Shown: one piece after another, positions 1 through 64,000 of the stretch
Numbering within the stretch: the first letter of the stretch is position 1
Layout of the letters: every line of letters begins with the position of its first letter
Source: Candidatus Omnitrophota bacterium
GTDB taxonomy: Bacteria; Omnitrophota; Gorgyraeia; Tantalellales; Tantalellaceae
Reading direction: 5' to 3'
NCBI GenBank assembly: GCA_041667545.1
Contig: JBAYES010000001.1
Coordinates: forward strand, 5,928-69,927
DNA: 64,000 bases
The notes under the pieces: generated by a model
What the model was told of the DNA's origin: nothing
The model's input: only the letters and a program-made list of their open reading frames with translations
Databases searched by the model: none
Position numbers and translations under genes: made by a program

Positions 1-2
1 TT

Positions 3-539
3 GTGCAGATAGATAATCTTTCGTCAGAAGCAAAAGGTCTGGCACAGGTAATTTCAGAATATACCCGAGCGTTGGATATTTTGGATGATTTTGACCATGG
101 AAGATTAAAGGAGCCGAAAGGTCAAAAAAGTGATAAATACAAAATGACCTATCAAGAGGCCAGAACTATTATTGAAACGATGAAAGAAAAGTTTAAGGAT
201 TCTAATATTGTTGGCCAAGAAAAAGACCAGGGATTTAAAAGTTCTCTCGGAGCGATTTATCAAAGTGCCGGTGGCAAGGATGCCTATTCGACAATTCAGG
301 AAAAAGCAGCACATTTGCTATATTTTGTAACCAAGAATCATAATTTTGTGGATGGGAACAAAAGGATCGCCGCAACACTATTTATTTGTTTTCTTAAAGG
401 TAATGGGATTCTGTATCGCAAAGATGGAAGTCGTATTGTTGATGATAATGCTCTTGTTGCCTTAACCCTCATGATTGCCGCAAGCAACCCGAAAGAAAAA
501 GATGTGATGGTGAAGGTGATTATGAATTTGATTTGTTAA
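3..539 (+). CDS. Fic/Doc family protein, probably truncated at the N-terminus by the window edge
   Basis: Doc/Fic-like motif HNFVDGNKRIAA (HxFx[DE]GN[GK]R) near the C-terminus. The ORF runs from the window edge. Confidence 0.5.
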   Translation: MQIDNLSSEAKGLAQVISEYTRALDILDDFDHGRLKEPKGQKSDKYKMTYQEARTIIETMKEKFKDSNIVGQEKDQGFKSSLGAIYQSAGGKDAYSTIQEKAAHLLYFVTKNHNFVDGNKRIAATLFICFLKGNGILYRKDGSRIVDDNALVALTLMIAASNPKEKDVMVKVIMNLIC

Positions 540-549
540 TGAGGAGATA

Positions 550-753
550 TTGTTAATGGATAAGGAATTTAAATTATCACGTGTTTCAGGTACTCCTGTT
601 AGTAATGAAGAGATCCTGTCAGATTTAAAGAGAGTATCGAAAATTCTTAATGAAACAAGGATGACTCAGAAAAACTACGAGCAGTTTGGTCAATTTAATT
701 GTAGTACTATTATCCGTCGATTCGGTTATGGAATAAGGCTGTGCAGATGGTAG
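550..753 (+). CDS. N-terminal fragment of an HNH endonuclease-like gene, separated from 741..1220 by an apparent frameshift
   Basis: Contains a ...RRFGYG... repeat similar to the ...RRYGSWTNALKAF repeat of the next ORF. The two ORFs overlap in different frames at 741-753. Confidence 0.35.
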   Translation: MLMDKEFKLSRVSGTPVSNEEILSDLKRVSKILNETRMTQKNYEQFGQFNCSTIIRRFGYGIRLCRW

Positions 754-1220
754 GCCTATCTGTTTCTAACGAAATAAATATTACCGAAGAACGATTATTC
801 GAGAACATTCTACGTTTATGGCAGCATTATGGAAGGCAGCCAAGAAGAAGAGAGTTGGCGGAGGAACCGTCAGTTATATCTCAAAGCCCTTATAATCGGC
901 GCTATGGATCATGGACAAATGCGCTAAAAGCCTTCATTGAATATGCGAATTCTTCAGAAATAGGATATCAGAAAAGAAAATCGGCTAACACAAAGAACAA
1001 ACTACGAGTGGAAAGACGAGATCCGTCTCTGAGATTGCGTTGGAAGGTGTTAAAAAGAGACCGTTTCACCTGTTGTAAGTGTGGCGCAAGCCCTGTACTT
1101 AAGGTAGGGGTAGAATTCCACGTCGATCATATTATGCCTTACAGTAAAGGTGGAGAAACAGTGTTTGAGAATTTGCAGACTCTTTGTTCGACCTGCGACA
1201 TAGGAAAGAGTGATTTGTGA
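741..1220 (+). CDS. HNH endonuclease domain protein
   Basis: C-terminal HNH motif HVDHIMPYSKGGETVFENLQTLCSTCDIGKS. The N-terminal RYGSWTNAL repeat is typical of HNH homing-endonuclease-like proteins. Confidence 0.55.
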   Translation: MQMVGLSVSNEINITEERLFENILRLWQHYGRQPRRRELAEEPSVISQSPYNRRYGSWTNALKAFIEYANSSEIGYQKRKSANTKNKLRVERRDPSLRLRWKVLKRDRFTCCKCGASPVLKVGVEFHVDHIMPYSKGGETVFENLQTLCSTCDIGKSDL

Positions 1221-1288
1221 TTTTAATTAGAGTCGATGAACGATCGTGACTAATTGTGGATTCATATACGACTAAAGGATGTTTGTAG

Positions 1289-2632
1289 ATGATTGATAAT
1301 AAAACAGATAAAAAAAAGCGAGTTTTTCTGAGGACTTTCGGTTGTCAAATGAACGAGCGGGATTCTGAGATCATTTCGGGGATGCTTGAGGGGAAGGGGT
1401 ATGAGATCACCGGAAATGAGGGCGAGGCGGATGTTATTCTTTTTAATACCTGCAGTGTGAGACAGCATGCGGAAGACCGTGTTATAGGCAATCTGCAGAA
1501 GCTTGCTTCCCGCAGGAAAAAGAACCCCGGATTCAGGATAGGGGTCCTGGGGTGTATGGCCGAAAGGCATGGGGAGATGCTTTTAAAACAATACCCCCAG
1601 GTCGATCTTGTGGCGGGGCCGAACAATATCCCGGATATCCCCGGTCTTCTTGACAGGGCAATGAACGGCGAAAGGCCCGCGGCCACAGGCATCCGGAAAC
1701 GGCCCCGTAAAGACGCGTCGATCGGACACAAAAAAGGGACACTTTCGGATTTTGTTAATATAACCTACGGCTGTGACAATTTTTGCTCGTATTGTATAGT
1801 ACCCCATGTGCGCGGCCGCGAGGTGTCCAGGAAAAAGATGGAGATAGTCGAAGAGGTATGGGCTCTTGCCGATAGGGGATGCAAGGAAGTTACCTTGCTC
1901 GGACAGAACGTTAATTCCTACGGCAAGACGCTTAATAGCAAGACCACTTTTCCGGATCTTCTGGAGGCCGTAAACAAAGTGCGCGGCATAGAACGCATAC
2001 GTTTTGTCACAAGCCATCCCAAAGACGCGGGCATGTCTCTTTTCAGGGCTATGAGAGATCTGGAAAAGGTCTCGGAGAACCTGCATCTCCCTCTTCAGTC
2101 GGCTTCCGACAAAATACTTGATCTTATGAACCGAAAATACAAATACGGAGATTATTTGAAAAAGGTGGATGATTACAGGAAAATACTTCCGGAAGGCGGG
2201 TTAAGCACGGATATTATTGTGGGGTTCCCCTCTGAAAAGGAAAGTGATTTTGAGGCGACAAGAAAAGCTCTTGAGGAAATATCATTTAACTCGGCTTTTA
2301 TATTCAAATATTCTCCCAGGCCTCCCGCTATGTCGGCATGCCTTGAGGATGATGTTCCGGAACAAGAAAAGAAGCGCCGAAATACCGAACTTCTTGCCGT
2401 ACAAAAGAAAGTCTCGCTTAAGAAAAACAAAGACCTTATCGGCAGCACGGTCGAAGTTCTGGTAGAGGGAAAAAGCCGTATGTCGGAGAGCGAAATGGTG
2501 GGCCGGGCCAGGAATAATGTTACATGTGTTTTCCCTGGAACGGAAGAGCTTACAGGCAGTCTGGTGAAGGTCAGGATAGCGGGAGCGAGCCCGAATACGC
2601 TTAAGGGCGAAGTGGTGAGGGCAAAGGGGTAA
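1289..2632 (+). CDS. miaB: tRNA-i6A37 methylthiotransferase MiaB (radical SAM, MTTase family)
   Basis: N-terminal MTTase motif FGCQMNERDSE, radical SAM CxxxCxxC (CDNFCSYC) and a C-terminal TRAM-like region. Lies adjacent to miaA. Confidence 0.85.
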   Translation: MIDNKTDKKKRVFLRTFGCQMNERDSEIISGMLEGKGYEITGNEGEADVILFNTCSVRQHAEDRVIGNLQKLASRRKKNPGFRIGVLGCMAERHGEMLLKQYPQVDLVAGPNNIPDIPGLLDRAMNGERPAATGIRKRPRKDASIGHKKGTLSDFVNITYGCDNFCSYCIVPHVRGREVSRKKMEIVEEVWALADRGCKEVTLLGQNVNSYGKTLNSKTTFPDLLEAVNKVRGIERIRFVTSHPKDAGMSLFRAMRDLEKVSENLHLPLQSASDKILDLMNRKYKYGDYLKKVDDYRKILPEGGLSTDIIVGFPSEKESDFEATRKALEEISFNSAFIFKYSPRPPAMSACLEDDVPEQEKKRRNTELLAVQKKVSLKKNKDLIGSTVEVLVEGKSRMSESEMVGRARNNVTCVFPGTEELTGSLVKVRIAGASPNTLKGEVVRAKG

Positions 2633-2690
2633 GGGGCAAGGGGGAAGGGGTAAGAGGTAATGGGGAAGGGCGAAGAGGGAAGGATAAGTG
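2625..2690 (+). repeat. purine-rich (GGTAAGGGG/CAAGGGG/GAAGGGG)n tract embedding the miaB stop codon
   Basis: ggcaaaggggtaaggggcaagggggaaggggtaagaggtaatggggaagggcgaagagggaagg, a canonical G4 pattern (GGGG N3 GGGG N3 GGGGG N2 GGGG). Confidence 0.85.
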
Positions 2691-3638
2691 GTATATAAAG
2701 AAAAGAAACCGGCATTGATCGGCATGCTCGGGCCTACGGCCAGCGGGAAAAGCGAGGTCGCGGCCCTGCTCGCCGAGAAGATAAACGGCGAGATAATCTC
2801 ATGCGATTCAATGCAGATCTATAGAGGTATGGAGACAGTTACGCAGGCTCCGTCCGGTGATATCACATCAAAGGTCAAGCATCATCTGGTCGGGATCATA
2901 TCCCCGGAGAAAGAATTTAATGCGGCCGAATTTGTTACTCTTGCCTCACGGGCTGTTGATGAAGTGATCTCTCTCGGCAAGATCCCCGTTCTTGCGGGCG
3001 GAACGGGTCTTTACGTTAAAGCTCTTCTCGAGGGTATTTTTTCGTCGCCTCCCGGGGATGATGAACTGCGGCAGCGTCTCGCGAAGGAGTCCTCCGAAAA
3101 GGGCGGCACCTATCTTTACGATAAACTTAAGAAAATAGATCCCGAGGCGGCTTTAAAAATAGATCCCCGGAACATTCGCCGCGTCATAAGGGCCCTGGAA
3201 ATTTTTGAACTTACCGGAAAGACATTTTCAGAGAAAAAGAACGAAACAAAAGGTATTGCGGACGCATATGATGTTAAGCTCTTTGCTCTCGAAGTATCCA
3301 GAGAGGCCCTTATAGAGAGAATTAACAAAAGAGTGGAGAATATGTTCTTATCCGGGATCGTGGATGAGGTTAAAACACTATCTGTGAAAAATATGAGTTC
3401 CACCGCTTCTAAGGCTCTCGGGTTAACCGAAGTATCCGGGTTTATCGCCGGGAAAGCCGGGCTTGAAGATACCAAGAGTGAAATTAAAATAAAGACACGG
3501 CAATACGCCAAACGCCAAATGACATGGCTACGGGCGGTAAAAGGTTTGGAATGGGTTAAATCCGAAAAAGCCGCGGGAGATATAGCTTCTGATATCGCGG
3601 CCAGGCTTGGTTTTACCGGATCCGGCGGGAGGGAATAA
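2688..3638 (+). CDS. miaA: tRNA dimethylallyltransferase MiaA
   Basis: P-loop GPTASGKS and overall IPT-family layout, including the RQ..W motif region (AKRQMTW). Confidence 0.85.
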   Translation: MVYKEKKPALIGMLGPTASGKSEVAALLAEKINGEIISCDSMQIYRGMETVTQAPSGDITSKVKHHLVGIISPEKEFNAAEFVTLASRAVDEVISLGKIPVLAGGTGLYVKALLEGIFSSPPGDDELRQRLAKESSEKGGTYLYDKLKKIDPEAALKIDPRNIRRVIRALEIFELTGKTFSEKKNETKGIADAYDVKLFALEVSREALIERINKRVENMFLSGIVDEVKTLSVKNMSSTASKALGLTEVSGFIAGKAGLEDTKSEIKIKTRQYAKRQMTWLRAVKGLEWVKSEKAAGDIASDIAARLGFTGSGGRE

Positions 3639-3645
3639 TATTTGA

Positions 3646-4935
3646 ATGTATACCACTAAACCCATATCCAAAGAGCGCGAAAAAGCTTTTCTTGTCACCG
3701 TAACACAATATGGAAAAGAAGAACTGGATCTCGCGGGAAGAATTGATGAGTTTGAGACGCTTGCTTCTTCTTGCGGCGCCGTAATAGCCGGAAGCGAGGT
3801 GTGCAGGATAAAAGAAATAAAACCCAACCTTTTTATAGGCACTGGAAAAGCTGAAGAGATAGCCGGGAAGGCGTCGGAACTCAAGGCGGACAGCGTAATT
3901 TTCAACAATGACCTTTCTCCGTCACAGCAGAAGAATCTTGGCGAAAAATTCAATGTCAAGACCATAGACCGTACCCAGCTGATACTGGATGTCTTTGCCA
4001 GAAGAGCTACTTCTTTGGAAGGCAAGGTCCAGGTCGAGCTTGCCCAGCTCATGTACCTTCTTCCCAGGCTTAGCCGTTTATGGCTGCATTTCTCGAAACA
4101 GGCGGGCGGTATCGGCACCAGAGGCCCCGGAGAACAGCAGCTTGAAGTGGACAGGAGAAAGGTTCGGGAACGTATTTCCCGTCTTAAAAAGGAACTATCT
4201 GAGATAACGCGCCAGAGAGGAGTTCAGAGGTCACGCAGGGAAAGGTTCTCAATGCTTTCCGTCGCGCTTGTGGGCTATACTAACTCGGGGAAATCAACTT
4301 TGTTCAACGCGGTAACGGCGGCCAAAGTAAAAACAAAGGATCAGTTTTTCAGTACGCTCGACCCTACCGTAAGAAAGAAACACCTGCCCAATAATCAGGT
4401 CATTCTTTTGTCGGATACCGTAGGGTTCCTGAACGATCTTCCGCATCATCTTATCGAAAGTTTTAAGGCCACTCTCGAGGAGGTTAAGGGAGCGGATATA
4501 CTTTTCCACGTCGTGGATATGAGTGACAGCCGTATAGGCGAAAAGATGGGAGCGGTGATGCAGGTTTTGAACGACATTTCCGCCTCAGACAAGCCGATCT
4601 TTACCATACTTAATAAATCCGACATCGTGCCCGCCGGGCCTCAAACCGAAAGGATAAAACGCAAATTCCCGGGTTCTGTGGTTGTTTCCGCCTTGAAAAA
4701 GGAGGGGCTGTCGGCGATAGACGATATTCTGATGAGATATATCGACAAGGATATGGAAGATATGGAAATAGTCCTTCCTCCCGGGCATTATTCGGTAGCC
4801 GCGGTTATAAGGGAAAAAGGAGAAGTCCGTTTCGAGGAATACCGGGATGAGGGTCTTTTTCTCCATGCCCGGGTGCCTAAAAAGATGAAACGCCAGATCT
4901 TTAAAACACTCGGCGCATCGGGCATAGATCATTGA
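3646..4935 (+). CDS. hflX: GTPase HflX
   Basis: HflX N-domain followed by a G-domain with G1 VGYTNSGKSTL and G3 DTVGF motifs. Confidence 0.85.
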   Translation: MYTTKPISKEREKAFLVTVTQYGKEELDLAGRIDEFETLASSCGAVIAGSEVCRIKEIKPNLFIGTGKAEEIAGKASELKADSVIFNNDLSPSQQKNLGEKFNVKTIDRTQLILDVFARRATSLEGKVQVELAQLMYLLPRLSRLWLHFSKQAGGIGTRGPGEQQLEVDRRKVRERISRLKKELSEITRQRGVQRSRRERFSMLSVALVGYTNSGKSTLFNAVTAAKVKTKDQFFSTLDPTVRKKHLPNNQVILLSDTVGFLNDLPHHLIESFKATLEEVKGADILFHVVDMSDSRIGEKMGAVMQVLNDISASDKPIFTILNKSDIVPAGPQTERIKRKFPGSVVVSALKKEGLSAIDDILMRYIDKDMEDMEIVLPPGHYSVAAVIREKGEVRFEEYRDEGLFLHARVPKKMKRQIFKTLGASGIDH

Positions 4936-4950
4936 TCTGATATCTGAGCC

Positions 4951-4978
4951 TTGACAAAAATCACGACAGTGATATAAT
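4951..4978 (+). promoter_or_regulatory. sigma70-type promoter of the hrcA-grpE-dnaK-dnaJ operon
   Basis: TTGACA (4951-4956), a 16-bp spacer, then TATAAT (4973-4978), about 80 nt upstream of the hrcA start. Confidence 0.7.
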
Positions 4979-4979
4979 T

Positions 4980-5006
4980 TTGGCACTCGTAGTAAACGAG
5001 TGCTAA
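4980..5006 (+). promoter_or_regulatory. CIRCE operator (HrcA binding site)
   Basis: TTGGCACTC-N9-GAGTGCTAA, a perfect inverted repeat matching the CIRCE consensus TTAGCACTC-N9-GAGTGCTAA. It sits immediately downstream of the -10 box. Confidence 0.85.
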
Positions 5007-5057
5007 TGAGTTTAAGCGTGAAAAATACTTTCAGGCGAAATTTTAAGAGGTTTTAAG

Positions 5058-6116
5058 GTGAACGGCACAAAAAGGGATAACAGAAAAGACGTGGTCCTGG
5101 CTCACATAGTTGAAGAGCATGTTTCAAGCGCTATGCCCGTAAGTTCCAGGGTTGTCGCGGAAAGGCTGGGAGGCGGAGTGTCCAGCGCGACCATAAGGAA
5201 CGTCATGAGCGAGCTTGAACATCAGGGGCTGATAGAACAGCCGCATACTTCGGCGGGAAGAGTGCCTACCAATGCCGGGTACAGGCGTTATGTCAGCATG
5301 AAAACAGAAAAAGTGAGCTATAGAAAAAGGGAAGCTGACCGGCTGGCTTTTGAATACGGGCTCAGGATAGAGACGATAAAGGAACTTATCGAAAAAACAA
5401 CGCATCTGATAAGCAGGGAATTACATAACGCGGGCGTAATGATGTGGCCGGGGGAGAACAATCTTTATCTCAAACATCTTGAACTGGTCAAGATAAGGTC
5501 GGAAGTGGTTCTTGCCGTGCTTATCACAATGACAAACGCGGTCAAGAACCATCTTGTAAAACTCGATCGGGATATAAGTCCCGAAGAGCTCGTGAGAGTA
5601 TCAAGGTATGTCAATGAGAACTATTCTGAAAAGCCGGTAACAGAGACATTAGAACACATACGGGAAGAAATAAAAAGCGATGCCTTAACGGGGCGGTCCG
5701 ATGTAAGAAAAGTAGCTCTTACGGCGCTCAGGATCCTGGACGGAATAGCTATGGAAAATATCGATAATGAGCTATACTGGGAGGGAATAGACAATTTCAT
5801 GAGCGAACCGGAGTTTTCCGATATAAGTTTTATGCGCAGAGTTTTCCAGATATTTTCGGACCAGAAAAAAGAGCTTGCCGATATTTTTACCAGAGATCTT
5901 TCATCGGGAGACATAAAGGTGTATATAGGGGATGAATGCGGAGTGGAAATCCTAAAGGATTGCAGTATAGTAACATGCGGGTATTTTTTAAGGGGTAAGG
6001 CCGCGGGACGTATGGGTGTTGTCGGCCCGACCAGAATGGATTACGACAGGGCGTTAAGAATGGTTAGCTGCTTATCCGGATTGATAAGCGCCAAACTCGA
6101 GGAGATAGACGGGTAG
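5058..6116 (+). CDS. hrcA: heat-inducible transcription repressor HrcA
   Basis: N-terminal SSATIRNVMSELEHQGLIEQPHTSAGRVPT motif and a GTG start. Lies downstream of CIRCE and upstream of grpE. Confidence 0.85.
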   Translation: MNGTKRDNRKDVVLAHIVEEHVSSAMPVSSRVVAERLGGGVSSATIRNVMSELEHQGLIEQPHTSAGRVPTNAGYRRYVSMKTEKVSYRKREADRLAFEYGLRIETIKELIEKTTHLISRELHNAGVMMWPGENNLYLKHLELVKIRSEVVLAVLITMTNAVKNHLVKLDRDISPEELVRVSRYVNENYSEKPVTETLEHIREEIKSDALTGRSDVRKVALTALRILDGIAMENIDNELYWEGIDNFMSEPEFSDISFMRRVFQIFSDQKKELADIFTRDLSSGDIKVYIGDECGVEILKDCSIVTCGYFLRGKAAGRMGVVGPTRMDYDRALRMVSCLSGLISAKLEEIDG

Positions 6117-6118
6117 TC

Positions 6119-6676
6119 ATGCATAAAGACAAAAAACATAAGAAGAATATCGAAGGTGAAGTTATTTCGGAAAGCGAAGCCGAGAATGAACTGACGGAAA
6201 AGGCCATGGAAGAGCTTAGGACAAAGGCGGCCGAAAGAGATGAATACTACAGTAAATGGCTGAATGTCCACGCGGAATACGAAAATACGAAAAGACGCCT
6301 TGAGAAAGAAAAGTATGACCATATAAGGTTCGCCAATGAGGGAATAATATCCAGATTGTTCCCCATAATGGACAATTTCGATATGGCTTTCGCGGCTATG
6401 GAGAAAGCCGAGGATAAAGGGGCTATGCTCGAGGGGATAAAACTTGTTCAGAAAGAGTTCCACAGGGTCCTTGAAGATTCAGGAGTAAAAAAAATAGAGA
6501 CCCTGGGTAAACAGTTCGATCCCAATATTCACGAAGCTGTAATGGCTGTGGAGACAGAGGATATCCCCGATGGTGAAGTGGTTGAAGAAGTAAGGCCGGG
6601 GTATATGTTGAATGACAGGTTATTGCGCGCCGCCCAGGTAAAGGTGGCGAAAAATGCCCCGGATAACGAGGAATAA
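6119..6676 (+). CDS. grpE: nucleotide exchange factor GrpE
   Basis: GrpE fold motifs (NxxKRxxKE, DNFD) and position between hrcA and dnaK. Confidence 0.85.
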
Positions 6677-6699
6677 CAATAGTAATAAGGAGGATAGCA

Positions 6700-8634
6700 A
6701 TGGGAAAAGTTATAGGGATAGATCTTGGGACAACTAATTCTTGCGTGGCCGTTATGGAAGGAAAGGAGCCTAAGGTAATAGCAAATGCCGAGGGGACAAG
6801 GACCACGCCCAGTGTTGTGGCTTTCACCAAAAGCGGGGAGAAACTTGTCGGCCAGCCCGCGAAACGCCAGGCGGTGACCAATTCGGATAACACTATTTTC
6901 AGCATAAAGCGTTTTATGGGGAGACAGCATTCCGAAGTGCAGGAAGAAGAAAAGCTGGTTCCATACAAGGTGGAAGACGACAGCAAGGGGAATGTAGTGG
7001 TGGCCTCTCACGGTAAAAAATACACTCCTCCCGAGATATCGGCAATGATACTCCAGAAAATGAAACAGACAGCGGAAGATTATCTGGGAGAAAAAGTTTC
7101 GGAAGCCGTTATTACCGTTCCCGCTTATTTCAACGATTCACAGCGCCAGGCTACAAAAGACGCGGGGGAAGTTGCCGGGCTTAAAGTGCTCAGGATAATC
7201 AACGAACCAACGGCCGCGAGCCTGGCTTACGGGCTTGACAGCAAAAAGAACGAAAAAATAGCCGTTTTCGATCTTGGCGGCGGAACTTTCGACATATCCA
7301 TACTGGATGTGGGCGAAGGAGTGTTCGAAGTGAAGTCCACTAACGGCGATACGCATCTTGGAGGGGACAACTTCGACCAGAATGTCATGAACTGGATAGC
7401 GGAAGAATTCAAAAAAGAGCATGGGATAGATCTCAGGAACGACAAGATGTCGCTTCAAAGGCTCAAAGAAGCGGCTGAGAAAGCTAAATGTGAGCTTTCT
7501 TCGAACCTTGAGACGGAGATCAACCTGCCGTTCATAACAGCGGATGCCTCGGGGCCGAAACATCTTACGATGGCACTTACAAGATCGAAATTGGAACAGC
7601 TTGTGGACTCTCTTGTAGAAAGGACAAAAGAACCTTGTTACAGGGCTCTGAAAGATTCCGGTTATTCCCCTTCGGAAATAGACGAGGTCATACTTGTTGG
7701 AGGGCAGACGCGTATGCCCAAAGTACAGGAAGTGGTCAAGGAGATATTCGGGAAAGAACCCCACAAGGGAGTAAATCCCGACGAAGTAGTGGCGATAGGG
7801 GCCGCTATACAGGGCGGCGTTCTCAGCGGCGCCGAAGGCCTTTCGGATGTGGTTCTTCTTGACGTCACTCCGCTTTCTCTGGGGATAGAGACATTAGGCG
7901 GGGTAATGACAAAATTGATAGAACGCAATACGACAATACCTACTAAAAAAAGTCAGGTATTTTCCACTGCCGCCGACAATCAGACCGCGGTTTCCATACT
8001 GGTTCTGCAGGGCGAGAGGGAAATGTCGAGCGACAACAGGACTCTTGGGCGTTTTGACCTTGTCGGAATACCTCCGGCTCCCAGAGGCATTCCCCAGGTA
8101 GAAGTGACGTTCGATATAGATGCCAACGGTATTGTGCATGTTTCGGCAAAAGACAAGGCCACCGGCAAAGAACAGTCCATAAGGATAGAATCTTCAAGCG
8201 GGCTTTCTAAGGAAGAAATAGAAAAGATGAAGGCCGATGCCAAATCGCATGAAAGCGAAGACAAGAGAAAGAAAGAGCTTATCGAGGCGAAAAATCAGCT
8301 TGATAATCTGATATATGCCACCGAAAAAGCGGTAAAAGAATACGGCGATAAGGTCTCGGAAGACGAAAAGAAGAAAGTAACGGAAGCGGTGGAGGAAGCC
8401 AGGAAAAAACTTTCTTCCGAGGACGTTGCCGAGATCAAAAAAGCGCAGGAAGAGCTTCAGAAAGCCAGCCATAAACTTTCGGAAGAAATGTACAAGGAGG
8501 CGCAGGCTAAAGCTCAGGCGGAAACCGCTGGCCAGGACGCCTCGGCCGGAGCCCGACCGGACGAGAACAAAAAAGAAGAAGATGTTGTCGACGCGGATTA
8601 CAAAGTGGACGACGACAAGGAAAAGAACGGGTGA
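6700..8634 (+). CDS. dnaK: molecular chaperone DnaK (Hsp70)
   Basis: Hsp70 signatures [18 protein letters not shown] and [11 protein letters not shown]. The 644-aa length fits DnaK. Confidence 0.95.
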
Positions 8635-8672
8635 GGCTTTAAAATAACGGACATTTTCAACTGAAGGAAGAC

Positions 8673-9803
8673 ATGGCAGATTACTACGAGCTATTAGGCG
8701 TTGGCCGGGACGTTTCCGGGGACGACCTCAAAAAGGCATACAGGAAACTAGCCCTTAAGTACCACCCCGACAAGAATCCGGGAAGCAAGGAAGCTGAAGA
8801 TAAGTTCAAAGAACTGTCACACGCTTACGAGATCCTGAGCGATCCGGAAAAGCGCTCAAGGTATGATAGGTTCGGCGAGGCGGGTTTTCAGCATGGGGGG
8901 TCGGGAGGGTTTGATTTTCACGACCCAGGCGATATTTTTAGGGAGGTTTTTGGCGGCGGTTTCGGCGGAGCTTTCGGCGGGATATTTGACAGTATGTTCG
9001 GATCCGGACAGTCAGGAACCCGCGGTCCGAGAAAAGGACGCGATCTGGAATATTCTCTTACTCTGACCTTTCTTGAAGCGGTCAAGGGTATTACCAAAGA
9101 GATAAAGATCCGGAAATACGACATATGTTCTTCCTGCAAGGGCTCGGGAGCCCGGCCCGGTACAGGGAAGGCCAGATGTTCAAGATGCGGAGGGACCGGC
9201 CAGATCTCGAGATCTGCCGGGTTTTTCAGCATAGCGACGACATGCGATACCTGCGGCGGAGCGGGTGAGGTCATCAAGTCTCCGTGTTCGGACTGTTCGG
9301 GAAGCGGCAGAGTGCAGGTCTCCCGGAAGATCACGGTTACGGTGCCCCCCGGGGTCGATACGGGCGTCAGATTGAGGATATCGAAAGAAGGCGAACCGGG
9401 TTACAATGGCGGGCCGTTCGGCGATCTGTATGTGTCGTTGAGGGTCCTGGAACATAAGTCATTTTCCCGCAGGGACTACGATCTTTTATACGCGGCCGAT
9501 GTATCCTTTGCCCAGCTTGCTTTGGGAGACGAAATAAATGTTCCCGGGATAGAAGGGGAAGTAGGTTTTACTATCCCGCCCGGAACCGCTTCAGGGCGTG
9601 TTTTCCGTATTAAGGGCAAGGGAATTAAACGTCTGGACGGCCGCGGAACGGGGGATCAGCTTGTAAAGGTGAATGTTATTATTCCAGAAAAGCTTAGTTC
9701 GCGGCAGAAGGAACTTTTAATGGAGTTTGACGAAAGTTTTGTAGGGAAGAATACCAAAAAAAAGAAGACCATAATGAATAAAGTAAAAGAGATCCTTTCA
9801 TAA
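8673..9803 (+). CDS. dnaJ: co-chaperone DnaJ
   Basis: J-domain with HPD (YHPDKN), a G/F-rich region and four CxxCxGxG zinc-finger repeats. Confidence 0.9.
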
Positions 9804-9813
9804 AAGGAGAAAA

Positions 9814-10083
9814 ATGCCTACCTACGAGTATCAGTGTAAAAAATGCGGGTACAGATTCGAAAAATTCCAGAGTATGACCGAATTGCCGGTAAAAAAATGT
9901 CCCGAATGCAAAGGTTCTGTGAGAAAAATGATAGGGACAGGCGCCGGCCTTATATTCAAGGGAAAAGGTTTTTACCAGACCGATTATAAATCTACCGGAA
10001 GCGGGACAAAAAAGCAAGATGATAAAAATCCCGCGGAAACCCCCTGCGGTAAACCCGGGCCATGCGGTTCATGCGCAAGTTAA
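9814..10083 (+). CDS. FmdB-family zinc ribbon protein
   Basis: MPTYEYQCKKCG ... KCPECKG double CxxC pattern. The protein is 89 aa. Confidence 0.7.
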   Translation: MPTYEYQCKKCGYRFEKFQSMTELPVKKCPECKGSVRKMIGTGAGLIFKGKGFYQTDYKSTGSGTKKQDDKNPAETPCGKPGPCGSCAS

Positions 10084-10084
10084 A

Positions 10085-10474
10085 ATGAGGTTTTCTGAAT
10101 GGGTTAAAATAGACAGGCCTTTTTTTGCATGGGTTCCGGCCTGCTTATGGGGTTTGAACATCCTTGTCCTTTCACTGCTGCCTTATAGACTTACTCCGCA
10201 GCTTACGGTAGGACATTTCGATAAGTTGTGCCATTTTTCGATCTATGCTGTTTTCGCGTTTCTTGCGGTATGGGGACTAAAAAGGTCATTTAAAAAACCT
10301 ACAGCAAAAAACCTCTTGTTAGTGTTGATATTGACCATTGGTTATGGTATCTTAATTGAAATATTTCAAAGGTTTGTTCCGGGAAGGGAAGCATGTGTAT
10401 ACGATGTGCTTTTCAATTCGGCAGGTGTTTTTACGGGTATAAGTTTCGGAAGGGTGACATTATGGCGGAAGTAA
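10085..10474 (+). CDS. VanZ-like membrane protein
   Basis: Multi-TM protein with DKxxH and ExxQxFxPGR-like motifs. I prefer the start at ATG 10085 over the 6-frame ORF start at 10019, which overlaps the previous gene. Confidence 0.45.
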   Translation: MRFSEWVKIDRPFFAWVPACLWGLNILVLSLLPYRLTPQLTVGHFDKLCHFSIYAVFAFLAVWGLKRSFKKPTAKNLLLVLILTIGYGILIEIFQRFVPGREACVYDVLFNSAGVFTGISFGRVTLWRK

Positions 10475-11757
10475 GGCCGTTCAGAGGGTTGGTTTATGAT
10501 CCCGTGACAGTGGGGGATGTTTCCAGGGTAATGGCTCCTCCTTACGATGTAATATCGGATGAAAAGAGGGAGGAGCTCTACGGTAAGAGCGACTTCAATG
10601 TGGTCAGACTAATACTTGGTAAAGATGTTCCCGGGGACGGCCGGAATGACAATAAGTACATTCGATCAAAAAAAGCCATGAACGATTGGATGGAAAAAGG
10701 AGTTTTGGCCACGGACGAGCAGGAAGCCTTTTATGTATATCTTCAGCAGTATGAAGTAAAAGGGCGAAGGTTTAGCCGGACAGGCTTTTTGGGGCTTATG
10801 AAGATAGAGGGGACGGATGTGGTTTTGCCGCATGAGCATACCCTGTCCAAACCCAAGGAAGACAGGATGAGCCTGATAGGGGAGGTAGAGTGTAATTTAA
10901 GTCCCATATTCGGACTGTACAGCGGGGACGAAGGATATATTTCCGGGAAACTTAAGAATGCCGTATCTGGACTTACACCGTTCACGGACATTGAGATCGA
11001 TGGGGTAAGGCATGTTATCTGGAAGCTTTTTAGCGCCGATGTGATATCAGAAATATCGGAGGCCATGGAGACGAGAAAGATCTTCATAGCCGATGGACAT
11101 CACAGGTACGCTGTTGCCAAGGCTTACAGGGATCTTTGCCGTTCCCGGGAAGGGTACGACGGACGGGCTGACCATGTTCTTATGTACCTGACAGATATGG
11201 ATGATCCCGAAAATCTCACAGTTCTTGCTACTCACAGGGTAATAAATAATATCCCGGAAGATGTAAAGAACGGTATTTTGTTGAAGATAGAGCGATATTT
11301 TAATATTACCGAGATCAAGGGGCTTTCCGCTCTCATGGATAAAGTGGAGGAGCTAAGACGGAAAAGCTATGTTTACGGTTTTTTTGACGGCATTAGATAT
11401 TTTCTTATAGAACCCCGGGAAACGGAAGATTTGAAGAACCTCATACGCAACAAACCCGAGTCATGGAAAGATCTTGACGTAAGTGTTCTTCACTCGGTCA
11501 TATTAGAGAAACTTCTGGGGATACAGGCAAAAGAAGGCGATGTAAGCTACGCGAAAGAGCCGGAAGAAGCGGAATCGCTCGTGAAAGAGGCAGGCGGCAG
11601 AGCGGCTTTTTTCCTTAATCCCACAAGGGTAGAGCAGCTTCGGGCGGTAGCTGAAGATGGAGAGATGATGCCCCAAAAATCGACATATTTTTACCCTAAA
11701 CTTTTAACGGGACTTGTGATGAACAGGTTCGAAGACCAGAAAGAAAAAGTGATATAG
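10462..11757 (+). CDS. DUF1015 domain protein
   Basis: N-terminal FRGLVYDP...APPYDVIS signature. Start taken at MAEVRPF (ATG 10462), inside the longer ORF that begins at 10393. Confidence 0.65.
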   Translation: MAEVRPFRGLVYDPVTVGDVSRVMAPPYDVISDEKREELYGKSDFNVVRLILGKDVPGDGRNDNKYIRSKKAMNDWMEKGVLATDEQEAFYVYLQQYEVKGRRFSRTGFLGLMKIEGTDVVLPHEHTLSKPKEDRMSLIGEVECNLSPIFGLYSGDEGYISGKLKNAVSGLTPFTDIEIDGVRHVIWKLFSADVISEISEAMETRKIFIADGHHRYAVAKAYRDLCRSREGYDGRADHVLMYLTDMDDPENLTVLATHRVINNIPEDVKNGILLKIERYFNITEIKGLSALMDKVEELRRKSYVYGFFDGIRYFLIEPRETEDLKNLIRNKPESWKDLDVSVLHSVILEKLLGIQAKEGDVSYAKEPEEAESLVKEAGGRAAFFLNPTRVEQLRAVAEDGEMMPQKSTYFYPKLLTGLVMNRFEDQKEKVI

Positions 11758-11790
11758 GCGTTCTCTTTGGATTTTAAATAAGGACAAAAA

Positions 11791-12627
11791 ATGTCATTTT
11801 TCTCCAAAAAACCGATCTTCGGGAAAAAGAAAAAAAGGGAAGTGCCCGGAGGCCTTTGGACCAAATGCCCGGGGTGCGGTGAACTTCTTTACAATAAAAA
11901 GCTCAAAGAGAGCAACAATGTCTGTGCTAAATGCGACTATCATTTCAGGCTTGGAGCGTATGAGCGTATAGAGAGCATGGTCGACCCGGATACATTCTGT
12001 GAAATGTTCAAGGACATGGAAAGCAAAGATCCCCTGAAATTCAAAGGCCCTACCGGGTATCCTACAAAAATAAAGAACGATCAAAAAACCACAGGCCTCA
12101 AAGAAGCCGCGGTGGTAGGGGAAGGGTATCTTGACTCCCGGAGGATAGCCATAGGGGCTACGGATTCAAGGTTCATAATGGGATCCATGGGGTCTGTGGT
12201 GGGAGAGAAAATAACCCGTCTCATAGAGTTCGCGGATTCAGAAAAGATCCCGCTCATAATAGTTTCGGGTTCCGGAGGCGGGGCTCGTATGTACGAGGGA
12301 ATGTATTCTCTTATGCAGATGGCGAAAACAAGCGCCGCGCTCGACCGGTTCAACCGGAACGGCGGGTTTTTTATTTCTCTTCTGACCAATCCTACAATGG
12401 CCGGAGTTATGGCAAGTTTCGCTTCTCTCGGGGACGTAATAATCGCGGAACCAAAAGCGCTTATAGGTTTTACAGGGCCCAGGGTCATTCAACAGACAAT
12501 AAAACAGGATCTTCCCGAGGGGTTCCAGAGTTCGGAGTTCCTTCTTGACCATGGATTGATAGACATGATCGTGCATCGCGACGAGATGAGGAAAGCCCTA
12601 AGCGCTCTTATGGGATACACTTCGTAA
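11791..12627 (+). CDS. accD: acetyl-CoA carboxylase carboxyltransferase beta subunit AccD
   Basis: N-terminal zinc ribbon CPGCGELLY...CAKCDYH followed by a carboxyltransferase domain. Confidence 0.85.
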   Translation: MSFFSKKPIFGKKKKREVPGGLWTKCPGCGELLYNKKLKESNNVCAKCDYHFRLGAYERIESMVDPDTFCEMFKDMESKDPLKFKGPTGYPTKIKNDQKTTGLKEAAVVGEGYLDSRRIAIGATDSRFIMGSMGSVVGEKITRLIEFADSEKIPLIIVSGSGGGARMYEGMYSLMQMAKTSAALDRFNRNGGFFISLLTNPTMAGVMASFASLGDVIIAEPKALIGFTGPRVIQQTIKQDLPEGFQSSEFLLDHGLIDMIVHRDEMRKALSALMGYTS

Positions 12628-12649
12628 AAATCGGGGAAAAGGTTATTTA

Positions 12650-13753
12650 ATGGCACAGGTGAGTTTGAGAAATGTTGTTAAAGAGTTTCCCGGAGGGATA
12701 AAAGCCGTAAACAATGTAAGTTTCGGAGTAGATAATAAGGAATTCCTGGTTCTTGTAGGCCCTTCGGGGTGCGGGAAATCCACGACGCTGCGGCTCGTAG
12801 CCGGCCTTGAAAAAGCCACTTCAGGCGAGATCTTCATAGGTAATAGAAAGGTGAATGATGTTCCCCCCAAAGACCGGGATATAGCTATGGTCTTTCAGAA
12901 TTACACGCTGTATCCGCACATGACCGCCTACGAAAACATGGCTTTCGGGCTAAAACTCAGGAAATATCCGCAGGAAGAGATAGATACACGGGTACGGGAA
13001 GCGGCAGGTATACTCGGTATCGAGAACCTTCTGACAAGAAGGTCGCGGGAGCTTTCCGGAGGCCAGAGACAACGGGTGGCTTTGGGAAAGGCAATAGTCC
13101 GTAAGCCCCTGGTATTTCTTTTTGACGAACCCTTGAGCAACCTCGATATTAAGCTCAGAGTGCAAATGCGCACGGAAATTCGCAAGCTTCACATAAGGCT
13201 TCAATCCACAATGATATACGTCACGCACGATCAAACCGAAGCCATGACATTGGGCGACCGTATAGTCGTAATGAAAGACGGTATAGTACAGCAGGTAGAT
13301 GTGCCCGGTGTGGTCTATAACAAACCCGTTAACAAATTTGTGGCAAGTTTTATCGGGGCTCCGCCCATGAATTTTATGGAAGGCAAGATCATCAAAAGGG
13401 AAAGAAAACTCTATTTCGACGAAGGGAACTTCAGGATAAGACTGGTGGAAGGTATGTACGACGCTCTCGAGGCGTATACGGATAAAAGGTTATTAATGGG
13501 AATAAGGAGCGAGGACATACATGATAAACTCAGCGTATCAGAAGCTCCTCCGGAGAACATAGTTACGATGAATTGTGATGTCGTTGAGCATCTGGGGTCG
13601 GAGGCGTATATCCATTTAGACACCGGCAAACATGTTCTCGTTGCCAGGGTTCCGGGGGATGCTAATCCTCAAGTGAACCTGGATATGGACATCGTTTTCG
13701 ATATGAGTAAAGTTCACTTTTTCGATAAGGCTACCGAAAAAACAATTGTTTAG
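12650..13753 (+). CDS. ABC transporter ATP-binding protein, MalK/UgpC family, with a C-terminal TOBE-like domain
   Basis: Walker A GPSGCGKST, signature LSGGQRQR and Walker B LLFDEPLSNLD. No adjacent permease gene. Confidence 0.8.
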   Translation: MAQVSLRNVVKEFPGGIKAVNNVSFGVDNKEFLVLVGPSGCGKSTTLRLVAGLEKATSGEIFIGNRKVNDVPPKDRDIAMVFQNYTLYPHMTAYENMAFGLKLRKYPQEEIDTRVREAAGILGIENLLTRRSRELSGGQRQRVALGKAIVRKPLVFLFDEPLSNLDIKLRVQMRTEIRKLHIRLQSTMIYVTHDQTEAMTLGDRIVVMKDGIVQQVDVPGVVYNKPVNKFVASFIGAPPMNFMEGKIIKRERKLYFDEGNFRIRLVEGMYDALEAYTDKRLLMGIRSEDIHDKLSVSEAPPENIVTMNCDVVEHLGSEAYIHLDTGKHVLVARVPGDANPQVNLDMDIVFDMSKVHFFDKATEKTIV

Positions 13754-13759
13754 GCTTTT

Positions 13760-15199
13760 ATGCCCAATTCCATAACCCCGGCGGTCAGGAAAAATATCCT
13801 GGTCGCGCTTTTTCTGGTTATATTCTTTACGATACTGTGGAATGTCAGTTCCATAGGGGTTTCCATTTCAGGCCGAGTTCAGCATATAGAGATCATCATC
13901 TTAAGCGTTGTGATACTGGCCGGCGCCGTTCTGATGTTCCTGTGGAGCAATCTCGGCGTCGTTCCGGGCCTGCTTTCTTTTCTAATGGCCATGATATTTC
14001 TGGCCCGGCCGCTCAAAGCTACAGATCCCCAATATTATGCCGCGCTGATAGTGGTATTTTTCGCGTTTATTCTTGGGGGATATCACTTTAACAGAAAAGG
14101 CCTCAAGGCTCTGCAGAAACACAAGGTTACCATGGAGAAGATCTCCGAGGACAACAACCTTATAAGCGATCATATGCGTAACAGGGACAGCGAGGTCTCT
14201 GCCATGGGTAAAAAAATAGACGGTCTTTTAAAGCTTAAGGGCATAGCCGATAAGATAGGTGTTATTCTTAAGGAGGACGAAATACTCGGCGAGGTCGCTA
14301 AAGAGACATTCAATATTTTCGGAAATGACAACAGAGTTCTGCTTTTTACGGTCAGCGAGGAAACAGGCGGTCTTAACCTCTCTATCACCCTTAAGGGTAC
14401 AGGCAGAAAAGCTTTCGAAAATAAAAAAGGCGGTATTTTTGACAGTTGGGTCATGAAAAACACCAAAAGTCTTTTAGTAAAAGATGTGAAAGAGGATTTC
14501 AGGTTTTCCGTGAGAGGGAAAGAAGGAAAAGATGATGCCGCATCGCTCATGGTAAAACCTCTCATTATGGAAGGCAGGGTGCTTGGTGTGTTAAGGGTGG
14601 ATTCCCCCAAAGAAGGGGTGTTTACATCACATGAACTGAGAATGCTGGATATTGTCGGGGATCTCGCGGCCGTGGCCATGGAAAATGCCAGGCTTTACAG
14701 GCGGACAGAAGAGCTGGCGATAAAGGACAGCCTTACCGGGCTTTGCGTCCACCGATATTTTATGGAACGCCTTGACGAAGAAGTAAAAAGGGCATTAAGG
14801 AGCGGAAATTCTTTTGCTCTTCTTATGATCGACATCGACAATTTCAAGGTTTTTAATGACGAGTATGGCCATATGACAGGTGACGCCGTTCTTCAAAGCA
14901 TGGGCGCCATATTAAGGAGCAAGGCGTCGGCGGGTGATACCGTGGCGAGATACGGCGGTGAGGAATTCGCTTTTCTCGCTCTTCATGTAGACAGAGCCCG
15001 GGCGCTGGAGATCGCCGAAGAAATAAGGGCTGAAGTTGCGGATACGCCCGTAATGGTGAGAAGAAAAGAACGTTCGGTAACAGTATCTATCGGAGTAAGT
15101 ATTTTCCCCGAAGACGGCAGACTCAGGGATGACATTATAATGGAAGCCGATAAAGCGCTTTACAGAGCAAAAAAGAAAGGCAAGAACCGGATATGCTGA
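13760..15199 (+). CDS. membrane-anchored GAF-GGDEF diguanylate cyclase
   Basis: N-terminal TM helices, a GAF-like middle region and a GGDEF domain with RYGGEEF. Confidence 0.8.
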   Translation: MPNSITPAVRKNILVALFLVIFFTILWNVSSIGVSISGRVQHIEIIILSVVILAGAVLMFLWSNLGVVPGLLSFLMAMIFLARPLKATDPQYYAALIVVFFAFILGGYHFNRKGLKALQKHKVTMEKISEDNNLISDHMRNRDSEVSAMGKKIDGLLKLKGIADKIGVILKEDEILGEVAKETFNIFGNDNRVLLFTVSEETGGLNLSITLKGTGRKAFENKKGGIFDSWVMKNTKSLLVKDVKEDFRFSVRGKEGKDDAASLMVKPLIMEGRVLGVLRVDSPKEGVFTSHELRMLDIVGDLAAVAMENARLYRRTEELAIKDSLTGLCVHRYFMERLDEEVKRALRSGNSFALLMIDIDNFKVFNDEYGHMTGDAVLQSMGAILRSKASAGDTVARYGGEEFAFLALHVDRARALEIAEEIRAEVADTPVMVRRKERSVTVSIGVSIFPEDGRLRDDIIMEADKALYRAKKKGKNRIC

Positions 15200-16575
15200 A
15201 AATGAGACCCTTTATGCTTTTAGCTCTGAACATATTGCTGGTCCTGGCCAGTTGGGCGGCATATAATTTTCCTCAAGCGGATGAGTATCTGTTCCTGTTC
15301 ATTATTCCGACGGTTTACGTTTTAATGCCGTTCGTTCTTTCAATCAGACAAGCGTTGGCCGTGACGGCAATGAATTTTTTATTTTTGGTATTTTACGGCA
15401 TACTGGGCGTACTTAATCCCATAGACATAACGGCCTTCATTTCTCTTTTTGCGATTGTAGGTTCGATAAGCTATTTGTGTTTCTGGATCTATCGGAGTTT
15501 TGTGGAATTTTATGAAAAGGAATCCGGCAGGGCTCAGAGACAATATAATAACCTGGTCTCAGAACTTGAATCCATAGACAGGAGGGGCAGGAAGATAGAA
15601 ACAGAACTTGTCAGGATATCAAGGCTTTACGAGATCACAAAGAAACTCGCTCCCGCGCTTACATTCGAGGAACTTTTGGAGGTGCTTTTCGATTTTCTTG
15701 AAGAGAACTTCAGCCTGAAAGCGGCCCATCTTATGGTATGTTCCGGAACGGAATGTGTAAGGTGTATTTCAAGAGAGATAGCCCCGAACGAAGAACCTCC
15801 TAAAGAAAGCGCAAGTATGGATACATCAAAGATCCTTGATTATTGCGCCGCGCATGAAATGAATTCTTTATTCGTTACGAAAGAAGAATCCGGAGAACTT
15901 TTCGAGAACATGAACCTTACTTCGGAGACTTTTATGCTGTTCCCGATAGCCGTGAGAGGAGAAGTTTCGGCTATTCTTGCTGTTGAAGGCGCGCAAAGGT
16001 CAATGTACGGAAGGTTCAGGATACTTATACCGCAGATAGCCCTGGAATTCCGGAAGGTCCAGTTGTACGAAAAGGTCCAGGAGCTTTCCATAATGGACGG
16101 GTTGACGGAAGTTTATCTGAGAAGGTATTTGATGGAACGGTTGGAAGAGGAGATAGACAGGGCGAAGAGGCTTAACCTGACATTTTCTGTGGGAATGGTG
16201 GATGTAGATCACTTCAAGGATTGTAACGATAGATACGGCCATCTTGTGGGGGACGCCGTTCTTAAAAAGATCGCCGATCGGCTGAAAAAATCGGTTCGGG
16301 AAATCGATATGATAGCGCGTTACGGGGGGGAAGAATTCTGCCTGATCCTCCCGGAAACCACCGAGGAACTGGCCATGACCGTAGGTGAGCGCGTAAGAAG
16401 GTCTGTTGAAGAGGAACCCATAAAAGCGTTTGATGAAGAACTTAAGCTGACCGTCAGTGTGGGAATAGCGACATATCCCGAGGATGGCGAAAAAATAGAG
16501 ACTCTTTTGGAAAAAGCCGACACCGCTCTCTATAAAGCCAAACGCCGGGGCCGGAACACGGTTTGTAAAATATGA
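15193..16575 (+). CDS. membrane-anchored sensor diguanylate cyclase (GGDEF)
   Basis: TM helices, a sensor region and a GGDEF domain with RYGGEEF. Overlaps the previous gene by 7 nt. Confidence 0.8.
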   Translation: MLKMRPFMLLALNILLVLASWAAYNFPQADEYLFLFIIPTVYVLMPFVLSIRQALAVTAMNFLFLVFYGILGVLNPIDITAFISLFAIVGSISYLCFWIYRSFVEFYEKESGRAQRQYNNLVSELESIDRRGRKIETELVRISRLYEITKKLAPALTFEELLEVLFDFLEENFSLKAAHLMVCSGTECVRCISREIAPNEEPPKESASMDTSKILDYCAAHEMNSLFVTKEESGELFENMNLTSETFMLFPIAVRGEVSAILAVEGAQRSMYGRFRILIPQIALEFRKVQLYEKVQELSIMDGLTEVYLRRYLMERLEEEIDRAKRLNLTFSVGMVDVDHFKDCNDRYGHLVGDAVLKKIADRLKKSVREIDMIARYGGEEFCLILPETTEELAMTVGERVRRSVEEEPIKAFDEELKLTVSVGIATYPEDGEKIETLLEKADTALYKAKRRGRNTVCKI

Positions 16576-16677
16576 CCCGGCGGCGACCGTCGGGACCGGC
16601 AAAGTGAAGACCACGCTGGATTTTTATTTTTTGAGATGGTATACTGCATTCTCACAAAATTACGGAAGGGTAATAAT

Positions 16678-19404
16678 ATGAAAAGGTTTTACGTTTTAGG
16701 GAAACCGGGAAAATTATGCGCGGTCTTTTTGTGCCTCTGTCTTGTCGCGGGCGGCGCTTTGCCTTCGGAAGCTTTCTGGCCCGGGGCAGATACCGGGTCC
16801 GATCCGGAATTTTCCAGACAACAAAAAAGAAATATGGAGATACAAAAAATATTGGATAAAGCCAGGGACGAGCGGGGAGTGAATAATTACAAAAGAGCGA
16901 GATCTTTCGGGGAAAGAGCTTTGAGGCTTGACCCGGACAACTATGCCGTTAAAGCGTTTTTGGGGCATTTAGACATTGCCGAAGAAAGATGGGAAAAATA
17001 TCAGTCTGACCTGAAAGAGCTTAAGATAAGGCAGAAAGAAGAGGCAAAAGCCCAAAAAGAGGCTGAAAAAGAGCTAAAAAGAGAGGAAGTTTCCCAAAAA
17101 CGAGCTGAAGAGGAAGCGGCTAAATTGGAAGAGCGAAAGGAAGATGTTCCGGTTAAACAAGTTATGGCGGAAGAAAAGCCCGCGGTTGATATGCCTGATG
17201 TAGATAGAGTCTCTGAAGATGCCGAAAGTATTCCGGGAGAAAAGGAGATCTTTCCCAAAAGAGAAGATCCCGAGATGGATCTTTTAGCGAAGTCGGGCCA
17301 TTCCATAGTGGTAGACGGGGATAGAGTGGAATATCTACAGGAAGAAGGACGCATAACGGCGGAAGGCAATGTTTCAATACAGTATGGCGATGTGGTGCTT
17401 AACTGTGACAAGATATCCATAGACACTAATTCGAGAATAGCGCTCTGTGAAGGCAATGTCCGCATAGTGCACCCCAAAGGGGTATTGGAAGGCGATCTCA
17501 TTCGTTATGACCTGGCAAATAAGGAAGGAGAGATAGTCGGGGCGGATCTTAAAGCATTTCCGTGGTTTGCCACAGCGGATGAGACGGGCAAGGTCGGGCC
17601 CAATGAATATGTGCTTAAGAACGGGTACATAACAACATGCGACGAAGATGAACCGCATTATCACCTTAAAGCCCAGGAAATACGTGTTTTCCCGAACGAT
17701 AAGATCATAGCAAAAAATGTTATCTACTACATAGGCAAGATCCCTGTTTTGTGGGTGCCTTATTATTATCAGCCCAACATAGAGTTAAAGACAAAGGTAC
17801 AACTGATCCCGGGCAGTACAAGCGATTGGGGCTATTTTCTTCTCTCCGCATGGCGGTTTCATATAAAGGGGAACACTAAAGTTGATATACTTTCCGATTA
17901 CCGGACCAAAAAAGGTTTCGCTTTCGGCGCCAATCTTTACTATGATCTCGACGATACCGGCATAGAGGGGTTAGGTAAAGGCCTTTTAAGGGGATACTTT
18001 ATAGATCAGAATGGTTTTGGCACGTATGAACCATCTGAATTTAGGGATGAAGGAACGCAGCAGAGATGGAGAAGGCGTATCCAGTGGAAACATCGTTTGA
18101 ATTTCGACGAAGAGACCACTGGTATAGTGGAATTCAATAAACTGAGTGACGAGCATGTTCTCAAAGAATATTTTTACAACGAGTACGAGGAGAATAACCC
18201 CGTTCCCCCCAACTACATATCCATTATAAACACAAAACCGAATTATTCCTTCAGCCTTGAGGCCCACAAAAGGTTCAACGATTTTTATACGGTGACGCAG
18301 CGTCTTCCCGAAGTAAAACTTGATGTTTTCGAGCAGAGGTTGTGGGATACGCCTCTGTACTACGGTTCAACTTCTTCCGCTACCTACTTCGAGAAAGAAT
18401 ACGCTTATCTTTCATCGCCGTCCGAGAAAGTGGGCAGAGCCGATACCTATCAGAAACTTGCCTATGCCACAGGTATAGGCCCTTTGAGCATTGTGCCTTA
18501 CGGTACACTTCAGGGAACGGCATATAGCCGGACAAAAAATCAAAGTCAGGCCGCTGTACGGGGTACCTTCGGCGGGGGGGTAGACACTTTTATCAGGTTT
18601 AGCCGTGTGTTCGACATTAAGACAGATTATCTGGGACTTGATATAAACGAGTTAAGGCATATAGTCGCTCCCAGGGCTCAATATTATTACACTTACAGAC
18701 CCAGCATGAGCAGGGGACATTTTTACCAGATGGACGAAATAGACGCCCTGGAACATCTTAACGGTATAGCGTTCTCATTAGAGAATAAACTGCAGACCAA
18801 GAGAGGGATGCCGGGAGAAATGGCTTCGGTGGATCTTATAAGGAGCATAATACGAACGGATTATTCTTTCAGAGAGAAAGAAGGCGGGCCCCGGTTCAAA
18901 ATGCTTCATTCCGACCTTGAAGTCAGGCCTTATAGCTGGTTGTATTTCGATAATAGGCTTGAGATAGAGACAGAGAATTTTTCCGTAAAGACAAATAGTG
19001 TTGAGGCCGTCCTTCAGCCCTGGTGGAATTTTCAGGCGGCTTTGGGATACCGCTACGAGAAAAGGATGGATGATTCAAGGAATCAGCTGACATTCGATAC
19101 GAATTGGGTTATAAACCCGAAGTGGAGCGTAGGATTATACGAACGGTTCGATCTTGAGAAAAGTGATATTGAAGAACAGCAGCTTACGATCACAAGGGAT
19201 CTTCACTGCTGGGCGGTAGATGTAGTTTACAACGTCAAGGGAAAAGATATCTTTGAAGACGATTTTACATTCTGGTTCGCTTTCAGGCTTAAAGCTTTCC
19301 CGGACCTTCCGATAGGCCTTTCGAGATCATATAACAAAACTCCTCCGGGGGCGTTATCTTCGTATCCCAGGCCCTCATTAACGCCGGAGCCGTATAAGCC
19401 ATAG
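16678..19404 (+). CDS. lptD: LPS-assembly outer-membrane protein LptD/OstA homolog with an unusual charged coiled-coil N-terminal insertion
   Basis: Signal-peptide-like N-terminus, an OstA_N-like beta-jellyroll segment (VVDGDRVEY...GNVSIQYGDVVLNCDKISIDTNS...GNVRI) and a large C-terminal beta-barrel region rich in Y/F/W/G. Start taken at ATG 16678, which follows GGAAGG. Confidence 0.7.
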   Translation: MKRFYVLGKPGKLCAVFLCLCLVAGGALPSEAFWPGADTGSDPEFSRQQKRNMEIQKILDKARDERGVNNYKRARSFGERALRLDPDNYAVKAFLGHLDIAEERWEKYQSDLKELKIRQKEEAKAQKEAEKELKREEVSQKRAEEEAAKLEERKEDVPVKQVMAEEKPAVDMPDVDRVSEDAESIPGEKEIFPKREDPEMDLLAKSGHSIVVDGDRVEYLQEEGRITAEGNVSIQYGDVVLNCDKISIDTNSRIALCEGNVRIVHPKGVLEGDLIRYDLANKEGEIVGADLKAFPWFATADETGKVGPNEYVLKNGYITTCDEDEPHYHLKAQEIRVFPNDKIIAKNVIYYIGKIPVLWVPYYYQPNIELKTKVQLIPGSTSDWGYFLLSAWRFHIKGNTKVDILSDYRTKKGFAFGANLYYDLDDTGIEGLGKGLLRGYFIDQNGFGTYEPSEFRDEGTQQRWRRRIQWKHRLNFDEETTGIVEFNKLSDEHVLKEYFYNEYEENNPVPPNYISIINTKPNYSFSLEAHKRFNDFYTVTQRLPEVKLDVFEQRLWDTPLYYGSTSSATYFEKEYAYLSSPSEKVGRADTYQKLAYATGIGPLSIVPYGTLQGTAYSRTKNQSQAAVRGTFGGGVDTFIRFSRVFDIKTDYLGLDINELRHIVAPRAQYYYTYRPSMSRGHFYQMDEIDALEHLNGIAFSLENKLQTKRGMPGEMASVDLIRSIIRTDYSFREKEGGPRFKMLHSDLEVRPYSWLYFDNRLEIETENFSVKTNSVEAVLQPWWNFQAALGYRYEKRMDDSRNQLTFDTNWVINPKWSVGLYERFDLEKSDIEEQQLTITRDLHCWAVDVVYNVKGKDIFEDDFTFWFAFRLKAFPDLPIGLSRSYNKTPPGALSSYPRPSLTPEPYKP

Positions 19405-19428
19405 TCCTTAGACCATAGTCCATAGTTT
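19398..19428. repeat. CCATAGTCC short direct repeats, first of four occurrences
   Basis: ccatagtccttagaccatagtccatagtttgg. Related copies at 20762-20797, 22392-22418 (inverted) and 24536-24572. Confidence 0.8.
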
Positions 19429-19454
19429 GGAGGAGGGGGAGGACAGGAGACAAA

Positions 19455-20759
19455 ATGAAAATAACTATAGTAGGAAGCGGGTATGTGGGGCTGGTAACAG
19501 GCACATGTTTTTCCGATCTCGGGAATGAGGTTATTTGCGCCGACAGCGACAGCGCGAAGATAGGCCTTTTGAAAAAAGGCGGGGTGCCCATATACGAGCC
19601 CGGGCTTGAAGAACTTATAAAGAAGAACGTTAAAAGCGGCAGATTAAGTTTTACCACCGATATCAAAAAAGCCGTTTCCGGATCGGAAGTGGTTTTTATC
19701 TGTGTGGGGACACCTCCTAAAGATGACGGCAGCGCCGATCTCAGCGGAGTGGAGAAAGTATCCAAGGATATTGCCGAACATTTTGACTCGTACAAACTTA
19801 TTGTGGAAAAAAGCACCGTTCCGGTGGAAACGGGAGAATGGGTGAGGCGCACTATAGCTAAGTTCAATAAGAGCGGCAGTGAGTTTGAGATAGCTTCCAA
19901 CCCCGAGTTTTTAAGGGAAGGCTCGGCTATAAAAGACTTTATGAACCCTGACAGAGTAGTTATAGGCGTGGAATCGGAGAGGGGAGAGAAGATACTTCGC
20001 GATATTTACGAACCCTTGAACACTAAAATAGTGGTTACTAATATCAAAGGCGCAGAGATAATAAAACACGCGGCAAATTCGTTCCTGGCCGTGAAAATAT
20101 CCTTTATAAACGCCTTGAGCAATATATGCGAGAAAACCGGGGCCGATGTAGAGCAGGTGGCCGAGGGCATAGGGCTTGATTCTCGAGTTAACAAGCATTT
20201 TTTAAGAGCGGGCATAGGTTTTGGCGGATCGTGTTTTCCTAAAGATCTTAAAGCTTTCATACATATATGCGAAAAACTGAGCTATGATTTCGGAATGTTG
20301 AAAGAGGTCGAAAAAATCAACGAAAGACAAAAGGAACTTGCCGTTGAAAAGATACGCAAAATGCTGTGGAATATGTCGGGAAAAGTGATAGCGGTATGGG
20401 GACTGGCTTTTAAGCCCGACACCGACGATATTCGGTCCGCCCCGGCCATAGACATAATAAACCGTCTTCTATCGGAAGGCGCCCGCATAAGGGCTTACGA
20501 TCCCGTAGCAATGGATAATTCCAGGAAGCTGTTCGCCGATTCCCCTAACATAGAGTTCTCTCGGGATATCTACGATGCCGCGAGATCAGCGGACTGTATA
20601 GTTCTTATGACCGAATGGAACGATTTCAAGGAAGTAGACTGGAACAGAATAAAGAAAGAAATGGCGCAGACGTTTATACTTGACGGACGCAATATTTACG
20701 ACCCTGAAAAAATGAGGGATCTGGGCTTTACGTACGAGGGAATAGGGCGGGGGGTGTAA
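19455..20759 (+). CDS. ugd: UDP-glucose 6-dehydrogenase
   Basis: N-terminal Rossmann MKITIVGSGYVGL and the catalytic GGSCFPKD motif. The protein is 434 aa. Confidence 0.85.
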   Translation: MKITIVGSGYVGLVTGTCFSDLGNEVICADSDSAKIGLLKKGGVPIYEPGLEELIKKNVKSGRLSFTTDIKKAVSGSEVVFICVGTPPKDDGSADLSGVEKVSKDIAEHFDSYKLIVEKSTVPVETGEWVRRTIAKFNKSGSEFEIASNPEFLREGSAIKDFMNPDRVVIGVESERGEKILRDIYEPLNTKIVVTNIKGAEIIKHAANSFLAVKISFINALSNICEKTGADVEQVAEGIGLDSRVNKHFLRAGIGFGGSCFPKDLKAFIHICEKLSYDFGMLKEVEKINERQKELAVEKIRKMLWNMSGKVIAVWGLAFKPDTDDIRSAPAIDIINRLLSEGARIRAYDPVAMDNSRKLFADSPNIEFSRDIYDAARSADCIVLMTEWNDFKEVDWNRIKKEMAQTFILDGRNIYDPEKMRDLGFTYEGIGRGV

Positions 20760-20761
20760 GT

Positions 20762-20797
20762 CCATAGTCAATAGTCCATGGTCCATGGTCGATAGAA
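20762..20797. repeat. CCATRGTC short repeats, second occurrence
   Basis: tccatagtcaatagtccatggtccatggtcgatag. Confidence 0.8.
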
Positions 20798-20803
20798 GGT
20801 CTT

Positions 20804-20846
20804 GTGCCGGGTTCACAAAAGCAGGTTCCCATTACGAACCTGGCAC
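20804..20846 (+). promoter_or_regulatory. conserved 42-nt upstream element, copy 1 of 3 (GTGCCRGGTTCACAAAAGCRGGTTCCCATTACGAACCTGGCA)
   Basis: Near-identical copies at 24588-24628 and 26017-26058, each 29-77 nt upstream of a start codon. It contains an outer inverted repeat GTGCCRGGTTC/GAACCTGGCAC and an inner one CAGGTTC/GAACCTG. Confidence 0.75.
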
Positions 20847-20874
20847 AGAAAAACTGTAAAAAAAGGAAACAAAC

Positions 20875-21603
20875 ATGATAGAAGGCGTAAAAGTAAAACA
20901 GCTGAAACTCATCCCGGACGATCGCGGCAGGCTTATGGAAATACTGCGGAAAGACGATGACTTGTTTGCGGAATTCGGACAGGTGTATATGACAACGGCC
21001 TTTCCGGGAGTTGTAAAGGCCTGGCATTTCCACAAAAAGCAAACTGACAATTTTACCTGTATAAGGGGGTGTATGCGTCTCGGTCTGTATGACTCCCGTA
21101 AAACCTCGTCTACATACGGCAAAGTCGAAGAATTCATAATAAGCCTTGATAGCCCGATGCTTGTTCAGATACCACCTGAAGTTTATCACGGGTTCAAGTG
21201 CATAAGCGAGGAAGAAGCTGTAGTAATAAACACGGTAACCGTACCATACGATAAGAACGATCCGGACGAATACAGAGTAGACGCGTTTGAAAATGATATC
21301 CCTTTCGACTGGAACGCCGTCATTGCGAGGCCCGCAGGGCAGAGCAACCCAAAAAACGAGTCGACTGAAACGCCGTCATTGCGAGGCCCGCAGGGCCGAA
21401 GCAACCCAAAAAACGAGTCGACCGAAACGCCGTCATTGCGAGGCCCGCAGGACCGAAGCAACCCAAGGAACGAGTCGACCGAAACGCCGTCATTGCGAGG
21501 CCCGCAGGGCCGAAGCAACCCAAAAAACGAGTCGACCGAAACGCCGTCATTGCGAGGCCCGCAGGGCCGAAGCAACCCAAAAAAACGAGGTAACCTGACA
21601 TGA
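20875..21603 (+). CDS. rfbC: dTDP-4-dehydrorhamnose 3,5-epimerase RmlC with an in-frame tandem-repeat C-terminal extension
   Basis: RmlC cupin core through ...DPDEYRVDAFENDIPFDW. No stop codon follows, and the frame stays open through 5 x 57-bp repeats (NESTETPSLRGPQGRSNPK). It ends at a TGA overlapping the rfbA ATG. Confidence 0.75.
   Translation: MIEGVKVKQLKLIPDDRGRLMEILRKDDDLFAEFGQVYMTTAFPGVVKAWHFHKKQTDNFTCIRGCMRLGLYDSRKTSSTYGKVEEFIISLDSPMLVQIPPEVYHGFKCISEEEAVVINTVTVPYDKNDPDEYRVDAFENDIPFDWNAVIARPAGQSNPKNESTETPSLRGPQGRSNPKNESTETPSLRGPQDRSNPRNESTETPSLRGPQGRSNPKNESTETPSLRGPQGRSNPKKRGNLT
21311..21594 (+). repeat. tandem repeat array A: five copies, unit 57 bp with a 56-bp first copy (GAAACGCCGTCATTGCGAGGCCCGCAGGGCCGAAGCAACCCAAAAAACGAGTCGACC)
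   Basis: Copy starts at 21311, 21367, 21424, 21481 and 21538, identical apart from a few substitutions. The array lies between the rfbC domain end and the rfbA start. Confidence 0.95.
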
Positions 21604-22340
21604 AAGGCATAGTACTCGCGGGGGGGCTCGGAAGCCGTCTTTTTCCTCTCACCAAAATAACCAATAAACATCTTCTTCCGGTTTACGACAAACCCATGAT
21701 CTATTATCCCATAATGACGCTTGTCGACGCTGGCATAACCGAGATAATGGTGGTTACAGGAGGAAACCATGCCGGAAATTTCCTCCGGCTTCTGGGCAAC
21801 GGGACCGAATTCGGCCTTAAAGGAATAAATTACGCTTATCAGGAAAATGAAGGCGGCATAGCCGAAGCCCTCGGACTTGCCGAATACTTTGCCGACAATG
21901 ATAAATGTGTCGTGATCCTGGGAGATAATATTATAGAAAAAAGCATAAAAAAAGAAGTTGAGGAATTTTCCGCGCAGAAAGAAGGCGCGCGTATAATGAT
22001 AAAAGAATCTTCTCACCCGGAAAGATTCGGCGTTGTGGAGTTCGAAGACAACAAAATAAAACGGATAATAGAAAAACCCAAAAACCCGCCCACAAATTAC
22101 ATAGTTACGGGAGTCTATATGTATGACGGCAAGGTTTTCGACTTTATAAAAGGTCTCGATCCCTCCGGCAGAGGGGAACTTGAAATAACGGATGTCAACA
22201 ACATGTATATAGAAAAAGGCCAGATGGAATACTCTATGCTTGACGGCTGGTGGACCGACGCGGGTACGTTTACCTCTCTTCTCAGGGCAAGCAACCTTGT
22301 CGCGGGAAAGGATGCCTCCAAAAACCAAAGCGCGTCATAA
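21600..22340 (+). CDS. rfbA: glucose-1-phosphate thymidylyltransferase RmlA
   Basis: N-terminal MKGIVLAGGLGSRLFPLT nucleotidyltransferase motif. Length and order fit the rml operon. Confidence 0.9.
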   Translation: MKGIVLAGGLGSRLFPLTKITNKHLLPVYDKPMIYYPIMTLVDAGITEIMVVTGGNHAGNFLRLLGNGTEFGLKGINYAYQENEGGIAEALGLAEYFADNDKCVVILGDNIIEKSIKKEVEEFSAQKEGARIMIKESSHPERFGVVEFEDNKIKRIIEKPKNPPTNYIVTGVYMYDGKVFDFIKGLDPSGRGELEITDVNNMYIEKGQMEYSMLDGWWTDAGTFTSLLRASNLVAGKDASKNQSAS

Positions 22341-22391
22341 TATAACTAGATGCAAGCAACCGGGTGCAAGTTCTACCGGCCACCTACCATG

Positions 22392-22418
22392 GACTAATGA
22401 CTATGGACTACACAACGA
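22392..22418. repeat. CCATRGTC repeat, inverted orientation
   Basis: ccatggactaatgactatggactac, the reverse complement of GTAGTCCATAGTCATTAGTCCATGG. Confidence 0.7.
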
Positions 22419-22428
22419 GAGGCGACAT

Positions 22429-23406
22429 ATGAGGCTGCTAATTACGGGAGGCGCGGGGTTCATCGGCTCCAACTTCATACGTCTTACACTTGATAGATAC
22501 AAGGATATAAGGGTAACCAATCTCGATAAACTTACCTATTGCGGCAATTCGGCCAATCTTGAGGACATATCGAAAGATCCGAGATATTCTTTCGTAAAAG
22601 GTGATATCTGCGATAAGGGCCTTATGGAAGATCTCATCTCAGACTCCGACATTATTATCAATTTTGCCGCCGAGACCCATGTGGACAGGTCAATAAAATA
22701 TCCGGATGACTTTATTGTTACCAATATTTACGGTACAAAAACCCTTCTTGAGGCCGCCCGTAAGAGCGGCATCTCAAAATTCATACAGATAGGGACAGAT
22801 GAGGTCTATGGGAGCGTGCCGGAAGGCCTTTCCGCGGAAAGGGATACTTTAAGGCCCAATAGCCCTTATTCGGCGACAAAAGCTTCGGCCGACCTTTTGG
22901 CTCTTTCTTACTACACGACTTACGGCCTTCCCGTAATAGTTACAAGAAGCTCCAATAATTTCGGGCCGTACCAATTCCCGGAAAAAGTGATACCGCTTTT
23001 TATAACCAATCTTATAGACGGGCGTAAGGTCCCGCTTTACGGGGACGGCGGCAATATCAGGGACTGGATATTCGTCGGCGACAATTGCGAGGGCATAGAC
23101 GTTATAATGCGTAAGGGCAAACCCGGAGAGATCTATAATATCGGCGGAGGCAATCATCTTTCCAACAAGGAACTTACCTATGCGATACTGTCGGCGATGG
23201 GGAAGGGGGAGGACTCTATAGAGTATGTAAAAGACAGGCCCGGCCATGACAGGAGATATGCTCTTGACTCTTCTAAGGCGGGGAAACTTGGATGGACCGC
23301 GTCTTCAGATCTTAACGGAGACATCCAAAGGACCATAAAGTGGTACAAAGATAATGAGTCCTGGTGGCGTGAACTGAAAAAGAAAGCCGAAATAATCACC
23401 TGGTAG
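22429..23406 (+). CDS. rfbB: dTDP-glucose 4,6-dehydratase RmlB
   Basis: MRLLITGGAGFIGSNF Rossmann start and the YSATKAS catalytic motif. The 6-frame ORF extends upstream to 22240, but the conserved N-terminus begins at ATG 22429. Confidence 0.9.
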   Translation: MRLLITGGAGFIGSNFIRLTLDRYKDIRVTNLDKLTYCGNSANLEDISKDPRYSFVKGDICDKGLMEDLISDSDIIINFAAETHVDRSIKYPDDFIVTNIYGTKTLLEAARKSGISKFIQIGTDEVYGSVPEGLSAERDTLRPNSPYSATKASADLLALSYYTTYGLPVIVTRSSNNFGPYQFPEKVIPLFITNLIDGRKVPLYGDGGNIRDWIFVGDNCEGIDVIMRKGKPGEIYNIGGGNHLSNKELTYAILSAMGKGEDSIEYVKDRPGHDRRYALDSSKAGKLGWTASSDLNGDIQRTIKWYKDNESWWRELKKKAEIITW

Positions 23407-23436
23407 CGTAAAAGATCTTCAGGGAACATAAGTTTT

Positions 23437-24342
23437 ATGAAAATACTTATAACAGGGTCCGGCGGGATGCTGGGGCGGGAACTTCGCGGCGTTCTTTCAA
23501 AGGGAGAAAATGAAATAGCCGGGTTGGACATTGCTTTGACGGATATGGCGAAGCCCGAACCGGGAGTTTTTTATAATGTTAACATAAACGATGCCGAAGA
23601 GATCAAGAAGGTCTTTGAAAAAGAAAAACCGGATATAGTTATTCATACAGCGGCCTGGACAGATGTGGACGGCTCTGAGAAAGATCCCGAAAAGGCGCGT
23701 AAGATAAATGTCGAGGGGACTGTTAATGTAGCCGAATCGGCTCGGAAACATTCCGCTGACCTCTTATATATCAGTACGGATTTTGTTTTTGACGGCGGGA
23801 AAAACGCTCCGTATACGGAACTTGACGAGTGTGCTCCCCTAAGTGTTTACGCTAAGACGAAATGGGAAGGAGAGAACAAGGTCAGAGGATCTCTGGAAAA
23901 TTATGCCATAGTAAGAACAAGCTGGCTTTTCGGCCCCGGGGGAAAGAACTTCGTTAAAGCCATAGTATCAAGATCTAAAGACCACAAAACGATACAGGTA
24001 GTGAACGATCAGACGGGTTCTCCGACATACACAAAGGATCTGGCCGATAGCGTAAAGAAACTTCTTGAGAAGGGGATAAAAGGCGGGGAAATATACCATG
24101 TATGTAATTCAGGCCAATGTTCCTGGTATGAGTTCGCCCTTAAGATAAAAGATCTTGTGCCCGAGATGAAAGATGTAAATATTGTACCCTTGTCTTCCGT
24201 CGAACTTGGCCGCTCGGCCCCAAGGCCCGCGTATTCCGTAATGAACACAAGCAAGTTCCGGGAACATACTGGCATGAGTCTAAGGAATTGGCAAGAAGCG
24301 CTGGAAGAGTACCTATGCGAAGAGGGAAGGGCAAAGAGGTAA
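23437..24342 (+). CDS. rfbD: dTDP-4-dehydrorhamnose reductase RmlD
   Basis: MKILITGSGGMLG N-terminus and RmlD-like length. The stop TAA is embedded in GGTAAGGGG. Confidence 0.85.
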   Translation: MKILITGSGGMLGRELRGVLSKGENEIAGLDIALTDMAKPEPGVFYNVNINDAEEIKKVFEKEKPDIVIHTAAWTDVDGSEKDPEKARKINVEGTVNVAESARKHSADLLYISTDFVFDGGKNAPYTELDECAPLSVYAKTKWEGENKVRGSLENYAIVRTSWLFGPGGKNFVKAIVSRSKDHKTIQVVNDQTGSPTYTKDLADSVKKLLEKGIKGGEIYHVCNSGQCSWYEFALKIKDLVPEMKDVNIVPLSSVELGRSAPRPAYSVMNTSKFREHTGMSLRNWQEALEEYLCEEGRAKR

Positions 24343-24372
24343 GGGGTAAGGGCGAAGAGGGAAGGGCAGAGA
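24320..24372 (+). repeat. purine-rich GGTAAGGGG/CGAAGAGGG tract overlapping the rfbD stop codon
   Basis: gaagagggaagggcaaagaggtaaggggtaagggcgaagagggaagggcagag. Similar tracts at 2625-2690, 27034-27060, 29953-30062 and 32866-32925. Confidence 0.85.
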
Positions 24373-24465
24373 GCGAAGGGTTATGCGGAATAGCGTTTTT
24401 CACGTCGTTGCGAGGGAGCGAAGGGTTATGCGGAATAGCGTTTTTCACGTCGTTGCGAGGGAGCG
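24373..24465 (+). repeat. tandem repeat array B: two copies of a 45-bp unit ending in CGTCGTTGCGAGGGAG
   Basis: Unit gcgaagggttatgcggaatagcgtttttcacgtcgttgcgagggag starts at 24373 and 24418. It is followed by GCGACCGAAGCAATCTAATAAAATAAAAATAAG. Confidence 0.9.
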
Positions 24466-24503
24466 AAGCGACCGAAGCAATCTAATAAAATAAAAATAAG
24501 AAG
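24447..24503 (+). promoter_or_regulatory. conserved terminal element CGTCGTTGCGAGG...CCGAAGCAATCTAATAAAATAAAAATAAG, copy 1 of 3
   Basis: The CCGAAGCAATYTAATAAAATAAAAATAA tail recurs almost exactly at 30106-30141 and 32957-32992. Confidence 0.7.
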
Positions 24504-24535
24504 TCGGAGAGCAAAGAGGTAAGAGGAAAGGGTAG

Positions 24536-24572
24536 TCCATAGACCATAGTCGATAGTCCATGGTTTGGGAAC
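24536..24572. repeat. CCATRGTC short repeats, fourth occurrence
   Basis: ggtagtccatagaccatagtcgatagtccatggtttgg. Confidence 0.8.
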
Positions 24573-24587
24573 ATGACTCCGGGTCTC

Positions 24588-24628
24588 GTGCCAGGTTCAC
24601 AAAAGCGGGTTCCCATTACGAACCTGGC
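24588..24628 (+). promoter_or_regulatory. conserved 42-nt upstream element, copy 2
   Basis: gtgccaggttcacaaaagcgggttcccattacgaacctggc, about 70 nt upstream of the 24699 start. Confidence 0.75.
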
Positions 24629-24698
24629 GAAGGGCGGAACGCCCCCGCCGTCATCCTGAGGAGCCGAAGGCGACGAAGGATCCCAAAAAAGGAAAACA

Positions 24699-26012
24699 AT
24701 GAACACACATGCAGCATTAAAACAAAAGATCAAGAATAAAACCGCCACTGTGGGTGTCATCGGCCTCGGTTATGTCGGCCTTCCCATGGCCGTGCAGTTC
24801 GCCCGAAAAGGATTTGACGTTCGAGGTATAGACTTAAGCGCAAAACGTATAGCCAGATTGAAAAAAGGCGTTTCCTACATTGGCGACATATCGGACGCGG
24901 CGATAAAAGAAGCCCTCACATCCAAAAAATTCACCGTAACATCGGACGCTAAGCACTTAAAAAAATGCGATGTTGTTATAGTCTGCGTACCCACTCCCAT
25001 AAATAAGGCCCTGAAACCCGATATCTCATACATACTCTCAGCCGCGAAAGTAATGAAAGAGAATATCCGGCCCGGCCAGCTTTTTGTGCTTGAAAGTACA
25101 ACATACCCCGGAACTACGCGGGAGGTTCTTTTGCCCATACTTTCCGGAAAGAAACTTACGGCGGGCAACGATTTTTTTCTTGCCTTTTCTCCCGAAAGAA
25201 TAGATCCGGGTAATCCAAAATATGATTTTTCCAATATACCCAAGCTTGTCGGCGGTATTACCGGTAAATGCACGGAACTTGCCAAACTTCTTTACCGGCA
25301 AGTCACTGAAAAGGTAATAGGCCTTTCTTCTCCCGAGACGGCGGAGGTAACCAAACTGCTTGAAAACTCATTCCGGATAGTTAATATCGGACTCATAAAC
25401 GAATTCGCGAATTTATGCCACAAACTAGACATAGACGTATGGGAAGTTATTGAAGCGGCAAAAACAAAACCCTTCGGTTACATGCCTTTTTATCCCGGCC
25501 CGGGAGTGGGCGGGCACTGCATACCTGCCGATCCCATGTACCTTTCATGGAAAGCCAGGAAGGTGGGTTTTGAGACAAGGATGATAGACCTTGCCGCTAA
25601 AGTCAACATAAACGCTCCACGTCATATAGTGGAAAGGATAAGCGCAATTCTAAAAAAATACGGGAAAAAGATAAAAAACTCTAAAATACTTATCCTGGGA
25701 GCGGCATATAAAAAAAATATAAACGATCTCAGGGAGTCGCCCGCGCTGGATGTAATGAAGGCGCTGGACAATAAAAAGGCGAAATGGGCGTATAGTGACG
25801 CGTATATCCCGTATTTGGACATACATGGTCTTAAGTCCAAAAGCGTTAAACTTTCACCAAACCTTGTCAAAAAACAGGATCTTGTCGTGATACTAACAGA
25901 CCACAGCAATGTAGATTACAAAATGGTAGCCAAGAACTCGAAAAGGATCTTTGATACACGTAATATAACAGGCAGATCAGGAATAAAAGGGGACAATATC
26001 GTCAAGTTATGA
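24699..26012 (+). CDS. nucleotide-sugar dehydrogenase of the UDP-GlcNAc/UDP-ManNAc 6-dehydrogenase type (WbpA/WecC/TviB-like)
   Basis: N-terminal VGVIGLGYVGLP Rossmann motif and catalytic GGHCIP. The 437-aa length is typical of the TviB/WecC clade. Confidence 0.85.
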   Translation: MNTHAALKQKIKNKTATVGVIGLGYVGLPMAVQFARKGFDVRGIDLSAKRIARLKKGVSYIGDISDAAIKEALTSKKFTVTSDAKHLKKCDVVIVCVPTPINKALKPDISYILSAAKVMKENIRPGQLFVLESTTYPGTTREVLLPILSGKKLTAGNDFFLAFSPERIDPGNPKYDFSNIPKLVGGITGKCTELAKLLYRQVTEKVIGLSSPETAEVTKLLENSFRIVNIGLINEFANLCHKLDIDVWEVIEAAKTKPFGYMPFYPGPGVGGHCIPADPMYLSWKARKVGFETRMIDLAAKVNINAPRHIVERISAILKKYGKKIKNSKILILGAAYKKNINDLRESPALDVMKALDNKKAKWAYSDAYIPYLDIHGLKSKSVKLSPNLVKKQDLVVILTDHSNVDYKMVAKNSKRIFDTRNITGRSGIKGDNIVKL

Positions 26013-26016
26013 TCTT

Positions 26017-26058
26017 GTGCCGGGTTAACAAAAGCAGGTTCTCATTACGAACCTGGCA
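26017..26058 (+). promoter_or_regulatory. conserved 42-nt upstream element, copy 3
   Basis: gtgccgggttaacaaaagcaggttctcattacgaacctggca, starting 5 nt after the upstream stop and about 45 nt before the 26104 start. Confidence 0.75.
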
Positions 26059-26103
26059 TAAAAAAGCGCAACTTCTCTCGCGGTCAAAAAAAAGGAGTCA
26101 CAC

Positions 26104-27036
26104 ATGTCTAAATACCTTGTAACAGGCGGAGCCGGATTTATAGGGTCTAACATTGTAGAAGAACTCGTTTCCCGGGGAGAAATCGTACGCGTTCTGGACA
26201 ATCTTTCAACCGGCTTCGAAGAGCATATCGCTCCTTTCATGGACAAGATAGAGTTCCAAAAAGGCGACATCAGAAAAGAGGAAGATGTGAAGAAGGCTGT
26301 TTCGGGAATGGATTACGTTATTCATCAGGCGGCTTTAAGAAGCGTAGCTAAAAGCGTAGAGGCCCCGGTGCCGACCAATGACGTCAATGTATGGGGAACT
26401 CTTAACATGCTTCTTATCTCCGTAGAAAATAAAATAAAAAGGTTTGTTTACGCTTCTTCGAGTTCGGCTTACGGCGACTGTGATGTTTTTCCCGAGCATG
26501 AGGGGCTTTGTCCCAACCCGATATCTCCATACGCGGTGAGCAAACTTGCCGGAGAGCATTATGCCAGGATGTTTACTCACACAATGGGCCTGGAAACCGT
26601 AAGCCTGCGTTATTTCAACGTATTCGGACCGCGTCAGAATCCGGAATCTAAGTATTCGGCGGTAATTCCGGCATTTATTGACAGGCTTGTAAAGAATGAA
26701 CCGTGCATTATAGACGGAACAGGGGAACAGTCCAGGGATTTTACTTATGTAAAGAACGTCGTCGACGCAAATATAGCTTCATGTCATGCAAAAGGCGTTT
26801 CCGGAATGGTTTTCAACGTAGCGTGCGGAGAAAGTTATTCTGTGAACGAAACGGCAAGATCCATCGCCAAAATTCTGGGTAAGAATATTTCCCCAGTATA
26901 CGGCCCGAAAAGAAAGGGAGATGTACTAAAAACCTATGCCGACATAACGGCGCTGAAAGAGAAACTGGGAGTCACTCCGGAAGTAGGCTTTTACGAAGGC
27001 CTGGAAAAAACAGTTAAGTGGTTCGTAGAGAAGTAA
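26104..27036 (+). CDS. NAD-dependent nucleotide-sugar 4-epimerase (WbpP/TviC-like)
   Basis: YLVTGGAGFIGSN Rossmann motif and catalytic YAVSKLA (YxxxK). Pairs with the upstream TviB-like dehydrogenase. Confidence 0.8.
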   Translation: MSKYLVTGGAGFIGSNIVEELVSRGEIVRVLDNLSTGFEEHIAPFMDKIEFQKGDIRKEEDVKKAVSGMDYVIHQAALRSVAKSVEAPVPTNDVNVWGTLNMLLISVENKIKRFVYASSSSAYGDCDVFPEHEGLCPNPISPYAVSKLAGEHYARMFTHTMGLETVSLRYFNVFGPRQNPESKYSAVIPAFIDRLVKNEPCIIDGTGEQSRDFTYVKNVVDANIASCHAKGVSGMVFNVACGESYSVNETARSIAKILGKNISPVYGPKRKGDVLKTYADITALKEKLGVTPEVGFYEGLEKTVKWFVEK

Positions 27037-27069
27037 GGGTGAGGGCAAAGAGGTAAGGGGCACAAAGCC

Positions 27070-27366
27070 CCGTCATTGCGAGGAATGAACGAAGTGAGTG
27101 ACGAACCAAACGCGTCTTCTCCGTCATTGCGAGGAACGAACGAAGTGAGTGACGAACCAAACGCGTCTTCTCCGTCATTGCGAGGAACGAACGAAGTGAG
27201 TGACGAACCAAACGCGTTTTCTCCGTCATTGCGAGGAACGAACGAAGTGAGTGACGAACCAAACGCGTTTTCTCCGTCATTGCGAGGAACGAACGAAGTG
27301 AGTGACGAATCAAACGCGTTTTCTCCGTCATTGCGAGGAACGAACGAAGTGAGTGACGAAGCAAAC
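27070..27366 (+). repeat. tandem repeat array C: about 5.8 copies of a 51-bp unit CCGTCATTGCGAGGAACGAACGAAGTGAGTGACGAACCAAACGCGTCTTCT
   Basis: Copy starts at 27070, 27121, 27172, 27223, 27274 and 27325. The last copy ends ...GACGAAGCAAACTAAATAAACATG at the carbamoyltransferase start. Confidence 0.95.
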
Positions 27367-27375
27367 TAAATAAAC

Positions 27376-29205
27376 ATGAAAAACAACAAAACCTACATAT
27401 TAGGAATATCCGCTTACTATCACGACGCGGCAGCGGTTCTCCTGGAAGACGGCAATATTATCGCAGCCGCCCAGGAAGAGCGGTTCACCCGCAAAAAGCA
27501 CGACCCGTCATTTCCTCTGAAGGCGGTTGAATATTGTCTTACCGGTGCCGATATCAAAATAGAAGACGTTGACATTGTGGCTTTCTACGATAAACCCTTT
27601 CTCAAATTCGAAAGGCTTCTCGAAACTTATGTGGCCTACGCGCCTTTCGGCATAAGATCTTTCATACAGGCCATGCCTCCCTGGGTAAAACAGAAACTCT
27701 TCATGAAAGAGCATATAAAAAGCGAACTCGGATACAAGGGTAGAATAATATTCCCCGAACATCACCATTCCCACGCTTCAAGCGCGTTCTACCCCTCGCC
27801 TTTCGAGGAAGCGGCCATACTTACGGTTGACGGTGTGGGAGAATGGGCCACGGCAAGCATAGCAAAAGGCAGCGGCAGCAAGCTGGAACTTTTAAAAGAG
27901 ATAAAGTTCCCGCATTCCCTGGGGCTTCTTTATTCGGCGTTCACTTACTATTGCGGGTTCAGGGTAAATTCCGGAGAGTATAAACTTATGGGGCTTGCCC
28001 CCTATGGCGAACCTAAATACGCGGAACTCATAACGGACAAACTTATTGACATTAAGGATGACGGATCGTTCAAGCTTGATCTCAGATATTTTAACTATTG
28101 TACAGGCCTTACCATGACGAACAGGAAATTCCATTCTCTTTTCGGCGGCCCGCCAAGAAAGAAAGAAGGCGCGCTTCTTCAAAAACATATGGATATAGCC
28201 CGTTCCATACAGGATGTGACCGAAACAGTTATCATGAAGATGGCAAAATATACCCGCAACCTTACAGACTGCCGCGATCTTTGCATGGCGGGAGGCGTAG
28301 CCCTGAACTGTGTGGCGAACGGCAAGATGGTTCGGGAAGGACTTTTTGACAATATATGGATACAGCCGGCTTCATCCGATGCCGGAGGCGCCCTCGGCGC
28401 GGCTTTGGCAGCATGGCATGAGTGTATGGGCCGGGAAAGGCCGGTAGATCATGGGCGTGACTCGCAAAAGGCAAGTTTACTCGGACCGGAGTTTTCCGAC
28501 AGTGAGATAGAGGGCTATCTCATCAAGGAAAAGATTCCTTATAACAAGGTCCCTCCGGAAGAGATCTCAAAACGAACGGCTGATCTTATAGCTTCGGAGA
28601 ATGTTATCGGCTGGTTTCAGGGAAGAATGGAATTCGGGCCGAGAGCCCTTGGCGCCAGAAGTATTCTGGGAGACCCGAGATCCGAGAAAATGCAGTCTTT
28701 AATAAACCGAAAGATAAAATTCAGGGAATCCTTCAGGCCGTTCGCGCCCAGTATTCTACTTGAATCCGCGAAAGAATATTTCAGCATGGAAGGTGAAAGT
28801 CCGTACATGCTTATGGTGTTCCCGGTATCCGAAAATAAAAGAGTGAAAAATACTTCAGGAGAAGAACTATTTGGAATAAACAAACTCAAGGAAAAACGCT
28901 CGCTTGTCCCGGCCATAACCCATGTAGATAACTCCGCGAGAGTCCAGACAGTTAAACAGGAGGATAATCCGGCATATTACGATCTTATAAATGAGTTCAA
29001 GGTGAGGCACAACTGTCCACTTGTCATAAACACATCTTTTAACGTCAGGGGAGAACCCATAGTCTGCACACCGGCAGACGCCTACAGATGTTTTATGCGT
29101 ACCAATATGGATTATCTTGTAATGGGTAATTTTATTATCGACAAAAAAGATCAGGATCCTTCAAGAATAAAGCTTGAAGAAGTCAATAATTTTGAATTAG
29201 ACTGA
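27376..29205 (+). CDS. carbamoyltransferase (NodU/CmcH/SxtI family)
   Basis: N-terminal ILGISAYYHDAAAVLL, the HHHSHASSAF metal motif and a C-terminal YrdC-like domain. The protein is 609 aa. Confidence 0.85.
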   Translation: MKNNKTYILGISAYYHDAAAVLLEDGNIIAAAQEERFTRKKHDPSFPLKAVEYCLTGADIKIEDVDIVAFYDKPFLKFERLLETYVAYAPFGIRSFIQAMPPWVKQKLFMKEHIKSELGYKGRIIFPEHHHSHASSAFYPSPFEEAAILTVDGVGEWATASIAKGSGSKLELLKEIKFPHSLGLLYSAFTYYCGFRVNSGEYKLMGLAPYGEPKYAELITDKLIDIKDDGSFKLDLRYFNYCTGLTMTNRKFHSLFGGPPRKKEGALLQKHMDIARSIQDVTETVIMKMAKYTRNLTDCRDLCMAGGVALNCVANGKMVREGLFDNIWIQPASSDAGGALGAALAAWHECMGRERPVDHGRDSQKASLLGPEFSDSEIEGYLIKEKIPYNKVPPEEISKRTADLIASENVIGWFQGRMEFGPRALGARSILGDPRSEKMQSLINRKIKFRESFRPFAPSILLESAKEYFSMEGESPYMLMVFPVSENKRVKNTSGEELFGINKLKEKRSLVPAITHVDNSARVQTVKQEDNPAYYDLINEFKVRHNCPLVINTSFNVRGEPIVCTPADAYRCFMRTNMDYLVMGNFIIDKKDQDPSRIKLEEVNNFELD

Positions 29206-29221
29206 CCAGTGGCGGGAGAAT

Positions 29222-29626
29222 ATGGAAGAGAAGAAGATACAAAAAAAAGATCTGAGAGAGTTTGGAATGGTGCTGTCTCTCATTCTGGCTCTTTTCGCGT
29301 TCATCCATTTCCGAAAAGGGCATTTTGATCTTACTAAATGGTTATCCATGTTCTCTGGCATGTCGGTTTTGTTCGCGATACTGGTGCCCGCGGCCTTAAT
29401 ACCGGCTTTTAAAGTTTTCACAAAAATAGCCCATGCTCTCGGCTGGTTCAACACAAGGCTTATCTTAGCCTTCGTTTACTATCTTATAGTAACCCCGATA
29501 GGTATAGTTTTCCGTATTTTCGGGAAAGATCTTTTGTCTTTAAAATTAGACAAGAACAAACCAAGCTACTGGCTTGACCATCATTCGGGAGGCGTCACGG
29601 CAGAGTCCCTGGAAAAACAGTTTTAG
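29222..29626 (+). CDS. SxtJ-like small membrane protein
   Basis: 134-aa protein with about 3 TM helices immediately downstream of the carbamoyltransferase. The ...REFGMVLSLILALF segment resembles SxtJ-family proteins. Confidence 0.45.
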   Translation: MEEKKIQKKDLREFGMVLSLILALFAFIHFRKGHFDLTKWLSMFSGMSVLFAILVPAALIPAFKVFTKIAHALGWFNTRLILAFVYYLIVTPIGIVFRIFGKDLLSLKLDKNKPSYWLDHHSGGVTAESLEKQF

Positions 29627-29639
29627 GGTCCGAAAAAGC

Positions 29640-29760
29640 GCAAAAAAGAGGAGCTCCTCGCTGTCATTCGCTATGAGGTCGCGGGGTTTGTGGAAAGGAT
29701 CCTGTTTCCTTGGTCATTACGAGGAGCCCTGTACCGGAGCGAAGCGACTATTACAATGCG
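29640..29760 (+). repeat. degenerate single copy of the CGTCATTGCGAGG...CGACGAAGCAA element
   Basis: gtcattacgaggagccctgtaccggagcgaagcgactattacaatgcgacgaagcaaacc, preceded by gctgtcattcgctatgagg. Confidence 0.6.
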
Positions 29761-29793
29761 ACGAAGCAAACCCCAAACAAAAGGATTGAACAT

Positions 29794-29952
29794 ATGGGAA
29801 AAATGGGGATAATGAGAGAATTATGGGACTTCATGAGAGTCCGGAAAAAGTGGTGGCTTCTGCCCATAATAATAATGCTGCTTCTTCTGGGGCTTTTGTT
29901 AATATTCACCCAGTCCTCAGCAGTAGCCCCGTTCATATACACGTTGTTTTGA
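29794..29952 (+). CDS. SxtK-like/DUF5989-like small membrane protein
   Basis: MGKMGIMRELWDFMRVRKKWWLLPIIIMLLLLGLLLIFTQSSAVAPFIYTLF. The RKKWWL...APFIYTLF pattern matches small proteins found after carbamoyltransferase genes. I prefer this internal ATG over the ORF start at 29710. Confidence 0.5.
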   Translation: MGKMGIMRELWDFMRVRKKWWLLPIIIMLLLLGLLLIFTQSSAVAPFIYTLF

Positions 29953-30062
29953 GCAAAGAGGTAAGGGGTAAGAGGCAAGGGGCAAGAGGTAAGGGCAGGG
30001 GGCGAAGGGCGGAGAGCAAAGGGCAAAGAGCGAAGGGCAAAGAGCGAAGGGCGGAGATCGGA
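29953..30062 (+). repeat. purine-rich (GGTAAGGGG/CAAGAGG/CGAAGGG)n tract
   Basis: gtaaggggtaagaggcaaggggcaagaggtaagggcagggggcgaagggcggagagcaaagggcaaagagcgaagggcaaagagcgaagggcggag. It contains four or more GGG/GGGG runs. Confidence 0.85.
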
Positions 30063-30076
30063 AGGATCGCAAAGCC

Positions 30077-30141
30077 CCGTCTTTGCGAGGTCCCCGGAAC
30101 GGGGGCCGAAGCAATCTAATAAAATAAAAATAAAACAAGTC
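30077..30141 (+). promoter_or_regulatory. structured element CCGTCTTTGCGAGG-[CCCCGGAACGGGG hairpin]-CCGAAGCAATCTAATAAAATAAAAATAAAACAAGTC
   Basis: A near-identical element at 32927-32992 has its hairpin changed to CCTCCGGAACGGAGG, which is compensatory covariation. It lies about 25 nt upstream of the UXS start. Confidence 0.7.
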
Positions 30142-30164
30142 TCGGTGTAAAAAAAAGGACAATC

Positions 30165-31106
30165 ATGCGTATACTACTAACCGGCGGAGCCGGATTTCTC
30201 GGGTCACATCTGTCTGAACGCCTTCTAAAAGAGGGACATAAAGTTGTCTGTATGGACAACCTTATAACCGGCAGAACGGAGAATATATCTCACCTTATCT
30301 CTAATGAGGACTTTGAATTCATCAAACATGATGTCTCAAAATTCATTATTGTTGACGAGAAACTGGATTATGTTTTTCATTTTGCATCTCCCGCAAGCCC
30401 CGAAGACTATCTCAATCACCCGATAAAAACCCTTAAAGTGGGTTCTCTGGGGACACATAACGCTCTTGGCGTGGCAAAAGAGCATGAAGCAAAATTCCTT
30501 CTCGCGTCCACTTCCGAGGTTTACGGAGACCCTCTTGTAAACCCCCAGCCGGAAACTTACTGGGGCAACGTAAACCCCATAGGGCCGCGCGGAGTTTATG
30601 ACGAAGCAAAGAGATTCGCGGAAGCTATAACGCTTGCTTATCACAGGGTTCACGGTGTAGATACTAAAATAGCCCGTATCTTCAATACTTACGGGGAAAG
30701 AATGCGCCATCATGACGGCCGGGTAGTACCGAATTTCATAGATCAGGCATTGAAGGGAGAACCACTTACAGTTTACGGTGACGGGACACAGACGAGAAGT
30801 TTTTGCTACGTGTCAGACCTTATTGAGGGGATATTCCGCCTTATGAATTCAGATCTTAACGAGCCGGTAAACATCGGAAACCCCATAGAGCTGAGCGTTC
30901 TTGAATTTGCGGAAAAAATAAAAGAAATATCCGGAGCTGATTGTGAAATAGTCTTCAAGCCGCTCCCGGTCAACGACCCAAAAGTAAGAAGGCCGGACAT
31001 AACCAAAGCAAAAAAAGAACTCGGCTGGGAACCCGAGATTAATTTAGAGCAAGGATTAAAGAGAACTATAGAATGGGCCAAGAGAGAAGCAAAAACGACT
31101 CAGTAG
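30165..31106 (+). CDS. UDP-glucuronate decarboxylase (UDP-xylose synthase)
   Basis: [16 protein letters not shown] start, YDEAKR catalytic motif and 313-aa length fit UXS. The upstream ugd supplies UDP-GlcA. Confidence 0.8.
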
Positions 31107-31115
31107 AATAATGCT

Positions 31116-31367
31116 TCCGTCATTGCGAGGAGTGGACGAAAAGAGTATTCCTCCGTCGTTGCGAGGAGCGAACGAAGAGAGTATTTCTCCGTCGTTGCGA
31201 GGAGCGAACGAAGAGAGTATTCCTCCGTCGTTGCGAGGAGCGAACGAAAAGAGTATTCCTCCGTCGTTGCGAGGAGCGAACGAAAAGAGTATTCCTCCGT
31301 CGTTGCGAGGAGCGAACGAAGAGAGTATTTCTCCGTCGTTGCGAGGAGCGAACGAAGAGAGCGACGA
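31116..31367 (+). repeat. tandem repeat array D: seven copies of a 36-bp unit TCCGTCGTTGCGAGGAGCGAACGAAGAGAGTATTYC
   Basis: Copy starts at 31116, 31152, 31188, 31224, 31260, 31296 and 31332. Ends ...GAGCGACGAAGCAATCTCAAAAAATCAAGGAGCAATATG at the gmd start. Confidence 0.95.
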
Positions 31368-31394
31368 AGCAATCTCAAAAAATCAAGGAGCAAT

Positions 31395-32375
31395 ATGAGC
31401 AACAAAAAAGCGCTGATAACCGGTATAACCGGCCAGGACGGCAGTTATCTTGCCGAATACCTGCTTAAAAAAGGATACGAGGTGTATGGTGTTGTGAGAC
31501 GGGTTGCCTTGGAAGACCAAAAGCACAGAATGTGGCGCATAAACCACATAGCCGACAAAATTAAATTTCACTCCGGGTCGCTTGAAAGTTATCCCAGTCT
31601 TTTTAAGATAGTGGAGAAGATCAGGCCTGACGAATGTTATCATCTTGCGGCTCAGAGTTTTGTGACCTATTCTTTTGAAGACGAATTCTCGACCCTTAAT
31701 GCCAATATTAACGGAACGCATTACATTTTATCGGCTCTTCAGAGCGTGGTTCCCGACTGCCGGTTCTATTTCGCCGCGTCCAGCGAGATGTTCGGGCGTG
31801 TAGAAGAAGTTCCTCAAACTGAGATAACAAAGTTCCACCCCAGGTCAGCATATGGCATTTCAAAAGTAGCGGGTTTTGATCTTACAAGGAATTACCGTGA
31901 GGCGTACAATATGTACGCGGTAAGCGGCATACTTTTTAACCATGAATCGCCGCGCAGAGGATATGAATTCGTTACGAGGAAGATAACTTCTCTTGCGGCG
32001 CAAATTAAACTTGGCAAAGCCCAAAAGCTGTATCTTGGCAATCTTGATGCCAAAAGAGACTGGGGCCATGCGCGGGAGTATGTCAAAGCCATGCATGCTA
32101 TGCTTCAGCAGGATGAACCGTATGACTATGTGATAGGTACGGGAGAAACCCACTCGGTGCGTGAATTTGCCGAAATAGCCTTTAAATGCCTTGATCTGGA
32201 TTACAAGAAATATGTGGAAATCGACCAGAATTTTTTCCGTCCCGCAGAAGTAGATCTTCTCATCGCCGATCCGTCAAAAGCAAAAAAAGAACTGGGCTGG
32301 GAATACGATCTCTCGTTCGAAGATCTTGTCTCGGAGATGGTAAGATCAGATTACGACCATCTGTCAAAGAGCTAA
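31395..32375 (+). CDS. gmd: GDP-mannose 4,6-dehydratase
   Basis: KALITGITGQDGSYLAEYLL start, YxxxK catalytic motif and 326-aa length fit Gmd. Confidence 0.9.
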   Translation: MSNKKALITGITGQDGSYLAEYLLKKGYEVYGVVRRVALEDQKHRMWRINHIADKIKFHSGSLESYPSLFKIVEKIRPDECYHLAAQSFVTYSFEDEFSTLNANINGTHYILSALQSVVPDCRFYFAASSEMFGRVEEVPQTEITKFHPRSAYGISKVAGFDLTRNYREAYNMYAVSGILFNHESPRRGYEFVTRKITSLAAQIKLGKAQKLYLGNLDAKRDWGHAREYVKAMHAMLQQDEPYDYVIGTGETHSVREFAEIAFKCLDLDYKKYVEIDQNFFRPAEVDLLIADPSKAKKELGWEYDLSFEDLVSEMVRSDYDHLSKS

Positions 32376-32398
32376 GGGCTAAGGGCGAAGAGCAATCT

Positions 32399-32445
32399 CC
32401 CCGTCATTGCGAGGAGTCCACGGCTACTAAAACTTAGAACGACGA
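32399..32445 (+). repeat. single copy of the CGTCATTGCGAGG...CGACGAAGCAAACC element
   Basis: ccccgtcattgcgaggagtccacggctactaaaacttagaacgacgaagcaaacc. Confidence 0.7.
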
Positions 32446-32523
32446 AGCAAACCAAATAATATGAAAATGACAAGTCGCGCAAAGGACAAAGTGGAAAGGC
32501 AGGATAAGGACGATAGTGAATAA

Positions 32524-32871
32524 ATGGGTGCAAAGATGAGTGTATTCCACAAGGAACTTGGAAGTGGACGCTGGAATGAGATGCCATTCTGCGAGCAAAT
32601 GGCGAATATCGGAAGCGAAGTAAGCAGGGCATTCAGATGGCGTGAAAAAGACAGAAAGGATCTTTCACTTAACTCGGCAAACAGGGCTTTGGAGCTTTTG
32701 GACATGACCACAAGACCCATAAAAAAATACGCCCGGTTAAAGGAACTATCGCGAGTAAGAGAAGTTTTGGTTGATTTTTTCTATGGTAGCAACGAATACG
32801 GTTCTTCTGGGATATCATTGCTAAAATATTTCGACCATTTTAACTATCTGGCGAGAATAGGTAAGGGGTAG
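32524..32871 (+). CDS. small hypothetical protein
   Basis: 115-aa ORF bracketed by repeat elements, with a weak all-alpha resemblance to MazG-like NTP pyrophosphohydrolases. No confident family assignment. Confidence 0.4.
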   Translation: MGAKMSVFHKELGSGRWNEMPFCEQMANIGSEVSRAFRWREKDRKDLSLNSANRALELLDMTTRPIKKYARLKELSRVREVLVDFFYGSNEYGSSGISLLKYFDHFNYLARIGKG

Positions 32872-32925
32872 GGGCGAAGGGGCAAGAGGTAAGGGGTAAG
32901 AGCAAAGGGCGGAAGGGTCACAAAA
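32866..32925 (+). repeat. purine-rich GGTAAGGGG tract
   Basis: ggtaaggggtaggggcgaaggggcaagaggtaaggggtaagagcaaagggcggaaggg. Confidence 0.85.
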
Positions 32926-32926
32926 T

Positions 32927-33031
32927 CTCGTCGTTGCGAGGCCTCCGGAACGGAGGCCGAAGCAATTTAATAAAATAAAAATAAAACAAGTCCCGGGATT
33001 GCTTCGGTCGCTCCGCTTCCTCGCAACGACG
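32927..33031 (+). promoter_or_regulatory. inverted pair of CGTCGTTGCGAGG...CCGAAGCAAT elements flanking a conserved A-rich core
   Basis: Forward copy at 32927-32992 with a CCTCCGGAACGGAGG hairpin. An inverted partial copy ATTGCTTCGGTCGCTCCGCTTCCTCGCAACGACGG at 32997-33031 gives a roughly 100-nt imperfect palindrome. Confidence 0.7.
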
Positions 33032-33091
33032 GGAAACGACCGAAGAATCTAAGGACTATTTAGCAATTTAACAACAAGGAGATACAGTACA

Positions 33092-34216
33092 ATGCAAGTA
33101 CCGCTTTTAGACCTGAAAGGTCAGTACAAAAGCATTAAACAGGAAATAGATAAGACAATAGCCGATGTGGTCGAAAGCCAGTACTTCATACTTTCCTCTG
33201 AAGTATCGGAGTTTGAGAAGGAAGTTGCTTCTTATACCGGTGTTCCAGCTGGTGTCGGCGTGGCTTCCGGCACAGACGCCATAATCCTTGCGTTGAGAGC
33301 CGCGGGCATAGGCAAGGGAGACAGAGTAATAACCACACCTTTTACTTTTTTCGCTACCGCCGAGTCGATTTCCGTCCTCGGAGCTAAGCCAGTCTTCGTT
33401 GATATCGACCCCGAAACTTACAATATAGACCCAAAGGCGATCGAAGAAGCCATGCTCAAAATACAAAAACGCGATAACGCCGAACGCGGTACGATCAAGG
33501 CTATCATCCCGGTCCATCTCTACGGCCAATGCGCCGACATGGGCCCTATAATGGAGATAGCCCTTAAATACGGGCTTAAAGTAATAGAAGACTGCGCCCA
33601 GGCCATGGGAGCCGTCTACAAAGGGAAGAAAGCGGGGAGTTTCGGCCTCGCCGGAGCATTCAGTTTCTTTCCCAGCAAGAATCTGGGCGGATTCGGAGAC
33701 GGAGGAATGGTAGTTTCGGACGATGACGGTATTATTTCAGCCGTGAAAAAGTTAAGGGTACATGGCAGCTCAAAACAGTACATTCATGACGAAATAGCGT
33801 ATAATTCCAGGCTCGATAGCCTTCAGGCCGCGATACTGAGGGTTAAGCTAAGAAAGCTCAATTTCTGGATAGAAAAACGTATAGAGATCGCCAGAAGATA
33901 CAATGAGGCCTTTCAGGGAACGGATATCGTTACTCCCAAAACCGGAGAAGGAAATACACACACTTATCATCAATACACCATATCGGTTCCTGACAGAGAT
34001 GGTCTGCTAAATTATCTGGGGGAAAAGGGAATAGGCTCAAGAGTATATTATCCCGTACCCATGCACCTTCAGCCGTGTTATAAAGATCTGGGCTACAAAA
34101 AGGGAGATTTCCCCATATCGGAAAAAGCCGCAAAAAGCGTACTCTCTCTCCCGGTATATCCCGAACTTACGGAAGAAATGATACAATACGTCATCGACAC
34201 AGTACTTGCGTTTTAG
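33092..34216 (+). CDS. DegT/DnrJ/EryC1/StrS-family sugar aminotransferase (PLP-dependent)
   Basis: N-terminal VPLLDLKGQY, the GSFG..GAFSFFPSKNLG region and 374-aa length. Confidence 0.85.
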   Translation: MQVPLLDLKGQYKSIKQEIDKTIADVVESQYFILSSEVSEFEKEVASYTGVPAGVGVASGTDAIILALRAAGIGKGDRVITTPFTFFATAESISVLGAKPVFVDIDPETYNIDPKAIEEAMLKIQKRDNAERGTIKAIIPVHLYGQCADMGPIMEIALKYGLKVIEDCAQAMGAVYKGKKAGSFGLAGAFSFFPSKNLGGFGDGGMVVSDDDGIISAVKKLRVHGSSKQYIHDEIAYNSRLDSLQAAILRVKLRKLNFWIEKRIEIARRYNEAFQGTDIVTPKTGEGNTHTYHQYTISVPDRDGLLNYLGEKGIGSRVYYPVPMHLQPCYKDLGYKKGDFPISEKAAKSVLSLPVYPELTEEMIQYVIDTVLAF

Positions 34217-34301
34217 TTTTCCGAAAAAGCCTTTGACAAAGAAAAATTATAGTGTATAATCTATAATACATATAACTTATAAGCTATATGGCAAGGCTAA
34301 T

Positions 34302-35012
34302 ATGGACAAAAACATTAGAGAAGCTCAAAAAGAAGTTTTAAAGGTTTTTTCGCGGCATGCCCAAAATTTCGCGCTTTCCGGCGGAACGGCCTTAGAACTT
34401 TACTATCTGCATCACAGATTTTCAATTGATCTGGATTTTTTTTCTCCCGTATATGATGTGAAAGAGATAGACCTTCTGATCAAAGAGTTAAAGAAAGACC
34501 TAAAGACCGATATAAAATTGGAAAATGAACTCATGTCCGGGAATAAAGCAAAAGTTCGTTTTTATACGATGCCCATAAGTGATTCAGAAAAGACGTTGAA
34601 AATAGATTTTGTTGAAGACGTGATAGTAGATAAACCTGAAATTGAGAATTTTGAAGGTGTCAGAGTTTATGGGGCGCATAATATATATTTGCAAAAGGCC
34701 TCGGCCATTACGGGAACTCAGATAAACACAGACCACATAGGACGGGAGATCATGCAGGGCAGGGTGGAAGCCAGGGACGCATTCGATCTATATATGCTTT
34801 CAAAAAAAATAAGTCCGCTTCACGTGTTTTTAAAAAGTTCTCCGGGGTATATACAACGGGGGATAATTCAATGGTATAGAAGGTTCTCAAGAACAGATCT
34901 TAAGCTATCACTGCTTGACCTGGATATCTATTCAAGAACATTCGACTCAAAGGAAATGATAATTCATCTGGAAGAAGAAATAGAAAAATTCATGCAGGAA
35001 ACCATAATATGA
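34302..35012 (+). CDS. AbiEii-like nucleotidyltransferase (DUF1814 family)
   Basis: GGTALELYYLHHRFSIDLDFF matches the AbiEii N-terminal NTase motif. Confidence 0.55.
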   Translation: MDKNIREAQKEVLKVFSRHAQNFALSGGTALELYYLHHRFSIDLDFFSPVYDVKEIDLLIKELKKDLKTDIKLENELMSGNKAKVRFYTMPISDSEKTLKIDFVEDVIVDKPEIENFEGVRVYGAHNIYLQKASAITGTQINTDHIGREIMQGRVEARDAFDLYMLSKKISPLHVFLKSSPGYIQRGIIQWYRRFSRTDLKLSLLDLDIYSRTFDSKEMIIHLEEEIEKFMQETII

Positions 35013-35533
35013 GCAAAGCAAATTCATCATATTCAAAGTATTTCTGGGACCTGAACGAAAAAGCGCTCACGGAAACAGCGGATATCTTAAAGGATCCCGA
35101 TCATGAGAGATTTCAGCAGAGAATGGTCAGACTGCTTTCCCGCTGTCAGAGCCCGGAAGAGCTTTTTTCTGTAATTTCAAAAGACAACTTTGTCAAAGCT
35201 TGGCCTAAATTGAGCAGGTACTGGGCAAAAATAGAAAAAATCTCGGATTTCAGAGACTGGTGGCAGACAATATACGAGGAGATCCTGAGAAGACAAGGCA
35301 AGGCCACGAAGGCAATGGGAGAGCCTTCGGCGCTCTTTAAGAATATCGGGGCAAAGATCAGGGAAGCAAGGACAGAAAAGGAAATCAGCCAGAAAGATCT
35401 TGCTTTGGCGGTTGGAATGAAACAGCCCGATATTTCCAAGATCGAAGAGGGTAAAAAGAACATTACTCTTGAAACTTTAGCCCGAATATGTAAATATCTG
35501 GATATTCGAGAAATAGGGATAATCGGAAAATAG
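35009..35533 (+). CDS. XRE-family HTH protein with an unknown N-terminal domain
   Basis: C-terminal ISQKDLALAVGMKQPDISKIEEGKKNITLETLARICKYLDI helix-turn-helix. An ATGA start/stop overlap links it to the upstream NTase gene. Confidence 0.55.
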   Translation: MSKANSSYSKYFWDLNEKALTETADILKDPDHERFQQRMVRLLSRCQSPEELFSVISKDNFVKAWPKLSRYWAKIEKISDFRDWWQTIYEEILRRQGKATKAMGEPSALFKNIGAKIREARTEKEISQKDLALAVGMKQPDISKIEEGKKNITLETLARICKYLDIREIGIIGK

Positions 35534-35551
35534 TAGGAAAGGGGGACAGGC
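35456..35551 (+). repeat. 96-bp direct repeat, copy 1 (3' end of the XRE gene plus AGGAAAGGGGGACAGGC)
   Basis: About 96% identical to 37614-37709. Confidence 0.9.
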
Positions 35552-35605
35552 TACTTTTTATTCCTACAGTTCCCACAATATAAAAAGTTGCCTGTCCCCC
35601 TTTTT
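35541..35605. terminator. long-stem hairpin with a T-run on either strand (GGGGGACAGGC...GCCTGTCCCCC TTTTT)
   Basis: 11-bp perfect GC-rich stem, extendable to about 20 bp through ACTTTTTA/TAAAAAGT, followed by TTTTT. A T-run also follows on the - strand. Second copy at 38463-38523. Confidence 0.55.
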
Positions 35606-35694
35606 CACAACGAGCAACCCCGTACCACTCGCTTCGCTCGGGCACGGGTAGGCGAGCACCCAGCAACCTCTATGGGCGAGTCAACATTTTAACG

Positions 35695-36462
35695 TTGGCG
35701 AAACTATGGAAACATGATCGATCGACGAGGTGCATGTTGAATAAACCGGAACTTAAACAGTATTTAATGAGCGGTCAGTTCCTGAATGCTCTGTCCAGAC
35801 GGAAATATTTTAGCTTTGACGAGCTTTATGCCAAATTGTCGAAAAAGTATCCGGATTTAAAAAGAGTACAGCTATCTCGCTATATGTTTGATGTTGTTAA
35901 AAATGGAAAAATATATGGCGCCGGTCGAGGATGGTACTCTTTGATCAAAAGTCCTTTGACGGCAGAGCCGGAGTTTGTTCAAGAAATTGTGGATCTTCTG
36001 GCCAATGAGTATCCGCAAGTTGTTTTTTCCTGTTGGTCGACCAAACATATCCGGTCTTTTATGCATCACCTGCTTGCGAAATTTGTGACATTTGTTTATA
36101 CGCAGTGGGAAGCGATGGAGATGATGGGAGATTTTCTGGAATCGGAAGGATACAAGGTATGGGTCAATCCGCACGGGAAGGATATTGATCGTTTCCATGT
36201 GAATATGGAGAAAACCGTTGTTATTCGCCCATTGATTTCTCGTGTTCCGGTTAATGGCCATTTTGCGACATTTGAGAAAATTCTGGTCGATCTGGGGGTG
36301 GAGATCCGGCAGTTGCCTTTAATGGATGAGAGCGAATATGACACCTTGTTATCGAATGCTTTGACAGCCGGACGTGTGGATGTCGGAACTCTGATTAGTT
36401 ATGCCAAGAGGCGGCGGTTAAGTATTGACAAGACTGTATTCAATATTCGCAAGGCGTTATGA
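35695..36462 (+). CDS. AbiEi-like antitoxin/transcriptional regulator
   Basis: N-terminal region with a GAGRGWYSL motif typical of AbiEi-family wHTH domains. Sits immediately upstream of an AbiEii gene. Confidence 0.5.
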   Translation: MAKLWKHDRSTRCMLNKPELKQYLMSGQFLNALSRRKYFSFDELYAKLSKKYPDLKRVQLSRYMFDVVKNGKIYGAGRGWYSLIKSPLTAEPEFVQEIVDLLANEYPQVVFSCWSTKHIRSFMHHLLAKFVTFVYTQWEAMEMMGDFLESEGYKVWVNPHGKDIDRFHVNMEKTVVIRPLISRVPVNGHFATFEKILVDLGVEIRQLPLMDESEYDTLLSNALTAGRVDVGTLISYAKRRRLSIDKTVFNIRKAL

Positions 36463-36515
36463 ATTAAATCCACATTTATCAAAAGTGTGGATTTAATTCA
36501 TATAGGGAATCTTAT

Positions 36516-37592
36516 ATGATTGAAAACAGGTGTTTTACGGCATCGTGGATTGAGCAAAAAAGGCGCGAAATCGGGCGTGTTGATCCGGCTCTCTTGGAAA
36601 AAACCATATATGCGATGGCACTTCTTTGCGGGCTGGCCCGGTCAAAAATGCCTTTTGTCTTCAAGGGCGGGACCAGTTTGATACTGCTCATTAAGGACTT
36701 CCGCAGGCTTTCCATCGATGTCGATATCGTTGCCGATATTCCACGGTCAGAATATGAGGTGATTCTGGAGGAGATCGGGAAGACGGCTCCGTTTTTGGGC
36801 TACGTGGAGGATAAGCGCGGTGACCGCGGCTTGCCAAGGCGGACGCATTTTAAGTTTGCGTATCATTCAGTCGTTTCTAAGCGCAAGGATTATGTTTTGC
36901 TGGATATTCTGGAAGAGAAGAATATCTATCCGACAACAAAGATGGTTGCCATTGAGCCTTCATTTGTAGAAGTATCACGGCGAGTTTCCGTACGAATGCC
37001 GACAGCCGAATGTCTCTTGGGGGACAAGCTTACGGCATTTGCTCCGAATACGATAGGTGTTCCTTACGAAAGGAAGTCCGGAATGCAGATCATCAAGCAC
37101 TTGTTTGATATCGGGGAGCTTTTTGGAGTTGCCGAAGATATGAACATGGTAAGACGGGCGTATGAAGCAATCGCCAGAGCTGAGATCGGCTATAGAGAGA
37201 ACGCTTTTATTTTGGAAGAGGCATTGACGGATACTTTTAATACTGGCGTCAAAGTTTGTATGATGGGCATGAGAGGAGAAAGGGCGGGTCGGGAAGCGGA
37301 GGTCTTGCGGAAGGGAATTCAACGGGTTGAAAGCCATCTGGTTAATACGTTGTTCACACTGACAGAAGCTAGATTAGCGGCATCTCGGGCGATTCTGTTA
37401 TCCGCTTTGGTGAGAGAAAAAACAGACCGCAGAGGTCTGGGGGCTTTTCGTTGGAAGCCACAAGATGACGGGGGATTGGGTTCGCTTTCGCTAAACGGGG
37501 AATTGGAGAGACTGAACCGGATCAAGTTGATCTCTCCGGAAGCGTTTCATAATCTCCACACGGCCCAAGGCTTTTTAGTCGAGAAGATATGA
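36516..37592 (+). CDS. AbiEii-family nucleotidyltransferase toxin (type IV TA/Abi)
   Basis: FKGGTSLILLIKDFRRLSIDVDIV NTase motif and DUF1814-like length of 358 aa. Confidence 0.65.
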   Translation: MIENRCFTASWIEQKRREIGRVDPALLEKTIYAMALLCGLARSKMPFVFKGGTSLILLIKDFRRLSIDVDIVADIPRSEYEVILEEIGKTAPFLGYVEDKRGDRGLPRRTHFKFAYHSVVSKRKDYVLLDILEEKNIYPTTKMVAIEPSFVEVSRRVSVRMPTAECLLGDKLTAFAPNTIGVPYERKSGMQIIKHLFDIGELFGVAEDMNMVRRAYEAIARAEIGYRENAFILEEALTDTFNTGVKVCMMGMRGERAGREAEVLRKGIQRVESHLVNTLFTLTEARLAASRAILLSALVREKTDRRGLGAFRWKPQDDGGLGSLSLNGELERLNRIKLISPEAFHNLHTAQGFLVEKI

Positions 37593-37613
37593 TAGTGGCC
37601 TGTTCGTTGATCA

Positions 37614-37709
37614 AAGAACATTACCCTTGAAACTTTAGCCCGAATATGTAAATATCTGGATATTCGAGAAATAGGGATAAGCGGAAAATAGCAGGAAAAG
37701 GGGACAGGC
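37614..37709 (+). repeat. 96-bp direct repeat, copy 2, containing an orphan copy of the last 78 nt of the 35009..35533 gene
   Basis: aagaacattacccttgaaactttagcccgaatatgtaaatatctggatattcgagaaatagggataagcggaaaatagcaggaaaaggggacaggc. Confidence 0.9.
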
Positions 37710-37728
37710 GGGCGACAGGAACAAAACC

Positions 37729-38454
37729 ATGTATCTATCAGTGATCATACCAGCCTACAACGAAGAAAAAAACATCGAAGGGACTCTTGCCGAAATAGAG
37801 GCATATCTCGCGGGTAAGGATTTAGCATCCGAAGTCATCCTCATCGACGACGGCTCGATAAACTGGACAGTTGTTAAGGCTCGCGAATTTGAAGAACGAA
37901 TTCGCGATTTCAGGATAATCGAAAGCAAGCCAAATCACGGGAAGGGATACGTTGTCAGGAGAGCCATGCTGGAGGCGCAAGGCGAGTACAGTCTTTTTAT
38001 GGACGCAGATAACTCCACTTCGATAAAGGAATTAGAAAATTTTTTACCCGCCATAAGCGATAAATTTGACATCTACATAGCTTCCCGAAGGATATCCGGT
38101 TCCAAAGTGAAAGTTCCTATAATGCGCCGCGCTTTAGGCAATGTGTACATATTTGTAGCGCGCATCCTCCTCGGCATAGGTATAAGCGATATTAATTGCG
38201 GGTTCAAAATATACAGCAAAAAGTCCGTTCAAGACATTTTTACAAAGCAGCTCATGAACGATTGGAGTTTCGACGCCGAAAATCTGTTTGTTGCGAAAAA
38301 GTACGGTTACAAGATAAAAGAGATTCCGGTAGAATGGAAGCACAAATACACGTCAAAAGTAAGGCCGTTTAGTGACGGGATCAAAAGTTTCACAAGTCTC
38401 GTAAAAATAAGAACAAACGACCTTTTGGGGAAATACCGCATAAATAGAGGATAG
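37729..38454 (+). CDS. GT2 polyprenyl-phosphate sugar transferase (DPM1/GtrB/ArnC-like)
   Basis: LSVIIPAYNEEKNIEGTL N-terminus, DDGS and DAD motifs and 241-aa length. Confidence 0.8.
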   Translation: MYLSVIIPAYNEEKNIEGTLAEIEAYLAGKDLASEVILIDDGSINWTVVKAREFEERIRDFRIIESKPNHGKGYVVRRAMLEAQGEYSLFMDADNSTSIKELENFLPAISDKFDIYIASRRISGSKVKVPIMRRALGNVYIFVARILLGIGISDINCGFKIYSKKSVQDIFTKQLMNDWSFDAENLFVAKKYGYKIKEIPVEWKHKYTSKVRPFSDGIKSFTSLVKIRTNDLLGKYRINRG

Positions 38455-38462
38455 AGGAAAAG

Positions 38463-38523
38463 GGGACAGGCTGCTTTTATCCCTACGGTTCCCACAATAT
38501 AAAAAGTTGCCTGTCCCCCTTTT
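38463..38523. terminator. long-stem hairpin with T-run, copy 2
   Basis: GGGGACAGGCTGCTTTTAT...ATAAAAAGTTGCCTGTCCCCC TTTT. Confidence 0.55.
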
Positions 38524-38538
38524 ACGGATGCCTTCAAT

Positions 38539-39231
38539 ATGATAACGATAGTATTACCAACATACAATGAAGCGGAGAATACGCCAAGGCTTATAATGAG
38601 CCTTGAGAATAGTTTTAAAGACTCTCTTGAGATCCTGGTGGTGGATGACGATTCTCCGGATAAGACCTGGCAAATAGTCGAGAGTATGGGGCTTCCCGAA
38701 GTGCGCGTTATAAGACGTATAGGCGAAAGGGGTCTTGCCACGGCTATTGCGAGAGGAGTTGACGAAGCCAGGGGTGATATAGTAGGTTGGATGGATGTGG
38801 ATATGTGTCATCCCCCGTCACTACTTCCTCAAATGTTGTCTTTTTTGAACGAATATGATGTTGTTATAGGATCAAGGTACGTTAATGGCGGGAAAGATGA
38901 CAGGGGACCATTCAGGGTGTTTACAAGCAGGCTGATTAACCGGTTCGCGGGTCTTTTATTGGGATTTTATGTTAAGGATTATGACAGCGGATTCATTCTT
39001 ATAAAGAAAGAGGTAATAGATAGAGTTGGGTTCCCATCAAGCGGATATGGGGATTATTTCATAGAGCTTATGTACAGGTGTAAAAGAAATGGATTTAAGG
39101 TTAAAGAGGTTCCATATGTTTTCAGGGATAGGGAAGTGGGAGAATCTAAAACCGCCGGTAGTCTTATGGATTTCTTCAAATTGGGATTTGGCTACATTAC
39201 CCGCATAGTAAAATTAAGGTTCAGATCTTGA
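38539..39231 (+). CDS. GT2 polyprenyl-phosphate sugar transferase (DPM1-like)
   Basis: ITIVLPTYNEAENTPRL, VVDDDSPDKT and WMDVDM (DxD) motifs. Confidence 0.8.
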   Translation: MITIVLPTYNEAENTPRLIMSLENSFKDSLEILVVDDDSPDKTWQIVESMGLPEVRVIRRIGERGLATAIARGVDEARGDIVGWMDVDMCHPPSLLPQMLSFLNEYDVVIGSRYVNGGKDDRGPFRVFTSRLINRFAGLLLGFYVKDYDSGFILIKKEVIDRVGFPSSGYGDYFIELMYRCKRNGFKVKEVPYVFRDREVGESKTAGSLMDFFKLGFGYITRIVKLRFRS

Positions 39232-39662
39232 ATAAAGGTCGGGGGAGGGGGGCTATGGAATGTATAAAGTCCAAAAAGGGCAACATAATAGCTATTGTGA
39301 TACGTGAAAAAGACAGGTTTGAGGGGATAAAATTCTTCACTCCTTCTAATTTTTCTCAACAAGTAGGCCTCTTAACCCACAAGAAAGGATCTATAGTAAA
39401 ACCTCACGTTCATAAACTTATTGAAAGAAAGGTAGAGATAACTCAGGAGGTTCTTTTTGTCAAAAAAGGAAAAATAGCTCTGTATCTCTATGATGAAAGT
39501 AACAAGCACATGGCTACAAGGTATCTAAAAAAAGGCGATACGGTAATTCTCGCAAGTGCCGGGCATGGCATAAAAGTCCTGCAGGAAAGCGTTATTTTTG
39601 AGGTAAAACAGGGCCCTTATGCGGGTGCCGACGATAAAGTGTATCTTAAGAAAAAACTTTAG
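39228..39662 (+). CDS. cupin-fold sugar 3,4-ketoisomerase-like protein (FdtA/WxcM C-terminal-like)
   Basis: 144-aa protein with a His-rich cupin motif HKKGSIVKPHVH. Positioned directly before a DegT aminotransferase, as in FdtA-FdtB pairs. Confidence 0.5.
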   Translation: MNKGRGRGAMECIKSKKGNIIAIVIREKDRFEGIKFFTPSNFSQQVGLLTHKKGSIVKPHVHKLIERKVEITQEVLFVKKGKIALYLYDESNKHMATRYLKKGDTVILASAGHGIKVLQESVIFEVKQGPYAGADDKVYLKKKL

Positions 39663-39670
39663 GGAGACAC

Positions 39671-40789
39671 ATGAAATTCATACCGGTAAACGAACCCCTG
39701 CTGGGCAAAAAAGAATTAAAATATGTGACAGATTGTATAAAAACAGGCTGGATATCGTCTAAAGGCGAATACATAAATAAATTTGAAAACAAGTTTGCTG
39801 AAGTTTGCGGGGTAAAGTACGGCATATCTACCACAAACGGGACTACAGCTCTTCATCTTGCCCTTGCTTCCCTGGGAATAGGCAAAGGTGATGAAGTTAT
39901 AATGCCAACTTTTACCATGATAGCCACGGCTTATGCGGTTCTCTATACGGGGGCTAAACCTGTTTTTGTCGACTCCGAAGAGAGGACATGGAACATGGAC
40001 ACATCCAAAGTCGAAAAGCTCATAAATAAAAATACAAAGGCTATACTTCCCGTGCATATTTACGGCCATTCGGTGGATATGGATCCTTTGCGGAAGCTTG
40101 CCCGAAAATATGATCTTTACCTGGTTGAAGATGCTGCAGAAGCGCATGGCGCCGAGTATAGGGGGGAGAGATGCGGATCTTTGGGGGACATAGGATGTTT
40201 TAGTTTCTATGGCAACAAGATCATAACTACCGGTGAAGGAGGGATGATAGTTACCAATAATAGAAAAATAACCGAAAAAGCCAGACTGTTGAAGGATCTG
40301 GCGCATTCTCCGGGGAAAAGGTTTCTTCATTCTGAGCTGGCATATAACTATCGTATGACCAATATGCAGGCGGCGGTCGGACTGGCTCAAGTCGAGCAGA
40401 TAAACAAATTCATTAGAAAAAAAAGAAAAATAGCTCAGACCTATAAGGAAAATCTAAAAGGTGTAAAAGGTTTGAGGCTTCCTGTCGAAGAGAAATGGGT
40501 AAAAAATGTTTATTGGATGTACGCGATCCTGATCGAAAAAGGGTTCGGAATTACGAGAGATAAGCTTATGACCGAACTTGCTGAAGAAGGAGTAGGCACA
40601 AGGGCGTTTTTCGTTCCTATGCATAGGCAGCCTGTGATCGTGAATAACGGGATATGCGATAAAAAAACTTCATATCCTGTCGCCGACGATATAGCGGAAA
40701 GAGGATTGTACCTTCCCACGGGCATGACACTCAGGGAAAAAGATATCGTAACGGTATGTAACAAGTTGAGGGAAATCCAACAAAAGTAG
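39671..40789 (+). CDS. DegT/DnrJ/EryC1-family sugar aminotransferase
   Basis: FIPVNEPLLGKKE...GWISSKG N-terminus and the CFSFYGNKIITTGEGG lysine region. Confidence 0.85.
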   Translation: MKFIPVNEPLLGKKELKYVTDCIKTGWISSKGEYINKFENKFAEVCGVKYGISTTNGTTALHLALASLGIGKGDEVIMPTFTMIATAYAVLYTGAKPVFVDSEERTWNMDTSKVEKLINKNTKAILPVHIYGHSVDMDPLRKLARKYDLYLVEDAAEAHGAEYRGERCGSLGDIGCFSFYGNKIITTGEGGMIVTNNRKITEKARLLKDLAHSPGKRFLHSELAYNYRMTNMQAAVGLAQVEQINKFIRKKRKIAQTYKENLKGVKGLRLPVEEKWVKNVYWMYAILIEKGFGITRDKLMTELAEEGVGTRAFFVPMHRQPVIVNNGICDKKTSYPVADDIAERGLYLPTGMTLREKDIVTVCNKLREIQQK

Positions 40790-40812
40790 GAGGCGGAAGA
40801 CCCCGATCCATT

Positions 40813-42228
40813 ATGGAAAACTATAAAAAAAGACTGATATTCACACACTTGCTGTTCATTTTGTCGCTCGCTGTGATCTATTCTATTCCATATGTGGCCC
40901 GCATGGCGGGGGATACATTTCTCCCTCCTCAGGGGAGATTTGTAAGGTTTTATAACATAGGAGTGATAACCGCTATATTTTTGAGCTACGGCAGTATGCT
41001 TTATTATCTGAAAAAAAGCGGGATGAATGTTTTTGAAAGAAGCCGGCTGACGGTATATTTCTGGGGACTGACCGTTACGGTCTCTCTGCTTTTATGTTTT
41101 TCTCACGCCGTTCATTCCAGCGATCTTTATGAGTATTGTATAAGGGGAAGAATGGCGGGTCTTTACGGCATAAATCCTTATTTCAGCATGCCCTCTGACA
41201 TACAGAGCGATATGTTCTATCCTCTCATATTCTGGAAAAATACCCCTGAATGTTACGGTCCGGCGTGGGTGTACATAGGCATATTCAACACGTTACTTTT
41301 TCCGAACAGCCTTATTCTTACGATCTTCTTTCATAAATTTGTGCTGTTTGTTTTTCTTCTGGCCGGCGGGTATTTTTTCTTTAAGATATGCGAAGAGTTA
41401 AACTTTAAAAACAAACACATTCTCACGGTAGCGTATATCCTTAACCCTCTTATGCTGCTGATGACGATAGTTGACGGGCATAACGAAATAGCCATGGTTA
41501 CGTTCATTCTCGCGGCTTTATGGTGTGTTTTGAGATCGAGGTACGCGGTTTCCATGATCCTTTTTGCCGTAGCGGTAAATATCAAGTTCACATACGTTAT
41601 GATCGCGCCGTTATTTGTGGCTTATATACTTTGGGGTCCCGGCCCGAAGCCTTTAAACGAACGACTTAAAGAAAGCGCGATCGGTATTTTTCTGGCGGCG
41701 CTTGTTACGTCGATTTTATGGGCCTCTTTCACCTGGGGTTCCGTACCGGCCATTATTGATTATTACAGGGACGTTAATACCTGGTTCTGGGCGGACACCA
41801 TACCGTACATATTCTATTTTATCCTCGAAAAAACAGGCATGGACTCTCCTCGTAAGATCATAGAAATGGGTTCTTTGGGGATTTTCGCTATTTCATATTT
41901 TTTCGCGGCTATTTATTTTTTTCGCAACGTCAAGAGAGATAAGAGAGCGATATTTACTGCCGGCAGTTTCATTTTTCTCGCTCTATATGTTACTAATTAT
42001 ACGCCCTTTCAGCCTTGGTATCTCTTGTGGGTGATACCGCTTTTGCTTTTAAGCGGTATACGGCCTAAATTTCTGCTCGTGACCATGATGTCATATTTTT
42101 TAATGATGACCTTCTGGAAAAGGATGTCAGCTTTGGCGGTACCCATGATGGTTTTATATTTTATAGTCTACTTTTCACTTAAAAACAAAAAGACCGAGCT
42201 GAAAAACTTTGTTTTCAGCCTCGAGTAG
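40813..42228 (+). CDS. polytopic membrane protein, candidate GT-C-type glycosyltransferase
   Basis: About 12-13 predicted TM helices with conserved-looking loop residues (HSSDLYEY, YGPAW). Found within a lipid-linked glycosylation cluster. Confidence 0.45.
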   Translation: MENYKKRLIFTHLLFILSLAVIYSIPYVARMAGDTFLPPQGRFVRFYNIGVITAIFLSYGSMLYYLKKSGMNVFERSRLTVYFWGLTVTVSLLLCFSHAVHSSDLYEYCIRGRMAGLYGINPYFSMPSDIQSDMFYPLIFWKNTPECYGPAWVYIGIFNTLLFPNSLILTIFFHKFVLFVFLLAGGYFFFKICEELNFKNKHILTVAYILNPLMLLMTIVDGHNEIAMVTFILAALWCVLRSRYAVSMILFAVAVNIKFTYVMIAPLFVAYILWGPGPKPLNERLKESAIGIFLAALVTSILWASFTWGSVPAIIDYYRDVNTWFWADTIPYIFYFILEKTGMDSPRKIIEMGSLGIFAISYFFAAIYFFRNVKRDKRAIFTAGSFIFLALYVTNYTPFQPWYLLWVIPLLLLSGIRPKFLLVTMMSYFLMMTFWKRMSALAVPMMVLYFIVYFSLKNKKTELKNFVFSLE

Positions 42229-42236
42229 AGGGAAAT

Positions 42237-42956
42237 ATGTTTTTGTCAGTAATAGTGCCGGCGTACAACGAAGAAAAGAGAATAGGAAGAACACTTTCTT
42301 TAATATCAGATTATCTCAAGGATAAGGACTTCGGATACGAAGTTATTGTCGTGGACGATGGTAGCGGAGATATGACCGTTAATGAAGTGGAAACCAGCAA
42401 ACTTTTCAGAGGGAACAATTTAAAGTTGATTAAAAACGGAGTCAACAGAGGTAAAGGTTTTTCAGTAAAGAGGGGTATTTTAGAATCCGTCGGCGAATAC
42501 GTACTAATATGCGATGCGGATATGTCGACCCCGATACCGGAGGTCGAGAAACTATTAGTTTATATGCCGCAGGGGAATGACATTGTCCTGGGATCACGAA
42601 GCATTAAAGGCGCCGACATAAGAGTGGCACAACCTTTTCAGAGAAGGATAATGGGCAAAACGTTCAACCTTTTGGTAAAAATGTTCCTATTCAGAGGGAT
42701 CAATGATACACAATGTGGCTTTAAACTGTGCAGGGGGGATCTCGCCCGACGCTTGGCCGAAAAGATGCGAATCGATGGATTTAGCTTTGATGTGGAGATC
42801 CTCTATCTTGCCTTAAGATCCGGATATACGATTAAGGAGGTAGGAGTTGTGTGGATAAATTCGGCGGATAGCAGAGTTCATCCTGTTTTTTCTTCCCTTC
42901 AGATGATGAGGGATATTTTGCGTATAAAATTCATACATAAAAAAATAGCCTTGTGA
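42237..42956 (+). CDS. GT2 polyprenyl-phosphate sugar transferase (GtrB/ArnC-like)
   Basis: LSVIVPAYNEEKRIGRTL, VVDDGSGD and CDADMS motifs. A paralog of 37729..38454. Confidence 0.8.
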   Translation: MFLSVIVPAYNEEKRIGRTLSLISDYLKDKDFGYEVIVVDDGSGDMTVNEVETSKLFRGNNLKLIKNGVNRGKGFSVKRGILESVGEYVLICDADMSTPIPEVEKLLVYMPQGNDIVLGSRSIKGADIRVAQPFQRRIMGKTFNLLVKMFLFRGINDTQCGFKLCRGDLARRLAEKMRIDGFSFDVEILYLALRSGYTIKEVGVVWINSADSRVHPVFSSLQMMRDILRIKFIHKKIAL

Positions 42957-42960
42957 TGCG

Positions 42961-44277
42961 ATGAATCCGCAAATCTTTTTACTGGTTTTTTATCTTGCTT
43001 CGATAGTTATCCTTTTGAAACGCAAAGGGCATATCATATATCTAATGTGCCTTACTGTGCCTTTTTATGATAATTTCGAGGGATTGTTCGTTAATTTGTC
43101 TCTGTTTTCAATAAAGTTCACTTTAAAGCCTTTTCTGTTCTTTGAGCTTGTGCTGGTTTCTCTGGTGGTCTTGGATATCTGGAGAGAGAAAAGACTTGGA
43201 AAACGTCTGTCATTTTTGAATAAAGCGGCTTTTCTGTCCATGTTCTTATTTTCGTTGTTAGCCTTGATATTTACGATACGAGAGGGGATACCAACATTTG
43301 TCGGCTTTAACGTTTGTCTGCTGGCTGTTTTATTGTTGGCAGTACCCTATTACTGTAAGAAGGAAACAATTGAACTTAGGAAACTCTTATTTTACCTGTT
43401 CGCAGGGTGTGTAATATCCTTTATCCCGATGCTTTTTGAAAACATCATTCCTTCTATTTTATCATGTTCTCCGCCGATTAACCGCGGGCTTAAGATCTAT
43501 GGAATGACCTTTGCAATGATAGCGTCCCCGGCGGTCTATGCTTATTTGATGTCCCGAAGGGTACATGTTCATATCCTTTCAGGGATTTTCCTGTTCATTA
43601 TTTTTATAATGACGATATTGACCCAATCCAGAGCAAGCATTTTTGCGCTGTTTTTATCGGTATTTTTCTGTACCATCTTTATTTCCGTTAAAAGGGCCAA
43701 TTATGGTCTAAATATGACCAGGATCTCGAGCATAGTTCTTATTTTAGGCTTAGCGGTTTTTGGCGCGTATGCCCTAAACAACTCGGTGATTAATGAGATC
43801 GATATTGTCAAAGTTTTCAAAGATGATTCCGTTATAATACAGAAAGATCCGTTCATGGGGTCGATAGACAGTACGTTTTTTAAAAAAGTGTGGGCTCTGT
43901 TAGCGCATGAAAGGACCATCGCCTGGCAGAGTACGATCAAGATATTGAAAACAGATCCTTTAATCGGCAGGGGATTGGTCTTTATGCCGACACAAGTTGG
44001 AACTCATAATGCATATTTGGGAGTTTTCCTGTCATCGGGCATAATCGGTCTGTTTTTTTATATAGTCGGAATGTTAGCCGTTCTTATGAATCTGATATTC
44101 AAAATCATAAAAAATGACGAATATCCAAAATATCAGTTTTTTTATTTTTCTCTTTCTACCGCATTATTGACTTATTGTGTGAATGGTATTTTTCAGACAA
44201 ATTTTAATGAATATTTGCCGTGGTTTTTTGCCGCGGTATCTTTTCTTGACAGTCCCATCACCGGTAAAGTTGACTGA
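42961..44277 (+). CDS. O-antigen ligase-like (Wzy_C domain) membrane protein
   Basis: Polytopic protein with the hallmark HNAYLGVFLSSGIIG (H-N-x-[YF]-L-x5-G) and SRASIFALFL segments. Confidence 0.65.
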   Translation: MNPQIFLLVFYLASIVILLKRKGHIIYLMCLTVPFYDNFEGLFVNLSLFSIKFTLKPFLFFELVLVSLVVLDIWREKRLGKRLSFLNKAAFLSMFLFSLLALIFTIREGIPTFVGFNVCLLAVLLLAVPYYCKKETIELRKLLFYLFAGCVISFIPMLFENIIPSILSCSPPINRGLKIYGMTFAMIASPAVYAYLMSRRVHVHILSGIFLFIIFIMTILTQSRASIFALFLSVFFCTIFISVKRANYGLNMTRISSIVLILGLAVFGAYALNNSVINEIDIVKVFKDDSVIIQKDPFMGSIDSTFFKKVWALLAHERTIAWQSTIKILKTDPLIGRGLVFMPTQVGTHNAYLGVFLSSGIIGLFFYIVGMLAVLMNLIFKIIKNDEYPKYQFFYFSLSTALLTYCVNGIFQTNFNEYLPWFFAAVSFLDSPITGKVD

Positions 44278-44279
44278 TA

Positions 44280-45989
44280 ATGGAAAAACGAATTATTTTG
44301 TTCGCGATAATATGTGCAGGGTTCTTCGTGAGGGTATGGGGAATAGATTACGGGTTGCCTTATGTTCTGCACCAGGATGAGCCCATAATAATAAATCATG
44401 CGCTTGCTTACGGAACCGGAGATCTCAACCCGCATTTTTTTATTATACCTCCCGCATGTTCCTATCTGCTTTTTTTCTGTTACATTGTTTTTTTTGTAAT
44501 GGGGAAATTATTTGGGATTTTTTCGGGAGTTTCCGACTTTGCGATGAGTTATTTTAAAGATCCCACTTATTTTTACATAATAGCGCGCACAGTTCTTGGT
44601 GTCATCCCGGGGACATTGAGTATACTATTCACATATACGCTTTATAAGAGGCTTTTTTCAGAAAAAGGCGCGCTTTACGCGGCGGCCGTAGTCGCGTTTT
44701 CATTTTTGACCGCGGTTAATTCGCATTACGCGTATGTCGATAATATGATGCTCATGTTAGTGCTTCTCGCGTACTTATCTATTGTCAACATGATGCAAAG
44801 ACCCTCCTTAAAAAACTATCTAATTGCAGGAGCCTTGTTGGGGGGGGCAATAGGAGTTAAATATAATTCCGGAATTCTCATAGTTCCCATGCTTTTAGCG
44901 CACGTTTTCGCGGTATCAGATGCTATCCGGAAGAAAACCGACATTGTGTTGGACAAGAACATGTGGATGGCCATGGCCGCCGCGGCGGCTGTTTTTATAG
45001 TGATAAATCCTTTTGCTGTCCTGGATTGGCAGTATTTCGCGTCCAGTGTTCCGGGCAGGATAAGGACCGCGTATATGGGGTGGACACATCACCTTATATA
45101 TTCTCTGAGAGAAGGGATGGGCTGGTTCCTGGTCATACCGGGAATCATCGGAGCTCTTGCAATGTGCGGAAGGACAGAAAAGAGAAAAACACTGGTATTT
45201 CTATCGTTCCCCGTTGTTTTTTATATGCACCTTGTGCTTGGCAGTCAAAGGTTTTCAAGATATGCTCTACCTTTGGTGCCTTTTTTAGCCATGGGAGCAG
45301 CTTTTTTCTTTTTCAATTTTATGGGTAAATACGCGAAAAACCGCATTGGGAAAAATATAATAATGACACTTTCGTTGATCCTTATCATTCCAACGCTGGT
45401 TAAATCCGTTAAGGCGGATATGCTTTTTGCCGGTCAGGATACACGTTCTCTTTCAGCTTTGTGGATAGAAGAAAATATTGTTCCGGGGTCAAAAATAGCG
45501 GTGGACCACACTTCGTACCGGCCGCAGATATTTCAGTCGGATGATCAGATAAAGGAAAAGTATCGCCTCGCGGATTCCCAGAAAGGACTCGAAAGCGTCA
45601 AGCAAAAGAAACTGGATTATCTGCTCAAAGTCGCCGAGGGCAGAAGATCATATGACGTGTTCTTCATAGGCGCGCAAAGCGGGGAGAAGTCGATGTTCAT
45701 GTCGATGTCGCCGGGTATCGAGGGCGATCTTGAGGTTCTCAAAAAGAATGGTATAGAATACATGGTGGTGAACTACTATACGGGTTCACCGGACTCGGAT
45801 CTTATAAATTCTGTCAAGGCCGAAGGAAAAGTCCTGGCGGAATTCAGCCCTTACCATGACGGGCATATCGCAGTCCCTAACGACAAAGTGGATCATACGT
45901 TCATGAACATAGGGTCAAAAGAGCTTTTCTCCAGGAATGCGACCGGGCCCTGTATCGTGGTTTATGCCATTGAAAAACATGAAAAGTAA
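44280..45989 (+). CDS. GT-C glycosyltransferase, family 39/83-like (PMT/ArnT-type)
   Basis: N-terminal TM helix then the loop-1 motif VLHQDEPIIINHALAYG (DE). About 11 TM helices and a C-terminal soluble domain. Confidence 0.65.
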   Translation: MEKRIILFAIICAGFFVRVWGIDYGLPYVLHQDEPIIINHALAYGTGDLNPHFFIIPPACSYLLFFCYIVFFVMGKLFGIFSGVSDFAMSYFKDPTYFYIIARTVLGVIPGTLSILFTYTLYKRLFSEKGALYAAAVVAFSFLTAVNSHYAYVDNMMLMLVLLAYLSIVNMMQRPSLKNYLIAGALLGGAIGVKYNSGILIVPMLLAHVFAVSDAIRKKTDIVLDKNMWMAMAAAAAVFIVINPFAVLDWQYFASSVPGRIRTAYMGWTHHLIYSLREGMGWFLVIPGIIGALAMCGRTEKRKTLVFLSFPVVFYMHLVLGSQRFSRYALPLVPFLAMGAAFFFFNFMGKYAKNRIGKNIIMTLSLILIIPTLVKSVKADMLFAGQDTRSLSALWIEENIVPGSKIAVDHTSYRPQIFQSDDQIKEKYRLADSQKGLESVKQKKLDYLLKVAEGRRSYDVFFIGAQSGEKSMFMSMSPGIEGDLEVLKKNGIEYMVVNYYTGSPDSDLINSVKAEGKVLAEFSPYHDGHIAVPNDKVDHTFMNIGSKELFSRNATGPCIVVYAIEKHEK

Positions 45990-48291
45990 AGGAACTTTTT
46001 ATTTTATAGCGTTATTTCTTACGGGGGTATGCTTAATATTCCACGAGATTTTATTTCTCAGAACCGCTTTTCTTAAAGCCGACTACCTTCAACAGCTTTT
46101 CCCATGGTCCGCGCTTTATTCCGACAGCATAAAAACTTTTAATCTGCCGATGTGGATAAGAGGCGTGCAATGCGGGTTTCCGCTATTTGCCGAGGGTCAG
46201 ACAGGGGTTTTGTATCCTTTTAACCTTATTTTCTTTCTTATTCTTCCCCTGAAAGCGGCTTACAATTATTCTTTCCTGTTCCACTTTGCGATCTGCGGAA
46301 TTTTCACTTTTTTCTTTGCCAGAAGAAAAGGTGCCGATGTCTGGGGCGGAGGGCTGGCCGCTTTGCTTATATGTTTCGGCAGCGCCTATGCCGGATGCTT
46401 TATACATCTTGCGTCGTTAAGGGCTCTTGCATGGTTCCCTCTGGTCCTCCTGTTATTTGACGAATATCTGAAAAAAAATAATCCGGGATCTTTCTTGTTG
46501 ATATCTATTGTCGCGGGGATGCAGCTTCTTGCGGGTTCAATGCAGATGTCCGCTTACGCATTTTTTTTCTATTTTTTATATTTCATCCATGGGACCAGGC
46601 AGGGGAAAAAGCCGTTGTTACGGTCCGTAGGGGTCTTTTTCATAGTTACAGCCCTTTCCTTGACTATAGCGCTTCCGCAGTTGTTAGCTACATATAAAAT
46701 GTCCGGGCTCTCTAACCGGATATCCTTAATGACTCCGGATTTTGCTTTATGGAATTCGCTCTCACCCGCGGCGCTTGTTGGATGTGTCATGCCCTATGTG
46801 GGAGAGCTCTTCGCCAGGGGAAACATAATATACATCAGCGTACTGGGACTTTTTTTTTCATGCGTGGCTATATGGCTTTCCAGGTCAGAAAGGCCGTTGA
46901 GGCCGCTTGTTGTAATGCTGATCTTCTCAATATTACTCGCATTGGGAAAATATAATCCTGTTTATACGGCATTGATCAAGGCCGCTAATTTTTATTCGTT
47001 CCGCGCTCCGTCAAGATTCATATTCTTCGGTATATTCTCTCTTGCTGTTCTCGCGGGCGCGGGGTTCACTTATTTAATGGAGAACAGGGAAAAGGTGCCC
47101 GGCCGCGTATATAACGGTTTTTTATGGATACTATCCGGTATACTGGGGGTATTTTTTACGGCAAAGGCTGTTCTAAGGATCTACGGAAGCAGAATATTGC
47201 AGCTGGCTTCTACCTATGTTAAGGACAACATATATGGAAAACCCTTTCACAGGTATGATCTCGAGACGTATATGGAAAGGACGGAAGGTTTTTATAGACA
47301 GCTTAAAAGCATATTTTCTTTTGAAAACCCTTATGTTATTATGACTTTGCTTGTCGTCTTGTGTTCTTTTTTATTCATCTACGCCCTCAAAAGGTCATAT
47401 AGGGGAAAGCTGTTTTTCAAGTACGCATCCCTTGTTTTTATATGTGCCGAGCTGGTCATTTTCAGCCGGTTTTCGAAAGGTCTGAAAGCCGAGATCGCCT
47501 CTTTTGAGTACATCGTTCCCAAAGAGCGGAGCGTGTTCAATGTCCTGAAAAACGACAATGAATTATACAGGATATGCCCCTTCGGGAGGTTCGAGACCCT
47601 GCCCGTATGGTTGAAGCCGAGCATGAACACGTATTACGGAATAGACAGTATCGCCATATACTCTCCGCTTGTAAATGCCGATTATTTTGATGTGATGAAG
47701 GGGACGGGCGTGGTGGATGATTCCATAGGTATTTTTCCGCCTGAAAAAGAAGTGCTGTATCAAAAATTATCAATTTTCAAAAAACTTAATGTGAAATATA
47801 TCGTTTCGACCGTTGAACTTGAGCATGATGAATTGGACTTTGTTTTATCGGATAAGGGTCTTCGTCTGTATGTTTTGAAAAATTATCTGCCCAGATGCTG
47901 GATATCATCCGATGTGAATGGGGCGAATGACGTTAAATCCGAGATACGAATGACCGAATATTCTTCAGGCAGGGCCGAAGTAAGCGCAGGGAGCAAGACC
48001 GGAGGATATTTGATCTTTTCCGAGAAATTCTATCCGGGATGGGAGGTCTACGTCAATGGGAAAAAGGAGGAAATGGTCAAAGCCTCCGGCATTTTGCAGG
48101 CAGTCAAGATTGCTCCGGGTAAACATGATGTCACGTTCAAATATGATCCCGAACACGTCGGGATATTGATCATGATATCAACGGCAGCATTTTTTTTGGT
48201 ACTTCTAATAGCGGTATTGTTTTTAACCTCAGGGAAATATAAACCAGGCCGTCTTTTTGCCGGCGGTAACTTCTACGCGGATCATGAATAA
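45979..48291 (+). CDS. YfhO-family membrane glycosyltransferase (GT-C)
   Basis: N-terminal ...ADYLQQLFPW...LPMWIRGVQCGFPLFAEGQTGVLYPFNLIFF matches the YfhO signature. About 780 aa with a large C-terminal soluble domain. The start is ambiguous among 45937, 45964 and 45979. Confidence 0.7.
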   Translation: MKSKGTFYFIALFLTGVCLIFHEILFLRTAFLKADYLQQLFPWSALYSDSIKTFNLPMWIRGVQCGFPLFAEGQTGVLYPFNLIFFLILPLKAAYNYSFLFHFAICGIFTFFFARRKGADVWGGGLAALLICFGSAYAGCFIHLASLRALAWFPLVLLLFDEYLKKNNPGSFLLISIVAGMQLLAGSMQMSAYAFFFYFLYFIHGTRQGKKPLLRSVGVFFIVTALSLTIALPQLLATYKMSGLSNRISLMTPDFALWNSLSPAALVGCVMPYVGELFARGNIIYISVLGLFFSCVAIWLSRSERPLRPLVVMLIFSILLALGKYNPVYTALIKAANFYSFRAPSRFIFFGIFSLAVLAGAGFTYLMENREKVPGRVYNGFLWILSGILGVFFTAKAVLRIYGSRILQLASTYVKDNIYGKPFHRYDLETYMERTEGFYRQLKSIFSFENPYVIMTLLVVLCSFLFIYALKRSYRGKLFFKYASLVFICAELVIFSRFSKGLKAEIASFEYIVPKERSVFNVLKNDNELYRICPFGRFETLPVWLKPSMNTYYGIDSIAIYSPLVNADYFDVMKGTGVVDDSIGIFPPEKEVLYQKLSIFKKLNVKYIVSTVELEHDELDFVLSDKGLRLYVLKNYLPRCWISSDVNGANDVKSEIRMTEYSSGRAEVSAGSKTGGYLIFSEKFYPGWEVYVNGKKEEMVKASGILQAVKIAPGKHDVTFKYDPEHVGILIMISTAAFFLVLLIAVLFLTSGKYKPGRLFAGGNFYADHE

Positions 48292-49942
48292 AAAACAAGT
48301 CTATATTCTGGCAGTCTTGCTTCTTTCGTTCTTTACCGTCCTGGCCGTAACGAGTGTCTGGCCGGGCAGGAAGTCCGCCACCGCGGATGAGTTGGCACAT
48401 CACATTCCGGTCGGATATGTCCTTCTTTCAAAGGGTGATCTCAAGATGGATCCTTCCCAGCCTCCTCTTGCCAGATATCTTGCGGCGCTTCCCCTGGTGA
48501 TTTTTATGGATCTTAGTATCCCTGACAATGAAGACCAGTGGCGCAGGGAAGACAGGTCCGAGTTCGGCAGGGATTTTTTTTACAAGTTCAATGACCATCC
48601 GGATAGGATGTTATTTTACTCAAGATGTTCTTTTATTGTCATCGGCCTGCTTTGCGGGATCATACTGTTTGTCATGGCAAGATCGTTTTATGGCGACAGG
48701 GCCGCTCTTTTCAGTCTTTTCCTTTACAGCTTTTCGCCTAACATCATCGCTCATACAAGGCTTTCTACGGTAGATATGACCGCGACATGTTTTATTCTGC
48801 TTTCGGTGTATACCTTTTGGAGATTTCTACGGAAACGATCTCTGAAAAATATAGTGATCGCGGGAGGATGTTTGGGGCTTGCTCAGCTTTCTAAATATAC
48901 TTCACTTTTGCTTTATCCGACATTCATCTTTCTCACGGCACTCGAGATCCCATCCGTTCCGGAAGGTGAGCGAGCGCGGCTATTCAAAAAACTGTTTGTC
49001 ATCTTTGCGTGTTCCATAATTTTATTGTGGGCAGGTTATGGCTTTGATTCTGATCCGATATTGAATGGAGCGATGAGAGTCCAGGAAAAACTCGGGATTG
49101 CGCATAGCTTTGCTCAGAAATTAATACCGTTCTGGAACGAAAATATGTCTCGAGTTTTGGACCATGTCTTGCTTAATGTGCCGGTTCCCCTCGGTACGCA
49201 TATGCAGGGTACACTGGGGGTTATGAGACACGGATATGAAGGCCATAGCGTTTATTTTCTCGGGCAGTGGTCGGGTAAAGGCAATCCACTGTATTTCGTT
49301 TTGTCCTTTATGGTAAAAACGCCCATTCCGTCCATCCTTTTTATCGTTGCAGGGTTTTTCCTGGTCTTTAAAAAGGGCATGCGCAGAAAAGAGAGATTTC
49401 TTCTGACGTTGATAGCGGTTATTTTCCTCACGGCATCTTTAAGTAAACTGCAGTTGGGACATAGGTACGTTTTGCCCATGTATCCATTCTGTTTTATACT
49501 GGCCGGCAGGAGCGCGGAGTTATGGAAGAAGCCTTACAAGATACCTATCAGCCTGCTTATGGTGTGGTATCTCGTCACCGCATTCTGGATATGGCCCGAT
49601 TATATCAGCTATTTCAATGAAACGATAGGCGGTCCGGCTAACGGATACAAATATCTGAGAGATTCGAATATCGATTGGGGGCAGGACCTCCCCGCGCTGG
49701 CGGAATACATGCGCGAGAACGACATGCAGGAAGTGAGGTTGATGTATTTCGGATCGGCTGAACCTTCCGAGCACGGCATCAGATACAAGCCATTGGAGGA
49801 GTCGGAAACCATATTTCCGGGATCGAACGTGTACGCCATAAGCGTTCATAAACTTGAAAGGGTAAAATGGGCCCGGTACCATGAGCCGGACGCGAAATTG
49901 GGGTATTCGATATTTGTCTATGATTTCAGAGAGGACGAATAG
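48284..49942 (+). CDS. GT-C glycosyltransferase, family 39/83-like (ArnT/PMT-type)
   Basis: Loop-1 motif ATADELAHHIPVGY after the first TM, about 11 TM helices and a C-terminal domain. Start taken at ATG 48284, an 8-nt overlap. Confidence 0.65.
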   Translation: MNKKQVYILAVLLLSFFTVLAVTSVWPGRKSATADELAHHIPVGYVLLSKGDLKMDPSQPPLARYLAALPLVIFMDLSIPDNEDQWRREDRSEFGRDFFYKFNDHPDRMLFYSRCSFIVIGLLCGIILFVMARSFYGDRAALFSLFLYSFSPNIIAHTRLSTVDMTATCFILLSVYTFWRFLRKRSLKNIVIAGGCLGLAQLSKYTSLLLYPTFIFLTALEIPSVPEGERARLFKKLFVIFACSIILLWAGYGFDSDPILNGAMRVQEKLGIAHSFAQKLIPFWNENMSRVLDHVLLNVPVPLGTHMQGTLGVMRHGYEGHSVYFLGQWSGKGNPLYFVLSFMVKTPIPSILFIVAGFFLVFKKGMRRKERFLLTLIAVIFLTASLSKLQLGHRYVLPMYPFCFILAGRSAELWKKPYKIPISLLMVWYLVTAFWIWPDYISYFNETIGGPANGYKYLRDSNIDWGQDLPALAEYMRENDMQEVRLMYFGSAEPSEHGIRYKPLEESETIFPGSNVYAISVHKLERVKWARYHEPDAKLGYSIFVYDFREDE

Positions 49943-49943
49943 A

Positions 49944-50693
49944 ATGAAAAGTGAAAAAGCCAGCCTGATAAGGCATTATAAGAATCTCTGGTTTTTCAAT
50001 TTTAACCGGTTGAAGGACAATAACTACAAGGACATGAGGGAATACCTTGCCGGGGTCTTTTTATCGGATATAGAAGAATTTATCCCTCTTACGGGGAAAA
50101 AAGTTCTGGATGTCGGCGGAGCCAGAGGAGAGCTGTGTAAGGTCATTAACGAGAAAAGGGGTTGTGAGGCCGTCAATCTTGATCCCACTCCTTACGAATA
50201 CGGGGAATATTCGAGTGATTTTATATGGAAAGACACCGTCGCGGGGGTTGCTGAGGATATGCCGTTCAAGGATAATGAATTCGACCTTGTAATTTGCAGG
50301 GGCGTGTTTGAACATATATTTCCTGAAAAACAGCAGATTTCGTTAGATGAAATGTTCAGGGTAACCAGGCCGGGCGGGTATTGTTACATAACTATACCCC
50401 CCTGGTATAATCCCTGTGCCGGACATGGATTGAAACCGTTTCATTACCTGCCGTTCAAGTTATCGAAATTCATGGCGCAAAAGGCCTACGGAAAAAAAAT
50501 AAAGGAAAATTCCTGGAGAGAAAGAAGGCTTTTCAGGATAACATTCAGAAGTATGCTGAAAATGATATCTTCAAGCGGATTTAAACTGGTGGAGACTGAA
50601 GATGTCCATTTCAGAATGCATGTACTTACCAAAATCCCCATTCTGCGAGATATTGCCGTTCCGGCTGTAGCCTTCATCCTTTCGAAAAGCTGA
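49944..50693 (+). CDS. class I SAM-dependent methyltransferase
   Basis: VLDVGGARGELC (motif I) and LVICRGVFEHIFPE (Methyltransf_11-like). Confidence 0.75.
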   Translation: MKSEKASLIRHYKNLWFFNFNRLKDNNYKDMREYLAGVFLSDIEEFIPLTGKKVLDVGGARGELCKVINEKRGCEAVNLDPTPYEYGEYSSDFIWKDTVAGVAEDMPFKDNEFDLVICRGVFEHIFPEKQQISLDEMFRVTRPGGYCYITIPPWYNPCAGHGLKPFHYLPFKLSKFMAQKAYGKKIKENSWRERRLFRITFRSMLKMISSSGFKLVETEDVHFRMHVLTKIPILRDIAVPAVAFILSKS

Positions 50694-50742
50694 TTAGTTT
50701 TAGCGCTGGTTTTAAAAAGGGTGGTTTTTACTTTGAGCACTC

Positions 50743-50778
50743 ATGGTACATAATGACAATTCATGACCAATGATGACT
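50743..50778 (+). promoter_or_regulatory. three phased ATGAC(A/C/T) direct repeats at 10-bp spacing upstream of the 50793 promoter
   Basis: ATGACA at 50753, ATGACC at 50763 and ATGACT at 50773. Confidence 0.5.
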
Positions 50779-50792
50779 ATTAAAAGTTTGTA

Positions 50793-50820
50793 TTGACAAT
50801 AGAGATTTTTGTCATATAAT
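50793..50820 (+). promoter_or_regulatory. consensus sigma70 promoter with an overlapping palindromic operator
   Basis: TTGACA (50793-50798), a 16-bp spacer, then TATAAT (50815-50820). The inverted repeat TGACAA-N9-TTGTCA spans the -35 box and the spacer. Confidence 0.7.
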
Positions 50821-50869
50821 AGCCGAGATATTCAGTTATGCTTGCACTTGCCAAACAATCGGAGGATGT

Positions 50870-51130
50870 ATGGAGATTAAGGCCAACGAAGTATATACCG
50901 CACAGGAAGCGCAAAAACTGCTAAAGGTAAGCCCGAGCACCACAATGCGTCTTATCAAGGGGGGGGTAATACGCGCCGCCAAGGTCGGAAAGCAGTATAG
51001 GATAATGGGAAAAGAACTTTTGCGTATCGTTTCGCCCCAGATCGAGGATAAAGTGGGCAAGATATACAACAAAGGCCGTCAGTGGGTCCATGAGGGCATT
51101 GATGACGATGAAACGTTAAAAAAGAGGTAA
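50870..51130 (+). CDS. small helix-turn-helix DNA-binding protein (excisionase/MerR-like HTH_17-type)
   Basis: YTAQEAQKLLKVSPSTTMRLIKGGVIRAAKVGKQYRI is an HTH pattern typical of excisionase-family DNA-binding domains. Confidence 0.5.
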   Translation: MEIKANEVYTAQEAQKLLKVSPSTTMRLIKGGVIRAAKVGKQYRIMGKELLRIVSPQIEDKVGKIYNKGRQWVHEGIDDDETLKKR

Positions 51131-51135
51131 AACTA

Positions 51136-51210
51136 TGGATCTGGCTGATCAGAAAGTTCTCGTAACCGGCGCCGATGGATTATCGCAAAAAATTGGATTG
51201 CGTAATTAAG
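51136..51210 (+). pseudogene. remnant of an NAD-dependent epimerase/dehydratase N-terminus
   Basis: Encodes MDLADQKVLVTGADGLSQKIGLRN then a stop. This is a degenerate KVLVTGAtGfiG Rossmann start truncated after 24 codons. Confidence 0.35.
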
Positions 51211-51398
51211 ACCTACAAAATGCTGTACAATAAGATATTTGAAGGGTAACGTCGGGTTTCACGGGAGGCGAACCTTAGCGTATCTGATGCCGAGAAAACG
51301 TTCAGTGGACATTGATGATATTCTTGATCACAGGTTCGCTGAAATGATAATGAAAGACGAAATCTAACCGCATGTAACCAAACAATGGGAGAGAAACA

Positions 51399-52379
51399 AT
51401 GAAAGATATTTTTAAGAATAAGGTCGTTCTTGTTACCGGAGGGACAGGATCGTTTGGGAGGAAGATCACAGAGATAGTATTAAGGAATTGTAATCCGAGA
51501 AAACTTATTATTTTTAGCCGTGATGAAATGAAACAATACGAAATGCACAAGGAGTTCGACAGCGATATTTTAAGATATTTCGTGGGAGATGTAAGGGATG
51601 TGGACAGATTAAAACGAGCCATGAAAGGGGTGGACATAATTGTTCACGCAGCGGCTTTAAAAATTGTGCCTACTGCTGAGTATAATCCATTTGAGGCGGT
51701 AAAGACCAACGTGATAGGCGCAGAGAACATAATTAATGTTGCCATTGACAATGGAGTTGAAAAGGTGGTCGCATTGAGTACTGATAAGGCCACAAACCCC
51801 ATAAATTTGTACGGAGCCACGAAGTTATGCTCGGAAAAAATGTTCATTGCCGCGAATAATTATTCTACGGAAAAGGGAACTCATTTCAGCGTTGTAAGGT
51901 ACGGTAATGTTTTTGGTTCAAGGGGAAGCGTCGCTCCTTTTTTCAAGAGATGCCGGGCCAAAGGAGTGGTTCCCATAACTGACGAAAGAATGACACGGTT
52001 CGGGATAACTTTAACGGATGGGGTTAAATTTGTCATGCAGAGTATTGCGGATATGCAGGGGGGGGAGATCTTTATTCCCAAAATACCAAGCATGAAAGTT
52101 ACGGATCTTGCCGAAGCTATCTGTCCTGGATGTAAAAAAGAAATAATAGGAATAAGAGCTGGAGAAAAATTGCATGAAGCTCTGGTTCCGGCAGATGATG
52201 GAATTCATACTTACGAATACGAGGACAGGTATATAACATATCCTTACGTTGTGACCTATGGAGAAAGGAAGGATGGTGGTCGCCCTCTGGGCCCGGAGTT
52301 TGAAGGCTATCGAAGTGACAATAATTCTTTATGGCTTAGTGTTGAGGATTTAAGAAAGATGTCGGAGGAATATGCTTGA
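51399..52379 (+). CDS. UDP-N-acetylglucosamine 4,6-dehydratase, PseB/FlaA1/CapD-like
   Basis: KNKVVLVTGGTGSFGRK N-terminus and 326-aa length typical of PseB. Confidence 0.8.
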   Translation: MKDIFKNKVVLVTGGTGSFGRKITEIVLRNCNPRKLIIFSRDEMKQYEMHKEFDSDILRYFVGDVRDVDRLKRAMKGVDIIVHAAALKIVPTAEYNPFEAVKTNVIGAENIINVAIDNGVEKVVALSTDKATNPINLYGATKLCSEKMFIAANNYSTEKGTHFSVVRYGNVFGSRGSVAPFFKRCRAKGVVPITDERMTRFGITLTDGVKFVMQSIADMQGGEIFIPKIPSMKVTDLAEAICPGCKKEIIGIRAGEKLHEALVPADDGIHTYEYEDRYITYPYVVTYGERKDGGRPLGPEFEGYRSDNNSLWLSVEDLRKMSEEYA

Positions 52380-53619
52380 CGTGAATATCCCCTACGGAAA
52401 ACAGAATATCAGCGGCAAGGATACAAAGTCAGTAGACGCTGTCCTTCGCTCAGATTGGATAACTCAAGGATCCAAGGTGGGCGAATTCGAGGCCTGCCTT
52501 GCCAGATATTGCAACTCTAAATTCGCGGTTGCTGTTTCCAGCGGTACCGCAGCTTTGCATTTGGCCTGCCTGGCCGCCGGCATAGGTAAAGGTGACGAAG
52601 CCATAACGAGCCCGATAACTTTTCTTGCCACTCCTAATTCCGTGCTCTATACCGGCGCGAAACCAGTATTTTCTGACATAGATTACGAAACAGTCAATAT
52701 AAGCCCAGTTGAAATATCTAAAAATCTGACCCGGAGAACGAGAGTCATTCTCCCGGTACATTTTGCAGGATTACCCTGTAAAATGCCTGAGATATCAAAG
52801 ATCGCCAGGAAAAACAAGTTGATTGTCATAGAAGACGGATGTCACGCGTTAGGGGCCGAGTATAAGCATGGGAAGGAGTTGGTAAAGGTCGGGAGCTGCA
52901 GACATTCGCATATGACTGTTTTTAGTTTTCATCCAGTGAAACACATAACAACGGGTGAGGGCGGAGCCATAACCACCAACAGCAAGGAGCTGTACAAAAA
53001 ATTGTGTATGTTAAGAACACACGGGGTTTACAGGGACCAGAAGATGGCGAGAGCGCGGGGGGGCTGGTATTATGAGATGAGGTCTCTCGGGTTTAACTAC
53101 AGAATAACCGATTTTCAGTGTTCTTTGGGTATTTCTCAGATGGGAAGGATCGACAGATTTCTCTCGGAAAGAAGGAAAATGGCGGATGTTTATGACAAGG
53201 AGTTTTCAGGTATGGGTGAAGTGATAAGAATTCCAAATCAACGGGTTGACAGTGAAAGGCATGCCTATCATCTTTACCTTTTAAGGTTGAATCCGGAATA
53301 TATATTTTTCAGCGGTTCACCGCGCTGTTCAGCTTTTTCAGTAGCTGACAATGGCCGTAAGGTCGGATTGGAAAGGAATAGAGTTATTGACGAACTTATA
53401 GAAAAAGGGATTCGCGCTCAAGTACACTACATTCCTGTATACAAGCAGCCTTACTATCGTGAAAACGGTTACGGGAGGGTTAACTGCATATCCTCGGAAA
53501 AATATTTCAATGAAACGATCTCACTACCCATATACCCTGGACTCAGCACCGATCAACAGGGGTATGTCATAAAGAACGTGAAGAAAGCATTATGTGCGGC
53601 GGCAAAAAAAAGCAGGTAA
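52372..53619 (+). CDS. DegT-family aminotransferase (PseC-like)
   Basis: PLP-aminotransferase pattern including ...VFSFHPVKHITTGEGG. Lies immediately after the PseB-like gene. Confidence 0.8.
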   Translation: MLDVNIPYGKQNISGKDTKSVDAVLRSDWITQGSKVGEFEACLARYCNSKFAVAVSSGTAALHLACLAAGIGKGDEAITSPITFLATPNSVLYTGAKPVFSDIDYETVNISPVEISKNLTRRTRVILPVHFAGLPCKMPEISKIARKNKLIVIEDGCHALGAEYKHGKELVKVGSCRHSHMTVFSFHPVKHITTGEGGAITTNSKELYKKLCMLRTHGVYRDQKMARARGGWYYEMRSLGFNYRITDFQCSLGISQMGRIDRFLSERRKMADVYDKEFSGMGEVIRIPNQRVDSERHAYHLYLLRLNPEYIFFSGSPRCSAFSVADNGRKVGLERNRVIDELIEKGIRAQVHYIPVYKQPYYRENGYGRVNCISSEKYFNETISLPIYPGLSTDQQGYVIKNVKKALCAAAKKSR

Positions 53620-54541
53620 TTTGAATATATCCAGGTTCACTTTGGGTACGGCTCAGTTGGGATTGGATTACGGTATAGCCAATATTAACGGCAAGCCGGA
53701 TATTGTTAAGGCTCTTGAGATTCTCAATGCTGCCGTTGGATGTGGTGTCACAAGCTTTGATACTTCCTATTCGTATGGCGAAAGCGAGGAGATTCTGGGT
53801 TCTTTTATCGCGAAAAGGGCGGGAAAGGGCGAGGGCCTGTCTATAATATCGAAACTTCCTAAGATACTTCTCGGTGTGAGCCCTGCTCCGCAGATTGTAT
53901 ATAAGGAAGTGAAAAAATATGTGACGGAGTCCATAAAAAGACTGAATGTAGACACGATATCGGTGTATTTGATGCATGATGCTTCGGACATATGCTCTTA
54001 CGAAGGGAATGTTCTTAAGAGCTTGACAAAAATAAGGGAAGAAGGGCTCATAGGAACGGTAGGAGCCTCTTTTTATTATCCGGACGATGCGGAGAGGGTT
54101 CTCGATGTGGACGATATAGGCGCAGTACAGGTCCCTGTTAATCTGATGGACCATAGATTCATCAGGAACGGACTTATGTCAAGATTATCCCGAAAGGGCA
54201 AGATCGTTTTTGCCAGAAGTGTATTCTTGCAGGGCTTGTTCTTCATGGACCATGAAGAACTATCTGAAAAAATGTGTCATGTGAAACCATATTTGCGCAA
54301 GGCCGTCAGCCTGGCAGGGGAACATAATCTTGGAATGGACGAACTGGCGATGGGGTTTGTGAATAGCATTCCGGGTATCTCATCTTTCGTAATAGGGGCA
54401 GATAATGCGACCCAGGTTCTGCGTAATAGTGAGCTGATCGATAATCCCCCGATGGACAGCCAGTTGTATGGCAAGATATCGGGGCATTTTGCATATGTTC
54501 CGGAAAAGGTGACAATACCTATTTTTTGGGGGAAGGAGTGA
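53594..54541 (+). CDS. aldo/keto reductase family oxidoreductase
   Basis: FTLGTAQLGLDYG N-terminus and D..Y..GESE AKR-like motifs. Confidence 0.65.
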   Translation: MRRQKKAGNLNISRFTLGTAQLGLDYGIANINGKPDIVKALEILNAAVGCGVTSFDTSYSYGESEEILGSFIAKRAGKGEGLSIISKLPKILLGVSPAPQIVYKEVKKYVTESIKRLNVDTISVYLMHDASDICSYEGNVLKSLTKIREEGLIGTVGASFYYPDDAERVLDVDDIGAVQVPVNLMDHRFIRNGLMSRLSRKGKIVFARSVFLQGLFFMDHEELSEKMCHVKPYLRKAVSLAGEHNLGMDELAMGFVNSIPGISSFVIGADNATQVLRNSELIDNPPMDSQLYGKISGHFAYVPEKVTIPIFWGKE

Positions 54542-54543
54542 AT

Positions 54544-55335
54544 ATGGGTATAAAAGAAATGTTCAGCCTTGAGGGTAAAGTCGCGATAGTTACAGGTGGA
54601 GCGGGCCACATAGGTTCGGCCATTAGTGAGATTTTAGCGACAGCAGGCGCTAAAGTGGTTATCGCCGGGTTAGATTCGGAAAAATCTAAAAAGAAGGCCG
54701 GAGAGATCATTAAAGAATGTGGCGAAGGATGTTCGGGAATAACAATGGATATTGCTTCTCCTCAAAAAGTAAGAAAAGCCATGAGAACAATAGCAGAGGA
54801 TTTCGGAGGGATAGATATCCTGGTTAATAACGCATATTTTGGAGGTCGCGGAAGTATCGAAGACATTTCCGACAAGAATTGGGAGAAGGGTATAGATGGG
54901 ACCATCAACTCTGTTTTTAGATGTTCGCAGTCTGTCATCCAACACATGGAAAAAAGAAAAGGCGGTTCGATAATTAACATATCGTCGATATATGGAATGG
55001 TTTCTCCGGACCCGTCAATATATGGAGGGACCGATTATCATAATCCTCCGAACTATGGCGCGGGAAAAGCCGCGATAATACAATTTACACGTTTTGGGGC
55101 GTGTCATCTGGCCGGAAAAAATATAAGAATGAATTGCGTTACTCCGGGGGCATTCCCGAACAAGGAAGTGCAAAAGGACGTAAAGTTCATATCAAAGCTT
55201 GAAAAAAAGATCCCTGCGGGCAGGATAGGATTACCCCGCGATATCAAGGGGGCTGTTCTATTTCTGGCATCAGAGGCGTCTTCATATGTCACAGGCGTTA
55301 ATTTAGTAGTAGATGGGGGGTGGACAGCTTGGTGA
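54544..55335 (+). CDS. SDR-family short-chain dehydrogenase/reductase
   Basis: VAIVTGGAGHIGSAI (TGxxxGxG), NNAY and YxxxK (YGAGKAA). Start at ATG 54544, after the previous stop. Confidence 0.8.
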   Translation: MGIKEMFSLEGKVAIVTGGAGHIGSAISEILATAGAKVVIAGLDSEKSKKKAGEIIKECGEGCSGITMDIASPQKVRKAMRTIAEDFGGIDILVNNAYFGGRGSIEDISDKNWEKGIDGTINSVFRCSQSVIQHMEKRKGGSIINISSIYGMVSPDPSIYGGTDYHNPPNYGAGKAAIIQFTRFGACHLAGKNIRMNCVTPGAFPNKEVQKDVKFISKLEKKIPAGRIGLPRDIKGAVLFLASEASSYVTGVNLVVDGGWTAW

Positions 55336-56033
55336 CGGGCAGTGAAAAGAAAGTGGCCGGGATCATACAGGCACGTATGTCCTCAAGAAGGCTCCCGGGT
55401 AAGGTAATGATGGATCTATCCGGCAAGACTTTGCTTTCGCGCGTTATAGACAGGACAAGAGCGGCAAAAAGGATTGACTCTATATGTGTGGCGACTTCCG
55501 CTTTCCCGGAAGATGATGTTATTGAAATAGAGGCACGCAGGAATGATGTTGAGGTATTCAGGGGAGACCTAGATAATGTTCTGATGAGATATTGCGGGGC
55601 TGCAGATTATATGGGGGCGGATTATGTATTAAGGATAACGGGAGATAACCCTCTTACGGAACCAAGTTTTATAGATATGTGCTCGGATAAGATATTAAAT
55701 GAAGATCTTGATTATGTTTTTGTGAGTGATGTGCCTTACGGCTCTGGCGCTGAAGCGATTTCGAGAAGAGCTTTGTTCGAGGCTTTGGCAAAAGCTGATA
55801 GCAAAGAAAAAGAACATGTGACCATGTACTTGTACAAGAACCCGGAAGATTTCAAAAATTCAACGATAGAACCACCACCCTGGTTAAGGAGGCCGGATAT
55901 CAGACTGACCATTGATACTCCGAAAGATTATATTTTTCTGAGAAAAGTATTTTCATATTTTTACGAGAAAGGTATTTCAAACATCGGGCTAAGAGCCGTC
56001 ATCGAACTTATCGACGAGATAGGGGGGGCTTGA
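55320..56033 (+). CDS. CMP-nonulosonic acid cytidylyltransferase-like protein (SpsF/PseF/NeuA family, CTP_transf_3)
   Basis: VAGIIQARMSSRRLPGKVM matches the acylneuraminate cytidylyltransferase N-terminal motif. The true start may be an internal GTG. Confidence 0.7.
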   Translation: MDSLVTGSEKKVAGIIQARMSSRRLPGKVMMDLSGKTLLSRVIDRTRAAKRIDSICVATSAFPEDDVIEIEARRNDVEVFRGDLDNVLMRYCGAADYMGADYVLRITGDNPLTEPSFIDMCSDKILNEDLDYVFVSDVPYGSGAEAISRRALFEALAKADSKEKEHVTMYLYKNPEDFKNSTIEPPPWLRRPDIRLTIDTPKDYIFLRKVFSYFYEKGISNIGLRAVIELIDEIGGA

Positions 56034-56800
56034 TGGTGAACTTGGGATTGAAACTGTGGTCCGATAACGACGAATATATGCCCCATGCAGAAGAATTGTA
56101 TAGGGAAGGGTATTATGATTTTATAGAGCTATATGCGGTTCCAGGGACATCAAAAGAATATCTGGATAGATGGAAGAGTCTGGGAGTCAAATTTGTTATA
56201 CATGCGCCGCATTCTTTTCATGGGTTCAATCTTGCGGACTCTGGCAGAGCTGGTCGTAATAAGGTATTGTTTGAAGAAGCAAGGCGGTTCGCCGATGGCC
56301 TTGCCGCGGAACATATAGTCGTGCATCCCGGGGTGTTAGGTACGGAGGATGCGGTATTTGAGCAGTTAAAAGTCTTTGGCGACAGCAGGGTATTGCTGGA
56401 GAATATGCCTTATAGGGCTTTAGACAAGGGGATCTGCGCGGGTCATGATCCGGAACGAGTTAGAGACCTTGTCTCGTCATGCCATATAGGTTTTTGTCTG
56501 GACATAGCCCATGCCAGCAATTACGCTATCAACTTTGGGTGGGATTATTGCGATGTGCTTGAGGAGTTTATGTGTATAGAACCCAAATTGATACATATGT
56601 GTGGAATAGATATTTCTTCTGAGACCGACAGCCACTTGCATTTAAAGGATAGCCAGGTTAGTATGGATGAAATAGGAGCGATAATAAGAGGTTCCGGGGT
56701 AAAAAGATGTACGTTGGAGACCCCGAAGGATTCTCGAATCAATCTTGATGATTTCAAAGAAGAAATTTCAACGGCGCGAAAAATTTTGGGCGGATCATGA
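56030..56800 (+). CDS. TIM-barrel sugar phosphate isomerase/epimerase-like protein (xylose isomerase-like fold)
   Basis: Length and dispersed His/Glu/Asp pattern are compatible with the AP-endonuclease-2/xylose-isomerase-like TIM barrel. Assignment is weak. Confidence 0.4.
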   Translation: MMVNLGLKLWSDNDEYMPHAEELYREGYYDFIELYAVPGTSKEYLDRWKSLGVKFVIHAPHSFHGFNLADSGRAGRNKVLFEEARRFADGLAAEHIVVHPGVLGTEDAVFEQLKVFGDSRVLLENMPYRALDKGICAGHDPERVRDLVSSCHIGFCLDIAHASNYAINFGWDYCDVLEEFMCIEPKLIHMCGIDISSETDSHLHLKDSQVSMDEIGAIIRGSGVKRCTLETPKDSRINLDDFKEEISTARKILGGS

Positions 56801-57870
56801 TAAAAAAAATAGAGGTAGCTGGTCGCGTGATAGGGGATGGGTTTAAAACTTTCATAATAGCGGAGGCCGGAGCTAATTGGAAATACTGCAGAGATATGGA
56901 TCTTAATTATAAACACGCGATCAAGCTTATTAATATCGCCGCAGATTCGGGCGCGGATGCCGTTAAGTTCCAGGTGTACAGAGCCGCAAAGCTGTATGTT
57001 AAGTCAGCTGGTCACGCGGGTTACATAGGCAAGAATAAACCGATATACGATATCATTAAGGATATGGAAATACCCTATGAGTGGATACCGGAATTGAAGG
57101 ATCGATGTGATAAAAGAGGGATAGTTTTTCTTGCTACTCCGTTTGATGAAGAGTCGGTCATTGTACTTGAGAAGGCGGCGATAGAACTTTATAAGATAGC
57201 GTCGTATACTATTTCTCATCTACCCCTTGTCGAGATGATAGCGAGGCTCAACAAGCCTATCATTTTGTCTACCGGGGCATCCAACATTGCCGATATAGAC
57301 AGGGCACTTGAGACCGTGTCAAAATGGGGTAATGACAGGATTGCTCTTATGCAATGCACGGCCCGATATCCCGCATCGCTTGAGACCATTAATTTAAGAG
57401 TCATAAGTACTCTGAAAAATAAATATGATATTCCGGTAGGGCTTTCTGACCATTCCAGAAATCCAATTGTAGCGCCTCTCGGCGCGGTGAGTATCGGGGC
57501 AAATATCTTGGAAAAGCATTTCACAACTGACAATTCTTTGGATGGTCCGGATCATGGGTTTGCCCTGCTTCCAGAAGAGTTCAAGATGATGGTGGATTAT
57601 ATCAGAATGATGGAACGGGCGATTGGTAGTGGGGTCAAGGAGATCCAGAAGGAAGAAGAAGAATTGCATGGATTTTGCAGAAGGAAAATATATGCTGTAA
57701 AAGACATTTTACAAGGTGAATCTTTCTCGGAGGACAATATCGGGGTTTTGCGGAGTGGTCACGCTGCTAAAGGGCTGGATCCTCTGGAATATGGAAACGC
57801 GATCGGGAAAAGAGCAAGAATCCGTATTAAGGCAGGTGATCCTATAACCAAGGAAGTTCTGGATGAATGA
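56797..57870 (+). CDS. nonulosonic acid synthase (NeuB/PseI/SpsE family)
   Basis: FIIAEAGANW...AADSGADAVKFQ NeuB motif plus a C-terminal SAF (antifreeze-like) domain. Confidence 0.85.
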   Translation: MIKKIEVAGRVIGDGFKTFIIAEAGANWKYCRDMDLNYKHAIKLINIAADSGADAVKFQVYRAAKLYVKSAGHAGYIGKNKPIYDIIKDMEIPYEWIPELKDRCDKRGIVFLATPFDEESVIVLEKAAIELYKIASYTISHLPLVEMIARLNKPIILSTGASNIADIDRALETVSKWGNDRIALMQCTARYPASLETINLRVISTLKNKYDIPVGLSDHSRNPIVAPLGAVSIGANILEKHFTTDNSLDGPDHGFALLPEEFKMMVDYIRMMERAIGSGVKEIQKEEEELHGFCRRKIYAVKDILQGESFSEDNIGVLRSGHAAKGLDPLEYGNAIGKRARIRIKAGDPITKEVLDE

Positions 57871-60121
57871 TTACGGGTTATCTTTCCGGCCGGCTGTCAG
57901 GGAAGATTGTTCCCTGTTTCATATGTGGAGGAATGAGAGTATTGTCCGGGATCGTTCTTTTTCGGGTGATATGATAGGTTTAGAGGAGCATAAAGAATGG
58001 TTTGAGAAAAAATTGATCGATGGTAATTGCAAAATGTTCGTTTTGCAGAGAAACAGCATCCCACTTGGGCAGGTCAGGTTTGACATTTTAGGAAAGAAAG
58101 CCGAAATAAGCCTGTCTATTTCGAGTGAGTATAGAGGCATGTCATATGGCAAAAGAAGTATCAGAATGATGTCGGATTACATACTACGCAGTGGTATTGC
58201 TGACAGAGTGGTTGCGTATGTAAAGGAGGGGAACAAGTCTTCATTGGGAGCTTTCAGATCCTCGGGGTATACGGTATTGAACGAGAATATCATAGTCAAG
58301 GGGCAGAAGGCGATTGAGCTAGAGTACTCAGAGGAAGGCAGGCGGACCAGGCCCATCAAGTATCTTGCTACGACATCTCTTAAGCAAATATGGGAGAAGG
58401 AAAGAGATATTGTTTTGCTGGGGCCTTGGTGTTTTGATGGAGAGACGTATGAGGGCGAACCCTCCTCTATTGCCCTATCTCTGGCAAAAGATATAAAATA
58501 TACTACTGAGAACCTGATACCAAATGCGAATTATTGTGAGAAAGTTTACGGGGAGCTGATAGGTGAAATGACGGCTGTTATGAACGCTGTGCACGATGTC
58601 CAGGAGAGCGTCGATTACTGGGCAATTGTTCTTAACCCCTGGCTTGTTTTTCATATTTGCATGATGCATGAAAAATACACCAGGATATTGAAAGTTCAGA
58701 ACGAGCATAAGGATGGACTATATACTCATACGGTGGAACCCGACGAGAATCTAGCTCCGATGGATACCCGGGAGTTTCTTTTCAATAAGGTCGGAGATCC
58801 TGTCTATAACTTGCAGTTATTTTCTCAAATTATTAAAGCATCTGGGATGAACCATCATAAAGCAGAGAAATTTAGTCCTCTTCGCCCGGAGACGGGCTAT
58901 AGTCGTTGGGGGGAAGCCTTGAACTCAGTCAAAATTTTCGTTAAACGTATGTTTTATAAAAGTCTGTCGGCTTTTCTCGCAGAAAGCGATGTTGTCATGA
59001 CCGACATGTATCACATCGATTTTTGGGACTGCGTTCATTTAAGTCTGGCTACAGGATCGGCAATTTGTTTGGATACTATTTTTCCATGCCGGCGTACCGA
59101 AATATTTGATTATGATAAAGAACTCAGAGGAAAGATGAAAATGGCGAAAGGGGATGACCCTTTTGTGAATGTATTAAAGGAAAGCATCATATACTCCATG
59201 CCTCGTTGTTATGTTGAGGGATACGCTTATGTCTCGGGGCGAGTGAACGATATCAAGAGAAAAAAACCACATTTTATTATATCCGCGATAGGGTGGTACT
59301 TTAATGAAATGTTTAAGTTTTATGCGGCTCGAATGAAGAGCAAAGGCAGCAAGTTAGTAGGTGTTCAACATGGCGGGGATTACGGCTACAGTCTTTACCA
59401 ATCGGCGTTCATTTTTGAGCTGAAAAACAAAGACATGTTCTTCAGTTGGGGGTGGGGAAAAGGTATGGATAAGATAAAGGCGCTTCCCAATCCACATCTT
59501 TCCAGGATCAAGAATACATACTCGAATAGGGGGGACGGGATCCTCTATATATCTACCAATTATCCAAAACATTTTTTCTCTTTGTTGAGCTATCCTGGTA
59601 CCGAAGGGATGGAAATGTATTTCGAACAACAATTTTCTTTTTTGAAAAAAATGCCTTCTCGTCTGACCGGAAAATTGTACTATCGTTCTTACCCGACGGA
59701 TTACGGCAGGAGGATAAAAGACAGGGTAAAAATGATGAATCCTTCGATCAGGTGGGCCGACAAGTCCAGGAGTTTTCAGTGGATGAGGCGATCTAGACTA
59801 GTCGTATTGGATCACCCCGGGACATCCTTTGTGGAAGCCATGGTGGTGAACGTGCCATTGATACTTTTCTATAGCAGGGAATTATGGGCTATGTCACCTT
59901 ATGCAGAGAGTCTTTTTGATGCGATGAGGAGTAAAGGTATTGTTCAACCCAATCCTGATTCTGCTGCGGTTAAACTGGATGAAGTCTATGATAATGCTCG
60001 TGAATGGTGGAAGGATAGGCAGATACAAAAGATCAGAGAAGAATTTATTGAAAGCTATGGATATTCCCGGAAAAACTGGAGGGATATATGGGCCAAAGAA
60101 ATACGTTTATTGAAAGACTAA
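57863..60121 (+). CDS. fusion protein: N-terminal GNAT acetyltransferase (PseH-like) plus a C-terminal domain of about 580 aa and unknown function
   Basis: First roughly 170 aa have a GNAT layout (...RNESIVRDRSF... NCKMFVLQRNSIPLGQVRF...). The remaining 580 aa match no motif I recognise with confidence. Confidence 0.55.
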   Translation: MNDYGLSFRPAVREDCSLFHMWRNESIVRDRSFSGDMIGLEEHKEWFEKKLIDGNCKMFVLQRNSIPLGQVRFDILGKKAEISLSISSEYRGMSYGKRSIRMMSDYILRSGIADRVVAYVKEGNKSSLGAFRSSGYTVLNENIIVKGQKAIELEYSEEGRRTRPIKYLATTSLKQIWEKERDIVLLGPWCFDGETYEGEPSSIALSLAKDIKYTTENLIPNANYCEKVYGELIGEMTAVMNAVHDVQESVDYWAIVLNPWLVFHICMMHEKYTRILKVQNEHKDGLYTHTVEPDENLAPMDTREFLFNKVGDPVYNLQLFSQIIKASGMNHHKAEKFSPLRPETGYSRWGEALNSVKIFVKRMFYKSLSAFLAESDVVMTDMYHIDFWDCVHLSLATGSAICLDTIFPCRRTEIFDYDKELRGKMKMAKGDDPFVNVLKESIIYSMPRCYVEGYAYVSGRVNDIKRKKPHFIISAIGWYFNEMFKFYAARMKSKGSKLVGVQHGGDYGYSLYQSAFIFELKNKDMFFSWGWGKGMDKIKALPNPHLSRIKNTYSNRGDGILYISTNYPKHFFSLLSYPGTEGMEMYFEQQFSFLKKMPSRLTGKLYYRSYPTDYGRRIKDRVKMMNPSIRWADKSRSFQWMRRSRLVVLDHPGTSFVEAMVVNVPLILFYSRELWAMSPYAESLFDAMRSKGIVQPNPDSAAVKLDEVYDNAREWWKDRQIQKIREEFIESYGYSRKNWRDIWAKEIRLLKD

Positions 60122-60136
60122 CCCTGGAGGATAGAG

Positions 60137-61366
60137 ATGAGATATTGTAAAAGGTGTGTATATCCGGAGTCGTCCGCTGTAAAGCTTACGTTTGATGAGA
60201 GGGGAATATGCAGTGGATGCAGAGTTGCTGAAGAAAAAGAAAAACTGGATTGGGGTGAGCGTGAAAAACAATTGAGAAAGATCCTAGAGTCATATAAGGG
60301 ACAGGCAGAATATGACTGTATAATTCCGGTGTCAGGTGGCAAGGATAGTCACTATCAGGTGTATCTGATAAAAGAAGTTTATGGCCTAAACCCTCTTCTG
60401 GTGACATTTAACCACACTTTTAATACGAGGCTGGGAATAGATAATCTTACGAACCTTGTTGAAAAATTTGGTTGCGATCACTTAAGGTTTACGCCCAGTC
60501 CTAAAACAGTGAAAAAGCTTGCCAGGGTTGCTCTCAAAAAGATGGGGGACTTTTGCTGGCATTGTCATTGTGGTATTTTTACCTATCCCGTTCAGGTAGC
60601 CGTGAAATATCGGATACCTTTATTGATATGGGGGGAACAGGGTTTCTTAGACTTAGGGGGTATGTTTTCGCATTACGATATGATTGAAATGACGAGGAGG
60701 TTCAGGACGGAGCATGGTCTCAGGGGATACGACTATTCCGATTTGATCGACGAGAAAGAGGGGATAACGGCAGAAGACTTGAGGTGGGCGGTATATCCTT
60801 CAGATAAGGATATCGAGCGTGTGGGGGTCAGGGGCATTTATCTTGGTAATTTTGTTAATTGGAACGGAAAAAAACAGACGGAGTTTTTAATAAAAAATTA
60901 TAATTTTCAGACGGCTCGTGAATCAAGAAGTTACAATACCTACGAAAACGTCGAATGTCATCATTGTGGTGGTGCCCATGACTATCTCAAATGGCTTAAA
61001 TTTGGCTATGGCAGGGCCACAGATCATGCGTCGCAAGATATACGTTTGGGTAGGATGACGAGAGAGGAGGGTGTTGATATGGTTGAGAAATACGACGCGA
61101 AACGTCCAAATGACCTAGATCCGCTTCTTGATTGGCTGGAGATAAGTGAGGAAGAATTTGTCGAGGCCGTTGATGGGATGAGGGATCCGCGCGCGTGGAA
61201 AAAAGAGAACGGCAAGTGGATATTGCAAGATCATGTGAGAAATCACCGGAACGATCCTGGAGTAGAGGAGGTAAGGGTGCCTCTTGATGAAGAAAAACGA
61301 AAAACGAGAGAATATGTTCTGACATGTCCAAGAGGTAAGTTCGCCGATGGATATGTCAGGATGTGA
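60137..61366 (+). CDS. N-acetyl sugar amidotransferase (WbuX/PseA-like, PP-loop ATPase)
   Basis: N-terminal CKRCVYPESS...CSGC zinc ribbon and PP-loop PVSGGKDSHYQ. Followed by HisH/HisF homologs. Confidence 0.8.
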   Translation: MRYCKRCVYPESSAVKLTFDERGICSGCRVAEEKEKLDWGEREKQLRKILESYKGQAEYDCIIPVSGGKDSHYQVYLIKEVYGLNPLLVTFNHTFNTRLGIDNLTNLVEKFGCDHLRFTPSPKTVKKLARVALKKMGDFCWHCHCGIFTYPVQVAVKYRIPLLIWGEQGFLDLGGMFSHYDMIEMTRRFRTEHGLRGYDYSDLIDEKEGITAEDLRWAVYPSDKDIERVGVRGIYLGNFVNWNGKKQTEFLIKNYNFQTARESRSYNTYENVECHHCGGAHDYLKWLKFGYGRATDHASQDIRLGRMTREEGVDMVEKYDAKRPNDLDPLLDWLEISEEEFVEAVDGMRDPRAWKKENGKWILQDHVRNHRNDPGVEEVRVPLDEEKRKTREYVLTCPRGKFADGYVRM

Positions 61367-61385
61367 AATATTACATCATTTTATG

Positions 61386-62003
61386 AAGACGCTTGTAGTT
61401 GATTACAACATAGGAAATTTGCAGTCCATGGTTAATGCTCTGAAAATGGTCGGAGGTGATGTGATAGTTTCTAACAAGGGGGAAGATTTTGAAAAGGCTT
61501 CACATATAGTTTTGCCAGGTGTCGGAGCGTTTGGGGAAGGTATGAAGAATCTTGAAGCCCTGGGGTTGATCGAATTACTGCACAAACATGTGATCGAGAA
61601 AAAAAAGCCATTTTTAGGTGTATGTTTGGGAATGCAGCTTATATGTGGATATAGCTGTGAGGGGGGAGATTACAAAGGCCTTGGGTGGGTTACCTCTAAA
61701 GTCCAATACCTGGGGCAGGGTATAACGGGATTGTTGATTCCACATGTAGGATGGAATGACGTTGTCCCGAGGGATAAAAGTGTTTTATTTCCCGATCCGC
61801 TGAAAACCTATGTGTTTTACTTTGTTCACAGCTACCACTGCGAGTCAGAATCGCAAGATGTTGTTAGTTCGGAATGTTTCTACGGACGCAAATTCACCGC
61901 AAGCTTTGAACATGAAAATATTTTTGCCACGCAGTTTCATCCAGAAAAAAGTCAGCTTTTGGGGTTAGAGTTGTTAGGTAACTTTTTAAATTATCGTTTT
62001 TGA
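61386..62003 (+). CDS. glutamine amidotransferase subunit, HisH-like (WbuY-type)
   Basis: LVVDYNIGNLQSMVNAL...VLPGVGAFG...GVCLGMQL catalytic Cys and a HxxE C-terminus. Start at ATG 61386. Confidence 0.8.
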   Translation, partial: KTLVVDYNIGNLQSMVNALKMVGGDVIVSNKGEDFEKASHIVLPGVGAFGEGMKNLEALGLIELLHKHVIEKKKPFLGVCLGMQLICGYSCEGGDYKGLGWVTSKVQYLGQGITGLLIPHVGWNDVVPRDKSVLFPDPLKTYVFYFVHSYHCESESQDVVSSECFYGRKFTASFEHENIFATQFHPEKSQLLGLELLGNFLNYRF

Positions 62004-62019
62004 TTGCAGGGAAACATAT

Positions 62020-62862
62020 ATGCTTAAAAAAAGGCTTATTGCCGTACTTCTCCTGAAGAACGGGCATCTGGTCAAAACTAGGAATTTTGATAATTTTCAG
62101 ATAATTGGTAGTCCTTTGCAGTCCATCGAGAGGTTCAATTCATGGGCAGTTGATGAAATATTGCTGCTGGATTTGAGTACAGAAAAATTTTACGACCACG
62201 AAAGATATGATTGTGGATATGAGAACCCGGATTCTATTGAGGGTATAATCTCATACCTTTCAAGATCTTGTTTTGTCCCGCTTGCGGTTGGAGGGGGAAT
62301 ACACAATATTGAAGATATTAAACAGCGCCTTAAATTTGGCGCGGATAAAGTAGTTATAAATACGCAGGCATTCAATGCTCCCGGTTTTATTGTCGAAGCA
62401 GCGAAGATGTTCGGGAAACAGTGCATAGTGGTATCGATAGATGTTAAGTTTGGCAGCGGCGGAAGGCCAACCGTTCATGTGGCGCATGGTAATAAGGATA
62501 CAGGACTTGATCCGGTAGTATGGGCTAAAGAAGTTGAAACATTTGGTGCCGGGGAAATTTTGCTTAACTCTGTAGACAGGGATGGCACTATGTCTGGATA
62601 TGACCTTGATCTAATAAGATCCGTCACCGAAAATGTAGATATACCAGTTATCGTTTGTGGTGGGGCAGGGGAATGGAGCCATTTTGTTGATGCTATTAAT
62701 CTTGGCCAAGCTTCGGCCGTTGGAGCTGCTAATATTTTCTATTTCAGGGAACAGAGTACACGAATAGCGAAGAAATATATGAAAGCTTCCGGTATCAATG
62801 TGCGTTTCGCCGAGGATTTTGAGAAATTTATAAACATTAAGAATAATCAGGCCACACGGTGA
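62020..62862 (+). CDS. cyclase subunit, HisF-like (WbuZ-type)
   Basis: HisA/HisF TIM-barrel pattern (...VPLAVGGGI..., ...IVVSIDVK..., ...GAGEILLNSVDRDGT...). Confidence 0.8.
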   Translation: MLKKRLIAVLLLKNGHLVKTRNFDNFQIIGSPLQSIERFNSWAVDEILLLDLSTEKFYDHERYDCGYENPDSIEGIISYLSRSCFVPLAVGGGIHNIEDIKQRLKFGADKVVINTQAFNAPGFIVEAAKMFGKQCIVVSIDVKFGSGGRPTVHVAHGNKDTGLDPVVWAKEVETFGAGEILLNSVDRDGTMSGYDLDLIRSVTENVDIPVIVCGGAGEWSHFVDAINLGQASAVGAANIFYFREQSTRIAKKYMKASGINVRFAEDFEKFINIKNNQATR

Positions 62863-63299
62863 GGAACGATTTGTCATTTTTAAAGTTCATAAAACAAATA
62901 TTTTGGCGGACACCCGGGAAGTTCATTTTTATCGTTATTTTTATAATCCTGGCTGGTATGCTTGAAGGTGTGGGGTTTACGCTTTTTTCAAATCCTTTTA
63001 TACGGCATATCATTAATACTTTACGACTGGTGGAAAGGACTCATTGGTTTAAATTGCAGGAGGTTTTTGACGAGCTGGCATATCTATTAAAAGCTTTATC
63101 ATTCGAAGGGATATGTTCAGATTGCCGCGACGCACTCAAAGAAAAGTTCCTGATATTCGCTGATATAGATAGGTTTTATAAGAACTGGATATCAGGAGGA
63201 CTTGCCATGGATCAAAACATAGTAGACGGGTATATGGATATAGTAGATAGGGTTTTGTTGAACGGCGCCGAGGAGTGCGCGGGAGTACTGCATGGATAA
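62859..63299 (+). CDS. hypothetical protein
   Basis: 146-aa ORF with an N-terminal hydrophobic segment, co-directional and overlapping with its neighbours. No recognised family. Confidence 0.4.
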   Translation: MRNDLSFLKFIKQIFWRTPGKFIFIVIFIILAGMLEGVGFTLFSNPFIRHIINTLRLVERTHWFKLQEVFDELAYLLKALSFEGICSDCRDALKEKFLIFADIDRFYKNWISGGLAMDQNIVDGYMDIVDRVLLNGAEECAGVLHG

Positions 63300-64000
63300 C
63301 TCAGAGACGATGAAAGCTTGGGCAGACAATTGGTCCCCCCACAGCGTGAGTGAAGTGATGTCGATATTCGGATATATCAGAGTTAAGAGATTGCTGACTA
63401 TTTTTAGGGAATTGTTACCGGTCGAAGGCAAGATCCTAGAAGGTGGATGCGGGTTGGGACCATGGGTCATCAAATTGCGTGAACTTGGGTACGATGTCAC
63501 GGGCGTGGATTACGACACGGCCTCTATCGGTAAGATCAAGGAATACGATCCCATTATACCGGCGTATGTTGCGGATGTAAACAGCATGCCGTTCGAAAAC
63601 AATACTTTTGATGCTTACATGTCATTGGGCGTGCTTGAACATTTTGTTGAAGGTCCTCAAGAAGCTATTGAAGAAGCTCGAAGGGTTATGAAATCTGATG
63701 GATTGTTCCTGATAACGCTGCCCTACTTGAACCTGTTATTGAGGGTGAAGCGTCCTTATGAAAGATTGAAAAGGATTGGTTGGGTTAGAGGGCTCTTAGG
63801 GAAAGAACAAAAAGTCTTCTATTACGAGCGTTATTTTAACGTGCGCGAGATATGCAATTATCTTGAGGCTGGGGGTTTCGAGGTCGAGGAGATTAAGCCG
63901 ATCGATCATATATTCTCATTCGTTTCTTTTTCGAGAATTTTCAGGGATAAAATGTCTTATGATGGAGAGAATGATCTTGCTGTGAAGGCCGCAGATATTT
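63292..64000 (+). CDS. class I SAM-dependent methyltransferase, partial (runs off the window end)
   Basis: My manual translation from ATG 63292 gives ...ILEGGCGLGPWV...VTGVDYD...MSLGVLEHF..., which are methyltransferase motifs I and II. No stop before 64000, so it is absent from the ORF track. Confidence 0.55.
   Translation, partial: MDNSETMKAWADNWSPHSVSEVMSIFGYIRVKRLLTIFRELLPVEGKILEGGCGLGPWVIKLRELGYDVTGVDYDTASIGKIKEYDPIIPAYVADVNSMPFENNTFDAYMSLGVLEHFVEGPQEAIEEARRVMKSDGLFLITLPYLNLLLRVKRPYERLKRIGWVRGLLGKEQKVFYYERYFNVREICNYLEAGGFEVEEIKPIDHIFSFVSFSRIFRDKMSYDGENDLAVKAADI

Follow-up and report, generated by a model that had tools for sequence, protein, structure and literature searches.

An AbiEi/AbiEii pair in an Omnitrophota glycan cluster: a 97-nt direct repeat as the probable scar of its insertion

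Results

Genes and features of the locus

The window is the whole stretch of 64,000 nucleotides that was analysed, from a contig of a Candidatus Omnitrophota bacterium. Related loci are designated by numbers with the prefix L. The features referred to below are as follows, in window coordinates.

34233-34260, + strand: sigma-70-like promoter, TTGACA-N16-TATAAT (12/12), serving the NTase-XRE module
34302-35012, + strand: gene for an AbiEii-like nucleotidyltransferase (NTase), 236 aa; Pfam PF08843, E = 2.5e-17; PADLOC AbiEii
35009-35533, + strand: XRE-family HTH gene (XRE), 174 aa; Pfam HTH_3, E = 7e-14; its 3' end is repeat copy 1
35455-35551, + strand: repeat copy 1, the true XRE 3' end, stop codon and left arm of hairpin H1
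35538-35603, no strand: hairpin H1 of the GGGGACAGGCTAC family, 24-bp arms, 18-nt loop, A-run and T-run flanks
35613-35667, + strand: segment A, native sequence 3' of the XRE stop; 89% identity to L216 3060-3115
35665-35733, + strand: segment B, the AbiE-block leader, common to L216-L218; 93% identity to L216 1031-1099
35734-36462, + strand: AbiEi antitoxin-like gene (DUF6577); Pfam PF20217, E = 3e-33; PADLOC AbiEi, E = 2e-37
36458-36502, no strand: 20-bp palindrome between AbiEi and AbiEii, 95% complementary, conserved in L216-L218
36516-37592, + strand: AbiEii toxin-like nucleotidyltransferase gene, 358 aa; Pfam PF08843; PADLOC AbiEii, E = 2e-96
37593-37612, + strand: AbiE-block tail, 20 nt, ending at an illegitimate junction where ...GGCCTGTTCGTTGATC meets AAAGAAC; same junction in L216
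37613-37709, + strand: repeat copy 2, an orphan XRE 3' end with a solo left arm, joined to GT2-1
37696-37709, no strand: solo left arm of the hairpin family, unable to fold (-1.8 kcal/mol)
37729-38454, + strand: glycosyltransferase GT2-1, Pfam PF00535, ancestral downstream neighbour of XRE or DegT
38458-38522, no strand: hairpin H2, a second full copy, directly 3' of the GT2-1 stop

The upstream NTase gene overlaps XRE by 4 nt. It varies among relatives, being missing in L003, L207 and L216/217, while the promoter is kept upstream of either NTase or XRE in the window, L003, L207, L009 and L216. XRE has more than 390 homologues, mostly in Omnitrophota. The AbiEi/AbiEii pair resembles AbiE type IV toxin-antitoxin and abortive infection systems in having an antitoxin-like gene upstream and an NTase toxin-like gene downstream, both with strong profile matches. 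Judged by gene order and profiles, it is predicted to be an AbiE-type module, with a putative role in phage defence or as a toxin-antitoxin pair. It differs from typical AbiE systems in that the antitoxin is of the DUF6577 type, and in that a second AbiEii-like NTase lies just upstream, in the reverse order (NTase then XRE).

No match to a recombinase or transposase family was found among the Pfam-scanned ORFs of at least 120 aa in the window, where three ORFs were covered by PADLOC and NCBIfam only. The window has no integrase, and neither IntI nor attI, and the insert between the repeat copies codes only for AbiEi and AbiEii. A blastn search of PLSDB gave no plasmid match to the whole repeat-to-repeat unit. 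An Rfam scan of positions 33000-40000 at E ≤ 1 gave a sole match, a spurious miRNA on the AbiEi/AbiEii palindrome, and left the hairpin unmatched.

The direct repeat

A repeat search identified a 97-nt direct repeat, 35455-35551 and 37613-37709, with four mismatches (96% identity). The probability of such a match within 64 kb was calculated by us as about 1e-50 per position pair, which rules out a chance origin. Copy 1 consists of the final 78 coding nt of XRE, the stop codon and then AGGAAAGGGGGACAGGC. Copy 2 retains an open frame of 25 codons with one I to S change; as it lacks a start codon and in-frame stops lie ahead of it, it is an orphan. Both copies have their exact end at GGGGACAGGC, which forms the core of H1's left arm. 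Between them lie 2061 nt, comprising in order the rest of H1, a 105-nt spacer, AbiEi, AbiEii and 20 nt. An earlier, sequence-only reading of this DNA had described much of this correctly: a direct repeat of about 96% identity with four mismatches (its left end placed one base short), copy 1 as the true end of XRE, copy 2 as an orphan before the first GT2 gene, and both copies ending in the left arm of the hairpin. It had also stated that the 2.06 kb between the copies holds only a hairpin and the AbiE pair, which is right for the pair and for part of the hairpin, and leaves the 105-nt spacer unmentioned.

An inserted segment lying between direct repeats, in a sequence that comes from a metagenome assembly, could point either to a transposon-type target-site duplication or to an assembly chimera of two strains joined at the repeat. 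An assembly artefact is an unlikely source: the final k of the assembler, judged from the contig name (k141_...), was 141, so that the repeat is shorter than k, and the copies differ at four positions. Furthermore, the same proteins are on record at NCBI on a 101,050-bp contig, and the identical orphan junction recurs in contigs of three other samples. As for transposition, 97 nt far exceeds the short target duplications (2-15 bp) made by transposases, the repeat search found no terminal inverted repeats on the 2061-nt insert, and no transposase was matched. The two together are scarcely credible, and the earlier suggestion of insertion with a target duplication is not upheld.

The AbiE pair is an insertion in a hot spot

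The relatives compared are all short metagenomic contigs. In L207 the same glycan cluster is present without the AbiE pair, in the order DegT-promoter-XRE-GT2-1-GT2-2, and in L208 and L209, which also lack the pair, the order is DegT-GT2-1-GT2-2. These are the empty sites that the sequence-only reading had suggested seeking, although none is base-exact, because the closest, L207, has a protein identity of only 73-76%. The AbiEi-AbiEii pair in turn occurs in unrelated neighbourhoods, at 83-86% amino acid identity. At the nucleotide level the similarity (80% identity) is confined to 35709-37597: homology to other AbiE loci ends at 37597, and the part of segment B upstream of 35709 is not shared with the AbiE loci L210-L214, which have neither the repeat nor the hairpin. 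With relatives that lack the pair, and the pair in unrelated neighbourhoods, the AbiEi/AbiEii pair is an insertion and a mobile module, and the idea that the repeat is its footprint holds.

The slot after XRE has at least six different occupants among the relatives. XRE is followed by ATPase_2/DUF234 in L004, by four other genes in L009, by AAA_14/DUF4143 in L219, and by a 423-aa gene on the opposite strand in L221-223. This part of the Omnitrophota glycan cluster, from DegT to the first GT2 gene, is a hot spot for cargo. Orphan XRE ends were found only in loci with the AbiE block, among the loci compared; a donor genome that has XRE-AbiE but lacks the orphan was not found.

L004 also contains a mirror-image orphan, namely a GT2 3' end upstream of the cargo, with no hairpin. 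The single type of event proposed below does not account for it.

Comparison with L216-L218

The most informative relatives are L216, L217 and L218, which have the order XRE-B-AbiEi-AbiEii-GGCCTGTTCGTTGATC/AAAGAACATTAC-orphan-A-GT2-1 (the slash marks the junction). They have the same AbiE block, junction and orphan as the window, with a hairpin after neither copy. At this joint (37612/37613 in the window) the AbiEii tail meets the interior of XRE without extended homology, and the same joint is found in L216; the junction of AbiEii with the orphan arose only once. Between the window and L216, B plus AbiE is 96.1% identical, XRE 87.7%, the DegT end 89.9% and the GT2-1 start 74.8%. A block that is 96% identical between flanks of 75-90% identity implies that the block and its orphan "handle" moved by homology-dependent recombination.

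In the part compared, the window copies differ at 1 of 67 positions (1.5%), against 4/97 over the whole repeat, while those of L216 differ at 9 of 67 (13%) and have different tails, i.e. they are different alleles. Copy 1 of the window has five mismatches to X2 of L216 (the orphan type) and seven to eight to the gene type of L216 and L003, and it carries the orphan-type tail GGGATA. We read the 1.5% versus 13% divergence as later homogenisation in the window lineage. Segment A lies 3' of the orphan copy in L216 and 3' of copy 1 in the window. Passing between the two arrangements takes at least two recombination events, plus gain of a hairpin and a partial deletion, whose end points show no clean microhomology.

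Near-identical copies are also what would be expected of a duplication within one genome. On this alternative, template switching or break repair (FoSTeS/MMBIR-like) in a window-like ancestor would have copied AbiE in, with synthesis restarting about 100-240 nt upstream, so that X-tail-(hairpin)-A was doubled in one step; the L216 arrangement would have come later, its left flank being replaced by another XRE allele. The differing position of A fits an ancestor with A on both sides, and partial tandem duplications of "flank plus one arm" recur in the hairpin family. However, an extra illegitimate allele replacement in L216, ending exactly at B, is then required. The AbiE block is moreover so much more alike between lineages than the flanks that transfer between lineages is needed even here. 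We consider this course of events unlikely. It gives the same class of scar, and thus differs from insertion followed by homogenisation only in the order of events.

Hairpins at the locus

H1 has a predicted folding energy of -39.1 kcal/mol (z = -8). H1 and H2 (-39 and -28 kcal/mol) have the GC-rich stem and T-run of an intrinsic terminator, 4-5 nt past stop codons, and are thus predicted to be terminator-like. The promoter/terminator scanner omits both, as its loop limit is 3-8 nt against a loop of 18 nt, and the 24-bp stem is too long for it. H2 was missed by the sequence-only reading.

H1 is missing at the equivalent place in L216, and is an indel between the stop codon and segment A. H2 occurs only in the lineage of the window among the loci compared. 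At the DegT stop there is a clean filled-versus-empty site of about 64 nt, filled in L216, L217 and L003 and empty in the window, L207 and L009. Close relatives thus carry the hairpin at differing gene ends; the hairpin is dispensable and mobile. A hairpin after XRE was considered as the cause of the contig break in L003 and rejected, since in L216 the L003-type tail runs into the AbiE leader hairpin-free.

The sequence-only reading had proposed the hairpin as the recombination site. In its full form, GGGGACAGGC would be an attC- or att-like site at which a recombinase inserts and excises cassettes (AbiE, GT2-1). The core of the arm is the exact end of both copies, and an identical 17-mer, AGGAAAAGGGGACAGGC, is found on both sides of GT2-1. 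A stretch of 3 kb has a hairpin or half-hairpin at each of three module boundaries, the rest of the 64 kb has none, and the hairpin of L003 and L216 marks a fourth boundary of the same hot spot. Nevertheless, L216-L218 have the same AbiE insertion and junction with hairpin-free repeat ends, and there is likewise no hairpin in the AbiE loci L210-214 or at the L004 orphan. The GT2-1-GT2-2 adjacency is ancestral (L207; L208/L209), which means that GT2-1 is no cassette. In the arm, AAAAAGTTGCCTGTCCCC, the stretch GTTGCCT does not match the integron GTTRRRY core; there is no integrase in the window; and elsewhere the hairpin adjoins diverse, mostly housekeeping genes (see below). A role as the site of recombination is therefore very improbable. 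The hairpin is a later-arriving terminator-like repeat, and not the insertion site.

The hairpin family beyond the locus

Our survey of the family comprised 198 copies. They share the core GGGGACAGGCTAC...GTTGCCTGTCCCC, in which 13 nt are invariant and a T.T mismatch is fixed; A/T runs flank the palindrome, and the inner stem and loop vary. At least 12 phyla have members of the family, placed at the 3' ends of genes, and close relatives differ by gains and losses of them. Contexts are convergent (45), co-directional (60) or divergent (7), and the distance from stop to core is mostly below 30 nt.

The 137 proteins flanking the hairpins fall into 174 Pfam families, mostly housekeeping. A defence-related family (AAA_21) accounts for 3 of the 137, and recombinase families, including Pfam Y1_Tnp, are absent from the 25 commonest. 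Enrichment of defence genes or recombinases beside hairpins was rejected on these grounds, and the sequence-only reading's expectation that copies elsewhere would carry variable cargo is not borne out: these roughly 137 neighbours are unrelated genes, and neither variable cargo nor, among the 25 commonest families, a recombinase is seen beside the hairpins.

With respect to the upstream gene, the hairpins face either way at random (45:41, p = 0.75), which rules out a strand-specific RNA element. The flanks lengthen the palindrome by only 4 nt in the median, mostly through A/T runs; insertion into pre-existing palindromes, or an inverted target duplication, was set aside for this reason, although a single filled/empty pair points that way. 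Partial tandem duplications of "flank plus one arm" occur in L018, L024, L122, L150, L191, L077 and L204. A scan of viral contigs gave one match, and thus no link to phage. Literature searches with the motif, alone or with "palindrom" or "terminator", returned only human primers and unrelated genes, and the GTAG families published so far do not include the motif. The family is thus previously undescribed, being absent from Rfam and from the searchable literature.

Discussion

It is concluded, with a probability of about 0.6, that AbiEi/AbiEii was inserted long ago in a homology-dependent manner and that the repeat is the resulting scar, a product neither of site-specific recombination nor of transposition. 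As such the finding is a commonplace insertion scar of a type already known. The AbiE module would have entered the hot spot between DegT and GT2-1, immediately 3' of XRE, with the right side of the insert joined to XRE 78 nt short of its stop codon. This would have stranded the 3' end of the resident XRE as the orphan, copy 2, still attached to its old neighbour GT2-1; the gene is completed by copy 1, a further XRE 3' end. The route may have been gene-side homologous pairing with one illegitimate joint (homology-facilitated illegitimate recombination, HFIR), or integration of a Campbell-type circle carrying the 3' end of the gene; the end product alone fits both. The AbiE block with its orphan handle would then have spread among diverged lineages by homologous recombination. 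In the window lineage the two copies were probably homogenised later, presumably towards the orphan type, to which copy 1 is closer. The hairpin would have arrived after the stop codon and become part of the homogenised or duplicated tract, and the second hairpin copy would then have lost its loop and right arm, presumably by deletion, to leave the solo arm. These later events would explain why the repeat runs into the left arm and stops there.

HFIR-like displacement that leaves orphans, and C-terminal displacement in Rhs, have been described (Kirchberger et al., 2017, PMC5361080), and that paper cites earlier background on HFIR and displacement (de Vries & Wackernagel, 2002; Jackson, 2009; Poole, 2011). 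The present locus resembles 3'-end displacement in Rhs, CDI and T6SS loci in that a new module lies beside a conserved gene, the resident 3' end has been pushed downstream as an orphan, and the orphan retains a stretch of the conserved gene and so creates a direct repeat, with no dedicated recombinase. There too, the repeat supports further homologous exchange, and arrays vary between strains. That copy 2 adjoins GT2-1, the neighbour of XRE in L207, fits 3'-end displacement; the difference of alleles that goes with it is seen in L216 (9/67, different tails), compared with 1/67 in the window. Those loci have a polymorphic toxin, and as cargo a new toxin tip with its immunity gene; here the gene is a small XRE regulator beside an AbiEii-like NTase in a glycan cluster, an entire AbiE pair is the cargo, and the orphan has just 78 coding nt and encodes nothing useful. 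Campbell-type integration likewise gives an insert between direct repeats of a shared segment, with one copy completing the gene. It differs in that no circular form, replicon or integrase is known for the 2.1-kb block, and it requires that the junction of the AbiE tail with XRE (15/X) already existed in the circle.

The hairpin family has its closest parallel in REP and REPIN sequences, which are GTAG-tagged extragenic palindromes (Bertels & Rainey, 2011, PMC3116915; Di Nocera, 2013, PMC3733652). Like these, it is short and palindromic, lies 3' of genes in either orientation as single units and inverted doublets, contains GTAG, is multi-copy in some genomes, with clusters now and then repeated along with the DNA beside them, and comes and goes between close relatives. 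Unlike in REP, its GTAG (CTAC) lies inside a long stem, between the core and the inner stem, rather than forming an unpaired tag, and the single unit has only an A/T mini-stem in place of a GC-rich stem-loop. REP families are lineage-specific, whereas the same 13-nt core occurs here across many phyla, at low copy number in the window. Uptake-signal sequences (DUS/USS) form inverted pairs that double as terminators; they are family-specific, occur about once per kb, and are found also inside genes. The hairpins resemble them in the fixed core of 10-13 nt, AT-rich flanks, inverted pairs 3' of genes with variable loops, either orientation and solo copies, but their core is sparse, almost entirely intergenic and cross-phylum. 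We suggest tentatively, at rather less than even odds, that the family consists of undescribed cross-phylum mobile palindromes that insert after stop codons, act as bidirectional terminators and promote local rearrangements (partial arm duplications and solo arms) that would have helped to shape the hot spot.

The locus is a worked example of a defence or toxin-antitoxin module that gets into the surface-glycan clusters of uncultivated Omnitrophota, and passes from one to another, with no dedicated recombinase: part of the gene next door travels with the AbiE module and serves as a homology handle. Polymorphic-toxin loci are known to follow the same logic, so that nothing in the principle is new. 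The locus also warns against assuming that, where a repeat ends in a hairpin, recombination took place at that hairpin. The hairpin family, which is the more novel by-product, may matter more than the scar. If true, an invariant core in at least 12 phyla would imply a conserved trans-acting enzyme or frequent horizontal spread, and the family could be a new class of REP-like mobile terminators.

The direct repeat and its genomic setting

The window sits in a 100.7-kb metagenome contig (ENA ERZ27247361), and its proteins are also found at NCBI in a 101,050-bp contig labelled as a Candidatus Omnitrophota MAG. All window genes are on the + strand, with housekeeping genes (miaB, miaA, hflX, hrcA-grpE-dnaK-dnaJ) followed by a long nucleotide-sugar/glycan cluster. 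Among the window ORFs of at least 120 aa scanned with Pfam, none matched a recombinase or transposase family. At the window start there is a Fic/DOC-family gene fragment (3-539, truncated by the window; PADLOC candidate system PDC-S23, E = 4e-71), which adjoins an HNH endonuclease gene (741-1220).

A repeat search of the window confirmed the direct repeat described in the sequence-only reading, as 35455-35551 and 37613-37709, 97 nt with 4 mismatches. Copy 1 consists of the final 78 coding nt of the XRE-family gene, its stop codon and AGGAAAGGGGGACAGGC. Copy 2 still has an open frame of 25 codons with a single I to S change. Stop codons precede this frame, which lacks a start codon, making copy 2 an orphan. 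Between the copies lie, in order, the remainder of hairpin H1, a 105-nt spacer, AbiEi, AbiEii and 20 nt. Both copies terminate in GGGGACAGGC, which occurs exactly in only three places in the 64 kb: at the end of copy 1, where it forms the left-arm core of H1, in the arm after copy 2, and in a second complete hairpin, H2. The sequence-only reading had overlooked H2, and also that the arm after copy 2 is solo and unable to fold.

Features around the repeat
34233-34260, + strand: perfect sigma-70-type promoter
34302-35012, + strand: second AbiEii-like NTase, immediately 5' of XRE with a 4-nt overlap
35009-35533, + strand: XRE-family gene, 174 aa, Pfam HTH_3
35538-35603: hairpin H1, 66 nt, with 24-bp arms, an 18-nt loop, -39.1 kcal/mol and z = -8
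35734-36462, + strand: AbiEi, Pfam DUF6577, PADLOC AbiEi E = 2e-37
36516-37592, + strand: AbiEii, PADLOC AbiEii E = 2e-96
37696-37709: solo arm after copy 2, unable to fold
38458-38522: hairpin H2, complete, directly 3' of the GT2-1 stop

The window and loci L004, L009, L219 and L221 all have the AbiEii-like NTase 5' of XRE. It is missing from L003, L207 and L216/L217, all of which share the conserved TTGACA-N16-TATAAT promoter, and therefore XRE is not always partnered by a toxin. Between the AbiEi stop and the AbiEii start lies a near-perfect 20-bp palindrome (36458-36502), also conserved in L216-L218, that could serve the pair as operator or attenuator.

The AbiE pair and its insertion site

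Relatives carrying the same cluster were reached via homologues of XRE, GT2-1 and AbiEii. Empty sites were found among them: L207 has the order DegT-promoter-XRE-GT2-1-GT2-2-PMT, with XRE directly before GT2-1, while L208 (a 524-kb contig of GCA_964421015.1) and L209 have DegT-GT2-1-GT2-2-PMT, without any toxin-antitoxin genes. At other loci the position 3' of XRE is occupied differently.

Occupants of the position 3' of XRE
L004: ATPase_2/DUF234
L009: four other genes
L219: AAA_14/DUF4143
L221-L223: a 423-aa gene on the opposite strand

Conversely, the AbiEi-AbiEii pair occurs in unrelated neighbourhoods in L210-L214, with 83-86% amino acid identity. Nucleotide homology to these loci (80%) is limited to 35709-37597, which takes in the two genes, 24 nt on their 5' side and 5 nt on their 3' side. 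The empty sites, the varied occupants and the unrelated contexts of the pair together indicate that the site is a cargo hot spot. The suggestion that AbiEi/AbiEii is an insertion is thus supported by its absence from L207, L208 and L209 and its presence elsewhere, and the pair is an import into this hot spot. The proposal that the repeat is a target duplication was not borne out.

L004 carries a second scar, in which an orphan GT2 3' end of 126-130 nt is fused to the XRE stop (3618-3753 vs 5954-6092), upstream of the ATPase_2/DUF234 gene and an intact GT2. The orphan is 82-84% identical to the real end, and there is no hairpin at this scar. It is related to the scar in the window, as its mirror image.

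Position of the hairpin in L216-L218

Loci L216, L217 and L218 come from three JGI samples (3300077201, 3300077319 and 3300077567), and their XRE is 85% identical at the amino acid level. Their left half reads DegT, hairpin, promoter, XRE, about 40 nt, B (the AbiE leader), AbiEi and AbiEii, and their right half AbiEii, ...GGCCTGTTCGTTGATC|AAAGAACATTAC..., orphan XRE 3' end, segment A, (GCAACGA)n and GT2-1. The AbiEii tail is joined to the orphan exactly as at 37612|37613 in the window, so the insertion arose only once.

No hairpin follows either repeat copy in L216, L217 or L218. Their hairpin, 90% identical to H1 with the loop included, is instead directly after the DegT stop. L003 also has a hairpin at this place, which is empty in the window, L207 and L009, making the DegT stop a clean filled/empty hairpin site of about 64 nt (window 34185-34275; L216 295-450, L217 1637-1792, L003 1745-1945). 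In this single case the insert has landed ahead of a TTTTCCG that was already there, and on its left it is flanked by TCGAAAAA, which is similar to the reverse complement of that target. Compared with L216, H1 is an indel separating the stop codon from segment A, and H2 is found in the window alone among the loci compared. Since L216-L218 share the AbiE block, the junction and the orphan without these hairpins, the hairpin must have reached the repeat after the AbiE event, and the idea that it served as the recombination site is not supported. L208, which lacks the toxin-antitoxin genes, has different palindromes at the same gene ends (9920-10000 and 10715-10810), with the similar cores GGTGACAGGCACC...GGTGCCTGTCACC and GGTGCCTGGCAC...GTGCCAGGCACC.

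Separately, GT2-1 of the window has a 5-nt insertion (CCGCA) just 5' of the ancestral stop (38420-38454), giving a C-terminal extension of 5 aa relative to L207, L208 and L004.

Divergence of the copies and proposed route of insertion

The two copies in L216 have just 67 nt in common, with 9 mismatches (13%) and different tails, GGATTTTAG vs GGGATAGAAGATTAG. The window copies have a single mismatch in those 67 nt (4/97 overall), and both have the orphan-type tail. The 105-nt spacer of the window is composite: segment A (35613-35667) corresponds to the sequence 3' of the orphan in L216, and segment B (from 35665) is the AbiE leader common to both lineages. Between the window and L216, B plus AbiE is 96.1% identical, but XRE only 87.7%, the DegT end 89.9% and the GT2-1 start 74.8%. 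Because the block is more alike than its flanks, it must have crossed lineages, together with some or all of the orphan, after the flanks had diverged. Loci with the AbiE block are the only ones in which an orphan XRE end was seen.

The module probably entered by pairing within XRE plus one illegitimate joint or, alternatively, as a circle with an XRE end that underwent Campbell-type integration. Entry would displace the resident XRE 3' end, which would keep its link to GT2-1, and the AbiE block with this handle would then spread via homologous recombination. The low divergence of the copies in the window might also reflect the reverse order, in which duplication in situ came first and was followed by allele replacement in L216, which we consider less likely. 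Under displacement followed by spread, the tract of XRE end, tail, hairpin and A would have been copied or converted onto the other repeat copy in the window lineage. Afterwards the downstream hairpin would have lost its loop, its right arm and most of A, a loss that would also remove a strong terminator ahead of GT2-1. The closest documented precedent is displacement resembling homology-facilitated illegitimate recombination, with orphan genes left in T6SS, Rhs and CDI loci (PMC5361080); the scar in the window is a fresh example of a kind already known.

Other repeats and palindromes

Purine-rich 7-nt tandem arrays (AAGGGGT, AAGAGGT and GAAGGGC types) occupy intergenic spacers of the glycan cluster (2596-2702, 24313-24398, 29942-30069, 32365-32392, 32854-32927), and similar arrays occur in L003, L009 and L216 (GCAACGA x4 5' of GT2-1). 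Longer tandem repeats are at 27019-27417 (51 nt x7), 31075-31397 (36 nt x8), 21286-21627 (57 nt x5, reaching from the end of one gene into the beginning of the following one) and 24368-24457 (45 nt x2). Spacers 5' of glycan genes also share a direct repeat (30021-30145 / 32872-32996, 125 nt, 79%) and an inverted repeat (24443-24482 / 32997-33036, 40 nt, 93%), which may be shared leader or promoter modules.

Another palindromic, terminator-like repeat of 68 nt has three copies at gene ends, 71-84% identical (20785-20852, 24569-24636, 25998-26065), with the stem GTGCCGGGTTC/GAACCTGGCAC and, as in H1, GTTCCCA in the loop.

A hairpin family across phyla

A scan with the pattern GGGGACAGGCT-N20-45-TTGCCTGTCCCC matched 78 genome loci and 118 metagenome loci (L011-L206). 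They come from, among others, Bacillota (Desulfoscipio geothermicus DSM 3669, about 10 copies), a Bryobacteraceae MAG (about 25 copies), Aminicenantes, Nitrospirota, Myxococcota, Desulfobacterota, Omnitrophota, Elusimicrobiota, Verrucomicrobiota, WOR-3, Bipolaricaulota and Actinomycetota. Oryzomonas japonica Red96 is a further isolate genome rich in copies. A separate scan of viral contigs gave a single hit. The core GGGGACAGGCTAC...GTTGCCTGTCCCC does not vary, has a fixed T.T mismatch and is flanked by A/T runs; the inner stem and loop are variable, with compensatory changes. Conservation extends outside the search pattern, to TAC 3' of the left core, G 5' of the right core and the A-run/T-run flanks. 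Solo units (AAAAGTAGCCTGTCCCCTTTT) recur, as do partial tandem duplications that comprise a flank and one arm.

The 198 non-redundant copies include 45 in convergent, 60 in co-directional and 7 in divergent gene contexts. Most are less than 30 nt from a stop codon, and they show no preferred orientation with respect to the gene (45:41). The abutting genes belong to 174 Pfam families and are mostly housekeeping, with no recombinase family among the 25 commonest. Variable cargo was not seen at these other hairpin copies.

The family has no Rfam entry, and none was found in the searchable literature. It resembles a mobile terminator of the REP/REPIN sort, but differs from published REPs (PMC3733652) with respect to the GTAG tag. 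Of the findings made here, this hairpin family, shared by many phyla, is the most novel.

Follow-up and report, generated by a model that had tools for sequence, protein, structure and literature searches.

A putative extracytoplasmic glycosylation operon in an uncultivated Candidatus Omnitrophota bacterium

We identified in a 64,000-nucleotide stretch of DNA (the window) from an uncultivated Candidatus Omnitrophota bacterium a co-directional block of plus-strand genes (37729–50693) coding for three GT2 enzymes, four GT-C membrane transferases, a Wzy_C protein, a cupin, a DegT aminotransferase and a methyltransferase (Table 1). We hold with high confidence that the GT2s make polyprenyl-phosphate sugars which the GT-C enzymes would transfer in the periplasm. 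The chances appear evenly balanced for the whole explanation, an extracytoplasmic glycosylation operon acting on an envelope glycan. The conserved core of the system, GT2–PMT_2–YfhO–PMT_2, is common to many Omnitrophota genomes.

Results

Pfam family matches recovered on the plus strand every gene that an earlier note on this DNA had listed for the block. The gaps inside the block measure 84, 23, 8, 23, 8, 4, 2, -26, -8 and 1 nt, the largest intergenic space being 84 nt. Strong consensus promoters lie only outside the block, with no strong internal one, and a scan of the block revealed no intergenic terminator-like site. The gene order recurs in other genomes at 45–70% amino-acid identity and the arrangement is therefore not due to chance. 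The block thus looks like one transcription unit, in line with the one-operon reading of the earlier note. One could argue from signs of remodelling (the upstream AbiE insertion, the insertion of the Wzy_C gene and a gene remnant at ~51136–51210) that unrelated glycan genes under separate control have come together by accident. However, gaps within -26 to 84 nt, the lack of strong internal promoters and intergenic terminator-like sites, and a synteny kept in many genomes already contradict this scenario, which we regard as extremely improbable.

The boundaries proposed in the earlier note did not hold. The conserved unit in the relatives opens with epimerase–Gmd–DegT genes (30165–34216 in the window), and the comparison places the predicted start of the unit at ~30165 rather than at 37729. 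In the window, an AbiE toxin–antitoxin insertion splits the unit and separates these three genes from GT2a. The insertion has Pfam matches to AbiEii, HTH_3 and DUF6577 and PADLOC matches to AbiEi (126.7 bits) and AbiEii (321 bits), and is missing at the corresponding position in loci L003 and L004. A sigma-70 consensus (12/12 match) is located upstream of it at 34233–34260. The insertion is outside the glycosylation system.

Table 1. Features of the glycosylation locus and its surroundings (positions in the window)
Feature	Position	Strand	Evidence and assignment
LptD-like gene	16636..19404		LptD_N 22.8 vs 20.4 bits; OstA_2 23.2 vs 21.2 bits
Epi, NAD-dependent epimerase/reductase	30165..31106	+	PF01370/PF16363; first gene of unit in relatives
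Gmd, GDP-mannose 4,6-dehydratase-like	31395..32375	+	PF16363, E 7e-121
DegT1, DegT-family sugar aminotransferase	33092..34216	+	PF01041, E 1.8e-120
AbiE insertion	34302..37592	+	AbiEii-like plus HTH protein, then AbiEi/AbiEii pair
GT2a	37729..38454	+	PF00535, E 1e-25; candidate polyprenyl-phosphate sugar synthase
GT2b	38539..39231	+	PF00535, E 1.6e-33; Dol-P-Man-synthase-like; first gene of module B
WbuC-family cupin	39228..39662	+	TIGR04366, 46.2 bits vs cut-off 42; module B
DegT2, DegT-family sugar aminotransferase	39671..40789	+	PF01041, E 1e-126; module B
MptA/B-family GT-C	40813..42228	+	NF038066 MptB, 44.5 vs cut-off 40; module B, GT2b partner (predicted)
GT2c	42237..42956	+	PF00535, E 1.5e-24; candidate core polyprenyl-phosphate sugar synthase
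Wzy_C-domain membrane protein	42961..44277	+	PF04932, 44.2 bits vs cut-off 31.7; accessory
PMTa, GT39/GT83-like GT-C	44280..45989	+	PMT_2 58.4 bits, PMT 36.6 bits; core
YfhO-family GT-C	45937..48291	+	PF09586, 58.9 bits vs cut-off 28.5; core
PMTb, ArnT-like GT-C	48257..49942	+	PMT_2 60.9 bits, PMT 37.9 bits; core
SAM-dependent methyltransferase	49881..50693	+	Methyltransf_11/23/25; last gene, optional

The GT2 proteins are 230–241 amino acids long and hydropathy predicted no membrane-anchoring transmembrane helices in any of them. GT2b and GT2c have no hydrophobic segments, and the single weak one of GT2a (residues 135–153) falls within the catalytic domain, away from the C-terminus. The C-terminal membrane helices of the GtrB/ArnC/archaeal DPMS subtype were absent by this measure from all three, which resemble the short DPM1/PpgS type. 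The label "GtrB/ArnC/DPM1-like" given to them in the earlier note was thus right about their polyprenyl-phosphate kinship and DPM1 likeness but not about the GtrB/ArnC-type architecture. Indeed, the GT2s have a GT-A catalytic domain closest to polyprenyl-phosphate glycosyltransferases. A search of solved structures with GT2a and GT2b retrieved as closest the Dol-P-Man synthase 5mlz of P. furiosus (E 9e-15 for GT2a, followed by GtrB and ArnC; E 2.4e-39 for GT2b, followed by ArnC at 3.6e-14 and GtrB at 1.6e-10). The best NCBIfam matches of all three GT2s (Dol-P hexose transferase, PgfS, AglJ, PpgS and ArnC) agree with these results and with the lipid-linked logic proposed earlier. All scores are far below the NCBIfam equivalog cut-offs (e.g., 78 vs 375, 68 vs 500 and 60 vs 529) and the donor sugars are, therefore, guesses. 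GT2a, 38.5% identical to GT2c, forms a separate orthogroup and is an optional paralogue of the latter. In more than 25 loci, a GT2c orthologue (47–62% identity) directly precedes PMTa.

The GT-C calls were borne out by fold or family membership in four membrane proteins. One of them, which the earlier note had left unnamed as "another polytopic membrane protein", is the MptA/B-family GT-C. It has a precomputed PF26314 assignment, a profile match to GPI mannosyltransferase 1 (E 9e-12), approximately 12 hydrophobic segments and invariant D104, E107 and Y108 residues. PMTa and PMTb pass the Pfam cut-offs for both PMT_2 (58–61 bits vs 26) and PMT and have the first-loop Asp-Glu motif of GT39 enzymes (D33/E34 and D44/E45, respectively). 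In PMTa, the motif follows the first predicted membrane helix and is invariant together with H31; in PMTb, it is invariant in 46 sequences. Neither protein has a Pfam match to the luminal MIR domain or the PMT_4TMC module, and both end in a small periplasmic domain (~185 amino acids in PMTa) resembling that of ArnT. The profile of PMTa matches yeast Pmt1 (E 2.5e-6, the best among solved structures) and ArnT (E 1.8e-5). The AlphaFold model of PMTb (pLDDT 92.6) matches only GT-C enzymes, with ArnT (5f15, E 1e-8) ahead of Pmt4, STT3, AglB and PglB. Similarly, the top 21 Foldseek matches in the PDB to the YfhO model (pLDDT 90, pTM 0.90) are all GT-Cs (STT3, AftA, AftD, Emb and PglB). The Foldseek TM-scores are modest (0.35–0.58). 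Residue D49 of YfhO is invariant in 38 sequences. Hence, the catalytic loop motifs on which the earlier note had made its proposal depend are present in all four GT-Cs as an early invariant acidic residue, which hydropathy places in a periplasmic loop.

We compared 41 Omnitrophota loci that have a YfhO orthologue. In 26 of them the two PMT_2 genes are both found no more than 6 kb away, and at 20 of these 26 loci an orthologue of GT2a or GT2c is also present at a distance of up to 10 kb. The divergent genomes that keep the core have YfhO proteins with 27–61% identity. Minimal loci (L016, L021 and L027) combine one GT2 with three different GT-Cs, and L004 and L087 carry extra GT2/GT-C pairs. Gene order comparisons also suggest two optional sugar modules: Gmd–DegT–GT2a and a second one (module B) comprised of GT2b–cupin–DegT–MptB-like. 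Module B (GT2b, cupin and DegT2) is present in seven loci, six of which include the MptB-like orthologue.

Gmd scores 393 bits on TIGR01472, slightly below the cut-off (415), and is the likely source of the GDP-4-keto-6-deoxymannose that would feed the amino-sugar branches. The gene adjoins module B in L071 and is near it in L009 and L028. Epi orthologues (74–81% identity) are found directly 5' of Gmd–DegT–GT2 in L004, L006, L015, L021, L027, L029 and L047. DegT1, with no NCBIfam equivalog above cut-off, is a candidate for a perosamine-synthase-like step and has an orthologue directly before GT2a in L003 and L004. DegT2 has its best NCBIfam match in the LegC family (384 bits, below the cut-off of 420). 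The cupin (135–144 amino acids; orthologues at 54–74% identity) had been called FdtA-like. We rejected its assignment as an FdtA-type 3,4-ketoisomerase (PF05523): it has no Pfam FdtA match and passes the WbuC cut-off instead. The protein, with no match among solved structures, is a candidate keto-sugar isomerase or epimerase.

The Wzy_C protein belongs to a superfamily of O-antigen ligases, polymerases and O-oligosaccharyltransferases; NCBI names an identical protein 'O-antigen ligase family protein'. It has only four homologues at E<1e-3 and no match among solved structures or in NCBIfam. Its gene is inside the GT2/GT-C locus in five genomes: it occupies the corresponding position in L028 and L088, whereas L009 and L087 have it at a different place within the locus; it is absent in L003 and L004. 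Synteny thus points to a recurrent accessory gene outside the conserved core, contrary to its inclusion in the block's system in the earlier note. The methyltransferase is present, as claimed, but lies just past the block end proposed (49942). It has a hydrophobic C-terminal tail and an alternative gene call beginning at 49944. Orthologues (55–68% identity) follow PMTb in L003, L004, L008 and L010, and one lies between YfhO and PMTa in L012.

The locus is located among dTDP-rhamnose, UDP-sugar dehydrogenase, carbamoyltransferase and pseudaminic-acid genes, with an LptD-like gene upstream. The host is probably diderm because it encodes this LptD-like protein; the earlier description of a "diderm with LptD" has the support of two domain matches above cut-off, both of them marginal. 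A gene for a Wzx-like MOP protein is 14 kb downstream, just past the window. A scan of ORFs from the window and its flank gave no match to a GtrA-type flippase, and no teichoic acid genes were seen in the window. The 53 kb of glycan genes analysed contain neither a Leloir glycosyltransferase nor a phosphoglycosyl transferase for initiation, so that a polysaccharide substrate made nearby would be hypothetical.

Discussion

Family membership and gene neighbourhood are the basis for every step of the mechanism that we propose. In the cytoplasm, Gmd would produce GDP-4-keto-6-deoxymannose, which DegT1 could convert into one amino-dideoxyhexose and the WbuC-type cupin and DegT2 into another. The methyltransferase may also modify a sugar. 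Each of the three DPM1-like GT2s would then load polyprenyl (undecaprenyl) phosphate with one monosaccharide from a nucleotide sugar that is probably GDP-linked, and some flippase, GtrA being absent, would move the lipid-linked sugars across the membrane. At the periplasmic face, the four GT-Cs would pass the sugars to the acceptor, each via its early invariant acidic residue. GT2b is the presumed partner of the MptA/B-like enzyme, and the location of the cupin and aminotransferase genes between the two suggests that the MptB-like donor is not plain mannose. The PMTa–YfhO–PMTb triad would be supplied by GT2c, plus GT2a where present. With one donor synthase for three different GT-Cs, the same sugar would undergo several transfers, one after another or as alternatives.

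As acceptor we favour an envelope glycan, either the LPS core or a polysaccharide that a Wzy_C enzyme would ligate or polymerise, and consider a protein less likely. Protein glycosylation is known to involve PMT-type DE motifs and relatives of YfhO (PgfM), and Wzy_C also covers PglL/PilO-type O-oligosaccharyltransferases. General protein O-glycosylation, whereby monosaccharides from polyprenyl phosphate are placed on Ser/Thr residues of proteins in the periplasm or at the surface (e.g., pilins and giant adhesins) as in the actinobacterial Ppm1/Pmt and streptococcal PgfS/PgfM1/PgfM2 models, is unlikely. The PMT and PMT_2 matches of PMTa and PMTb, their early Asp-Glu pair and the Pmt1 match of PMTa agree with it, as do the presence of PgfS among the top NCBIfam matches of the GT2s and a weak match of YfhO to PgfM2. 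One GT2 with several GT-Cs is also the Pgf layout (bioRxiv 10.1101/2022.10.10.511621), and Omnitrophota frequently have type IVa pili and giant ORFs (PMC10066038). However, the MIR and PMT_4TMC domains are missing and PMTb has the architecture of ArnT, its best structural match. Furthermore, none of the loci compared has a candidate acceptor protein in or beside the block, and the neighbours are all polysaccharide and nucleotide-sugar genes. We also rejected membership in the S. mutans Pgf system, as the scores for PgfS (59–68 vs 500) and PgfM2 (23.8 vs 1500) are far below cut-off.

Alternatively, the GT-Cs could initiate an envelope glycan or lipoglycan outside the cytoplasm and then lengthen and branch it, all from polyprenyl-phosphate monosaccharides, like the mycobacterial pathways for lipomannan/LAM (PPM synthase with MptA/MptB/MptC) and arabinogalactan (DPA with Aft/Emb). 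Such polymer building, which we consider rather improbable, is consistent with the three GT-Cs per GT2 in minimal loci, the extra GT2/GT-C pairs of other loci, the pairing of a DPMS-like GT2 with an MptA/B-family enzyme, the AftA, AftD and Emb neighbours of YfhO, and 53 kb of glycan genes free of Leloir and initiating transferases. Yet ordinary glycosyltransferases may be encoded in a further 22 kb of contig downstream of the 53 kb read, and the Wzx-like gene suggests that a conventional Und-PP-linked pathway operates too. Moreover, YfhO is structurally no closer to Aft/Emb than to the OST/PglB family, and the addition of many sugars in a row is not inferable from sequence. The Arn pathway (ArnBCADTEF) adds L-Ara4N to lipid A. 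An Arn-like modification of lipid A or the inner core, with an Und-P-linked cationic amino sugar transferred to lipid A phosphates to lower the surface charge, would account for the aminotransferase, Und-P sugar GT2 and ArnT-like GT-C in one operon, the ArnT match of PMTb, ArnC among the top matches of GT2b and the LptD-like gene. The wide conservation of the core would also make sense if the acceptor, like lipid A, were itself conserved. This possibility is nevertheless quite improbable: the aminotransferases are in optional modules rather than in the core, and four GT-Cs exceed the needs of lipid A modification. Membership in the Arn pathway, suggested in the earlier note as ArnB/ArnC/ArnT logic, was rejected because ArnA (dehydrogenase/formyltransferase), ArnD (deformylase) and ArnE/F were not found in the window and the ArnB (PRK11658, 233 vs 631) and ArnC (PRK10714, 60 vs 529) scores are far below cut-off.

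The preferred reading, glycosylation of an envelope glycan, has precedents in other bacteria. The GtrA/GtrB/GtrC systems of Shigella and Salmonella and the pentofuranose system of Citrobacter youngae, which founded family GT136 (PMC11127046), rely, as proposed for the block, on a polyprenyl-phosphate monosaccharide made at the cytoplasmic face, flipping and a periplasmic GT-C. In Gtr-type systems, the GT-C decorates a finished glycan. Modules are, as here, gained or lost between strains. Unlike them, however, the Omnitrophota operon has no GtrA or MATE gene and its GT2s lack the membrane helices of GtrB. Furthermore, Gtr-type systems have one donor and one GT-C and are strain-variable or phage-borne, whereas the Omnitrophota block has three donors and four GT-Cs from three families and its core is kept across many genomes. 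The CsbB/GtcA/YfhO systems that glycosylate the teichoic acids of Bacillus and Listeria (PMC5836110, PMC7389260, PMC8035078) combine, as the block probably does, a GT2 that makes a C55-P-sugar with a YfhO-family GT-C that passes it on outside the cell. By contrast, the Omnitrophota (PVC group) host is probably diderm, with an LptD-like protein and no teichoic acid genes in the window, and its yfhO is flanked and overlapped by two GT39/83-like genes, with no GtcA.

The S. mutans protein glycosylation operon pgfS-pgfM1-pgfE-pgfM2 (bioRxiv 10.1101/2022.10.10.511621) similarly groups one GT2, more than one GT-C and a sugar-modifying enzyme, and both PgfS and PgfM2 appear among the NCBIfam matches. 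Besides the scores far under the equivalog cut-offs, the Omnitrophota block differs in its GT-C families and host envelope. Actinobacterial envelope assembly is also polyprenyl-phosphate-dependent and uses Ppm1 with PimE/MptA/MptB and PpgS with Rv3779. It shares with the block a helix-free GT2 donor synthase, MptA/B-family GT-Cs and several GT-Cs per donor, but operates in a distant phylum with an unrelated envelope. Furthermore, the gene for the MptB-like enzyme in Omnitrophota belongs to an optional module, beside a cupin and an aminotransferase.

Literature searches returned no account of YfhO with two PMT-like genes as a described operon type, in agreement with the earlier note. The combination would nevertheless work along the lines of multi-component transmembrane glycosylation systems that are already known. 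The conservation of the core among divergent genomes is easier to reconcile with a conserved acceptor than with an O-antigen that varies by serotype, and is also compatible with lipid A/core, with conserved proteins or with a polymer that the system builds itself. The operon would belong to a surface-glycan super-locus of this Candidatus Omnitrophota bacterium.

Synteny of the glycosylation block in Omnitrophota

We gathered the loci around YfhO homologues and matched their ORFs to the window proteins. Almost all of the named YfhO homologues were from Omnitrophota, a phylum of the PVC group. Candidatus Tantalella remota and Candidatus Omnitrophus magneticus were among the organisms represented in the loci, and Candidatus Orphnella occulta among the YfhO and PMTb homologues. 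Both PMT_2 genes were located within 6 kb in 26 of the 41 Omnitrophota-type loci with a YfhO orthologue (many of the remaining loci are contigs broken off early), and 20 of these 26 also had an orthologue of GT2a or GT2c within 10 kb. Judged from gene order, GT2c–PMTa–YfhO–PMTb is a conserved core of the block.

Two loci (L003 and L004, approximately 47–77% identity) retained the full gene order: epimerase–Gmd–DegT–GT2a–GT2b–cupin–DegT–MptB-like followed by GT2c–PMTa–YfhO–PMTb–methyltransferase. Thus, the true unit in the window begins at 30165 and is split by a 3.3 kb AbiE insertion missing at the same position in L003 and L004. The insertion carries genes for an AbiEii-like protein (236 aa) and an HTH_3 protein, followed by an AbiEi (DUF6577)/AbiEii (358 aa) pair. 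Two sugar modules are optional: module A (Epi–Gmd–DegT1, with or without GT2a) and module B (GT2b–cupin–DegT2–MptB-like). Module B was found in seven loci, six of them with the MptB-like orthologue, and cupin–DegT2–MptB-like was also present in a locus that begins at a contig edge (L010). The Wzy_C gene is accessory: it was not found in L003 or L004, L028 and L088 had it in the slot seen in the window, and in the GT2/GT-C-rich loci L009 and L087 it had another position. Only four Wzy_C homologues were detectable, which suggests fast divergence.

Some loci carried additional genes. In L004, a second set comprised of an MptA/B-family GT-C, a GT2 and a methyltransferase (14761–17589) directly follows the methyltransferase gene, suggesting that GT2/GT-C modules duplicate and diverge. 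In L087, from another groundwater genome, four B12-binding radical SAM genes come after the Wzy_C homologue (11326–21320), alternating with genes for two PMT_2 proteins, an epimerase and a short GT2; it is unusual to see radical SAM enzymes paired with GT2/GT-C genes. Distant YfhO homologues (23–30% identity) in Latescibacterota and Gemmatimonadota (L049–L084) had a context unlike that of Omnitrophota: on the opposite strand, their neighbours were consistently genes for an SDR, an RmlA-like nucleotidyltransferase and an epimerase. It seems that other phyla have a conserved YfhO neighbourhood of another kind.

Gene content and organization of the block

All of the genes that the earlier note had listed were present in the block, though some identities changed. 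The cupin, first taken for FdtA, was reassigned to the WbuC family, and the unnamed polytopic membrane protein is an MptA/B-family GT-C. The three GT2 proteins are not GtrB or ArnC proper but rather of the short DPM1/PpgS kind (230–241 aa each, without membrane-anchoring helices). The methyltransferase gene lies just beyond the end first drawn for the block. Spacing between genes inside the block ranged from −26 to 84 nt. A consensus scan placed perfect sigma-70-type sites only outside the block, one ahead of the toxin–antitoxin insertion and one ahead of the HTH_17 gene, and identified no terminator-like sites within the block's intergenic gaps; these are consensus matches only, not tuned to Omnitrophota, and thus weak evidence.

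Features of the block and its surroundings (window positions unless noted; block genes on the + strand)
Feature	Position	Remarks
Two tandem GGDEF diguanylate cyclases, then 922-aa TPR/LptD_N-like protein	13760–19404	one cyclase with GAF
RmlC-like ORF	20875–21603	242 aa from first start codon
Epi	30165–31106	
Gmd	31395–32375	
DegT1	33092–34216	
Sigma-70-type site	34233–34260	perfect consensus; the insertion's own
AbiE insertion	34302–37592	3.3 kb, between DegT1 and GT2a
GT2a	37729–38454	
GT2b	38539–39231	
Cupin	39228–39662	
DegT2	39671–40789	
MptB-like	40813–42228	
GT2c	42237–42956	
Wzy_C	42961–44277	
PMTa	44280–45989	
YfhO	45937–48291	
PMTb	48257–49942	
Sigma-70-type site	50793–50820	perfect consensus, TTGACA-16-TATAAT
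HTH_17 gene	50793–51130 incl. upstream site	86 aa
24-codon ORF, MDLADQKVLVTGADG...*	~51136–51210	between HTH_17 and pseB
Nonulosonic-acid cluster	51399–62862; L086 10852–20843	PseB, PseC above NCBIfam cut-offs

GT-C identity of the membrane proteins

Fold matches, profiles and invariant acidic residues identified four of the membrane proteins as GT-C enzymes, as the earlier note had proposed. The note had set a lack of GT-C catalytic loop motifs as a refutation of its reading, and the block withstood this test. YfhO passes Pfam, and its model, built from a 38-sequence alignment (pLDDT 90, pTM 0.90), had only GT-C enzymes (STT3, AftA, AftD, EmbA/B/C, PglB) among its 21 best PDB matches. The PMTb model (pLDDT 92.6) matched ArnT best (E 1e-8), followed by Pmt4, STT3, AglB, PglB and ALG9/12. 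The TM-scores of the structural matches were modest (0.35–0.58), and the fold assignment rests on the consistency of the hit lists together with the HMM evidence. Against solved structures, the PMTa profile matched yeast Pmt1 (2.5e-6) and ArnT (1.8e-5). The MptB-like profile matched GPI mannosyltransferase 1 (9e-12) and the protein passed NCBIfam MptB. Sequence searches against solved structures returned nothing useful for YfhO (single sequence and profile), PMTa (single sequence), PMTb (profile), Wzy_C or the cupin; where plain searches gave nothing useful, structural assignments relied on profiles or models.

GT-C enzymes carry a catalytic residue early in the protein. An invariant acidic residue in this region was kept in each of the four GT-C families: D49 in YfhO, D33 and E34 (with H31, in HQDEP) in PMTa, D44 and E45 in PMTb, and D104 and E107 (with Y108) in the MptB-like protein. 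Because basic residues precede the first predicted helix in each protein, the positive-inside rule would place the loops with these residues on the periplasmic side.

Donor synthases and their predicted sugars

All three GT2 donor synthases are DPMS-like. In searches against solved structures, GT2b matched the Dol-P-Man synthase of P. furiosus (E 2.4e-39), then ArnC and GtrB; GT2a matched the same set more weakly. GT2c is 38.5% identical to GT2a. The best NCBIfam matches of all three were GT2s with polyprenyl-phosphate acceptors, none reaching an equivalog cut-off, so that the enzyme class is supported and the donor sugars are not.

The three synthases are probably GDP-sugar dependent. A single Gmd gene adjoins module B or lies close to it in L009, L028 and L071, and the best family match of DegT2 is LegC, an enzyme that acts on a GDP-sugar. 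The 4-keto-6-deoxymannose from Gmd may feed two branches, one through DegT1 to a perosamine-like product and another through the cupin and DegT2 to a second amino-dideoxyhexose.

A surface-glycan super-locus around the block

Upstream of the glycan genes are housekeeping genes (miaB, miaA, hflX, hrcA-grpE-dnaK-dnaJ) and the GGDEF pair, immediately followed by the gene for the 922-aa protein that precedes the glycan locus. This protein is the basis for the LptD that the earlier note had called, and its LptD_N/OstA hits are marginal only. Nucleotide-sugar genes follow: ugd, rmlCABD, a second NDP-sugar dehydrogenase, a TviC-like epimerase and a carbamoyltransferase. The RmlC-like ORF matches dTDP_sugar_isom, weakly FdtA and, oddly, Polysacc_synt_C; its start is probably over-extended, as its L087 orthologue has a called length of 149 aa.

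Downstream, the HTH_17 gene (at 50870) was considered as an excisionase marking a mobile island. We rejected this identity because L003, L031 and L032 each have a highly similar HTH_17 gene downstream of their GT-C block. The protein has close sequence likeness to the L003 copy and 75–76% identity with those of L031 and L032, and the flanking enzymes are far less conserved. Furthermore, the gene directly precedes nonulosonic-acid genes in L003 and L031, and it is a candidate regulator of that cluster. The 24-codon ORF resembles the Rossmann motif at the N-terminus of an SDR or epimerase; an epimerase gene starts at this junction in L003, so the ORF may be a remnant of cassette replacement. The nonulosonic-acid cluster also encodes a NeuB-like synthase, a CMP-transferase, a 752-aa GNAT protein with an LIC12162 domain, a 409-aa protein and a HisH/HisF-like pair. 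A Wzx-like MOP flippase gene lies just past the window end, and the sequence beyond the window also has genes for a B12-radical SAM enzyme, an HpcH aldolase and a second CMP-transferase. With glycan genes on both flanks, the block is therefore part of a super-locus for surface glycans that spans more than 50 kb.

Proposed mechanism and acceptor

Multi-component transmembrane glycosylation is an established logic (PMC8035078, PMC11127046, PMC5836110) and the best-supported one for the block. A GT2 would make a polyprenyl-phosphate monosaccharide at the cytoplasmic face, the lipid-linked sugar would be flipped across the membrane, and a GT-C would move the sugar onto an acceptor outside. Co-occurrence suggests pairing of GT2b with the MptA/B-like enzyme and of GT2c or GT2a with the triad (PMTa–YfhO–PMTb). 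Minimal loci have one GT2 alongside three different GT-Cs, implying that one sugar is transferred several times, in succession or as alternatives, and not as a single side-branch. No GtrA-type flippase was identified among the ORFs scanned; a Wzx-like gene is located 14 kb downstream of the block. In a Chloroflexota MAG, a MOP/Wzx-type flippase (PF01943, PF13440, PF03023) and YfhO are naturally fused in one protein (P0120, 1333 aa), a hint that YfhO enzymes can be served by Wzx-like flippases. Other YfhO homologues are fused to VanZ (P0098) or to a sulfotransferase-like domain (P0100).

The earlier note had also invoked ArnB/ArnC/ArnT logic. Membership in the Arn pathway proper was rejected, as ArnA, ArnD and ArnE/F were not found in the window and the scores fell well short of the equivalog cut-offs. 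In favour of an envelope glycan or LPS as acceptor are the polysaccharide genes all around the block, the LptD-like gene in the neighbourhood, the recurrence of the Wzy_C gene and the ArnT-like architecture of PMTb. The Asp-Glu motif of the PMT type and the Pgf precedent point instead to proteins.

The GT-C enzymes could also build a polymer. This reading draws on a GT2:GT-C ratio of one to three, the presence of an MptA/B-family enzyme and the additional GT2/GT-C pairs in L004 and L087; furthermore, no Leloir glycosyltransferase or initiating transferase was found in the 53 kb of glycan genes read. In its boldest form, which we consider unlikely, Omnitrophota would have a major phylum-conserved envelope glycan or lipoglycan assembled largely outside the cytoplasm from polyprenyl-phosphate monosaccharides by the PMT_2–YfhO–PMT_2 triad and optional GT-C modules. 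The monosaccharides could be GDP-derived amino-dideoxyhexoses such as a perosamine-like sugar. If true, a probable diderm from the PVC group would run a GT-C-driven assembly line in the style of mycobacteria and would not simply decorate a Leloir-built O-antigen.

Significance for Omnitrophota

The component families and the overall logic of transmembrane glycosylation are already known. What appears to be undescribed is the conserved PMT_2–YfhO–PMT_2 triad together with a GT2 of its own, the amino-sugar modules added to it and its spread across many Omnitrophota genomes. No mention of the locus turned up in the Omnitrophota and GT-C papers searched, in agreement with the earlier note, which recognised no described operon type combining YfhO with two PMT-like genes. 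Glycoengineering could also draw on the new GT2/GT-C pairs of the locus.

The phylum Omnitrophota is widespread and uncultivated, with many ultra-small members thought to be host-dependent, and to our knowledge nothing is known of the surface chemistry of the phylum. The triad and its own lipid-sugar synthase provide a concrete, testable handle on the envelope of these bacteria, predicting particular lipid-linked sugars and catalytic residues. The locus also shows modular surface variation, with sugar modules gained or dropped. Should the triad build a polymer and not decorate one, extracytoplasmic assembly by GT-C enzymes would cease to be an actinobacterial speciality.

Follow-up and report, generated by a model that had tools for sequence, protein, structure and literature searches.

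In the canonical CMP-pseudaminic acid pathway of Helicobacter pylori and Campylobacter jejuni (PseB-PseC-PseH-PseG-PseI-PseF) the hexose is freed from UDP by PseG, a hydrolase with the GT-B fold. The locus described here raises the question of which protein takes this role in a pseudaminic acid (Pse)-type gene cluster that holds no recognizable PseG. The cluster lies in a 64-kb stretch of DNA, hereafter the window, from an uncultivated Omnitrophota bacterium, and extends over positions 51399-62862 of the + strand as one operon running from PseB to a HisF-like protein, in the order PseB, PseC, aldo/keto reductase (AKR), short-chain dehydrogenase (SDR), cytidylyltransferase (CT), TIM-barrel protein, NeuB-family synthase, a GNAT fusion with a 580-aa domain, and WbuX-HisH-HisF. 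A single operon fits this region because the + strand ORFs overlap or nearly abut. The genes named in the initial annotation were all located at their coordinates on this strand, as listed below together with the two ORFs that follow.

51399..52379, +, PseB, inverting UDP-GlcNAc 4,6-dehydratase (TIGR03589, 492 bits, cutoff 408; PF02719)
52372..53619, +, PseC, PLP-dependent aminotransferase (TIGR03588, 449 bits, cutoff 423.5)
53594..54541, +, aldo/keto reductase, predicted equivalent of the C-terminal half of EpaA (PF00248); start at ~53621 or 53642 in other gene callers
54526..55335, +, short-chain dehydrogenase, EpaB-like (PF13561/PF00106)
55320..56033, +, CTP_transf_3 cytidylyltransferase, presumed CMP-nonulosonate synthetase (PF02348, 113 bits)
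56030..56800, +, endonuclease IV (Endo IV)-like TIM-barrel metalloenzyme, candidate for cleaving UDP off the UDP-sugar (PF01261)
56797..57870, +, NeuB-family nonulosonate synthase with SAF domain, putative PseI role (PF03102 and PF08666)
57863..58300, +, GNAT domain, PseH-like N-acetyltransferase, N-terminal in a 752-aa fusion (PF13302, residues 6-136)
58364..60121, +, LIC12162-family GT-B domain of the same fusion, probable CMP-nonulosonate glycosyltransferase (TIGR04331, 374 bits, cutoff 225)
60137..61366, +, WbuX-type N-acetyl sugar amidotransferase, PP-loop ATPase (TIGR03573, 396 bits, cutoff 203)
61347..62003, +, HisH-like glutaminase subunit (TIGR01855, 204 bits, cutoff 105)
62020..62862, +, HisF/WbuZ-like subunit (best match WbuZ, TIGR03572, 260 bits, cutoff 300)
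62859..63299, +, 146-aa ORF overlapping both neighbours, also predicted as a gene in Logan contig L002, which is identical
63292..64000, +, SAM-dependent methyltransferase, truncated at the window end (PF08241)

The 146-aa ORF had no Pfam or NCBIfam match and its membership in the system is uncertain, while the methyltransferase, complete in L001 (15430-16200, 256 aa), is possibly a glycan modifier.

The operon resembles the canonical pathway in that PseB and PseC match their curated models and are joined by a PseH-like GNAT, a NeuB-family synthase and a cytidylyltransferase, all in one operon. It differs in that neither the synthase nor the GNAT reaches the cutoff of its model, PseI and PseH, respectively (31 bits for the GNAT, cutoff 93), the CT is of the SpsF rather than the PseF type, AKR and SDR genes are added, and the slot of PseG holds the Endo IV-like TIM-barrel protein. 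The closest relatives of the GNAT domain are GNATs fused to PseG or NeuB.

The absence of PseG stated in the initial annotation was borne out by Pfam and custom HMM searches of the window and ~8 kb downstream, that is, ~72 kb of genome. PF04101 and PF02350 had no match in the substantial + strand ORFs of the window nor in the downstream ORFs without a precomputed Pfam label, and neither was found among the precomputed labels of the downstream genes in L001. Likewise, an HMM of the PseG domain (31 sequences) detected nothing in six-frame ORFs of >=70 aa in the window or L001.

Based on the comparison of 48 loci containing PseB, PseC and NeuB, 17 carried only the TIM-barrel protein, 25 only PseG, none both and 6 neither, some of the latter on truncated contigs. 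PseG was thus present in 0/17 TIM-bearing vs 25/31 TIM-less loci, a contrast that is descriptive only, because the loci were picked via the TIM-barrel protein or PseB and are phylogenetically related. NeuC-type hydrolases were bounded at <=2/25 loci. The two proteins also share their place: in L008, which is 49-75% identical to the window in PseB, PseC, AKR, SDR, CT and the LIC12162 protein, PseG immediately follows CT, in the slot that the TIM-barrel gene occupies in the window, and the order in L069 is PseB-PseC-AKR-CT-(PseG-GNAT)-NeuB-LIC12162. Furthermore, they share a fusion partner, as PseG is fused to a PseH-type GNAT in P0011 and P0012 and the TIM-barrel protein to the same type of GNAT in 39 of the top 150 representatives of its family. 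Genome loci recovered with the TIM profile lie inside PseB/PseC/NeuB/CT clusters in 32 of 35 cases, in Bacteria and Archaea (for example PseC-TIM-GNAT-NeuB-CT in L010). The Pse-cluster setting, the mutual exclusion with PseG, the shared slot and the shared GNAT fusion support the TIM-barrel protein as the substitute, and we consider that PseG has most likely been replaced by this unrelated Endo IV-like enzyme.

The active site is consistent with such a role. A PDB profile search with the TIM-barrel protein retrieved Endo IV-type proteins only, and the nine metal-ligand positions of Endo IV (H58, H99, E124, D158, H161, H189, D200, H202 and E230 in the window protein) can all be matched to Endo IV structures by alignment; none of them varies among 38 sequences from the loci or among 150 cluster representatives. 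Endo IV uses nine such ligands and the epimerases of the superfamily four; the description of the gene as isomerase-like in the initial annotation does not hold, since the protein has the trinuclear nine-ligand site of Endo IV, whereas ketose epimerases and isomerases have a site of four ligands. That this fold can cut a small-molecule sugar-O-phosphate bond is known from CbiR. This member of the AP endonuclease 2 superfamily, a phosphodiesterase acting on cobamides, hydrolyses a sugar-phosphate diester (PMC7733943); its context is cobamide salvage rather than nonulosonic acid biosynthesis.

It is conceivable, though rather unlikely, that a PseG gene lies elsewhere in the genome, or that a generic hydrolase removes UDP, and that the TIM-barrel protein is a sugar isomerase or epimerase acting on the hexose or on a keto-nonulosonate, e.g., at C7 beside a C8 ketone as in acinetaminic-type sugars. 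The ~72 kb inspected are part of the genome, the AP_endonuc_2 superfamily (the Pfam name) includes many ketose epimerases and isomerases, and the gene adjoins an oxidoreductase pair able to supply a keto intermediate. Against this stand the invariance of all nine ligands, of which an epimerase needs only four, the scarcity of the oxidoreductases in TIM-type Pse loci (AKR in 4/17, SDR in 2/17), the strict mutual exclusion of the TIM-barrel protein and PseG, and the locus slot and fusion partner that the two have in common.

The replacement of PseG by the TIM-barrel protein presupposes a Pse-type product. If the product were a legionaminic-type or another non-Pse nonulosonic acid, PseG would not be the relevant gap, and this we regard as improbable. 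In its favour, the synthase scores higher on NeuB_NnaB (311 bits) than on PseI (278 bits), both under cutoff, its nearest solved relative is SpsE, the legionaminic acid synthase of Bacillus subtilis, and the CT is SpsF-like. However, PseB and PseC each exceed a curated equivalog cutoff, the same type of synthase (36-42% identity) occurs in loci with PseB, PseC and PseG as well as in TIM-type Pse loci, and no NeuC/LegG-type gene was found in the searches of window and downstream ORFs. A grouping with KDO or sialic acid synthases would have spoken against a Pse/Leg type; in the PDB search the synthase scores highest with SpsE (261 bits), followed by PseI (193 bits), and the Neu5Ac synthase NeuB is more distant (143 bits).

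The 580-aa domain (residues 168-746 of the fusion protein) had been proposed in the initial annotation, next to the TIM-barrel protein, as a stand-in for PseG; while the TIM-barrel protein is supported by the four independent lines of evidence given above, the 580-aa domain was rejected, as it belongs to the LIC12162 GT-B family, which co-occurs with bona fide PseG. It is a full-length, above-cutoff match to this family (TIGR04331/PF27859), an uncharacterized "transferase" of Leptospira O-antigen loci, and its AF2 model (pLDDT 91.5) has a GT-B fold according to Foldseek. To our knowledge the family has no characterized member, and its transferase role is a prediction. As for other members examined, the neighbours are NeuB and cytidylyltransferase genes, LIC12162 genes regularly adjoining either of them in other loci; unlike these, the window domain is fused to the GNAT, as is the 43%-identical homologue P0019, which has the same 752-aa architecture. 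The fusion is not an assembly artefact, because the same protein occurs on contigs of more than one independent assembly (ENA, Logan) and P0019 is alike. The PseB-PseC-AKR-SDR-CT-TIM-NeuB-GNAT-LIC12162 cassette recurs in L003 (43-72% identity) and in L009, where GNAT (161 aa) and LIC12162 are two separate genes. A bifunctional, PseH-PseG-like enzyme made of GNAT and LIC12162, leaving another function to the TIM-barrel protein, would agree with the GT-B fold shared with PseG, with NeuC among the Foldseek matches, with the PseH-type partner also seen for PseG, and with the presence of LIC12162 in 4/4 cassette relatives (window, L003, L008 and L009). We judge it very improbable, considering that clear PseG genes stand alongside LIC12162 in L005, L006, L007, L008 and L069, that only 2/17 TIM-type Pse loci have LIC12162, that a Herbaspirillum member lies beside a complete NeuABC set (PMC6679464), and that the domain has roughly double the size of PseG and is mostly found beside a cytidylyltransferase, a transferase-like placement. 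The LIC12162 domain is probably a nonulosonic acid transferase and not a PseG substitute.

An ordinary endonuclease IV (Nfo) for DNA repair, placed in the operon by chance, is a reading of the TIM-barrel gene that can hardly be credited: the protein shares with Nfo the TIM barrel and the trinuclear site with its nine His/Asp/Glu ligands, and one family member bears the JGI name "deoxyribonuclease-4", but similarity is very low (28.5 bits on the Nfo model, cutoff 244), almost all genome loci belong to nonulosonic acid clusters and not to a DNA repair context, and one quarter of the best 150 representatives carry a PseH-type acetyltransferase as fusion partner.

The remaining genes point to a modified sugar. 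In Acinetobacter baumannii prophages, EpaA (CT and AKR) and EpaB (SDR) convert Pse5Ac7Ac to 8-epi-Pse5Ac7Ac (8ePse) (PMC12053666), and a cluster of a related kind in Vibrio sp. B9-25K2 yields the variant PseAc2 (PMC7371886). Judged from their sequences, the AKR, SDR and CT of the window match the architecture described for EpaA/EpaB and 8-epi-pseudaminic acid, with the same three Pfam families (CTP_transf_3, Aldo_ket_red and adh_short_C2) and the association with Pse genes, in keeping with the reduced or epimerized sugar suggested in the initial annotation; in contrast to EpaA/EpaB, the trio is spread over three individual genes, arranged AKR-SDR-CT, and its CT is the only cytidylyltransferase of the operon. 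The link is provided by the Pse clusters L067 and L094, where the same slot holds a CT-AKR fusion and, after it, an SDR, which together are homologous to the window trio: the AKR is, over its full length, 31-33% identical to the C-terminal half of these fusions and the SDR 41-42% identical to the SDR after them. The CT is of the SpsF/EpaA-N type (19.6 bits only on the PseF model; best solved relative 6oew), and a CTP_transf_3-type CT is the sole one in many canonical PseB-PseC-CT-PseG-NeuB loci.

The WbuX-HisH-HisF module follows immediately after the Pse genes, and the initial proposal of a Pse-type operon with an intact module of this kind was supported. WbuX retains the PP-loop SGGKDS (residues 66-71), whose loss would have spoken against the proposal, and HisH keeps both the catalytic Cys (GVCLG) and His-Pro-Glu. 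The HisF-like protein does not conserve the position that we take to be Asp11 of HisF. In C. jejuni, hisH/hisF-like genes presumably adjoin pseA. PseA itself (cj1316c) is required for acetamidino-Pse (PMC4690887). The module resembles WbuX/WbuY/WbuZ-type systems, PseA included, in its WbuX match, PP-loop, HisH triad and HisF-like partner, and departs from them in that the latter falls below the WbuZ and AglZ/HisF2 cutoffs. Such modifications had been regarded as uncommon outside pathogens, a view not borne out by the presence of WbuX in 9/42 environmental Pse-type loci sampled and by measurements of acetamidino Pse/Leg in an enrichment of Methanoperedens (PMC11337218); Pse-type clusters commonly include WbuX-HisH-HisF as an accessory.

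According to the proposed scheme, after PseB and PseC the GNAT domain would acetylate N4 and the Endo IV-like enzyme would free the hexose from UDP by a chemistry different from that of PseG, most likely hydrolysis of the sugar-O-P bond at the trinuclear metal centre, as comparative genomics and active-site conservation suggest. The NeuB-family synthase would condense the hexose with PEP, and SDR and AKR may then oxidize and re-reduce a hydroxyl so that it is inverted, probably the one at C8 as with EpaB/EpaA, given their architecture and homology. Next, the SpsF-type cytidylyltransferase would form the CMP-sugar. WbuX with HisH/HisF would convert one N-acetyl to N-acetimidoyl, and the LIC12162 domain may transfer the sugar to an acceptor from the surrounding Wzx/Wzy-like/GT2/GT-C locus. 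Altogether, it seems fairly probable that the region serves, as a single operon, to make a modified, CMP-activated sugar of the pseudaminic acid type and to transfer it to a surface glycan, with the Endo IV-like protein in the role of PseG, an exchange that occurs in many bacteria and archaea.

Eleven ORFs, all on the + strand and overlapping or almost abutting, make up the operon at 51399-62862. Each of the gene assignments of the initial annotation was upheld by Pfam and NCBIfam, and its observation was confirmed overall, whereas its interpretation proved only partly right. PseB (TIGR03589, 492 bits, cutoff 408) and the aminotransferase PseC (TIGR03588, 449 bits, cutoff 423.5) score above the cutoffs of the models for the CMP-pseudaminic acid (Pse) pathway. 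The following genes are referred to throughout:

53594-54541, + strand, aldo/keto reductase (AKR)
54526-55335, + strand, short-chain dehydrogenase (SDR)
55320-56033, + strand, cytidylyltransferase (CT)
56030-56800, + strand, Endo-IV-like TIM-barrel protein (TIM protein)
57863-60121, + strand, 752-aa fusion of a GNAT domain (residues 6-136) and a LIC12162 domain (residues 168-746)

The absence of a recognisable PseG, the GT-B UDP-sugar hydrolase of the canonical pathway, was corroborated. Pfam scans detected neither PF04101 (PseG) nor PF02350 (NeuC) among all substantial window ORFs or among the downstream ORFs lacking a precomputed Pfam match in the parent contig (L001, ENA ERZ27247361), and a 31-sequence PseG HMM found nothing in the window or in L001; the absence is therefore real within ~72 kb. 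This HMM was built from PseG-PseH fusion proteins and extended on domain envelopes only, since the full fusions draw GNAT domains into the model and give a false match in the window.

The operon is embedded in a large surface-glycan locus encoding Rml proteins, UDP-sugar dehydrogenases, a carbamoyltransferase, GT2 and GT-C enzymes, YfhO and a Wzy_C-like protein, with a Wzx flippase downstream; no match to the cassette was found by blastn in E. coli genomes. An 86-aa HTH_17 (excisionase/MerR-like) protein (50870-51130) lies immediately upstream of PseB, separated by a 170-bp gap, and could be a regulator or a mobile-element remnant at the operon edge. Further upstream, the carbamoyltransferase (Carbam_trans_N/C), followed by a small SxtJ-like protein (27376-29626), suggests that a sugar of this glycan is O-carbamoylated. 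Two toxin genes of AbiEii type (34302-35012 and 36516-37592), each beside a putative partner (an HTH_3 protein, 35009-35533, and a DUF6577 protein, 35695-36462), are inserted in the middle of the glycan locus (34302-37592), where GC falls to ~0.41. A 922-aa ORF without a Pfam match (16636-19404) is flanked by two GGDEF proteins on one side and by the beginning of the locus on the other, and a 242-aa ORF (20875-21603) matches both dTDP_sugar_isom (residues 2-150) and Polysacc_synt_C (residues 15-133) over an overlapping stretch; both matches cannot be right, and the gene call or frame is doubtful.

The position of the TIM protein was compared with that of PseG in related loci. Among relatives of the window cassette without a TIM gene, the closest one (L008) carries a 298-aa PseG immediately 3' of the CT, which is the slot of the TIM protein in the window. 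A Metallophos gene of L008 had been considered as a UDP-sugar pyrophosphatase acting in the stead of the TIM protein and was dropped, as this locus has a PseG.

Identity of L008 proteins to their window counterparts
PseB, 75%
PseC, 59%
AKR, 49%
SDR, 61%
CT, 53%
LIC12162, 44%

A similar order, PseB-PseC-AKR-CT-(PseG-GNAT)-NeuB-LIC12162, was found in another locus, L069. In some PseG-type loci (L056, 5143-7311; L069, 3366-5405) the CT makes up the N-terminal third of a protein of 680-723 aa. When 1.84 billion cluster representatives were searched exhaustively with HMMER (E <= 1e-10), 478 members of the TIM family were retrieved. Among the best 150 of these, 44 have a length of at least 370 aa, and 39 of the 44 are fusions of a TIM protein with a PseH-type GNAT, a domain that is also the fusion partner of PseG (proteins P0011 and P0012; loci L067 and L069).

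With the TIM profile, 35 loci were recovered from a scan of a single genome for each GTDB species; they are distributed over Bacteria (Mailhella, Muribaculaceae, Gastranaerophilales, Termititenax, Treponemataceae, CPR phyla and Atribacterota) and Archaea (Methanolobus, Methanosarcina, Methanohalophilus, Methanoperedens, Altiarchaeales and Bathyarchaeia). Mapping of the window proteins placed 32 of them inside PseB/PseC/NeuB/CT clusters, the remaining 3 being at contig ends. Compact examples are PseC-TIM-GNAT-NeuB-CT (L010) and PseB-PseC-TIM-...-GNAT-formyltransferase-PIG-L-NeuB-CT-MTase-WbuX-HisH-HisF (L011). The formyltransferase-like and PIG-L deacetylase genes within TIM-type clusters (L011, 11921-13280; L030, 7027-7743) hint at N-formyl or re-acylated Pse variants.

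As a control, 80 metagenome loci were fetched by PseB alignment, with no selection on TIM. None contained a TIM homologue, and the PseG HMM was positive in 27 of them as well as in four LIC12162 loci without TIM; it had no match in the window, L003, L009 or L010-L044. Co-occurrence was then counted in the 48 distinct loci with PseB (>=45% identity), PseC and NeuB.

Occurrence of TIM and PseG in loci with PseB, PseC and NeuB
TIM only, 17 of 48
PseG only, 25 of 48
TIM and PseG both, 0 of 48
Neither TIM nor PseG, 6 of 48

PseG is present in 0/17 loci with TIM vs 25/31 without (Fisher 2e-8), a value that is descriptive only because the samples were picked via TIM or PseB and are phylogenetically related. 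For other hydrolases, 86 ORFs of 250-480 aa without an assignment, drawn from 25 TIM loci, were scanned with Pfam; neither PF04101 nor PF02350 was among the 25 commonest families and, as the last listed family had two members, these domains are confined to at most 2 TIM loci. The loci with neither enzyme are L047, L103, L112, L114, L115 and L122, some of which are truncated; L115 and L112 look complete enough that they may represent a third solution. Altogether, the shared slot, fusion partner and mutual exclusion make a well-supported case that PseG was probably replaced non-orthologously by an Endo-IV-like metalloenzyme family across Bacteria and Archaea.

The TIM protein belongs to the AP_endonuc_2 family (Pfam/NCBIfam). 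Searched against the PDB, a profile of the TIM proteins from the window, L003 and L009 matched only structures of the Endo IV type (MJ1311, M. tuberculosis End, 8edd, 8axy and T. thermophilus Endo IV), and no isomerase or epimerase structure was among these matches. In the alignments, HAP, HPG, EN, DxxH, H, DxH and ET coincide with the identical motifs of the Endo IV structures and correspond to the nine ligands of the trinuclear metal site; the ligand identities were reportedly described by Hosfield and colleagues in 1999 (reference 86 of PMC7733943). In the window protein they correspond to H58, H99, E124, D158, H161, H189, D200, H202 and E230, invariant in 38/38 unique locus sequences and in essentially all of the best 150 of the 478 cluster representatives. 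The ketose epimerases in this superfamily make do with four of the nine positions (see also PMC7733943), so that the earlier description of the gene as TIM-barrel isomerase-like does not hold and the active site is that predicted for a metallo-phosphoesterase. An Aci-like C7 epimerase is retained only as a rival reading of this protein. Although the nine ligands are shared with endonuclease IV (Nfo), the protein is not a bona fide Nfo (NF002198, 28.5 bits, cutoff 244), and its context is a nonulosonic-acid cluster in 32/35 genome loci instead of a DNA-repair role; one family member is labelled 'deoxyribonuclease-4' by JGI. A full-text literature search returned no paper linking such a TIM protein to pseudaminic acid.

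In the proposed pathway, PseB, PseC and the GNAT would produce UDP-2,4-diacetamido-2,4,6-trideoxy-L-altrose, from which the TIM-barrel enzyme would then free the hexose. In its simplest form this would be a metal-activated hydrolysis of the sugar-O-P bond yielding UDP, with the net reaction of PseG and a different fold and cleaved bond. A small-molecule precedent for this chemistry is CbiR, of the same superfamily, which cleaves the ribose-O-P bond of cobamides (PMC7733943).

The other candidate for the role of PseG in the initial annotation was the 580-aa domain C-terminal to the GNAT. The GNAT scores below the cutoff of the PseH model (TIGR03585, 31 bits, cutoff 93), and its PseH-like label comes from its nearest relatives, in which the GNAT is joined to PseG or NeuB. 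Residues 168-746 are a full-length match to the LIC12162 family (TIGR04331, 374 bits, cutoff 225; precomputed match to PF27859). This domain coexists with a clear PseG in five loci (L005, L006, L007, L008 and L069), which makes it very unlikely to be the PseG substitute. Sixty homologues were collected, and an AF2 model from a 64-sequence alignment (pLDDT 91.5) matched only GT-B glycosyltransferases in the PDB by Foldseek, with identity <=13%: SenB, PglH, WaaG, glycogen synthase and OGT, and NeuC further down the list. In nonulosonic-acid clusters of various kinds, unfused LIC12162 genes directly follow a CTP_transf_3 gene or have NeuB nearby, and in Herbaspirillum a member occurs beside neuABC (PMC6679464). 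The most economical reading is that the domain would be a CMP-nonulosonate glycosyltransferase. A motif D491-H492-P493-x-T495, resembling the HP motif of sialyltransferases and Kdo transferases, is only a lead, H and P being conserved in just 78% and 69%.

The GNAT-LIC12162 fusion is genuine, being present in independent assemblies and in a 43%-identical homologue (P0019). In the closest relative (L009) they are two abutting genes, a GNAT of 161 aa and a LIC12162 of 593 aa, which marks the fusion as recent. Unfused LIC12162 genes were also observed in unusual NeuB clusters (L006, 1-21800; L007, 1-21866) that include B12-radical-SAM and SPASM enzymes, PIG-L deacetylase, WbqC, HMGL-like or HpcH aldolases and a second CT, and that may produce an undescribed ulosonic acid.

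The synthase (NeuB + SAF) falls below the cutoffs of both the PseI (278 bits, cutoff 340) and NeuB_NnaB (311 bits, cutoff 400) models. Its best PDB match is SpsE (261 bits), the B. subtilis Leg synthase (PMC7439481), followed by PseI (193) and the Neu5Ac synthase NeuB (143). Synthases from Pse loci of the PseG type and of the TIM type resemble it to an equal degree, and it is assigned by similarity to the Pse/Leg group. The CT is not PseF (TIGR03584, 19.6 bits, cutoff 206) and represents a different CTP_transf_3 subtype, which is the sole CT in this operon and in many PseG-type loci.

With respect to the oxidoreductases, prophages of A. baumannii encode two proteins that turn Pse5Ac7Ac into the 8-epimer, EpaA (CTP_transf_3 + Aldo_ket_red) and EpaB (adh_short_C2) (PMC12053666), and a Vibrio Pse cluster with a CT-AKR fusion and a dehydrogenase yields PseAc2 with altered MS/MS behaviour (PMC7371886). 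The window trio is likened to EpaA/EpaB by domain make-up, the same three domains being associated with Pse genes. Two control loci (L067 and L094) encode, between PseC and PseG, a 555-570-aa CT-AKR fusion followed by an SDR, and the fusion halves and SDR are 31-42% identical to the window CT, AKR and SDR; the trio thus corresponds to this module with its parts unfused, and it would probably yield an 8-epi or otherwise epimerised sugar. A tblastn of the AKR against phage records, aimed at EpaA, retrieved unrelated reductases only, and no CT-AKR fusion was among the top 120 matches of the AKR homologue search. In L003 (1594-3385), a PtmE-like NTP_transferase + CBS gene and a second CT precede the related cassette, an arrangement known from GDP-linked legionaminic acid pathways; this cassette has no WbuXYZ.

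The WbuX-HisH-HisF module was found, as initially annotated, intact and immediately downstream. WbuX (TIGR03573, 396 bits, cutoff 203) keeps the PP-loop SGGKDS, the HisH-type glutaminase (TIGR01855, 204 bits, cutoff 105) has the Cys (GVCLG) and His-Pro-Glu (HPE), and the HisF-like partner has WbuZ as its best match (260 bits, cutoff 300). WbuX homologues occur in 5/17 TIM-type and 4/25 PseG-type loci, C. jejuni pseA (cj1316c) is needed for acetamidino-Pse (PMC4690887) and (Pse/Leg)AcAm was measured in an enrichment of Methanoperedens (PMC11337218), so this module is an ordinary part of the finding. As the surrounding locus also makes other amino sugars, the nonulosonic acid is assigned as the amidotransferase target by adjacency only.

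The combination of Pse and WbuXYZ genes is thus already known biology, and the interest lies in the testable, well-supported replacement of PseG by an Endo-IV-like family, to which the gene comparisons point. The role of LIC12162 as a transferase and that of the AKR/SDR/CT trio in epimerisation and activation are provisional. The evidence is evenly poised for the joint reading, in which the TIM family (478 or more clusters at 50% identity, now carrying the labels 'deoxyribonuclease-4' or 'sugar phosphate isomerase') would be an unrecognised UDP-sugar phosphoesterase that replaced PseG in the pseudaminic-acid pathways of many Bacteria and Archaea by P-O, not C-O, cleavage, and that in this Omnitrophota operon would feed an 8-epi acetamidino sugar transferred by the first assignable LIC12162-family nonulosonate transferase.

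Pseudaminic acid, the pathway of which is a target for drugs and vaccines, is found on flagella, S-layers, capsules and LPS. Pathways lacking PseG are called 'incomplete' in genome surveys. The analysis provides testable roles for LIC12162 as a nonulosonate transferase and for the unfused AKR/SDR/CT trio as an epimerisation module. Should the TIM protein turn out to be the missing hydrolase, hundreds of clusters from Bacteria and Archaea, among them those of methanogens, Methanoperedens, CPR bacteria and gut taxa, would become readable as complete, a widespread mis-annotation would be put right, and a new catalytic way of freeing a sugar from UDP would be added.
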